Positions 1 through 35,872 of a stretch of 35,872 nucleotides of DNA are shown here, piece after piece. Both the position numbers and the translations under genes were made by a program. Under the pieces are notes generated by a model that saw only the letters and a list, made by a program, of their open reading frames with translations, had not been told where the DNA came from and ran no database searches. Origin of the DNA: Nitrospirota bacterium. Its GTDB lineage: Bacteria > Nitrospirota > Thermodesulfovibrionia > Thermodesulfovibrionales > Dissulfurispiraceae. The number at the start of each line of letters is the position of its first letter. Position 1 is the stretch's first letter. The stretch is from positions 1-35,872 of the forward strand of contig JBFLWF010000023.1 of assembly GCA_040758355.1 (NCBI GenBank), written 5' to 3'.

Positions 1-129
1 AAAGGGGATATAACAGCAGAACAGTTGAGCAAGGCATTGGATGAACTAAAGACGAAGAAGAGATCAAAGACCCTTGACGCATTTCTTGAAGGAAAGATAG
101 ATGAAAGAAAATTCGGGGAGTTGTATTAA
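1..129 (+). CDS. 3' end of an upstream gene (partial; ...KGDITAEQLSKALDELKTKKRSKTLDAFLEGKIDERKFGELY*), function unknown
   Basis: Frame 1 is open from base 1 to TAA at 127-129, ending 8 nt before the next ATG. Confidence 0.6.
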   Translation, partial: KGDITAEQLSKALDELKTKKRSKTLDAFLEGKIDERKFGELY

Positions 130-137
130 AGAAATAA

Positions 138-1766
138 ATGAAGAAACTTTTCTGCTATTTTTCGTGTCTTTTGTTTCTTCTCCTGTTGTGGAGTACTGCC
201 CATGCTAAAACCATCATCCTCGAAGGCAAATTAAACAGCAAAGTCCTCGTAAATCAACAGATCGGTTTTGGTGTAGATAAGCCTTTATCAAGGCTAACAT
301 TCAAATTTGCCCTCCCGTCCGAATTCACTAATAAAGCTGTTTCGCAAAGAATGCAGGAGCTCAATATCAAATTCGATCCCCAACCTGTGAAAGTGGATGA
401 TGCAACCGATGAATTCGGAAATAGATTTAAGGTTGTTACATGGAATAATCTGAGCAAGGATGTGAGGGTCAATATAACCTTTGAGACTAATATTAAGTCA
501 GAGCTTTCTGCAATGGAAAGCAAAGCCCCATTTCCCCTTAATCCAATCCCTAAAAGTGATTTGCTTTATTTAAAGCCTACAGGAATGGTTCAGAGCAATG
601 ACCCTGAGATCATATCACTTTCGAAAAAATTAACAGCAGGCGCAACCACGGAATATGAGGCAGTTACTGCTATACTGAACTATGTTATAGATAATGTTAA
701 GTACACTTATAATCCTCCTCAATACGATGCCCTTTATACATTAAAGACAAGATCTGGCAACTGTCAGAACTTTGCACATTTAAGTATGGCGCTTTTGAGG
801 GCAGCAGGTATACCTGCAAGGATTGTCGGGGGAATAAGTCTTAAACAGTCATGGAAGATCCCTGTTGGCAATAACAACTTCCTTGTCCAGAGCATGGGGC
901 AGGGTGGACATGCATGGATGGAGATATACTTCCCTGACCTCGGATGGCTTTCATATGACCCGCAGCAGTCAAAGCAGTTCACATCATCGAGGCATATAAA
1001 ACAGACACACGGCCTCGATTCAGACGACATAAACGATTCATGGAGGGCATCGCCTTATCTGCCTGATTACAAAGAGGCGGTTGATGCAAAGTTTATAGAC
1101 GATGCCATTTCCCTGCAATTGAAATCGTCAGAAAGATCTCCAAGGTCGTATTTTCTCAGCAATAATCTGATAGTAAAGTCGCCTCCTGTAGAAAAGCCGA
1201 AACTGCCGCCGGTGGAGAGACCAAAATTGCCGCCCGGCAAGGTTATAGAGTTCGGCAATATGGAATTTCCAAGCCTTGTGGATATATACCATGTGGTTGG
1301 AGACAAAGGTATAAAAATACTCGATAAAGAAACCGCCGAGTATGTGACATCTAAGTATGTCTATGCACAGGCGTTTGAGATAGATGAAAGGCTTCAGGTT
1401 AATATCATTTCACTGGCCATGCGAAAATTCGGAGGCGATGGCACTGTCTATATTGACCTCGTATCTGACGACAACGGCAGGCCAAGCCTCAAAGGCGTAA
1501 GATCAGCGCCTATATTCCTCGAAACCATAAAGAAGAGACCCGGCTACTACTGGGTTGATTTCTCCTTTCCGGATAGTATTGTTTTGGAAAAAGGGAGATA
1601 CTGGATTGTGCTGAGACATTCTGGAGAGGTTATAATGAACTGGTTTTATATACCTATGAATCCTTATGGCGACAGCGATGATACGAGGTCTACCCTCAAG
1701 GGTTATAAGTGGGAAGATATACAGAATTATGACTTTGTCTTTAAGATAAAGGCTATAAGACCATAA
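138..1766 (+). CDS. Secreted transglutaminase-like (Cys-His-Asp) domain protein with a Pro-rich linker and a C-terminal beta-rich domain
   Basis: Signal peptide (MKKLF...STAHA). Transglutaminase core motifs GNCQNFAHL, GHAWMEIY and WLSYDP. PPVEKPKL linker. Confidence 0.85.
   Translation: MKKLFCYFSCLLFLLLLWSTAHAKTIILEGKLNSKVLVNQQIGFGVDKPLSRLTFKFALPSEFTNKAVSQRMQELNIKFDPQPVKVDDATDEFGNRFKVVTWNNLSKDVRVNITFETNIKSELSAMESKAPFPLNPIPKSDLLYLKPTGMVQSNDPEIISLSKKLTAGATTEYEAVTAILNYVIDNVKYTYNPPQYDALYTLKTRSGNCQNFAHLSMALLRAAGIPARIVGGISLKQSWKIPVGNNNFLVQSMGQGGHAWMEIYFPDLGWLSYDPQQSKQFTSSRHIKQTHGLDSDDINDSWRASPYLPDYKEAVDAKFIDDAISLQLKSSERSPRSYFLSNNLIVKSPPVEKPKLPPVERPKLPPGKVIEFGNMEFPSLVDIYHVVGDKGIKILDKETAEYVTSKYVYAQAFEIDERLQVNIISLAMRKFGGDGTVYIDLVSDDNGRPSLKGVRSAPIFLETIKKRPGYYWVDFSFPDSIVLEKGRYWIVLRHSGEVIMNWFYIPMNPYGDSDDTRSTLKGYKWEDIQNYDFVFKIKAIRP
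1182..1235 (+). repeat. Imperfect 24-nt coding tandem repeat (PPVEKPKL-PPVERPKL-PP)
   Basis: cctcctgtagaaaagccgaaactg / ccgccggtggagagaccaaaattg / ccgccc; copies differ mostly at synonymous positions. Confidence 0.75.
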
Positions 1767-1789
1767 AAATTCCCCTGAATTTCAATTTT

Positions 1790-1817
1790 TAAAGTTTCTA
1801 TCCAAAAAATCCGATAA
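1790..1817 (+). promoter_or_regulatory. Putative sigma-28 (FliA/SigD) promoter
   Basis: TAAAGTTT (1790-1797), 12 nt, then TCCGATAA (1810-1817), against the consensus TAAAGTTT-N11/12-GCCGATAA. Intergenic and directly upstream of the glycan cluster. Confidence 0.65.
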
Positions 1818-1841
1818 CAAAATAGAGTCAATTTTATGACA

Positions 1842-1861
1842 TGACATTCTTGGGAATGTCA
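1842..1861. promoter_or_regulatory. Perfect 8-bp inverted repeat; candidate operator or 5'-leader hairpin
   Basis: TGACATTC-ttgg-GAATGTCA, about 25 nt downstream of the putative sigma-28 -10 box. Confidence 0.4.
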
Positions 1862-1987
1862 AAAATGCTCCTCAGAAAGTGCGCTCGATAAGAAATATGT
1901 TTTGTATTTCAAATGCTTATGCTTTTATGCTCAATGGTATGCTTATTGCTTACCTTAAGTCTATGTCTAAATGGAGTTTTCGATAAG

Positions 1988-3031
1988 ATGCAGGATTTTT
2001 CTAATAACGGAATAAAGAGCATTCTGATTACAGGTGGGGCAGGGACTGTCGGCAAGGTGCTGCTTAAGCAACTGCTGCTATCCGATGTAGAAGAAATAAG
2101 GGTTTTTGACAATAATGAGACAGAACTCTTTTATCTAACAGATGAGTACCGCGGAGACCAAAGGGCTGTATTTTTCCTTGGCGATATACGGGACAGGGAT
2201 AAGCTGATTAAGATAACAAGGGGCGTGGATGTAATTTTTCACACAGCAGCATTCAAGCATGTGATTCTGTCTGAATTCAATCCCTTCGATGTTGTGCAGA
2301 CAAATATAAACGGAACGCAGAATATCATTGAGGCAGCTTTGCTTAATGATGTGGGGAAGGTCATCTTTACCAGCAGTGACAAGGCTGTGAATCCCACGAA
2401 TGTTATGGGGACCTCTAAATTGATGGCTGAAAAACTTATTACTGCTGCGAATACAATACGCTATGACAAAAAGACTATTTTCTCGAGCACACGGTTTGGA
2501 AATGTATTGGGTTCAAGGGGCTCGGTTGTTCCCATATTCAAAAAGCAGATTAAAAACGGCGGTCCTGTTACGCTGACAGACAGCAGAATGACGAGGTTTG
2601 TAATGACCATCGACGAGGCAGTTGGACTTGTAATTGAGTCAGCGTTAATAGCGAAGGGTGGCGAAGTTCTTGTAACAAAAATGCCTGTAATCAGGATTTC
2701 GGATCTTGCAGAGGTTATGATAGATATTTTAGGACCGATGTATGGGCATAAGCCTGAGAGCATAAAGATTATGGAAATAGGCAAGAAGCCCGGCGAAAAA
2801 CTTTACGAAGAGCTTATGTCTCTCGAAGAGATGGGCAGGGCCATGGAACTGGAGAAGTTGTTCGTGATATTCCCTGCATTCCGTGATTTATACAAAATCG
2901 ATTATACCTATGAAGGCATTGTTTCAAAGACCCTTAAAAATCCGTACATATCCTCTGACGAGCCGTTTATGAGCAGGGAAGATCTAAAATCATATATCCT
3001 CAAACATAGATTAATGGAGGAAGTCTGTTAA
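1988..3031 (+). CDS. CapD/PseB-like NDP-sugar 4,6-dehydratase (polysaccharide biosynthesis protein, extended SDR)
   Basis: GGAGTVG Rossmann motif, AAFKHV, SSDKAVNPTNVMGTSK, RFGNVLGSRGSV, GEKLYEEL. Start moved to the ATG at 1988 (the ORF track starts at 1913). Confidence 0.85.
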   Translation: MQDFSNNGIKSILITGGAGTVGKVLLKQLLLSDVEEIRVFDNNETELFYLTDEYRGDQRAVFFLGDIRDRDKLIKITRGVDVIFHTAAFKHVILSEFNPFDVVQTNINGTQNIIEAALLNDVGKVIFTSSDKAVNPTNVMGTSKLMAEKLITAANTIRYDKKTIFSSTRFGNVLGSRGSVVPIFKKQIKNGGPVTLTDSRMTRFVMTIDEAVGLVIESALIAKGGEVLVTKMPVIRISDLAEVMIDILGPMYGHKPESIKIMEIGKKPGEKLYEELMSLEEMGRAMELEKLFVIFPAFRDLYKIDYTYEGIVSKTLKNPYISSDEPFMSREDLKSYILKHRLMEEVC

Positions 3032-3033
3032 AT

Positions 3034-4197
3034 ATGAAAGGCAAGGTGCTTATACTCGGCGGTGATGGTTATCTCGGATGGCCTACTGCAATGAATCTCT
3101 CAAATCTTGGCTATAGCGTTGCGGTATTGGATAATTATCTCAAGAGATGGATATTCAATAAACTCGGCATAACGCCATTGATTGATTGCCCTAACCTCGA
3201 AGAAAGGGCAAATATATGGAAGGGGCTGACAGGGAATGATATTAAGGTTTATGTCGGTGACATAGGAGAGCAGGATTTTCTTTTTAAGGTAGTAAAGGAA
3301 TTTGAGCCCGATACAATTATCCATTACGGAGAGATACCGTCCGCGCCATATTCCATGCTCAATCACAACACCTCATGGGAAACCATACAGAATAACCTCA
3401 GAGCCACAATGGCCGTTATGTGGGCTATCAGGACAATAAATCCCGATATTCATCTCATAAAGCTTGGCACGATGGGAGAATACGGGACACCGAATATTGA
3501 TATAGAAGAAGGCTTCATGGAAATTGAAAAAGGCGGGAGAAAGGACAGGCTGCCATTCCCGAAGCTTCCCGGCTCATTTTACCATCTGAGCAAGGTACAG
3601 GACAGCGATATGCTTTATCTTGGCGTTAGGATGTGGGGGCTGAGGGTTACCGACTTAAATCAGGGGCCGGTTTATGGAATCGAGACAGACGAAAGCAGAT
3701 TGGATAAAGAAGACCGCCTCATGCCCCATTTCCATTACGATGAATTTTGGGGTACGGTTCTGAATCGATTTATTACACAGGCAGTGGTAGGAATTCCTCT
3801 GACTGTTTACGGCAAGGGCGGTCAGAAGAGGGGATTTTTAAATATTACCGATACCCTTCAATGCGTAAGGCTTGCAGTCCAAAATCCTGCTAATAAAAGC
3901 GAGTTCAGGGTGATGAACCAGTTCACAGAGATATTCAGCGTCAATGAGCTTGCTGAAAAGGTTAAGGCTGCTGCCAAAAACCTCGGCCTCGATGTAACCA
4001 TAAAGAATTATCCGAATCCGCGAAAAGAGGCAGAGGAGCATTATTATAATGCAAAGAATACCAATCTCTTGAGCCTCGGGCTTCAGCCCAATTATCTTAC
4101 AGAAAAGGTTATTACAGAGATGCTGGAGATAGTGATGGAGAATAAAAAGAATATAAGGCAGGACATAATCCTGCCGGGCAGGGCAAAATGGCAATAA
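3034..4197 (+). CDS. sqdB: UDP-sulfoquinovose synthase (SqdB/SQD1/Agl3 family)
   Basis: Family motifs GGDGYLGWPT, PSAPYSM, KLGTMGEYGTPNIDIEEG, PGSFYHLSKV, TDLNQGPVYG, GTVLNRF, NPRKEAEEHYY. Confidence 0.9.
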   Translation: MKGKVLILGGDGYLGWPTAMNLSNLGYSVAVLDNYLKRWIFNKLGITPLIDCPNLEERANIWKGLTGNDIKVYVGDIGEQDFLFKVVKEFEPDTIIHYGEIPSAPYSMLNHNTSWETIQNNLRATMAVMWAIRTINPDIHLIKLGTMGEYGTPNIDIEEGFMEIEKGGRKDRLPFPKLPGSFYHLSKVQDSDMLYLGVRMWGLRVTDLNQGPVYGIETDESRLDKEDRLMPHFHYDEFWGTVLNRFITQAVVGIPLTVYGKGGQKRGFLNITDTLQCVRLAVQNPANKSEFRVMNQFTEIFSVNELAEKVKAAAKNLGLDVTIKNYPNPRKEAEEHYYNAKNTNLLSLGLQPNYLTEKVITEMLEIVMENKKNIRQDIILPGRAKWQ

Positions 4198-4220
4198 ACA
4201 GAGGAGAAGGCAGAAGCGAT

Positions 4221-5372
4221 ATGAAAAGAAAAATATGTATTGTGTTAACGGTACGCGGTAATTATGCGAAAATGAAATCCATAATGAAGGAAATAAAAAA
4301 CCGCTCAAACTGCGAATTACAGCTTGTTGTGGGCGGCGCTGTTATTCTCCATAAATTCGGCAACCCAATAAACATCATCGAAGCCGACGGCTTTGAGATA
4401 AGCGAGATGGTGCACTTCCTCGTCGAGGGCGGAAAGCCCATAACAATGGCGAAATCCACAGGCCTTGCCGTTGTTGAGCTCTCAACAGTCTTTGAAAACC
4501 TCCGTCCTGATATTGTAATGGCAATCGCCGACAGATTTGAAGCCCTTGCCGTTGCAGTGGCGGCAAGCTATATGAATATACCTGTCGCGCATCTCGAAGG
4601 CGGAGAGCTTTCGGGCTCTATAGACGAATCCATAAGGCATGCGATCACAAAACTCTCGCATATCCATTTTGTCGCAACACAAAAGAGCGCAGAGAGGGTA
4701 ATAAAGATGGGAGAGGATCCAGAAAATGTCTATGTCGTAGGCTCCCCGACTATCGACCTCATAAGAGATTTGAACCTTGACCTTGATTTTGATGTCTTTG
4801 AAAAATATGCCGGAGTGGGCGCTTTGGTTCCTGTAACGAAGAATAATTATATCGTCGTATCTCAACATCCTGTCACGACGGAATACGAGTCTGCAAGTAC
4901 TCAGGTGCAGGAAACCCTTCATGCGATCAATGATATAAATATGCCTGCATTATGGCTCTGGCCGAATATGGATGCAGGAACGGACGAGATATCAAAAGGC
5001 ATAAGAATGTTCAGGGAGAAATACCAGCCCAGGCACATACACTTCTTCAAGAACTTTGCCTTCGAGGACTATGCGAAGCTGATAAACAACTCGGCTGTTC
5101 TGGTAGGCAACACGAGCAGCGGCATCAGGGAATCCGCATATCTCGGCGTGCCGGTGGTGAACATAGGCACAAGGCAGAACCACAGGGAAAGGGGAGAAAA
5201 TGTAATAGATGTGAATTACAGCAGGGATGAGATAAGAGAGGCGATAAAAAAACAGATTGCCCGTGGTAAATATCCAGGCAACCATTTATACGGCGACGGA
5301 CGTGCCGGAGAAAAGATTGCGGAAATATTAAGTACGCGCAAGATAAGCGTACAGAAGAGGCTGATGTATTGA
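4221..5372 (+). CDS. neuC: Hydrolysing UDP-N-acetylglucosamine 2-epimerase (NeuC family)
   Basis: ADRFEAL, HLEGGELSGSIDESIRHAITKLSH, QHPVTTE, VGNTSSGIRE, NIGTRQ. ATG at 4221; an alternative ATG at 4188 overlaps sqdB. Confidence 0.85.
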   Translation: MKRKICIVLTVRGNYAKMKSIMKEIKNRSNCELQLVVGGAVILHKFGNPINIIEADGFEISEMVHFLVEGGKPITMAKSTGLAVVELSTVFENLRPDIVMAIADRFEALAVAVAASYMNIPVAHLEGGELSGSIDESIRHAITKLSHIHFVATQKSAERVIKMGEDPENVYVVGSPTIDLIRDLNLDLDFDVFEKYAGVGALVPVTKNNYIVVSQHPVTTEYESASTQVQETLHAINDINMPALWLWPNMDAGTDEISKGIRMFREKYQPRHIHFFKNFAFEDYAKLINNSAVLVGNTSSGIRESAYLGVPVVNIGTRQNHRERGENVIDVNYSRDEIREAIKKQIARGKYPGNHLYGDGRAGEKIAEILSTRKISVQKRLMY

Positions 5373-5378
5373 TGGAAA

Positions 5379-7388
5379 ATGAATAGCACCGCTGTTTATA
5401 AAGATGACCTGGAGATTTTTTTAAAGGAAATCCGTGAATCTCTCCAAAAGGCCGAAGACGAAAACTCCCTCCTTGATGTAGCAGATAAGATTTCAGGCAT
5501 CGATGGTCTCGGTGAATTAATTTGCAGCCATCGCTATGAAGATGATCTCAAAACAATAATAAATTTATTAAGAGAGAAGATTTTCTCAATATTCCTGAAT
5601 AATCTTCAGCTTAATCTGGCATTTTTTAAATTAGATCCATTATTCGATTCAAAAGAAGACCGACTTCCCCCCCATATCGGTATGATTGGCATAAAGAAGA
5701 GATTGTTGTCTGACTATGCTGCCGCAGACAATGCCAATAAGGCAATAATTTTATTCTTTGTCCTGCTCATAGACATCCTGAATAATGAAAAAGAGAAAGG
5801 GTTTGCCGATTTCCTTATACACTCTGCAGATGATTATATCTTTGAAGTGAAAGAGTTTACAGAGATAATCCGTCTCTTGAAAATAATCCCCGAGAAGATA
5901 ATAGATATTTATATAGATAAAATCCTCCCTCCACGCATATTTATGAAAAAACCGATCAATGCCCAAAAGAGCAGCCTTCTGATGTTGAGGCATTTGGGAG
6001 GAGAGTTTAGCTATCACCATAGTTTTGCAAGGCTTTATGAGCCTTTGAGGGCGCTCATTTACGATGCGATAAGCGCAGAGCATATCGAGCTTGTTTTGTA
6101 TATCGCCTTTTATGCCCGCTATTTTTACGGAAATCTGAATGTCAATAATGAAGCATACAAGCTGCTCGATGATGAAATAGAAAGACCTATGAGCGATTTT
6201 TTCCTCGAGTATTGCAAAAAGAATAATATAGCTCCATGCGCAAAACCTCCTGCTAAAAGCGGAAAAATAAGGGTCGGCTATGCGTATCAGCAGCTTGCGT
6301 CATCTTCTCCAGTGTCTGTCTTATTGTCGTTATTGAAAGGCCATGCTCTGAATAAAAATCAGAATATCGAGTTTTATGTGTACAGCTATGATTACAAGGA
6401 GAAGGCCGGGGATGACGATAAAACAGTAAATACAATAAAAAGCATGGGATTTAAATGTGCCAGCGCGGGAAGTCTTGGAAGTTTTGATAACCCCTACTAT
6501 TCGCATATTGAGAAGGCAATGGCATTGAGAGAACAGATAATGGATGATGGAATAGATATATTTGTTACAACAGGAACCCAGATAGGCAATTTTCTTGTTA
6601 CATCAAGGGTTGCTCCGATTCAGATTTATTGGTCGCATATCGACCCCTACTGGAATGTAAATAATCTTGATTGCAAGATAATACATTATGGAAATACGAA
6701 ATCAGTAACTAAAGGGCTATACCGGGGCGTTGAATATTATAAGTTTTCAGCTCCAGTTGCAATGGAGCTTTTAGACCCTCCGGTTTCAAAGCAGGAAGTA
6801 AAAAACCTTAGAAAGAAATTCCAGGCTGATAAAGTCCTCCTTGGATTTCTCGGGAGGCTATCGAAACTATACAATCAGGAGTATCTTTCTGTGGTATCAG
6901 AAATATTAAAACAAAACCCTGAAGCTATCTTTTTAATATGTGGAGCAGGGGATAATGAGCCGATTAAGAAATATTTTGAAAATGCAGGATGCATTGATAG
7001 GGTTTATTTTGAAGGGCATGTCAACGCCCATGTGTACGGTCATATAATCGATATAGGCCTGAATCCATTTCCAAGCCCTATGGGCAATGCTGCCAATGAG
7101 CTTCTGGCAAAGGGCAAGCCTGTGGTTTCCATGATAAGTTCTTTAAGTGAAACCGAAGAGATAAGGAATTTTATATTGAGAGTAAAAAGGGATAAAATTG
7201 GCGGAGAGATATGGGCTGATTCCATTGAAGAATATATCAAGATAGCAGGTGATTTTATAAAGGATAAAGATTACAGGGATGCTGTTGGCAAAAAGGAACA
7301 GGAAATTATAAGACGGATATACGATTGCCAGAAATCGGCAAGTCAGTTGGAGACCTTGTTTATTTCTTTAGCCGAGAACTATGAATGA
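5379..7388 (+). CDS. OGT/SPINDLY-like (GT41-type, GT-B) glycosyltransferase with a helical N-terminus
   Basis: KIRVGY, SRVAPIQIYW, LGFLGRLSKL, DIGLNPFP...ELLAKGKPVVS and ADSIEEYI resemble the OGT-like catalytic half. Confidence 0.6.
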   Translation: MNSTAVYKDDLEIFLKEIRESLQKAEDENSLLDVADKISGIDGLGELICSHRYEDDLKTIINLLREKIFSIFLNNLQLNLAFFKLDPLFDSKEDRLPPHIGMIGIKKRLLSDYAAADNANKAIILFFVLLIDILNNEKEKGFADFLIHSADDYIFEVKEFTEIIRLLKIIPEKIIDIYIDKILPPRIFMKKPINAQKSSLLMLRHLGGEFSYHHSFARLYEPLRALIYDAISAEHIELVLYIAFYARYFYGNLNVNNEAYKLLDDEIERPMSDFFLEYCKKNNIAPCAKPPAKSGKIRVGYAYQQLASSSPVSVLLSLLKGHALNKNQNIEFYVYSYDYKEKAGDDDKTVNTIKSMGFKCASAGSLGSFDNPYYSHIEKAMALREQIMDDGIDIFVTTGTQIGNFLVTSRVAPIQIYWSHIDPYWNVNNLDCKIIHYGNTKSVTKGLYRGVEYYKFSAPVAMELLDPPVSKQEVKNLRKKFQADKVLLGFLGRLSKLYNQEYLSVVSEILKQNPEAIFLICGAGDNEPIKKYFENAGCIDRVYFEGHVNAHVYGHIIDIGLNPFPSPMGNAANELLAKGKPVVSMISSLSETEEIRNFILRVKRDKIGGEIWADSIEEYIKIAGDFIKDKDYRDAVGKKEQEIIRRIYDCQKSASQLETLFISLAENYE

Positions 7389-8265
7389 GAAATGGTTTGA
7401 CATTATGAATATAACATTCTCTTTTGGTAGAAACTGGATAAGGTATGTTAAGTATGTTGTAGATGAGAATATTATTGACAACGCGGTTAAATCTTTAAGA
7501 GGCTTTTTAGGAGAAAAGCTTAATTATAAAGATAGGACATTTATTGATGTTGGTTGCGGGAGCGGTATCTTCTCCCTGGCTGCAGGTATTTTAGGTTGTA
7601 GCAGAATTATAAGTATTGATGCTGACATAGAAAGCATACAGGCAGCACGGATGTTAAGGGATAGGTTTGCTCAGAAAATAAATAATGGTACTGAATGGGA
7701 AATTATCCATGGTTCTATCCTTGACAACAGACTTGTCGAACGATTCAGGAATTATGGAGACATTGTATATTCATGGGGTGTTCTCCATCATACAGGAGAT
7801 GTGAGGTTTGCAATGAAAAATACAGGTGAACTGGTAAGGCAAAATGGTTTGTTATATATAGCTTTATATAACAGGACCGAAGCTTCTGACTGGTGGCTGA
7901 AATTTAAGAGATTCTATAACCGATCTTCCTTGCTGTTTAAAGGAGCCATGATAATGATGTATTTCTTGTTTCTCAAGGAAGAAGATATAAGGAAAGGAAG
8001 GAGTCCTTTAAAACTCATTAATGAACGAGGAATGCATGAGCTAACCGATATTATTGACTGGTTTGGTGGATTACCATACGAGCCGCTCACATTTGATGAG
8101 GTCATTTCATTTTATGAACAGAGAAAGTTTAAAACGATTAAAACAAAGGAAACCATGCATCATCGGCCTGTTTATCCAGATACTGTCTTTAAAAAATATT
8201 TTGTATATTTGAAGCAGGTAGGTCTCGGCAATAATGAATATCTGTTTAAAAGATTATTAACATGA
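7381..8265 (+). CDS. Class I SAM-dependent methyltransferase
   Basis: FIDVGCGSG motif I; DIVYSWGVLHHTG. Confidence 0.85.
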   Translation: MNEKWFDIMNITFSFGRNWIRYVKYVVDENIIDNAVKSLRGFLGEKLNYKDRTFIDVGCGSGIFSLAAGILGCSRIISIDADIESIQAARMLRDRFAQKINNGTEWEIIHGSILDNRLVERFRNYGDIVYSWGVLHHTGDVRFAMKNTGELVRQNGLLYIALYNRTEASDWWLKFKRFYNRSSLLFKGAMIMMYFLFLKEEDIRKGRSPLKLINERGMHELTDIIDWFGGLPYEPLTFDEVISFYEQRKFKTIKTKETMHHRPVYPDTVFKKYFVYLKQVGLGNNEYLFKRLLT

Positions 8266-9383
8266 ATAAAAAGAAGGCAATATTGTTTGTTATTGACATC
8301 CTGAAATACGGAGGCGCTCAGAGGGTTTTGTTGAATCATGCAAAATTCCTGAACAGGCAGGGCATTAAGGTATCTGTTTTTTCCATAAAAGACGATATTG
8401 AGTTTAATATTCCTGAAGGCATTAATGTTTATAAGGCTTTAAGCAAAGAACAGAAGATAACCGAAAATATATTTTATGTCTTGGAAAAACTGAATGAGGC
8501 AGTTAAAAGGCATGACTTAATAATCGGCTTTATGGATTTTATAACGAACTATATCACTGTTCTGTCATCAAAGATTAACAAGAAGCCTGTATTTATCTCT
8601 ATACGCAATACCCTGAGCGAAGAAATAAACAAGTTCGATTATAAGCGCATAAATCATGATTTAACGGCTCTTACATACAACATGGCTGATAAGATAATAT
8701 GCCCTGCCAGACATGTTCAGAACGATGTCATTTCAAATTTCAATATAAATAGGAGAAAAACAAAGGTTTTATATAATCCGGTCGATATAAAACTAATAAA
8801 TGCCTTAAAAAAACAAAAGATTGAGCCTGAGCATGGAGAGGCTTTTACTGGAAAGACCATTTTAAGCATCGGACGGCTCGAAAGTCAAAAAAATTATAAA
8901 GCCCTTATTTATGCCTTCGGGCATTTGCTGAAGAGTTATAAGGTAGATGTAAATCTCGTTATCATCGGCGAAGGGAGCTTGAGGGAGGAGTTAGAGAATG
9001 TTATCGGGAGGACAGGGTTAGAAAAGAAAGTGTTTCTAATAGGAAAGCAGCACAATATATACAAATTTTTGCATCACTCTGACATGTTTATTCTCCCATC
9101 CATTTATGAAGGTATGCCCAATGTTATTTTAGAGGCTATGGCAGTCGGAGTGCCGGTTGTCGCATCGAACCTCGGCCCTATAAGGGAAATTATCTCTGAC
9201 GGTAAAAACGGCTTGCTGTTTGAGACAAATAATATAAAGGACATGAGCGAAAAGATGTTTTCTCTGCTGACTGATACTAAAAAAACAGAGAAGATTAAAG
9301 AGAGGGCGTCTAAGGACATCGAGAGTTATGATATTGATAAAATCGGTTTTCAATTAATGGATGTTTTAGATCTTAGAGGATGA
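8262..9383 (+). CDS. GT4 glycosyltransferase
   Basis: GGAQRV, GRLESQKN, FILPSIYEGMPNVILEAMAVG (EX7E). Confidence 0.9.
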   Translation: MNKKKAILFVIDILKYGGAQRVLLNHAKFLNRQGIKVSVFSIKDDIEFNIPEGINVYKALSKEQKITENIFYVLEKLNEAVKRHDLIIGFMDFITNYITVLSSKINKKPVFISIRNTLSEEINKFDYKRINHDLTALTYNMADKIICPARHVQNDVISNFNINRRKTKVLYNPVDIKLINALKKQKIEPEHGEAFTGKTILSIGRLESQKNYKALIYAFGHLLKSYKVDVNLVIIGEGSLREELENVIGRTGLEKKVFLIGKQHNIYKFLHHSDMFILPSIYEGMPNVILEAMAVGVPVVASNLGPIREIISDGKNGLLFETNNIKDMSEKMFSLLTDTKKTEKIKERASKDIESYDIDKIGFQLMDVLDLRG

Positions 9384-10669
9384 GTATGAATAATAATTTA
9401 AAAGAGAAATTAGCCAAATCAGGATGGGTTCTTACTAATGAAGATTTCGAGCCTCCATTTGATTTTAAGGAGGAATTAAGATATAACCTCATAGGCTACT
9501 CAGTAAGTGTTTTAGCCATTATTCCTTTATTAATGGTTTTAGTTTTTCTGTACTATTATCTTAAGCTTAAAGGAAAGAACAAAAGACCTCGAATGTTGTT
9601 TGGAACGCATGCGGTAATTACCTTTAAACTGCTCAAGAAAGTATTGGAAGAAGAGCACGACTGCACTCTTTTTGCCTTTAAGGATAATTTTCACAAAGTG
9701 GAAAATGTTGATGTTATAACGGCTGAAAATATTATGCCAGGCTGGATTGCGAGAAAATATCCATATTTGCTTGGTAGATACTGGGCATTTGTATGGGCGC
9801 TTAGAAATTTTGATATTTTCCACCTGTATTTCGATGGCGGCTTTCTGGAAAGGACTATTTGGTGGAAGTTAGAGCCGATTATTTACCAGATCTTTGGGAA
9901 AAGAGTAATTTTATACCCGTATGGAGCTGATGTATGGGATACTTTCAGAAATTCAAATAGATTAAGCAAGCTAGGACAAATGCTTTTTGATTCAAAATAT
10001 TTTCATTCCGATTTTAAACGTATTAAGAGGGTATACCACTGGTCTAAGTATGTAAATTTGATATTTGGACCAGTTAATTATATCGATTTTTTACCAAGAA
10101 TTGATATTTTCACTTTTCATGGACATGTTATTAAAAATACAAAAGACTATGCCTACTTTTTCCCGCCAATTAATGGGAAAGTAAAAATAATCCACTATGC
10201 AAATCACAGTATGAGGAAGGGAAGTCATATTATAAAAAAAGTTTTAAATGCCTTAACATTAGGTAGAGAGGACATAGAATTTGAATGTTTAGAGGGATTA
10301 ACCAGAAATGAACTTTTTAAGAGATTAGACGGGGCGCATATCTTTATTGATAATGTTATTGACGGTTATCTCAATTATTCATCCATAGAAGCTATGCTCA
10401 AAGGTAAGGTTGTCATAACATACATTGATAGTGATTTAGAGGGATTTTATATATATTTAGATGATAACTATTATAATAAGTTTTTCAAAGGATCTCCGAT
10501 AATAAAAACAGGTATTACAGATTTAAGGACAAGAATAGAGATACTTTTAAATAATAAGGATGAGTTAAGAGATTTAAGCTTAAGAAACAGGCTATTTATC
10601 GAGAATTTGCTTTACGAGAATGAACAAGCATATAAGCTTTTGATGTCAGAAATTGTTAAGAATCAATAA
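9380..10669 (+). CDS. Divergent GT-B glycosyltransferase-like protein with an N-terminal hydrophobic segment
   Basis: IIHYANHSMRKGS, IFIDNV...SIEAMLKGKVVI; hydrophobic helix near residues 38-62. Confidence 0.6.
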   Translation: MSMNNNLKEKLAKSGWVLTNEDFEPPFDFKEELRYNLIGYSVSVLAIIPLLMVLVFLYYYLKLKGKNKRPRMLFGTHAVITFKLLKKVLEEEHDCTLFAFKDNFHKVENVDVITAENIMPGWIARKYPYLLGRYWAFVWALRNFDIFHLYFDGGFLERTIWWKLEPIIYQIFGKRVILYPYGADVWDTFRNSNRLSKLGQMLFDSKYFHSDFKRIKRVYHWSKYVNLIFGPVNYIDFLPRIDIFTFHGHVIKNTKDYAYFFPPINGKVKIIHYANHSMRKGSHIIKKVLNALTLGREDIEFECLEGLTRNELFKRLDGAHIFIDNVIDGYLNYSSIEAMLKGKVVITYIDSDLEGFYIYLDDNYYNKFFKGSPIIKTGITDLRTRIEILLNNKDELRDLSLRNRLFIENLLYENEQAYKLLMSEIVKNQ

Positions 10670-10717
10670 TTCTTTCCCGGCAATGTAATACATTAACTAT
10701 TCATAAAGTTTATAAAT

Positions 10718-12580
10718 ATGTGTGGAGTTTGCGGATTTACAGGAGAAACTAATATAACTGTTCTTAAAAAGATGGCAGATTCTATTTTCCATCGTGGGCC
10801 TGATGAGGATGGTTTCTATTTTGATGGGAAAATAAATCTCGGTATCAGAAGATTAAGCATAATCGATTTAGAAACCGGACATCAGCCTGTCCACAATGAG
10901 GACAAAAGTATCTGGACGGTTTTTAATGGAGAAATATATAACTTTCAGAAGTTGAGAAAGGAATTAAAAGAAAAGGGTCATAAGTTCTATACAGACCATT
11001 CGGATACCGAAGTTATAGTCCACCTTTATGAAGAATATGGAGATGAGTTTGTTCATAGGTTAAATGGCATGTTTGCCATAGCCTTGTGGGATAAAGAGAA
11101 AGGTAGGCTTTTGCTGATAAGGGATCGCATGGGAGTAAAACCTCTCTTTTATTCAAGCATAAACAATGATCTGATTTTTGGTTCGGAAATTAAGGCCATT
11201 CTTGAACATCCATCTTATCGCCGTGATATAAATTATGAAGCTATTTATCACTATTTTACTTTTAAAAATATCCCAGCGCCTTTAACAGCCTTTAAAGAAA
11301 TTTATTCTCTTTTGCCAGGAGAGATGCTGACCTTTTCAAATGGCGAGCTATCAAAAAACAGGTGGTGGAAGATTAGGTTTGATGAGAATGAGAATTGTGA
11401 TGAGTCGTATGTGAGAGGTAAAATTTTATCACTTCTTGAAGATGCAACAAGAATCAGGATGATAAGCGATGTGCCTTTTGGAGCTTATCTCAGCGGTGGA
11501 GTGGATTCAAGTTCTGTTGTAGCATTGATGACGCGGTTTGCAGATAAACCAGTAAAGACCTTTTCCCTCGGCTATGAGGACGAACTCAAAAATAAAGAAG
11601 CTGATTTGTATTATGCCAGAAAGGTTTCTGAGACATATAAAACAGAACATTACGAATACACAATGTCTTCTAAGGAACTGGTTGATGATATAGACGATGT
11701 AATCGGGGCATTTGACCAACCATTTTCAGGGACAATTTCTACATATTTTCTTACAAAACTAATAAAAAGGCATGTAAAAGTGGCACTATCGGGAGATGGA
11801 GCAGATGAACTTTTTGGAAGTTACCTGTCACATCGCGTGGCTCAGCCGATGTATTATTTCAGCAAGCTTTATGGCAAGGTGAAAAATAATTCTTTGTCCC
11901 GTGAGGAAAAGGGGCTTTTTGCACCGTGTGATATTAAGTTTTTGCAAGATCTTTATGACAAATCCGAAGGCGATGAAGCACTATGGAGGTATAATCTTTA
12001 TCTCTTCACCGATGCCGGAAAAAACAATATTTTGTCCGACAAATTCAAGTCCATGTTGAACAATACAAGCACATTTGTCCTTGTGGAGAGAAACTTTGAG
12101 GAACTTACTGCAAAAACTCCCTTAAACAGAATTCTCGAGATGGAATGGAATACCCAGTTGCCGGATCAGGTGCTTGCCTTTGTAGATTTTCTCTCTATGG
12201 CACATTCCGTAGAGATACGCTCGCCTTTTCTTGATTATAGACTTGTGGAATTCGTGGCAACGATACCCGGTAGCCTTAAGATCAGAAATGGCAATGTTAA
12301 AGATATATTTAAAAGGACTGTTAAGCCATTACTGCCTGAAGGTATAACTGAGAGACAAAAGGAAGGCTTTGTCTTACCTGTTTTTGACTGGATGATGGAG
12401 AAACTTAAGGATTACTGTATGGATATGTTTTCAGAGGAAAGATTGCAAAGGCATGGCTTATTAAATGTAGAATATGTTAAAAACCTGCTTAAGGAATATA
12501 ATAAGGGCAATAGAAGCTGTGCAGGTAAGGTCTGGAACCTAATGATGTTTCAGGTGTGGTGGGGGGGGTATTTTGAATAG
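10718..12580 (+). CDS. asnB: Glutamine-hydrolysing AsnB-family amidotransferase (copy 1)
   Basis: MCG N-terminal nucleophile, HRGPD, FNGEIYN, LSGGVDSS, LSGDGADELF, RSPFLD. Confidence 0.9.
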   Translation: MCGVCGFTGETNITVLKKMADSIFHRGPDEDGFYFDGKINLGIRRLSIIDLETGHQPVHNEDKSIWTVFNGEIYNFQKLRKELKEKGHKFYTDHSDTEVIVHLYEEYGDEFVHRLNGMFAIALWDKEKGRLLLIRDRMGVKPLFYSSINNDLIFGSEIKAILEHPSYRRDINYEAIYHYFTFKNIPAPLTAFKEIYSLLPGEMLTFSNGELSKNRWWKIRFDENENCDESYVRGKILSLLEDATRIRMISDVPFGAYLSGGVDSSSVVALMTRFADKPVKTFSLGYEDELKNKEADLYYARKVSETYKTEHYEYTMSSKELVDDIDDVIGAFDQPFSGTISTYFLTKLIKRHVKVALSGDGADELFGSYLSHRVAQPMYYFSKLYGKVKNNSLSREEKGLFAPCDIKFLQDLYDKSEGDEALWRYNLYLFTDAGKNNILSDKFKSMLNNTSTFVLVERNFEELTAKTPLNRILEMEWNTQLPDQVLAFVDFLSMAHSVEIRSPFLDYRLVEFVATIPGSLKIRNGNVKDIFKRTVKPLLPEGITERQKEGFVLPVFDWMMEKLKDYCMDMFSEERLQRHGLLNVEYVKNLLKEYNKGNRSCAGKVWNLMMFQVWWGGYFE

Positions 12581-13028
12581 TACAGAAGAGATTATAAACT
12601 TGAAAGAGCATGATTTTTTTATTGAGCAGTATATCAATTTAAGAAACAGTTATGCTGAACTACTTTTAACATTACCTGTAAATATTTCTGACACGAAAGA
12701 ATGGCTTAAAAAAAATGATATAGAAATAAGGGGCGTTGTGCAGGATATTACTTTATTGGGAGTTGTAATTTTATATTTAAATAAGAATGGTGAAATAGCA
12801 TTTTTTGTCAGAGAACAAAATAAAGGGTTTGGGGGTATGCTGCTCGATATTATCGAGAAACTGGCAATAGAAAGGGGTTTGAAAAGCGTATGGGCATGGG
12901 TATTAAAAGATAATTTAATTGCTCAACGGGTATTTGAGAAAAAAGGATTTATCAAGGAAGAAATAATAGAGAGAGAATATAAAGGTGTAATTAAACAAGG
13001 CATTAGATATAAAAAATATTTAGAATAA
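12573..13028 (+). CDS. GNAT family N-acetyltransferase
   Basis: QNKGFGG acetyl-CoA motif and N..AQRVFEKKGF. TTG start overlapping the asnB stop. Confidence 0.75.
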   Translation: MNSTEEIINLKEHDFFIEQYINLRNSYAELLLTLPVNISDTKEWLKKNDIEIRGVVQDITLLGVVILYLNKNGEIAFFVREQNKGFGGMLLDIIEKLAIERGLKSVWAWVLKDNLIAQRVFEKKGFIKEEIIEREYKGVIKQGIRYKKYLE

Positions 13029-13092
13029 AATAAAAATATGAGAAAGAAATATTTTATGTTTGGATTAATAAATAAAAAGATAGAGGTATGAT

Positions 13093-14106
13093 ATGAAAAG
13101 AGAATTTGTTGAACTATTAGCATGTCCTGAAACTAAAGCCCCTTTCAAACTTGAAGTTAAAGAGGTCAAAGGTAACGAAATAATCAATGGGCACTTAATA
13201 AGTACTGGAAATGGCCGAAAGTATCCTATTATTGATGGCATTCCCAGGATTTTAAACAATGATGAAATTGAGATTAATTATGCATCAAATTTCTATTATT
13301 ATTGGACTCGGATGGAGTGGCGTGTTTATCATGAAAGTACAAGATTTTGGGAATTGACTGAATGGAGGCCCGAAGATCTAAAAGGCAAATTTATTTTAGA
13401 CGCTGGGTGTGGGGGAGGACGATGGTTGTACCATATGGCAAAAGCGGGTGGGAGAATGATCGCTCTCGATTATACGAGGGCGATCGAGAGAGCAAGAGAA
13501 GAGTGCAAGTGTTTTAACGATATAGATTATATTCAGGCTGATATCTTTAAACTTCCATTTAAAGAAGAGTTGTTTGATATAGTTCACTGCCACGGCGTAT
13601 TAATGGCAACACCTTCACCCGAAAGTGGTGTTAAGAATTTAGCAAGAATGGTGAAACCAGGAGGAGAGCTTGCTATTTTGCTTTACCATGATCTTACACG
13701 CCCACAAAAAATGATTAACAGACTGTTACGTAGCATATCTAAACGTCTTCCGAGGCCTGTAGCCTTTTATTTATCACTCATTCCAACTTTGATAGAATAT
13801 GTACCTGGCACTACTTGGTTATTCTGCAACATCATACATTTAAGTGGTCAGCGTACGTTTACAATGAAGTGGTTACATAATTTTGACTGGTATACCTGTG
13901 AATATCACCATCGGACACCCTACGCAGACCTGAAGGAGTGGTATGAAGAAATGGGTTTTGAAACCCCGCGTGAACTTGATACGAACAATTTTAGGAAAAA
14001 ATCCAGATTTCCATGGATGATAAAATTCAGAAAATGGGCTTTAGAGAATAATTTGTTTTTGAAAGCCACCATAGGAGTTAGAGGGATAAAAAGAAAAAAA
14101 GCATGA
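13093..14106 (+). CDS. Trm112-like domain fused to a class I SAM methyltransferase
   Basis: LLACPET...YPIIDGIPRIL (Trm112-like); ILDAGCGGG; FDIVHCHGVL. Confidence 0.8.
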   Translation: MKREFVELLACPETKAPFKLEVKEVKGNEIINGHLISTGNGRKYPIIDGIPRILNNDEIEINYASNFYYYWTRMEWRVYHESTRFWELTEWRPEDLKGKFILDAGCGGGRWLYHMAKAGGRMIALDYTRAIERAREECKCFNDIDYIQADIFKLPFKEELFDIVHCHGVLMATPSPESGVKNLARMVKPGGELAILLYHDLTRPQKMINRLLRSISKRLPRPVAFYLSLIPTLIEYVPGTTWLFCNIIHLSGQRTFTMKWLHNFDWYTCEYHHRTPYADLKEWYEEMGFETPRELDTNNFRKKSRFPWMIKFRKWALENNLFLKATIGVRGIKRKKA

Positions 14107-14196
14107 AAATGGAGCAAATCCGGGGAATGGGCGATGAAATTTTAAAAGGATGGTTTGACAGCTAATAAATAAAAACATTCAATAATGAGGTAAAGC

Positions 14197-15114
14197 ATGG
14201 CCTACAAAAGCAATATTGCCAGAGCAGACCGCACATCGGAATCTGATAGATTCCCTGAAGTTATTCTGATTGATAACTTTAATGGATGCAATTTGAGATG
14301 TTCCGCATGTGATCACAGGAATATAAGCAAATACAGACGTATTCAAAAGATGGATTTTGATCTGTATAAAAAGATTATAGATGAGGTGGCGATAAAGAAT
14401 AATAAAGCAAGGGTTTGGGAAATATTTTTTGGCGATCCGTTTTTATGTAATGATATGGATTTAAGGATAAAATATGCAAAAGATAAAGGCTTGCAGGACG
14501 TTGTGCTTAATACAAATGGAGTGCTAATGATACCCGAAAAGGCGAAATCTTTTATTCTTGCCGGGCTTGATTCTATTTATGTAGGGATTGATGCAGCTAC
14601 AGAGGAAACATATAAGAAGATAAGAGTAGGTGGTGATTTTGAAAAAGTTGTGTTGAATGTTTTGCAGTATCGAGATTTGCTGAGAGAATACGGCAAAGAA
14701 ACCCAAAAGTTATTTGTTCAATTTGTATTAAGTGATATTAACGGACATGAGGTGGAAGACTTTAAAAAGTTTTGGATGCATGAGGGTGTACATATCAAAA
14801 TACGGCCTAAAGTGAGTTGGGGGGGGATAGTTGATGCACCTAATCTTCAGCCTAATGAAAAAGTGATGAGAAAACCATGTTATTGGCTTATGCGTTCAAT
14901 TAATATTTGTGCTGATGGCGAGGTTGCATTATGTTCTGTTGATGTCCATTGCAGAGTAAAGTGCGGCAATGTGAAGGAAAGGACAATAGAAGAAGTATGG
15001 AAAGGACAACTTAAATTATACAGAGCTATGCATAAAGAAGAGCGTTTTGGCGAATTGCCGGAGTTATGTAAACAATGCAGGGATTGGCAGTCTGCATATG
15101 CAGATTATTTTTAA
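14197..15114 (+). CDS. Radical SAM protein with a SPASM/twitch domain (copy 1)
   Basis: CNLRCSAC (CxxxCxxC); C-terminal PC...ADGEVALC...GNV...CKQC. Confidence 0.9.
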   Translation: MAYKSNIARADRTSESDRFPEVILIDNFNGCNLRCSACDHRNISKYRRIQKMDFDLYKKIIDEVAIKNNKARVWEIFFGDPFLCNDMDLRIKYAKDKGLQDVVLNTNGVLMIPEKAKSFILAGLDSIYVGIDAATEETYKKIRVGGDFEKVVLNVLQYRDLLREYGKETQKLFVQFVLSDINGHEVEDFKKFWMHEGVHIKIRPKVSWGGIVDAPNLQPNEKVMRKPCYWLMRSINICADGEVALCSVDVHCRVKCGNVKERTIEEVWKGQLKLYRAMHKEERFGELPELCKQCRDWQSAYADYF

Positions 15115-15138
15115 TCTAACCTGAGCGAATGGTAAAGG

Positions 15139-16098
15139 ATGTTTTTTATGCAGCATCTGCCTAAAAGGTTTAGAAAGTTTGCAGGAGCTGAGAGGCTGCC
15201 ATTAATGACAGTTTTATGGGTATCCAATGTCTGCAATGCATCATGCGGACATTGTCCTTTTAATTTAAACAGGCATCTGAGGAAACTGGAAAAAAATCCT
15301 TTTATGAAATGGAACATATTTAAAAAGATTGTGGATGATTTATCTGCAGAAGAAAATCGTCTGATAAGGATAAGCGGGTCTGGAGAACCTTTTATGAATC
15401 CTGATTTATTAAAGTTTATCGTTTATGCAAAAGAAAAGAATGTAAAGGTAGGTGTTATTACTAATGGTTCTCTGCTCGACAGGAAAAAGATTGAAACGAT
15501 GCTGAAGATAGACACGGATATTATCGAGATTTCAGTAGATGCAATGGATAAGGAGACATATTCAAAAATAAGAATCGGTCTGGATTTTGATAAGGTGCAT
15601 GAAAATATTAATGAATTGCTGAGAAAGAGAAAGGAGTTAAAATCGAAGTCGAAGATAATTGTGAGTATAATCAATCAGCCTGATAAGCTGAAAGACCACC
15701 AAAAGGCCGTAGAATACTGGAGCAAGATAGTCGATAAAGTTTTATCCAGAAAATGGATTACATGGAATGTACTCGATACTAAGAATTTTACGAGCCCCTT
15801 TTATAATCCTGAAGAAAGGGTGCCTTGCCCTTGGCCTTTTGAGAGGATACATATTACAAGCGATGGCGATGCGATTTTTTGCGCGGATGATTTGCAAAGG
15901 GAGCATATCATAGGAAATGTTTTGGAATTCTCTATGAAAGAGCTATGGAATCATCCAAAATTTGAGCAATACAGGCAGTATCATCTTGACGGGGACTTTA
16001 GAAAAATCAATATTTGTGAAAATTGCAAGGATTGGCCATATAAGTCATGGAATTATAATTATCATAAAACAGTGAAAGAGTTCGATGAAGGGAAATAG
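15139..16098 (+). CDS. Radical SAM protein with a SPASM/twitch domain (copy 2)
   Basis: CNASCGHC, SGSGEPF, PCPWPF...SDGDAIFC...GNV...CENC. Confidence 0.9.
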   Translation: MFFMQHLPKRFRKFAGAERLPLMTVLWVSNVCNASCGHCPFNLNRHLRKLEKNPFMKWNIFKKIVDDLSAEENRLIRISGSGEPFMNPDLLKFIVYAKEKNVKVGVITNGSLLDRKKIETMLKIDTDIIEISVDAMDKETYSKIRIGLDFDKVHENINELLRKRKELKSKSKIIVSIINQPDKLKDHQKAVEYWSKIVDKVLSRKWITWNVLDTKNFTSPFYNPEERVPCPWPFERIHITSDGDAIFCADDLQREHIIGNVLEFSMKELWNHPKFEQYRQYHLDGDFRKINICENCKDWPYKSWNYNYHKTVKEFDEGK

Positions 16099-16897
16099 TT
16101 TAACAGCAGTAATACTGCAACCTGCTTACTTGCCATGGATAGGTTTCTTTGATCTGGTGCATAAAGCTGATGTCTTTGTCATATTTGACGATGCGCAATT
16201 CACTATAAGAGACTGGAGAACGAGAAATAGAATTAGAACCAATGAAGGATGGATATGGTTATCCGTGCCTGTGTCTTTAGATAAGCCTTATTTTGAATAC
16301 CTGGTAAAGGACGTTCAAATTTCATACGAATACGATTGGACGTATAAACATCTCAGCACGATAAAAAGTTTTTATAAAAGATCGCTATTTTTCGACGAAG
16401 TGTATTCTATTCTGGAAAAGCATATTCCCAAAAGGTACAAATTTCTGGCAGAACTCGATAATCAATTGATTTTTGACATTTGTGAATATCTCGGACTGTC
16501 CCTCTCTAAATTTAGATTCTCTTCAGAAATGGGAATACCAAAATCAGCAAAAAAAAGTGAGAGGTTGATTTATATGCTCGATAGTCTGGATGTGAAAGCA
16601 AGTTATTATCTATCCGGTATTACAGCCAAGAATTATCTGGATACATCTCTTTTTGAAGATAGAGGGATTAAAGTTTTATGGCATGGTTACGAACATCCTT
16701 ATTACAACCAAAATTTATGGGGAACAGGTGTTTTTATATCCTATTTGTCTATACTGGATATTTTATTTAATCACGGGAAAGAGGCTATGGATATAATAAC
16801 AGGTGACAAAATAATTCCTATCCCTGAAAAAGTGAAGATAGCAATGGCCGAGAAAAGTAAAAACCTGAAAATGCATAAAGAAAAGGTGAGATTATAG
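16085..16897 (+). CDS. WbqC-like family protein
   Basis: QPAYLPWIGFF, DDAQF..RDWRTRNRI, YLSG, LSILDILFN. Confidence 0.85.
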   Translation: MKGNSLTAVILQPAYLPWIGFFDLVHKADVFVIFDDAQFTIRDWRTRNRIRTNEGWIWLSVPVSLDKPYFEYLVKDVQISYEYDWTYKHLSTIKSFYKRSLFFDEVYSILEKHIPKRYKFLAELDNQLIFDICEYLGLSLSKFRFSSEMGIPKSAKKSERLIYMLDSLDVKASYYLSGITAKNYLDTSLFEDRGIKVLWHGYEHPYYNQNLWGTGVFISYLSILDILFNHGKEAMDIITGDKIIPIPEKVKIAMAEKSKNLKMHKEKVRL

Positions 16898-16899
16898 AG

Positions 16900-17934
16900 A
16901 TGAGAAAAACTTTTTTAGTTACAGGCGGGGCCGGTTTTATCGGCTCAAATTTTGCCCATTATATTTACAACAAATATCCTGATTCTAATATACTGGTTTT
17001 GGATTTTCTGACCTATGCCGGAAGCATTGACAACCTGCCCGTCAGACACAATGAAATAAGCAATAGGTTTGAGTTCTGGTACGGCGATGTCAGAGACTCT
17101 TCTTTGGTTGAGTCGATGGTTGCAAAGGCGGATATCGTTGTTCATTTCGCGGCAGAGACCCATGTTACAAGATCGATTTTTGACAACAGAAAGTTTTTCG
17201 AGATAGATGTCCTCGGCACACAGTCGGTAGCAAATGCTGTGCTAAAAAACAACGGCAGGGTAGAGAAATTTATCCACATATCGAGCTCTGAAGTATATGG
17301 GACAGCAGAAAAAGAGCTTATGGATGAAAATCATCCTTTAAATCCTACTACGCCTTATGCTGCCGCGAAGGCAGGAGCTGACAGGCTGGTTTATTCTTAT
17401 TTTAAGACATATGATATACCTGCAGTGATTCTGAGGCCTTTCAATAATTATGGACCAAGACAGCATCTTGAAAAGGTTATACCAAGGTTCGTTACCAGTT
17501 GTATTTTAGGCGAGGATCTCCATATACACGGCGAGGGATTGATGAGCAGGGATTGGATTTATGTGGAAGACACCTGCGAGGCAATAGACAGGATATTAAA
17601 TGCGGACATAAGCTTGGTAAAAGGAGAGTCCTTTAATATCGGCACAGGGCAAAGCATCAGCATAAAAGATCTGGCTTGTATGATTACGGACATCATGAAA
17701 GTGAGCATGGAAAGGATTAAATTTGTAGATGACAGGCCTGGTCAGGTCGACAGGCATACCGCGGATTTATCGAAGATAAAAAATATTTTGGGATGGTCGC
17801 CTAAAACTGGTTTTGAGAGCGGAATAATGAAGACAATAGAATGGTATAAAAACAACAGGCAGTTATGGGAAAAACAGCTCTGGCTAAGGAATGTTCCGAT
17901 AGTATTGAAGGACGGAAGGAGAGTAATGCATTGA
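16900..17934 (+). CDS. dTDP-glucose 4,6-dehydratase-like NDP-sugar dehydratase (RmlB family)
   Basis: GGAGFIG, HFAAETHV, SSSEVYG, PYAAAKA, NNYGPRQHLEKVIP. Confidence 0.85.
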   Translation: MRKTFLVTGGAGFIGSNFAHYIYNKYPDSNILVLDFLTYAGSIDNLPVRHNEISNRFEFWYGDVRDSSLVESMVAKADIVVHFAAETHVTRSIFDNRKFFEIDVLGTQSVANAVLKNNGRVEKFIHISSSEVYGTAEKELMDENHPLNPTTPYAAAKAGADRLVYSYFKTYDIPAVILRPFNNYGPRQHLEKVIPRFVTSCILGEDLHIHGEGLMSRDWIYVEDTCEAIDRILNADISLVKGESFNIGTGQSISIKDLACMITDIMKVSMERIKFVDDRPGQVDRHTADLSKIKNILGWSPKTGFESGIMKTIEWYKNNRQLWEKQLWLRNVPIVLKDGRRVMH

Positions 17935-18866
17935 ATTCTATTTTTGTTCCGGATGAAATAAGACACAAAATAATCGCTGGCAATAAAATTTTTGCAAAAG
18001 ATATCAGAGGAATTCAAGATTCTAAAAAGTTCTTTAATGTTATTTTTGAAGGACAAAAGTGTCCTATTGCCGATGTTTTTATAAGGTTTATAAATGAACA
18101 AGGAAGGAATGCTGTTGACCTTAAATATCTTGAGATAGGTGCTGGCTATGGCTTTTCGATGATAGATTGCATTAAAAAAGGTTTTAATGTTATAGGCATA
18201 GAACCTGGAAGTGGAGAAGGCTTTGAGGGGAGATATGAGTTAGCAAAAGAACTTCTTGCAGTTAATAGCATAGAAAATGTTGATGCTATCCGCGAGTGCA
18301 CCGGAGAGGATATGGATTGTTTCCATGACGCTTCTTTTGATGTTGTATATAGCAGTGCTGTTCTTGAACATGTCAGGAATATCGAGAAGGTTTTATCTGA
18401 AGCGGACAGGGTTTTGAAAAAAAATGGGTTTATGTACATGAATATGCCGAATTACAATTCATTTTATGAGGGGCATTATCGTATTTTCTGGCTGCCGTAT
18501 TTATTGAAAAATAAAAAGATTGCAAAACTCTATGTCAGATTAAAAGGAAGGAAGGATTATTTCATCGACGAATTGATATTTACTACCCCGGGGATGATAA
18601 AAAGAATAGCCGGGAAGGTACTGAAAGAGGGTAAGTTTTATCTTGTGCCGCATTTGGACGGTATAGTCATGGGAAATATTGCAAGGGTATATTTTTATTT
18701 GAAGTTGAATCTCAAAGATATAAAAGATAGAAGATTTATTGCCTTTTTAACCCATAATAAATTCCTTAGATTTCTGTCATTATGTATATCGGGCATTTTG
18801 GTTAAAATCTTCGTATTATTTGGTTTCTGCAGGAGTTTTAACCTGATTTATTTTAAAAGGCAATAG
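17931..18866 (+). CDS. Class I SAM-dependent methyltransferase
   Basis: LEIGAGYG, FDVVYSSAVLEHV, YEGHY. Probable TTG start at 17931, overlapping the upstream TGA, with GGAAGGAG upstream. Confidence 0.8.
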   Translation: MNSIFVPDEIRHKIIAGNKIFAKDIRGIQDSKKFFNVIFEGQKCPIADVFIRFINEQGRNAVDLKYLEIGAGYGFSMIDCIKKGFNVIGIEPGSGEGFEGRYELAKELLAVNSIENVDAIRECTGEDMDCFHDASFDVVYSSAVLEHVRNIEKVLSEADRVLKKNGFMYMNMPNYNSFYEGHYRIFWLPYLLKNKKIAKLYVRLKGRKDYFIDELIFTTPGMIKRIAGKVLKEGKFYLVPHLDGIVMGNIARVYFYLKLNLKDIKDRRFIAFLTHNKFLRFLSLCISGILVKIFVLFGFCRSFNLIYFKRQ

Positions 18867-18868
18867 AT

Positions 18869-19984
18869 ATGAAAATAGAGTTCTTCAGACATGCCATAAA
18901 CAATGAGGATATTGAAAGGGCTAACAAGGTTTTAAAATCAATTTTTCTTACCAATGCAGATGTAACCAGTGAGTTTGAGAGAAAGTTTGCACAATATCTT
19001 GATACGAAACACTGCATCGCAGTAAGTTCATGCACTGCTGCTTTGCATATGTCTTTAATAGCCCTTGGAATAAACGAAGGAGATGAGATTATAACCACTC
19101 CATTAAGTTTTGTCGCCACTGCGAATGCAATACTTCATGCAGGTGCACGACCTGTTTTCGTTGATGTAGAAAAGGAAACCGGAAATATCGATGTTACAAA
19201 AATTGAAGAGAAGATTACAGGGAAAACAAAGGCAATAATTCCTGTACATTTATACGGAAACATGGCTGATATGGTAAGCATAAGGAAACTGGCAGACAAG
19301 TACAATCTCAAAGTTATTGAAGATGCTGCCCACTGTATTGAAGGAGAACGGGACGGAATTCGCCCTGGAATACTATCTGACACCGCTTGTTTTTCTTTTT
19401 ATGCTACTAAAAATATAACCTCCGGCGAAGGGGGCGCTGTTGTATGTCATGACAAAGAATTGGCCGAAAAATTCTACATGCTCAGACTTCATGGCATAGA
19501 TAAAGATGCGGGTAGCAGATATACAAAAAGATACAGCCACTGGGATATGAAAATGCTGGGATGGAAATATAATATATCGGATATACAATCAGCCCTCCTC
19601 ATTGGTCAGTTAGATAGAATCGAAGAGAATCTTGCAAAGAGAGAGGCAATAGCATCTTTTTACGAAAGAGAATTCGATAGGTTAGGTATAGACTATATAA
19701 AGGTTCCTAAAAATACAAAATCGGCAAGGCATTTGTTTGCCATGTTGGTTGATAATAGGGATGAGGTTTTGGTCAAGCTGCAAAAGGCGGGTATCGGTGT
19801 GGCAGTAAATTACAGGCCCATACATCTCCATACTTATTATAAGAATACATTTGGATACAAAGATGGAGATTTTCCTATTGCAGAATATATCGGAAACAGA
19901 GCAATATCTATCCCGTTATATCCAGGACTTACTGATAAAGAAACCGAGTATATTGTTAACACATTAAAATCTATAGTCAAGTAA
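18869..19984 (+). CDS. DegT/DnrJ/EryC1/StrS PLP-dependent sugar aminotransferase
   Basis: SSCTAALH, PVHLYG, IEDAAH, FSFYATKNITSGEGG. Confidence 0.92.
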   Translation: MKIEFFRHAINNEDIERANKVLKSIFLTNADVTSEFERKFAQYLDTKHCIAVSSCTAALHMSLIALGINEGDEIITTPLSFVATANAILHAGARPVFVDVEKETGNIDVTKIEEKITGKTKAIIPVHLYGNMADMVSIRKLADKYNLKVIEDAAHCIEGERDGIRPGILSDTACFSFYATKNITSGEGGAVVCHDKELAEKFYMLRLHGIDKDAGSRYTKRYSHWDMKMLGWKYNISDIQSALLIGQLDRIEENLAKREAIASFYEREFDRLGIDYIKVPKNTKSARHLFAMLVDNRDEVLVKLQKAGIGVAVNYRPIHLHTYYKNTFGYKDGDFPIAEYIGNRAISIPLYPGLTDKETEYIVNTLKSIVK

Positions 19985-19996
19985 AGTGGATTAGAA

Positions 19997-20998
19997 ATGA
20001 AAGAATGCATGATATACGGTGCGGGATTGAGCGGAGCAGTGGCACAATTAGTGCTCGAAGGAACTTACGGGTATAAATGTGTCAATTTTATAGACGATTC
20101 ACAGTCAAAGCAGGGAACCTGTTTCAATGATATTAAGGTTATAGCTATGGAAGATGCACTCGAGTTGTGCAAGGAAGGAAATATAGAAATACTCGTGTCA
20201 TCGGAGCAATATTGGTTTGAGATGGAGAGGAAGCTAATAGACTCTGGTTTCCAAAATTACAGGATATTCCATTATGCGACTTATATTGATGACGGCAAAC
20301 AGATAAACTATGGATTTATTGACCCAAGTCTTGCAAGAGAAGCAGAGACCCTCTTTGAGGACGAGTATTCAAAACTAATATATAAAAACATCCTTGAACA
20401 TAAAAAGTTAAACAAAAGCTATTATGTCAATCTTCATGACCAGTATTTCCTTCATTATGCGATAAAAGGTGATGATATTGTATTTGACTGCGGAGCTGCT
20501 TATGGGTGGTTTACCCAACGGGTATTGTCCCATCTCAAAACAGGGAGGGTTTTTGCATTTGAGCCCGATCCTGTGTTGTTTAGCAGGCTCGAATCTCAAT
20601 ATAAGGATAATAAAGCTGTTGTAACGGTTAATGCAGGGGTTTTTAGTGAAAGGTCGGCTGTAAGGTTTAACACCACTCTTGGCTCTGGCTGTAACAAAAT
20701 AGATGGATGCGGAGACGCTTTGATCAATGTTGTGGACATTGATACCTTCGTGAAGGAGAATAAGATAGAGAAAGTGGATTTTATTAAGATGGATATAGAA
20801 GGTGCGGAACTCGATGCTGTAATCGGAGCTCAGGATACAATAAGACTTTTCAAGCCTGCCCTTGCTATCTGTGTGTACCACAAGAGAGAGGATATATGGA
20901 ATATCCCGATAAAAATAAAAGAGACCAGAAAAGACTATAAACTCTTTCTTGACCAGCATGGAATATGGATGGGCGAAACGGTTCTGTATGCTGTCTGA
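19997..20998 (+). CDS. FkbM family methyltransferase with an N-terminal Rossmann-like domain
   Basis: FDCGAAYG, FAFEPD, FIKMDIEGAE, LAICVYH; N-terminal IYGAG..G. Confidence 0.88.
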   Translation: MKECMIYGAGLSGAVAQLVLEGTYGYKCVNFIDDSQSKQGTCFNDIKVIAMEDALELCKEGNIEILVSSEQYWFEMERKLIDSGFQNYRIFHYATYIDDGKQINYGFIDPSLAREAETLFEDEYSKLIYKNILEHKKLNKSYYVNLHDQYFLHYAIKGDDIVFDCGAAYGWFTQRVLSHLKTGRVFAFEPDPVLFSRLESQYKDNKAVVTVNAGVFSERSAVRFNTTLGSGCNKIDGCGDALINVVDIDTFVKENKIEKVDFIKMDIEGAELDAVIGAQDTIRLFKPALAICVYHKREDIWNIPIKIKETRKDYKLFLDQHGIWMGETVLYAV

Positions 20999-21030
20999 GC
21001 ATATAAGAGCAGATTGCAGGAGATCGCAGC

Positions 21031-21864
21031 TTGTATTACAAAATAATTCTCAGAATCCTTGAGGAGTTCGGGGGGAATTTAGTTAATCCCAAAATTCTTG
21101 ATTTCGGGTGCGGAACAGGGAACATCGCTCTTGAATTGCGAAAATTGTCTTTTGATGTTTACGGTGTTGACATAGATAAACAGGCTATAGAAGAAGCCAG
21201 ACAAAAATTTTCAGAAAATAAATTTGAGGGGGAAAGAATACAACTGATTGATTCGCAAAAAGAATTTTTTGAGATTAAATCGGATTACAAACTGCCGTTT
21301 GGTGCCGGGTTTTTTGATTTTATATATGCATATCAGGTTTTAGAACATATCTCTGATATGGACAAGGCATTGCAGGAGTTGTGCAGGGTTCTGAAACAGG
21401 GTGGATTTATATTCGCCGAGTTTCCGTCCTCTTACAGTATTATTGAACCCCATCTAAAATTACCATTTGTTCATTGGTTGCCGTATTCAGGCGTCAGAGT
21501 TAGATATATAAATTTCTTTTATAAATTAGGTGTCGGTCTTTATCCGCATGTCGATGGAGAATCGCATAGCGAATATCTGAAAAAGGGGGTTTTTTACAGA
21601 GGCCATAGAGAAATGGATTCGATACTTTCGCGATATTTTTATGTTAAGGACATTGCATTTTTCAGGAGGAAAATAATTTTTGACAAAAATATGGTGTTCA
21701 CACTTTCTGACCTGATGAGATATCTTCTCGGACTAAAGAACGTCGGACAGTCTCACGAGAATAAAACAGAAAGAAATTGTCTTGTGAATGTATATATTCG
21801 CCTATACACATATTTTTATTCTCTGTTCAGAAACAGGTCATTGATTTTGATGAAGAGGGCTTAA
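21031..21864 (+). CDS. Class I SAM-dependent methyltransferase
   Basis: ILDFGCGTG, FDFIYAYQVLEHI, EPHLKLPFVHWLP. TTG start with AGGAG upstream. Confidence 0.85.
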   Translation: MYYKIILRILEEFGGNLVNPKILDFGCGTGNIALELRKLSFDVYGVDIDKQAIEEARQKFSENKFEGERIQLIDSQKEFFEIKSDYKLPFGAGFFDFIYAYQVLEHISDMDKALQELCRVLKQGGFIFAEFPSSYSIIEPHLKLPFVHWLPYSGVRVRYINFFYKLGVGLYPHVDGESHSEYLKKGVFYRGHREMDSILSRYFYVKDIAFFRRKIIFDKNMVFTLSDLMRYLLGLKNVGQSHENKTERNCLVNVYIRLYTYFYSLFRNRSLILMKRA

Positions 21865-21888
21865 TGATAGAGATGGCGGTGATTATAA

Positions 21889-22620
21889 ATGGCTGATTAT
21901 GCAAAGAGGGATGCTGTTTTATCAAATATCATAGCTAAAGCGCTCCAGCGGTCAAATGGCAGTTACCGTTCATATCTGATGACAAAAAAGTTCGGGTACC
22001 TGTTGATCAGTAAATATTTTATCGGGGAAAATGTTTTAGAGATGGGCAGCGATGAGTCTCCAACCACATCCATATTGGCAAGATGGTCAGAAAAGCTTAC
22101 AGTTGTTGATATGGCAGATAAATTTTCTAAAAAGATATTAAAGGATAAAAAACTTGCTACTGTAAGGTTTATCCGTTCAAGGTGGGAGGAATACACTCCG
22201 GATGAAAGATATTCCGATATAGTCTTAACAGACGGGCTGGAACATACGGAGGATCCGGTAGAAATACTATCCATCGCAAAGAATTGGTTGTCGAAAGACG
22301 GCAGGATGCACATCATAGTCCCTAATGCACTAAGTGTTCACAGGTTGTTAGGAGCGGAGATGGGCTATCTGGATACACCTTATTCCCTCAACCAGAATGA
22401 TATGGAATCGGGACATATAAGGGTTTATGATATCGATCTGTTGAAGTCAGACATTAAAAAGGCAGGATTGTCTATATTAACGATGCAGGGAGTGCAATTA
22501 AAGCCGCTTACGGATGGGCATCTGACAAAATTTCCTGTGGAATATATCGAAGCGCTGAACAGAATCTCTCATCTGTTCAATAATTATTGCGCAGAGATAT
22601 ATGTATGCTGCATAAGATGA
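21889..22620 (+). CDS. Class I SAM methyltransferase-like protein
   Basis: VLEMGS, LEHTEDP, IIVPNA..HR, GHIRVYD. The Gly-rich motif I is degenerate. Confidence 0.7.
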   Translation: MADYAKRDAVLSNIIAKALQRSNGSYRSYLMTKKFGYLLISKYFIGENVLEMGSDESPTTSILARWSEKLTVVDMADKFSKKILKDKKLATVRFIRSRWEEYTPDERYSDIVLTDGLEHTEDPVEILSIAKNWLSKDGRMHIIVPNALSVHRLLGAEMGYLDTPYSLNQNDMESGHIRVYDIDLLKSDIKKAGLSILTMQGVQLKPLTDGHLTKFPVEYIEALNRISHLFNNYCAEIYVCCIR

Positions 22621-23753
22621 ATAAAATCGCCTTTATTACTCAAAACCTTTATTTCGGCGGTGTTCAGAGGGTTGTCTCAAAACTGGCAAATCATTTCGCT
22701 GAAAATAATTATGTCAGCATCGTACTGTTTGAAAACAAGCCTATAGCGTTTGATATCGATGAAAGAGTAAAAATTCATATACTACCTGAAAAGGCATTGA
22801 GTGCCTTAGTTCTGTCAAAAAAAGATGTAGGGCCGACTTTAAAGGCAGGAGAAGAGCTATATAACGATAGAGTCTCTCACCTGAAGGAGTTGGTGAGACA
22901 TATTGATGCAGATGTCTTCGTATCCTTCGAAGATTACAACAATTTAATCAGCATAGAGGCGGCAAAGTCTGTTCTTAAGGAGAAAAAACTGATTGTTTCC
23001 TCAAGAGTATCCATAGAAAACCAGTACAAGGGCGCCTTTGTGCATCTGCTGAACAATGATTTCTATGTAAACCATATCAAAAAATTGTATAAAAAAGCCG
23101 ATAGGGTGATAAGTGTAAGCGAGGGAGTGAGATTGGAACTGCAACAACTGGGGATAGGGTCGGTTGTTATACAGAACGGCATAGATATAAATGAAATAAA
23201 TACATTGACAAGAGAAGATACAGAGTTTAAAGATTATATTGTGAATGTAGGAAGACTGTATAACAAGCAGAAAGGGCAGGAAGACCTGATTAAGGCATTT
23301 GCAATGATAAAGGATTCAATAAAAGAAAATATGATTATTGTGGGCGATGGGCCTGACAGGGAGTATTTAGAGGAGATGATAAAGGGAATAAATTTGGAAA
23401 ATAGAATCGAGGTTGCGGGTTTTTCCAGAAATCCGTACAAATACATGAAAAACTCCAAATTTTTTGTGTTTCCGTCATATTACGAAGGTTTTCCCAATAC
23501 TCTAATCGAGGCCATGGCCTGCGGTTGCGCATGTGTAAGCTATGATTTTGCCTCATGCTTTTCCGTAGCGGACAACGGGAAATACATCAAACTCGTCGAG
23601 ACAGGAAATATCGAAGGATTGGCGAATGTGATAAAAGAATTCTGCAAAGACGGAGACATGTTGTCTTTCTATAAGAAAGCGGCTGCTGAGAGGGCAAAGG
23701 ATTTTGATATATCGGTTATGCTTAAGAAATGGGAGGAGGTCATCAATAGTTAA
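22617..23753 (+). CDS. GT4 glycosyltransferase
   Basis: GGVQRV, VGRL..QKG, FVFPSYYEGFPNTLIEAMACG. ATG at 22617 in an ATGA overlap. Confidence 0.9.
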   Translation: MNKIAFITQNLYFGGVQRVVSKLANHFAENNYVSIVLFENKPIAFDIDERVKIHILPEKALSALVLSKKDVGPTLKAGEELYNDRVSHLKELVRHIDADVFVSFEDYNNLISIEAAKSVLKEKKLIVSSRVSIENQYKGAFVHLLNNDFYVNHIKKLYKKADRVISVSEGVRLELQQLGIGSVVIQNGIDINEINTLTREDTEFKDYIVNVGRLYNKQKGQEDLIKAFAMIKDSIKENMIIVGDGPDREYLEEMIKGINLENRIEVAGFSRNPYKYMKNSKFFVFPSYYEGFPNTLIEAMACGCACVSYDFASCFSVADNGKYIKLVETGNIEGLANVIKEFCKDGDMLSFYKKAAAERAKDFDISVMLKKWEEVINS

Positions 23754-24489
23754 TATTACTCTTCTTGGGACAGGCACCTGTCAGATAGAAAAAGACAGGA
23801 TGGCGTCAAGTGTTCTAATAGAGGTTGATGCTGTAAAGGTTGTCTTTGACTTTGGCAGGGGTGTTTCACAGAGGATTTATGAACTGTCTTTAAGACAGGA
23901 TGACATTCAACACATTGTAATTTCCCATTTTCATCCGGATCATATATCCGATTTAATCCCGTTTCTACATGCAGGTCTTTATTCGCCTGATGATTTGAGA
24001 ATCAAGGATTTGAATATCTATGGGCCGTCCGGCATCAGGGAGAAAATCGGTCTTGTTTTGGATATAGTAGGCCCCAAAAGTATAGCCAATGCAAGGTTTA
24101 AGGTGAATATCCACGAGATAACAGATAAGAGATTTCCTATAAACAATCTTGAATTCGAGTTTATACGGTTATCCCATGAAAACAACAGCGGGTTAAGATT
24201 TGTGCATGATGGAAAGGTATATGCTTTTACCGGAGATATAGCGTTTGACGAGAAGGAAATAAATTTTTTAAAGGATTCCGATTTTGCGGTTTTAAATGTT
24301 GGAGGACTTAAAGACGAAAATATAATAGACATAGCTTTTCTGACACAGGTAAAGACAATTGTTTGTTCTCACTTATACAGGGATATGGATGAAGAAAAGC
24401 TTAATTCTCTGTCGATAGAAAAGGGATACAAAGGCAGGATCGTGATTGGAAGGGACTTGATGAAATGGACAGATACCAGATTGGCATAG
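23746..24489 (+). CDS. MBL-fold metallohydrolase (RNase Z-like)
   Basis: ITLLGTG, FDFGRG, SHFHPDH (HxHxDH), YGPSG, FTGD, SHLY. Start uncertain: TTG at 23704 or ATA at 23746. Confidence 0.75.
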   Translation: MVNITLLGTGTCQIEKDRMASSVLIEVDAVKVVFDFGRGVSQRIYELSLRQDDIQHIVISHFHPDHISDLIPFLHAGLYSPDDLRIKDLNIYGPSGIREKIGLVLDIVGPKSIANARFKVNIHEITDKRFPINNLEFEFIRLSHENNSGLRFVHDGKVYAFTGDIAFDEKEINFLKDSDFAVLNVGGLKDENIIDIAFLTQVKTIVCSHLYRDMDEEKLNSLSIEKGYKGRIVIGRDLMKWTDTRLA

Positions 24490-25052
24490 CAAACGGAAGA
24501 TTTCAGATACTCCATATGGGGCATATGGAGTATCTCCTTGCATGTAAGGAGAGGTGCGAACATCTCATAATCGGCATTACCGATCCCGATCCTACAAGGT
24601 CATTCTTCGAGCCGGACATTGATAGCGAAGACCCGAGAGAACCTTTTAGGAGCGTTTCGTATCCTTTTTATACTTTTACTTTTTATGAAAGGGCCCTTAT
24701 GATAAAAGAGTCTCTATTGGAGGCAGGCATAGACAGAACATCCTTTGAGATAGTCCCGTTTCCCATACATTTCCCGAAGCTTCTGAAATACTATATTCCG
24801 ATGGATGCGGTTGTTTTTGTGACAATCTATGATGATTGGGGATATAAAAAAGTGGATATTCTCAAGTCACTTGGGCTACAGGTGGAAATCCTCTGGGTAA
24901 GGGATATGTCGGAGAGATTCACTACCGGAACTGAGGTGAGAGAACTTATTGCAAATAGCAGCAAATGGGAACATTTTGTGCCGCATGGTGTGGTCAGGGT
25001 AATTAGAAAACTGAAGCTTGAAGAGAAACTTAAAAGACTGGGGAATGGTTAG
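24465..25052 (+). CDS. HxGH nucleotidyltransferase (NMN/NaMN adenylyltransferase- or cytidylyltransferase-like)
   Basis: GRFQILHMGH, FTFYER, TGTEVRELI, W...VP. Confidence 0.8.
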   Translation: MDRYQIGIANGRFQILHMGHMEYLLACKERCEHLIIGITDPDPTRSFFEPDIDSEDPREPFRSVSYPFYTFTFYERALMIKESLLEAGIDRTSFEIVPFPIHFPKLLKYYIPMDAVVFVTIYDDWGYKKVDILKSLGLQVEILWVRDMSERFTTGTEVRELIANSSKWEHFVPHGVVRVIRKLKLEEKLKRLGNG

Positions 25053-25057
25053 TTAAA

Positions 25058-26905
25058 ATGTGTGGTATCCTGGGCATAGTTGGAAATTATGACGAAAAAA
25101 CAGTTTTAAAAGCCTTAAGGCTTTTAAGCCACAGGGGGCCGGACAATCTCGGCTATTATAAAGACGGCAATTCTTTCTTGGGGCATACGAGGCTTTCGAT
25201 ACTCGATCTGTCTTCAAAGGGAAATCAGCCCATGTCAGACATGGAAGGAAGTATCTGGATTGTCTTCAATGGAGAGATTTACAACTTCAAAGAGATAAGA
25301 AGCGACCTGGAGAGGCATTACCAATTCAGAAGCAATACAGATACGGAGGTTTTAATTTATGCGTATAAGCATTATGGCCTGGATATCTTTAAGAAGATTA
25401 ACGGTATGTTTGCATTTGCCATATGGGACAGAGAAAAAAATATATTTCTCTTAGCAAGGGACAGATTCGGGAAAAAGCCGCTCTATTATACCTTTCAGAA
25501 TGGAAACTTCATATTTTCATCAGAGATAAAGGCAATCTTGCCCTTACTTGACAGAAGGCCTCGGATAAACAAGACAGCATTCCTTCAATATTTGAGTTTT
25601 CTATCGAGCCTGCCTCCTAACACCATGTTTGAAGGCATAAATAAGCTGCAGGCCGGACATTACCTGATATTCGACGGGACAGGGATAAAGATAGAGGAGT
25701 ATTATGACATTCTGGATAATGTACAGCCCTACAAGATAAAAAATCTGAATGAAGCTTTAGAGGAGATAGAGAGCATTCTGATAGACAGCGTGAGACACAG
25801 GCTAGTAGCAGATGTAGAGGTGGGAAGCTTTTTATCGGGTGGCATAGATTCTTCACTCGTAAGCGCCGTATACAGCCTGCAAAATAGAAGCCAGATACAT
25901 ACTTTTTCTATAGGCTATGACGATTATAAACAGTATGATGAGCTTATGTATGCAAATAGAGTTGTCAGCCATATCAACTCCATCCATCATGATAAATCCG
26001 CATCCAAAGAGGATTTTATCGATGTTGTCGATGATGTTGTATATCATCTGGATGAGCCAGTAAACGACCCTGCTTGCATTCCTACATACCTTCTGTCACG
26101 GCTCGTAATGGAAAATAATATAAAGGTTATCTTGACAGGGGAGGGAAGCGATGAAGATTTCTTAGGATACGATTTTTATTTTGAGATGATCAAATATTGC
26201 AACTTGCAGAACCAATTGAACGAAAAAGAGTTCCTGCTCGCTTATTTCCTCGATAACTTCAATCTCTCAAAGAGGTGGGAATACTTTAAAAGAAGCCTTG
26301 GCGATTTGCCGGTATATAGAACCATTGGAGAAAACTTCACCGACAGACAGAAAAAGCTGCTGCTTGCCGGGGATGCCTTTAAAAATCTTCACGATGACAT
26401 GTCCTATGAATTTCTTGAAGCACATTGGAGGAACTTCAAAGAATCCGGATTGAAGGAGCCTTCCTACTGGCTCTCATACATAGACTTTAAAATATGGATG
26501 CCTGAAGTGCTGATGATGAAGGTCGATAAGATGACAATGGCTCATTCGATAGAGAGCAGGTCCCCGTTTCTTGACCACAGGCTTGTGGAGCTCATATTCA
26601 GCATTGACTGCAAATTGAGAGAAGGGAGCAAGACAAAGGCATTATTAAAGCCTATCGCAGAGAGATTTATTCCTGCAGAAATTGTTTGCAGGCAAAAAAA
26701 GGGTTTTTCGAGCCCGTATCTGGAGTGGTATTACGAACATTACGGAGATAAAATCTTGAAAGAGTGGTTTGATATGAATAAGGAGCTTGGGTGGTTTAAT
26801 GATGAATTTCTCGAATTCCTTTATAATGAAGGCAGCAGGGGGATGTTTAAGCAGCATGTCTGGTCGTTAATTGTATTCTCGAAATGGTTTAGGATATATA
26901 AATGA
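25058..26905 (+). CDS. asnB: Glutamine-hydrolysing AsnB-family amidotransferase (copy 2)
   Basis: MCGILG, HRGPD, FNGEIYN, LSGGIDSS, LTGEGSDE, RSPFLD. Confidence 0.9.
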   Translation: MCGILGIVGNYDEKTVLKALRLLSHRGPDNLGYYKDGNSFLGHTRLSILDLSSKGNQPMSDMEGSIWIVFNGEIYNFKEIRSDLERHYQFRSNTDTEVLIYAYKHYGLDIFKKINGMFAFAIWDREKNIFLLARDRFGKKPLYYTFQNGNFIFSSEIKAILPLLDRRPRINKTAFLQYLSFLSSLPPNTMFEGINKLQAGHYLIFDGTGIKIEEYYDILDNVQPYKIKNLNEALEEIESILIDSVRHRLVADVEVGSFLSGGIDSSLVSAVYSLQNRSQIHTFSIGYDDYKQYDELMYANRVVSHINSIHHDKSASKEDFIDVVDDVVYHLDEPVNDPACIPTYLLSRLVMENNIKVILTGEGSDEDFLGYDFYFEMIKYCNLQNQLNEKEFLLAYFLDNFNLSKRWEYFKRSLGDLPVYRTIGENFTDRQKKLLLAGDAFKNLHDDMSYEFLEAHWRNFKESGLKEPSYWLSYIDFKIWMPEVLMMKVDKMTMAHSIESRSPFLDHRLVELIFSIDCKLREGSKTKALLKPIAERFIPAEIVCRQKKGFSSPYLEWYYEHYGDKILKEWFDMNKELGWFNDEFLEFLYNEGSRGMFKQHVWSLIVFSKWFRIYK

Positions 26906-27987
26906 AGAAAGAAAATATGAATACGATCTGGTTTGATATAGTAACGCCCAAGTTCGTTCTGTTTTTTAAAGATATGATCAGGAAATTTCAGGAGCTTGGA
27001 TACGAAACGCTTGTCACGGCCAGAAAGAGCGAAGGATATACCGAAGTCACAGAACTTCTGAATATTCATCGTATCGAATATTTCGAAATTGGCAGCTTCG
27101 GCGGAGAGAAGCTCAGAAACAAACTGACTGCCAGCATGGAGAGGCAGGTTGCCCTCTGCGAACTGCTCCGAAACTTCAAGGTTAAAACTCTTATATCAGG
27201 ATGCTCTGTGGATGCCAACAGGGTCGCCTTCGGGCTGAACATTCCTAATATAAATTTTTATGATATTCCCTTATCCGACTATACCACAAACTTTAAAAAG
27301 GCATTGCCGCAGGCAAGGCTGACTATTCCCCTTTCCACTCTTATATTCCATCCGTTTATTGTTCCGAGAGAGATTTTTTTAAGGCTGGCGCTGGAAGATG
27401 ACCAGATACTGAGCTATAACTGTATTGACCCGTTTGTATGGCTCAGGAATTTCAAGCCCAGCAAAGAATATATAGAGAGCGAGCTTAAAATAAAACTGGA
27501 CAAACCGCTGATTGTTATAAGGGAAGAGGAGTTTAAGGCATCCTATGTGACTGAAAAGTATTCTCTTCTATATGATGGTTTGGCGAAATTAACTAAAAAA
27601 ATAGATGCAAACTATGTAATTATTCCGAGATATGAGAGCAAGCCTTTAAAGGATCTGTTTCCGTTTGCCATGATTCTCGACAATGCCTCGGTGATACAGC
27701 ACCTGCTCGCTTATGCCGACTTATTTATCGGAGGCGGAGGGACTATAAACATAGAGGCCACGTATTTTGGCACGCCGACAATCTCGACGAGGTCTTTTAT
27801 CTCTCACTATGATAAATATCTTATAGATAAGGGCCTGATGCAATGGGTGGATAGTGCCGATATGCTGGTGGATATAGCTATGAATATAATGGGAAAACCG
27901 AGAAAAAGGCTTGCAGAGGGTGTATATAGTGCAATGGACTTTGATGAAGACACAATAGTAAATAACATATTGGAGTTGTTAGGATAA
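26902..27987 (+). CDS. DUF354-like GT-B fold protein
   Basis: IWFDIVTPK, VTAR, IREEEFKASY, LFIGGGGTINIEA...GTPTIS. Confidence 0.7.
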   Translation: MKKENMNTIWFDIVTPKFVLFFKDMIRKFQELGYETLVTARKSEGYTEVTELLNIHRIEYFEIGSFGGEKLRNKLTASMERQVALCELLRNFKVKTLISGCSVDANRVAFGLNIPNINFYDIPLSDYTTNFKKALPQARLTIPLSTLIFHPFIVPREIFLRLALEDDQILSYNCIDPFVWLRNFKPSKEYIESELKIKLDKPLIVIREEEFKASYVTEKYSLLYDGLAKLTKKIDANYVIIPRYESKPLKDLFPFAMILDNASVIQHLLAYADLFIGGGGTINIEATYFGTPTISTRSFISHYDKYLIDKGLMQWVDSADMLVDIAMNIMGKPRKRLAEGVYSAMDFDEDTIVNNILELLG

Positions 27988-27997
27988 TTGAAATTCT

Positions 27998-28966
27998 ATG
28001 AAAAAAGCCCTTTACTTTGAAATACTGAATTACAAGAAAGAGAATCTCGACCTTTTATACGATAATTTCGAAGTCATAAGGCTGAATAATCCATCAATGA
28101 TAACTCCAGACATCCTGAAGGATGTATCAGTAATATTTGCGCCATTAGGCTATTTCTTCGGAGAGGATATTTTTTCCATGTCTCCAAATCTGAAGGTGGT
28201 TGCAACCAATACAACCGGCGTTCCTCATATTGATGTTGAGCGTGCAGCAGCGAAAGGCATCAAAGTTATCTCATTAAAGGATGAAAAAGAATTTCTCAAT
28301 ACAATTACACCCACCGCAGAATTAACGATGGGATTGATAATCAATATTACAAGAAATGTAATTCCTGCAATGGAATCTGTTTTAAACGGTAAGTGGAGCA
28401 GATGGGAATTTGGAGGGCAGGCAATGCTTTCGAGGATGTCACTTGGCATTGTCGGTCTTGGAAGGCTTGGCAAGATGGTGGCAAGGTATGCAACTGCATT
28501 CGGCATGAAGGTTTTGTATTATGACCATTTTATTACGCATGAACCGCAATGGACATATAAGAGATGTGAAAGTATAGAGGAATTGGTTTCTGATGTTGAT
28601 ATTATTTCAGTGCATATTCCCATGAATGAAGAAAACAGGCATCTTTTTAATAAAAATGTATTCTCTAACTTTAAGCAGGGCTCCTATTTCATAAACACGG
28701 CAAGGGGCGAGGTAGTAGATTCTGAAGCACTTATCGATGCTTTAGAGAAAGGAATCATCAAAGGTGCGGCACTGGATGTGCTTGGCGGCGAATTTGAGCC
28801 TGATTTTCCGAACAGGGTCTTGTCCCATCCTTTGGTGCAGTATGCTCGGACGCATGATAATTTGATTATCACACCCCACATTGCTGGCTCAACAGAAGAT
28901 GCATGGTATCTGACACAGCGTCATGTAATAGAACAGACTATTGAGTATATGAGGAGATTTCAATGA
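27998..28966 (+). CDS. D-isomer-specific 2-hydroxyacid dehydrogenase family protein
   Basis: GIVGLGRLG, FINTARG, AALDV, ITPHIAG. Confidence 0.88.
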   Translation: MKKALYFEILNYKKENLDLLYDNFEVIRLNNPSMITPDILKDVSVIFAPLGYFFGEDIFSMSPNLKVVATNTTGVPHIDVERAAAKGIKVISLKDEKEFLNTITPTAELTMGLIINITRNVIPAMESVLNGKWSRWEFGGQAMLSRMSLGIVGLGRLGKMVARYATAFGMKVLYYDHFITHEPQWTYKRCESIEELVSDVDIISVHIPMNEENRHLFNKNVFSNFKQGSYFINTARGEVVDSEALIDALEKGIIKGAALDVLGGEFEPDFPNRVLSHPLVQYARTHDNLIITPHIAGSTEDAWYLTQRHVIEQTIEYMRRFQ

Positions 28967-29658
28967 AGGTCCTGGGAATAGTTCCGGCAAGGGGTGGATC
29001 AAAGAGGATACCGAATAAGAACCTATATCTCTTGGGAGGGATTCCCCTTATATGCCATTGTTTGGGAACAGCAAAGAAAAGCCCTTCTATTGACAGGCTT
29101 GTTGTATCAACAGAGGATGAGGCCATAGCAGAGGTTGCGAAAAAAGAGGGTGTCGAGGTCATTAAGAGGCCTGTTGAACTGGCGCAGGATAATACTCCGA
29201 CCCTGCCTGTAATAAAGCATGTGATTAATGAACTGGATAAAGAGGGATTTTATGCGGACATTATCCTTACAATCCAGCCTACATATCCTTTTATAACGGT
29301 GGAGAATATAGAAAAAACTATAAAGGCTTTTTCTGAGAATGGAGATTTTGATTCTGTGACAACCGTTACAAGGGCGCCGTTTAAACATCATCCTTACAAT
29401 GCAAGGAAGATAAACGAGGACGGCACAATCTCCTTCATGTTTCCTGAAGAGAAGAAGAAGTGCCCTAACAGTCAGTCAGCGCCTCCAGTCTATTTTTTTG
29501 GAAACCTTTATGCGTCAAAAAGGGCTACGATATTTGAAAAGGACTCGCTTTACGGAGATATATCTTTTCCAGTAGAGATCGATACCATCGAAGGGTTTGA
29601 TATTGACGATATGTTTGATATGGAGATGGCAGAATGGCTGATGACGAGAAAGAGATAG
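28963..29658 (+). CDS. neuA: Acylneuraminate (CMP-nonulosonate) cytidylyltransferase
   Basis: IVPARGGSKRIPNKN, VSTED, QPTYP, DIDD..D. Confidence 0.85.
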   Translation: MKVLGIVPARGGSKRIPNKNLYLLGGIPLICHCLGTAKKSPSIDRLVVSTEDEAIAEVAKKEGVEVIKRPVELAQDNTPTLPVIKHVINELDKEGFYADIILTIQPTYPFITVENIEKTIKAFSENGDFDSVTTVTRAPFKHHPYNARKINEDGTISFMFPEEKKKCPNSQSAPPVYFFGNLYASKRATIFEKDSLYGDISFPVEIDTIEGFDIDDMFDMEMAEWLMTRKR

Positions 29659-29718
29659 ATAGTGGGATATACAACGAATGTAATGAGATTAAAGATCTGG
29701 AGTTAATGGAGACTATAA

Positions 29719-30039
29719 ATGCCCCATAAAGTGGTAGAATACATTATAAGAATCAGCGCTTCTGACAGATATAGACATTTACATATTATGGATAAGGGAA
29801 GAGTAGTGTTCTTCAGAGTTCAGTATGAGACAAGGATTGGCGATGTATGGTATCCAGTTGTTAGATACGATACTGCTCATGGATTTGCTCATAGAGACTT
29901 GCTAAATTTGAAAGGAGAAATAGAAAAAACACCATTGTTTAATCAAGATTTTAACGATGCCTTGACTTTTGCCGAGAGCGATTTGAAATCTAATTGGGAA
30001 TATTATAAAAATAGATTTTTGGAGGGGAAAGATGAATAA
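29719..30039 (+). CDS. Small protein with an RYDTAHG..H motif; putative toxin of a two-gene module
   Basis: 106 aa, GGAG RBS. The YDxAHG..H motif resembles TumE/DUF6516-like small proteins (recalled, not searched). Confidence 0.5.
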   Translation: MPHKVVEYIIRISASDRYRHLHIMDKGRVVFFRVQYETRIGDVWYPVVRYDTAHGFAHRDLLNLKGEIEKTPLFNQDFNDALTFAESDLKSNWEYYKNRFLEGKDE

Positions 30040-30307
30040 AGAAAAAGAAATGATAGATAAAAATATTGAGTTAAGCGCAGAATTCAGCCGATACTTGTTT
30101 GAACATCCAGAGATTGAAACTATGATTCCTGTGGGTGCTGAGATTATATTATTGCCGGAATTTGATTCTGAATTGAAGGAGTTTAATCTTAAATTGGGGA
30201 AGACTATAGAAGCAGAAGGAGGCAGAGTAGTATATATAATGATTAAAAGTATCAGGCCTAAAACTCTGTCAAGGATAGAGAAAATAGAACTTGAGGCAGT
30301 GGTTTAG
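30032..30307 (+). CDS. Small acidic protein (DUF5647-like); putative antitoxin partner
   Basis: 91 aa, overlaps the upstream gene by 8 nt, GGAGG RBS; KNIELSAEF.RYL.EHP...IP.GA.II.LP. Confidence 0.5.
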   Translation: MNKEKEMIDKNIELSAEFSRYLFEHPEIETMIPVGAEIILLPEFDSELKEFNLKLGKTIEAEGGRVVYIMIKSIRPKTLSRIEKIELEAVV

Positions 30308-30343
30308 CAGAAAAATGGGAGGCAGACTTTAAGACGAGAAATA

Positions 30344-30397
30344 ATGGAAGATGTTGCTTGTGAGATATGCGGTTCAGCCGAATATGATGTGCTATGA
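30344..30397 (+). pseudogene. Remnant 5' end of a CxxC-headed gene (probably a methyltransferase)
   Basis: ATG...TGA reads MEDVACEICGSAEYDVL*, resembling the N-terminal Zn-binding segment of glycan-cluster methyltransferases. Confidence 0.45.
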
Positions 30398-30420
30398 AAG
30401 CCTTTTCGAAGTCAGGGAGA

Positions 30421-30449
30421 TTCTAAAAAAACAGCAATCCTGATATAAT
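30421..30449 (+). promoter_or_regulatory. Putative sigma-70 extended -10 promoter for neuB
   Basis: TTCTAA-N17-TATAAT with TG at the extended position (TGaTATAAT, 30441-30449), 9 nt before the neuB ATG. Confidence 0.5.
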
Positions 30450-30458
30450 GTTAAGAAT

Positions 30459-31487
30459 ATGCGCAAAAAACTGGGCGATAATGTAAGGATAGAAGAGAGG
30501 GTTGTTGGTTTAGGCAACCCTGTTTTTGTTATTGCAGAGGCAGGCGTAAACCACTTCGGAAATATTGAGATTGCAAAACACCTTATCGATATGGCGGTTA
30601 TAGCACGGGCAGATGCGGTGAAATTTCAGATATTCAAAACAGAAAACCTTGTTTCTTCTGTTGCACCGGACTGGATAGAGAGGCTTAAACCAAAAGAACT
30701 GCCGTATGATGCTTTTAAATATCTTAAGGAATATTGTGAGCAAAAGGGCATAATGTTTCTTGCCACTGCCCATGATGATGAGAGCCTTGATTTTTATAAC
30801 TCTCTTAATCCAATTGCATATAAAATCGGCTCAGGAGAGGTATCAAACACCCCATATCTAAGAAAAGTCGCAAAGAAGAAAAAGCCCGTAATCCTCTCAA
30901 CAGGCATGTATGATATGGATGATGTCAGGGATGCTGTTAATATATTTCTTGACGAAGGAAATACCAATCTTATTCTTCTTCATTGCATAACCTGCTATCC
31001 TCCTGTGCCGGAAGATATCAACTTGAAGGTTATCAACGCGCTGCAGAAAGAATTTGGATGTTCTGTTGGATATTCAGACCATACCATAGGCAATGATATG
31101 GTTCTTGCGGCAGTCGCCGTTGGCGCTTCTGTTATCGAAAAGCACATTGCTGTGAGCAAGAATGCACCCGGTTCTCAGGATTGCCCTGTCTCATGCGATG
31201 AAAGAGATCTCATAGAGATGGTAAATAGCATAAGGAAGATAGAAAAAGCGATTGGAACAGGCATCAAGTTCCCTTCCGAAAGAGAGCTTAAAAGCAAAGA
31301 GTGGGCAAGAAAGAGCGTTGTCGCTAAAGTCGATATTAAAAAAGGCGATGTAATAACAGAAGATATGCTGATATTGAAGAGACCGGGAACAGGCATAAGC
31401 CCAAAGGACATCGACAAGGTGATTGGACGCATTGCAAAGAGAAATATTAAAATAGATTCGTTGCTGCAATTTGACGATGTGCAATAG
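30459..31487 (+). CDS. neuB: NeuB-family nonulosonic acid synthase with a C-terminal SAF domain
   Basis: IAEAGVNH, ADAVKFQ, KIGSGE, LSTGM, GYSDHT, IEKH, KRPGTGISP. Confidence 0.9.
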   Translation: MRKKLGDNVRIEERVVGLGNPVFVIAEAGVNHFGNIEIAKHLIDMAVIARADAVKFQIFKTENLVSSVAPDWIERLKPKELPYDAFKYLKEYCEQKGIMFLATAHDDESLDFYNSLNPIAYKIGSGEVSNTPYLRKVAKKKKPVILSTGMYDMDDVRDAVNIFLDEGNTNLILLHCITCYPPVPEDINLKVINALQKEFGCSVGYSDHTIGNDMVLAAVAVGASVIEKHIAVSKNAPGSQDCPVSCDERDLIEMVNSIRKIEKAIGTGIKFPSERELKSKEWARKSVVAKVDIKKGDVITEDMLILKRPGTGISPKDIDKVIGRIAKRNIKIDSLLQFDDVQ

Positions 31488-31495
31488 GAGGAGAG

Positions 31496-32038
31496 ATGAG
31501 CTATCAGTCTAATTTCAATTCGGCATTAACCTATATGAAACTGGGACAGAAAGATCTGGCAATAGATTCGCTGAAAAGGGCGATGGCCCAAATCCCCGAT
31601 AATGAAAAAACAAAGGAGAACGCGGCGTATCTCAAGATGTTGACCATCATCGCAAAATTTAATTTTGAGAAAAAAGAGGGCGAGGAAGCAATAAAAAATA
31701 TAGAAGAAGGTCTTAAGATAAAAGATGACCACCCGGACCTCTTGTTTTTAAAGGCGCTTTACCTGCTTGATAATAAAATGTTCGATGAAATGCTTGCGGT
31801 ACTGATTAACTATCTGTTGACCCTTACAAGCCCGGACAGGGATAGGTACGATTATGAGTTTGTAGGACAGAATGCAATCAATGAGGTATTTAACAATCTC
31901 TTTCCGCTTGCCTACAAGAAGGCAGTACAGTACAAAAGCATCATGGGTGTTGTTGAGAAGATAGTTAATGCATCTCAAAACGAACATATAAAGAAGGCAT
32001 ACGATTTAATGCGCGACATCGACAGCAAGAGGACGTAG
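31496..32038 (+). CDS. TPR-repeat protein
   Basis: Helical repeats (ALTYMKLGQKDLAIDSLKRA; EEAIKNIEEGLKI..DHPDLLFLKA); AGGAGG RBS. Confidence 0.7.
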   Translation: MSYQSNFNSALTYMKLGQKDLAIDSLKRAMAQIPDNEKTKENAAYLKMLTIIAKFNFEKKEGEEAIKNIEEGLKIKDDHPDLLFLKALYLLDNKMFDEMLAVLINYLLTLTSPDRDRYDYEFVGQNAINEVFNNLFPLAYKKAVQYKSIMGVVEKIVNASQNEHIKKAYDLMRDIDSKRT

Positions 32039-33216
32039 ATGGCTGGTAAAGCTCGCGCTAAAAAGATACTATTCCCTTTAGGGGAAAAGGAACTCTCTTC
32101 TGTTCAGGAAAGGCTGTTGCACATCCCTTTAAGACTCGCAAAAGCGGGCTTCAGTGTTGACATAGTTACCTACAAAAAGGATTTATACGAGAAGGCGGAG
32201 TCTTTTTTTAAGGATGCTGCCAATATAACCCTCAAGCTCATGAAGTCTATGCCTCTCGTATGGTCTCCTCAGCAGAGGGACGATTTTGTCAAGATTTTCA
32301 TCAAGCACACCTTTGATCTTTATATTCCGGGAACAGACATGAAATACTGGAAAACAGCGGCATTTGACGACTTCAGGGGCCATGTATCCAGTCATGCTTT
32401 TTCAGGGCTCGAAGGCAGCTATGACCTCCTGCTGATGCCTGTACCTTCAAGCGATGAACCTCCTTCTACGGATTGCGATGTCTTCTATTCAACGGTTGTT
32501 TTCTTTGCTAAAGAGAATAATATTGCTACGGCCGGGATGCAGATATACCCTATTTCACATACCCCGCTAATCTTTCTGAGGTCATTTGACTATTTTATAG
32601 TAAAAGAGACATTCGAAAAAAAGTATTATGTTAATCACGGCATAGAAGACGACAGAATCTTTATACTTGATGCCCACGAAGAAAACTATTGCCTGTCTAC
32701 GGTAGAGGACACATACAAGAACCTTATGTTCAGCGATCAGATATCGATTGAGAGGGATGAAATAGGCGTCTTGATTGTGAATCATTCGAAATTCAGGCCC
32801 CAGATAAAGGAGATAATAGAGGCATTGTCAGAGTTGAATATAAAGAAGTCTGTTTTTTTCCAGAAGCGTGGATACCATGTCAGGGAGCTTTCAGAAGACC
32901 AGATAGTCGATGAGCTGATAAGGCCGGTTCTTGCAAAGGCCGGAGGAAAACATTATATTGTTCAGGAGGGGGCGCTTGTAAAGGTCCTTATGCCGTGCGA
33001 TGTAATCATAGCCCCTGTGTATATAATTCCTCTCAGTTTTGCCGTCCAGCATGACAAATGCTCAATAGTCTATAACCCATTAAAAAAGGCGATGCAATTT
33101 CAGGACGGCGTCTTATTTTTAAATAATAAAAAGTCGATTATAGATACAGTCATGGCTCACTTTGAGAGAAAACAGAACCTCACTTATATAAGTGATATTG
33201 TTAAGAGGATAACCGG

Positions 33217-33220
<4 letters not shown>
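32039..33220 (+). CDS. Hypothetical protein, probable GT-B-like fold
   Basis: Long ORF coupled to both neighbours; weak GT-B-like alternation (CDVIIA...LSFAV..DK.SIVYN). Confidence 0.5.
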
Positions 33221-35391
<2,171 letters not shown>

Positions 35392-35392
35392 G

Positions 35393-35668
35393 TTATTTAA
35401 AATAGAGCTTAAGCATTGCAAAGATTATCCCTGAAAGCACACCGATTTGTCCGAGCCAGAAGATAAACATCCATTTCATAAGTTCTGATTTAACGCCTGC
35501 TAATTCTACCTTTAAATTGGCAATGTCTTCTTTTGTAGCAAGCAGTTCTTTCTTTTTTTCCGTATCTGCTTCAATAGCTGTGTTGATTGCTTTTGTAACT
35601 GCCTTTGCCTGTTCCTCTGGCAAACTTGCTGATAATATTTCGTAAATTTTTAATGTGTCAACGCTCAT
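35393..35668 (-). CDS. DUF1640/CCDC90-like coiled-coil membrane-anchored protein
   Basis: DTLK.Y..L, PEEQAKA, LATKEDI, coiled coil, then KWM and a C-terminal TM helix; GGAG RBS. Confidence 0.75.
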   Translation of the reverse strand: MSVDTLKIYEILSASLPEEQAKAVTKAINTAIEADTEKKKELLATKEDIANLKVELAGVKSELMKWMFIFWLGQIGVLSGIIFAMLKLYFK

Positions 35669-35702
35669 CTTGTCTCCGCATCTACCCGATATATTTAATA
35701 TA

Positions 35703-35731
35703 ATTCTATGATTTTAAAAGTCTTTTGTCAA
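35703..35731 (-). promoter_or_regulatory. Sigma-70 promoter for the DUF1640-like gene
   Basis: Minus strand reads TTGACA-N17-TAGAAT. Confidence 0.7.
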
Positions 35732-35747
35732 CCCCGTTAGAAAAAGA

Positions 35748-35872
35748 TGTAGAGAACAGATAAACTGTCCGTATCTGTAGCACATAAACTGTCCGGTTAA
35801 AATTGGATAGCAAGGAGGCGCTATCCATGAAAAAGACAGAACTACTACAGGAGGTACGGAAGATGAGATTTG
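35748..35872 (+). mobile_element. Left end of an ISNCY/IS1202-like insertion sequence (truncated by the window)
   Basis: Inferred TGT terminus at 35748; two subterminal direct repeats CAnATAAACTGTCCG (35757-35771, 35781-35795); then a transposase-like start. Confidence 0.6.
35827..35872 (+). CDS. Transposase N-terminus (partial; MKKTELLQEVRKMRF...)
   Basis: AGGAGG RBS; the sequence resembles ISNCY-family transposase N-termini (M.RTE.LQE.R.MRF), recalled rather than searched. Confidence 0.6.
   Translation, partial: MKKTELLQEVRKMRF

Follow-up and report, generated by a model that had tools for sequence, protein, structure and literature searches.

A phage-borne sqdB–neu gene cassette predicted to make nonulosonic acids sulfonated at C9

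A surface-glycan island in a Nitrospirota genome combines a homologue of the sulfo-sugar synthase SqdB with the nonulosonate genes neuC, neuB and neuA, and this combination recurs in other bacteria and in phages. We consider it probable that the island converts UDP-GlcNAc through a 6-deoxy-6-sulfonate into a CMP-9-deoxy-9-sulfo-nonulosonate. A sequence-only reading of the DNA had proposed such a sulfonated nonulosonate, and this interpretation is now supported by genomic and structural evidence, namely conserved linkage and residue changes. No description of a 9-deoxy-9-sulfo nonulosonic acid was found in the literature searched.

The window, by which we mean the whole 35,872-nucleotide stretch of DNA that was analysed, contains the island. 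The source bacterium is sulfur-respiring; its genome is 99% complete and carries sqdB, hydrolysing neuC, neuB and neuA as single copies, all inside the island (Table 1). As had been noticed from the sequence alone, the capD-like gene, sqdB and neuC are tightly packed, and neuA and neuB lie in the same island. The first three genes are all on the forward strand, separated by 2 and 23 bases, and neuA and neuB belong to the same co-directional run. The 26 kb that separate neuB from sqdB in the window count against the reading that we prefer. The island encodes several glycosyltransferases, and the window also encodes a GNAT. The GT-B gene follows neuC in all examined close kin, and no further large gene lies between the GT-B/GT2 fusion gene and the end of the contig. 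The protein conserved beside neuB has no Pfam or NCBIfam match. Seven of 12 well-flanked cassettes contain the D-2-hydroxyacid dehydrogenase gene, which is present in cassettes lacking sqdB as well.

Table 1. Features of the island discussed in the text
Feature	Coordinates	Strand	Evidence or remark
Pen-like UDP-GlcNAc dehydratase ('CapD')	1988..3031	+	Best PDB match 6BWC (Pen); optional SqdB partner
SqdB/SQD1-family sulfo-sugar synthase, Pro-type	3034..4197	+	TM 0.96 to 1QRR
Hydrolysing UDP-HexNAc 2-epimerase NeuC, TxRGNY type	4221..5372	+	TIGR03568 410.8, cut-off 235.9
GT-B glycosyltransferase, candidate transferase	5379..7388	+	Pfam GT1 domain; atlas leads include HMW1C/GT41-like clusters
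dTDP-glucose 4,6-dehydratase-like protein, accessory, not Pal-like	16900..17934	+	
DegT/PseC-like aminotransferase, accessory, outside core cassette	18869..19984	+	
D-2-hydroxyacid dehydrogenase-like protein	27998..28966	+	Pfam; frequent but optional neuA companion
CMP-nonulosonate synthetase NeuA	28963..29658	+	PF02348
Nonulosonate synthase NeuB, HFG / His105 / QD[WC] clade	30459..31487	+	PF03102 + SAF
Protein beside neuB, conserved there in close kin	32039..33220	+	Orthologues in G013, G090, G114
GT-B-like N-terminal half fused to GT2 domain, candidate nonulosonate transferase	33217..35391	+	

Across genomes, metagenomes and phages, the link of sqdB to neu genes is more than chance, and the co-occurrence of sqdB with neuC, neuB and neuA that had been put forward for checking is kept in unrelated bacteria and phages. 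Among loci not fetched through sqdB, an sqdB lay at most 9 kb away for 8 of 11 NeuBs of the window's clade, compared with 0 of 18 other NeuBs. In a sample of 301 Nitrospirota genomes, sqdB was present in all seven with a clade NeuB (four of them from one genus) versus 12 of the 294 others, and in none of the seven with a sister-type NeuC. True RGNY-NeuC loci from metagenomes, which span GC contents of 0.27 to 0.70 and many gene orders, showed sqdB in 32 of 68 cases; for TxRGNY-NeuC loci with 3 kb on each side the count was 11 of 12. When sampling was reversed and started from 80 viral sqdB loci, all seven new full-length NeuBs beside a Pro-type or motif-truncated sqdB joined the clade, and phage L099 carries a bare neuB-sqdB-neuC-neuA cassette, which represents the minimal set. 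The neu-linked sqdBs are drawn from several separate Pro-type branches, with none from the Arg branch (see below), which argues for a link through the product and not for one hitch-hiking block.

Exceptions occur in both directions. L206 and probably L169 have a Pen-like gene, clade NeuB and NeuC with no sqdB in reach, and no sqdB was seen in L140 and L211, each with one short flank. In G178 an sqdB lies near a non-clade NeuB, and in L324 an Arg-type sqdB lies beside neuA/neuB. A genome scan by a single SqdB gave only three close loci; these could be repeats of genomes already in the phylum sample and were left out of separate counts. With a NeuC query, plasmid and phage records yielded one distant match and a Rhizobium locus of the sister type that has no sqdB, and no full cassette was found in named records of this kind. 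A single phage NeuB query matched itself alone, and a DNA pattern for HFG in viral contigs was rejected, as all five of its matches were due to chance. Close homologues include those named Dissulfurispira thermophila and Desulfatibacillum aliphaticivorans, which are cultured species.

The linkage also bears on a fairly unlikely alternative, that the glycan holds two sugars, with the Pen-like enzyme and SqdB supplying a sulfo-HexNAc or sulfoquinovose and the neu genes an unsulfonated nonulosonate beside it. Such a division of labour would suit an island with several glycosyltransferases, and Pen-sqdB modules without clade neu genes do exist in six Nitrospirota genomes (G021, G157, G178, G184, G244 and G298). 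Most Pro-type sqdBs likewise lack neu neighbours, which were found at 9 of 56 viral Pro-type loci. In viruses the frequency of sqdB beside neuB did not differ significantly between Pro-type (8/53) and Arg-type (1/23) genes (p = 0.26); both results also count against the sulfonated nonulosonate. However, two separate sugars would leave unexplained why an sqdB nearly always accompanies one NeuB clade, the one with new basic residues, why the sqdBs of this clade are drawn from different branches, and why sqdB is wedged between neuB and neuC in four-gene phage cassettes.

The second gene had been called a clear SqdB, which holds for the fold but is qualified by its family score and by one active-site residue. 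The protein matches SQD1 (1QRR) with an rmsd of 1.2 and 50% identity, yet scores 444.4 bits against NCBIfam NF041015, under the cut-off of 575, and reads EIPSAPYS in place of EQRSAPYS, which puts Pro at Arg101 of SQD1/Agl3. It keeps T-M-G, S-x-Y-H-x-x-K and QG, with equivalents of T145, S180, Y182, H183, K186 and Q208. Arg101 is essential in Agl3 (R101A is inactive) and aligns by motif with Gly102 of WbpP, a residue named among those making room for the acetyl group. Pro is the common state in the SqdB family, also seen in the sqdB of a haloarchaeal plasmid (L258), and no characterised Pro-type SqdB was found in the literature searched. It is extremely improbable that the product of this SqdB is UDP-sulfoquinovose destined for the sulfolipid SQDG, as its family name and fold would suggest: SQD1, Agl3 and S. 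meliloti SqdB are all Arg-type, unlike the window's protein, sqdB is placed in a surface-glycan island, and the genome has no GT8 member (PF01501) and no match to SqdD, the transferase encoded after sqdB in S. meliloti. The genome does hold several GT4-like genes, GT4 being the family of the SqdX/SQD2 transferase.

The first gene had been described as a CapD-like dehydratase. The family assignment stands and can be refined, since the protein is closest to 6BWC (300 bits; next best 233), which PMC8987622 identifies as Pen, a UDP-GlcNAc 5,6-dehydratase. Its motif SSDK..NVMG has Met for the catalytic Tyr of [ST]DK..YxxxK, as in PglF/WbpM. The Pen-like clade occurs in 11 of the 301 Nitrospirota genomes, and sqdB is present in all 11. 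The change of Arg101 to Pro, the Pen-like partner and the new basic residues in NeuB (see below) together suggest that the substrate is a HexNAc and that the group at C6 is anionic.

The same features could instead mean that no sulfite is added, a reading that we regard as unlikely. Here the Pro-type SqdB would be a UDP-GlcNAc 5,6-dehydratase or a Pal-like partner, NeuC and NeuB would receive the 5,6-ene or 6-deoxy sugar, and the resulting nonulosonate would be 9-deoxy, possibly with an 8-oxo group that is later reduced. Agl3 forms the 5,6-ene without sulfite, Pen feeds a nonulosonate (pseudaminic acid) pathway (PMC8987622), Arg101 is lost, and a dehydrogenase often accompanies the cassette. 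Against this, the fold and every other active-site motif of SQD1 are retained, one Pro-type sqdB (L312) lies directly 3' of a PAPS reductase gene, and a neutral 6-deoxy substrate would need no extra Arg, Lys and His in NeuB. In favour of the sulfonated nonulosonate, the source genome encodes AprA and DsrA above their cut-offs; against it, a Pfam scan of 46 of the 119 listed neighbours found no sulfite-making genes inside the fetched neu cassettes.

NeuC and NeuB had both been thought divergent in a way that would fit an altered substrate. The quoted stretches, TVRGNYAK in NeuC and EKHIAVSKNAPGSQDC in NeuB, are present, but the loss of Asp from the NeuC motif is not specific to sqdB loci, being common to the RANY and RPSY sister groups that lack sqdB (0/7 genomes), and the NeuB clade is therefore the better marker. 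The NeuC motif was set aside as an unclean marker: RGNY sequences do not form one clade, and the NeuC of G219 groups with the RPSY type. A PVT[TS]RGNYGKFK subgroup of NeuC also pairs with non-clade NeuB. NeuC keeps the equivalents of GNE R19, D112, R113, E134, D143, R147, H220 and S302, including R113 and S302, the mark of hydrolysing enzymes. NeuB has a TIM barrel and SAF domain (TM 0.86 to 1XUU) with E27, K55, Q57, H208, H229 and D241 conserved, and forms a distinct clade (support 99-100) defined by new Arg, Lys and His residues. Of 47 clade rows, 45 have R75 (against 6 of 49 rows outside the clade), 46 have K/R79 and all 47 have H105 (against none of the 49). By alignment, R75, K79 and H105 may face the C6 end of the sugar.

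We judge it very unlikely that CapD, DegT, GNAT, NeuC, NeuB and NeuA make an ordinary legionaminic or pseudaminic acid while sqdB is a bystander, even though the window holds the CapD-like dehydratase together with a PseC-like aminotransferase and a GNAT. NeuB falls below the cut-offs of both TIGR03569 for Neu5Ac/Leg synthases (361.5, cut-off 399.65) and TIGR03586 for Pse synthases (249.3, cut-off 340.25). G013 and G090 lack a close orthologue of the aminotransferase, and DegT occurs in 2 of the 12 well-flanked cassettes, so that a C4 aminotransferase is not conserved with the cassette. The typical NHNG-NeuB / TRAEY-NeuC loci, which have degT as a neighbour, belong to separate clades.

For the sulfonated nonulosonate, we infer substrates, products and acceptor from the gene identities, linkage and residue changes. 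UDP-GlcNAc would be dehydrated across C5-C6 by the Pro-type SqdB or, where present, the Pen-like enzyme, and SqdB would place sulfite, supplied by the host APS reductase, on C6 to give UDP-6-deoxy-6-sulfo-GlcNAc. By its family chemistry, NeuC would free UDP and invert C2 of this predicted substrate, yielding 6-deoxy-6-sulfo-ManNAc. Condensation with PEP by the clade NeuB, in which hexose C6 becomes C9, would then give 9-deoxy-9-sulfo-Neu5Ac, or an N-acyl variant or epimer, and NeuA would form the CMP sugar for attachment by an island glycosyltransferase.

Several known systems are close to this route. The UDP-sulfoquinovose synthases SQD1 (Arabidopsis), bacterial SqdB and Agl3 (Sulfolobus acidocaldarius) share the fold and catalytic residues, but the island's SqdB keeps company with neu genes and a Pen-like enzyme instead of sulfolipid or N-glycan transferases. 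A Pen-like dehydratase likewise heads the Bacillus thuringiensis Pen/Pal route to CMP-pseudaminic acid (PMC8987622); the island differs in the Met noted above, in the adjacent SqdB homologue followed by a hydrolysing 2-epimerase, and in having no conserved aminotransferase and no Pal-like gene found within the window. Neisseria SiaA/C/B and LegG/I/F belong to the three families of NeuC, NeuB and NeuA, and the island's proteins retain the catalytic residues; to these Neu5Ac and Leg pathways the island adds a C6-modifying enzyme. Relative to 1XUU, the clade has a beta2-alpha2 loop nine residues shorter, and Arg, Lys and His in place of I82, C86 and F112. A natural 2-amino-6-deoxy-6-sulfo hexose, 6-sulfo-QuiN, occurs in the S-layer N-glycan of Haloarcula hispanica (PMC9943897), where it is used as a hexose and not extended to nine carbons; the Pro-type haloarchaeal sqdB of L258 belongs to a different genus. 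The O-sulfated sialic acids Neu5Ac9S and Neu5Gc9S (PMC13634767) also bear a second negative charge at C9, but as O-sulfate esters they exceed the mass of the predicted C-sulfonate by 16 Da.

More broadly, we lean towards the view that nonulosonic acids with a C9 carbon-sulfur bond are the product of a widespread four-gene cassette carried by phages, whose NeuB forms a clade of its own, adapted to an anionic C6 group. Some members of the clade would also rely on a Pen-like dehydratase that passes UDP-GlcNAc-5,6-ene on to SqdB, the two enzymes together forming a sulfonation module, and the much larger Pro-type SqdB branch would consist of UDP-GlcNAc-sulfonating, not sulfolipid, enzymes. If so, the product would be a chemically new sialic-acid-like sugar with two negative charges and a carbon-sulfur bond in place of a sulfate ester, borne by the surface of bacteria of several phyla from aquatic and subsurface settings. 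Phages with the cassette may alter the glycans of their hosts or virions, many genes now labelled sulfolipid synthases would do something else, and an organosulfonate pool would have gone uncounted. The exact masses are searchable in existing nonulosonate surveys, and the four-enzyme route can be rebuilt in vitro. For the N-acetyl form the calculated values are 671.0435 Da for the sulfonated UDP-sugar (607.0816 for UDP-GlcNAc, 589.071 for its 5,6-ene), 373.0679 Da for the free nonulosonate with a residue mass of 355.0573, and an [M+H]+ of 490.1126 for the DMB derivative, compared with 426.1507 for Neu5Ac and 506.1075 for the 9-O-sulfate.

In the source organism the predicted sugar would probably be attached to flagellin. 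The glycosylation island of G013 adjoins flagellin, with the orthologue of the GT-B/GT2 fusion gene approximately 1.5 kb before it. In G000, fliC is on a different contig, 338 bases short of that contig's end, and a repeat closes the contig of the window.

The sqdB-neu cassette, which unites neuB, sqdB, neuC and neuA, is real, conserved and mobile, and its chemistry is predicted. The window is a complete contig of 35.9 kb from a Nitrospirota genome that is 99% complete, and close homologues carry the name Dissulfurispira. As the sequence-only reading had described, the capD-like gene, sqdB and neuC are tightly packed, and neuA and neuB lie in the same island. The intergenic gaps are 2 and 23 bases, and neuA and neuB are on the same strand, 24–26 kb downstream. 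Each of these genes is single-copy in the genome. The proposed co-occurrence of sqdB with these neu genes was borne out: sqdB lies within 9 kb of 8/11 NeuBs of the clade marked by H105, versus 0/18 other NeuBs, in a comparison that omits sqdB-fetched loci, additional NeuBs within clade loci and rows whose flank is shorter than 3 kb. The clade NeuBs lacking a nearby sqdB are L082 (sqdB elsewhere in the genome, on another contig), L205 (locus truncated 1.7 kb ahead of neuC) and, as a true exception, L206. A metagenome scan for the NeuC motif returned at least 118 stretches, 80 with full flanks, comprising 68 true NeuCs and 12 chance matches. Among the matches listed, sqdB was visible in 32/68 true-NeuC loci (many on short contigs), in 11/12 of those with 3 kb on each side, and in 0/12 chance-match loci. 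Gene order varies (for example capD-sqdB-neuB-neuC-dehydrogenase-neuA, neuB-sqdB-neuC-neuA and neuB-neuC-neuA-sqdB), and the smallest common gene set is SqdB, NeuC, NeuB and NeuA. Exact look-up found 9/10 cassette SqdBs, with a taxon available for four clusters; these SqdBs or their 90% clusters are assigned to Desulfobulbaceae, Nitrospinaceae, Nitrospiraceae and Ca. Pseudothioglobus. In D. aliphaticivorans, clade neuB and sqdB are separated by five accession numbers. Fisher tests overstate the significance of the linkage because kin are not independent; more telling is the pairing of a single NeuB clade with sqdBs from several separate branches of the SqdB tree. By eye, loci L035, L145, L148, L170, L178 and L194 hold, in or beside their cassettes, what we take to be WbuX/HisH/HisF-like amidotransferase sets, which may add an amidino group; the L145 protein had no Pfam match.

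The window NeuC scores above the cut-off of its family and retains the residues that PMC4793188 singles out. Its N-terminus had been called divergent, and the divergent type occurs in 14/39 Nitrospirota genomes with a NeuC match. RG[NA]Y NeuCs are found in seven Nitrospirota genomes, four from one genus, with sqdB in 7/7; RANY/RPSY NeuCs are found in seven, with sqdB in 0/7. The cleaner marker is NeuB, rather than NeuC. Its clade (47/96 rows) has a support of 100 with FastTree and 99 in a quick IQ-TREE run on 42 rows chosen from 104. NeuB had also been noted as divergent; its clade carries R75 (45/47 clade rows versus 6/49 outside) and H105 (47/47 versus 0/49), as well as K/R79 (46/47) and Q240 (43/47). 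H105 is retained in seven phage NeuBs that joined the set later, whose positions 75 and 79 are unaligned. Where the clade has R75, K79 and H105, Neisseria NeuB has I82, C86 and F112. The β2–α2 loop, which in human sialic acid synthase selects for 6-phosphate, is nine residues shorter in the clade than in the Neisseria enzyme. From these substitutions we infer that R75, K79 and H105 may bind a sulfonate. That the genes make ordinary Leg or Pse is very unlikely.

The description of SqdB as a clear family member stood in part. The modelled protein matches SQD1 (TM 0.96) and retains its T-M-G, S-x-Y-H-x-x-K and QG motifs, but Arg101, one known essential residue, is replaced by Pro. The R101A mutant of Agl3 is inactive (PMC4388408). 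In an ungapped motif alignment, the Arg101 position corresponds to Gly102 of WbpP, which PMC12820599 places among signature residues relevant to space for the N-acetyl group, and a WbpP-like protein (L081) carries Pro there. The change to Pro may admit UDP-GlcNAc. A sulfonated amino sugar of this kind, 6-sulfo-QuiN, occurs naturally (PMC9943897). In the SqdB tree (n=108), the Arg type makes up a single branch, with Pro widespread elsewhere; Pro therefore does not identify this pathway by itself; no characterised Pro-type SqdB was found in the literature examined. An SqdB that has lost this Arg could act without adding sulfite, which is unlikely: in L312, a Pro-type sqdB immediately follows a PAPS reductase gene, which suggests that this type still uses sulfite. 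In the host genome, aprA and dsrA score above their cut-offs, and the host is thus expected to make sulfite. The closest solved relative of ‘CapD’ is 6BWC (300 bits versus 233), which is Pen, a UDP-GlcNAc 5,6-dehydratase (PMC8987622). Pen yields the N-acetyl analogue of the 5,6-ene formed by Agl3 when sulfite is absent. The window ‘CapD’ has Met in place of the catalytic Tyr and is therefore termed Pen-like rather than Pen. Its clade occurs in 11/301 Nitrospirota genomes, with sqdB in 11/11 and directly adjacent in 9/11; a Pen-like gene is present in 7/12 well-flanked cassettes and is thus optional.

SqdB would act first, at C6 of a UDP-HexNAc, because it needs a UDP-sugar and NeuC, which would act second, removes UDP through 2-acetamidoglucal. 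In the NeuB reaction, hexose C6 becomes C9. The pathway product predicted from these genes is probably 9-deoxy-9-sulfo-Neu5Ac or a variant. A sulfo-HexNAc used as a separate residue is rather unlikely. A sulfolipid is extremely improbable; a search of the whole genome matched neither GT8 nor the transferase encoded behind sqdB in S. meliloti. Our search of article main texts, mostly outside subscription journals, found no C-sulfonated nonulosonic acid or pathway to one, and no match for sulfoquinovosamine. Such a sugar may have been reported earlier, for example as an unassigned mass within a nonulosonate survey.

The island ends approximately 1.5 kb before flagellin in the Nitrospirota genome G013 and comes after flgK-flgL-like genes in L003; in the window's genome, fliC lies 338 bases from the end of a different contig. 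The middle of the island is variable among close kin. In G013 the orthologue of the fused glycosyltransferase is shorter by 43 residues, and the paired segments in the window protein resemble inserted copies of a short repeat element.

Coordinates of cassette genes and neighbouring features
Source	Position	Strand	Feature
Window	138-1766		secreted transglutaminase-like protein, upstream of island
Window	1988-3031	+	capD-like
Window	3034-4197	+	sqdB
Window	4221-5372	+	neuC
Window	10718-12580; 25058-26905		two asparagine-synthase-like amidotransferases
Window	includes 14197-16098		island middle: two radical SAM/SPASM proteins, many methyltransferases
Window	27998-28966		dehydrogenase (D-2-hydroxyacid dehydrogenase-like)
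Window	28963-29658	+	neuA
Window	29719-30307		pair of small ORFs (106 and 91 aa) that overlap, in the neuA-neuB interval; toxin-antitoxin-like insertion in appearance, by eye only
Window	30459-31487	+	neuB
Window	about 34906-34989 and 35206-35289		near-identical 28-residue in-frame segments in fused glycosyltransferase
Window	35746-35872		final 125 bases, repeated at ends of three other contigs; repeat breaks assembly
G013:C1 (L263)	2331500-2333200		dehydrogenase-neuA pair relocated away from island, retained at 86-87% identity
L099	92-6022		phage cassette

SqdB relatives are also encoded in 246 viral stretches, mostly without neu genes; near-duplicates inflate the viral counts. Among the best 80 of these 246 loci, NeuB lies beside 9/56 Pro-type, 1/23 Arg-type and one motif-truncated sqdB; the new full-length NeuBs next to Pro-type or truncated sqdB fall in the clade (7/7), the one next to Arg-type sqdB falls outside it, and those of L293 and L301 were left unplaced as too short. 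Terminase- and portal-like genes occur on phage contigs L099, which has neuB-sqdB-neuC-neuA, and L128, which has sqdB-neuB-neuC. In the group formed by these contigs, L096/L162 and L165, the neu(-sqdB) cassette immediately precedes the terminase-/portal-like genes. A second phage group (L279, L280, L283, L291, L292, L301 and L357) has the order neuA-sqdB-neuB, usually followed by a large reductase-like gene; L283, L291 and L301 also have neuC and the dehydrogenase. Judged by length, the NeuB of this group is without the SAF domain. Several viral sqdB relatives adjoin dCMP deaminase or methyltransferase genes.
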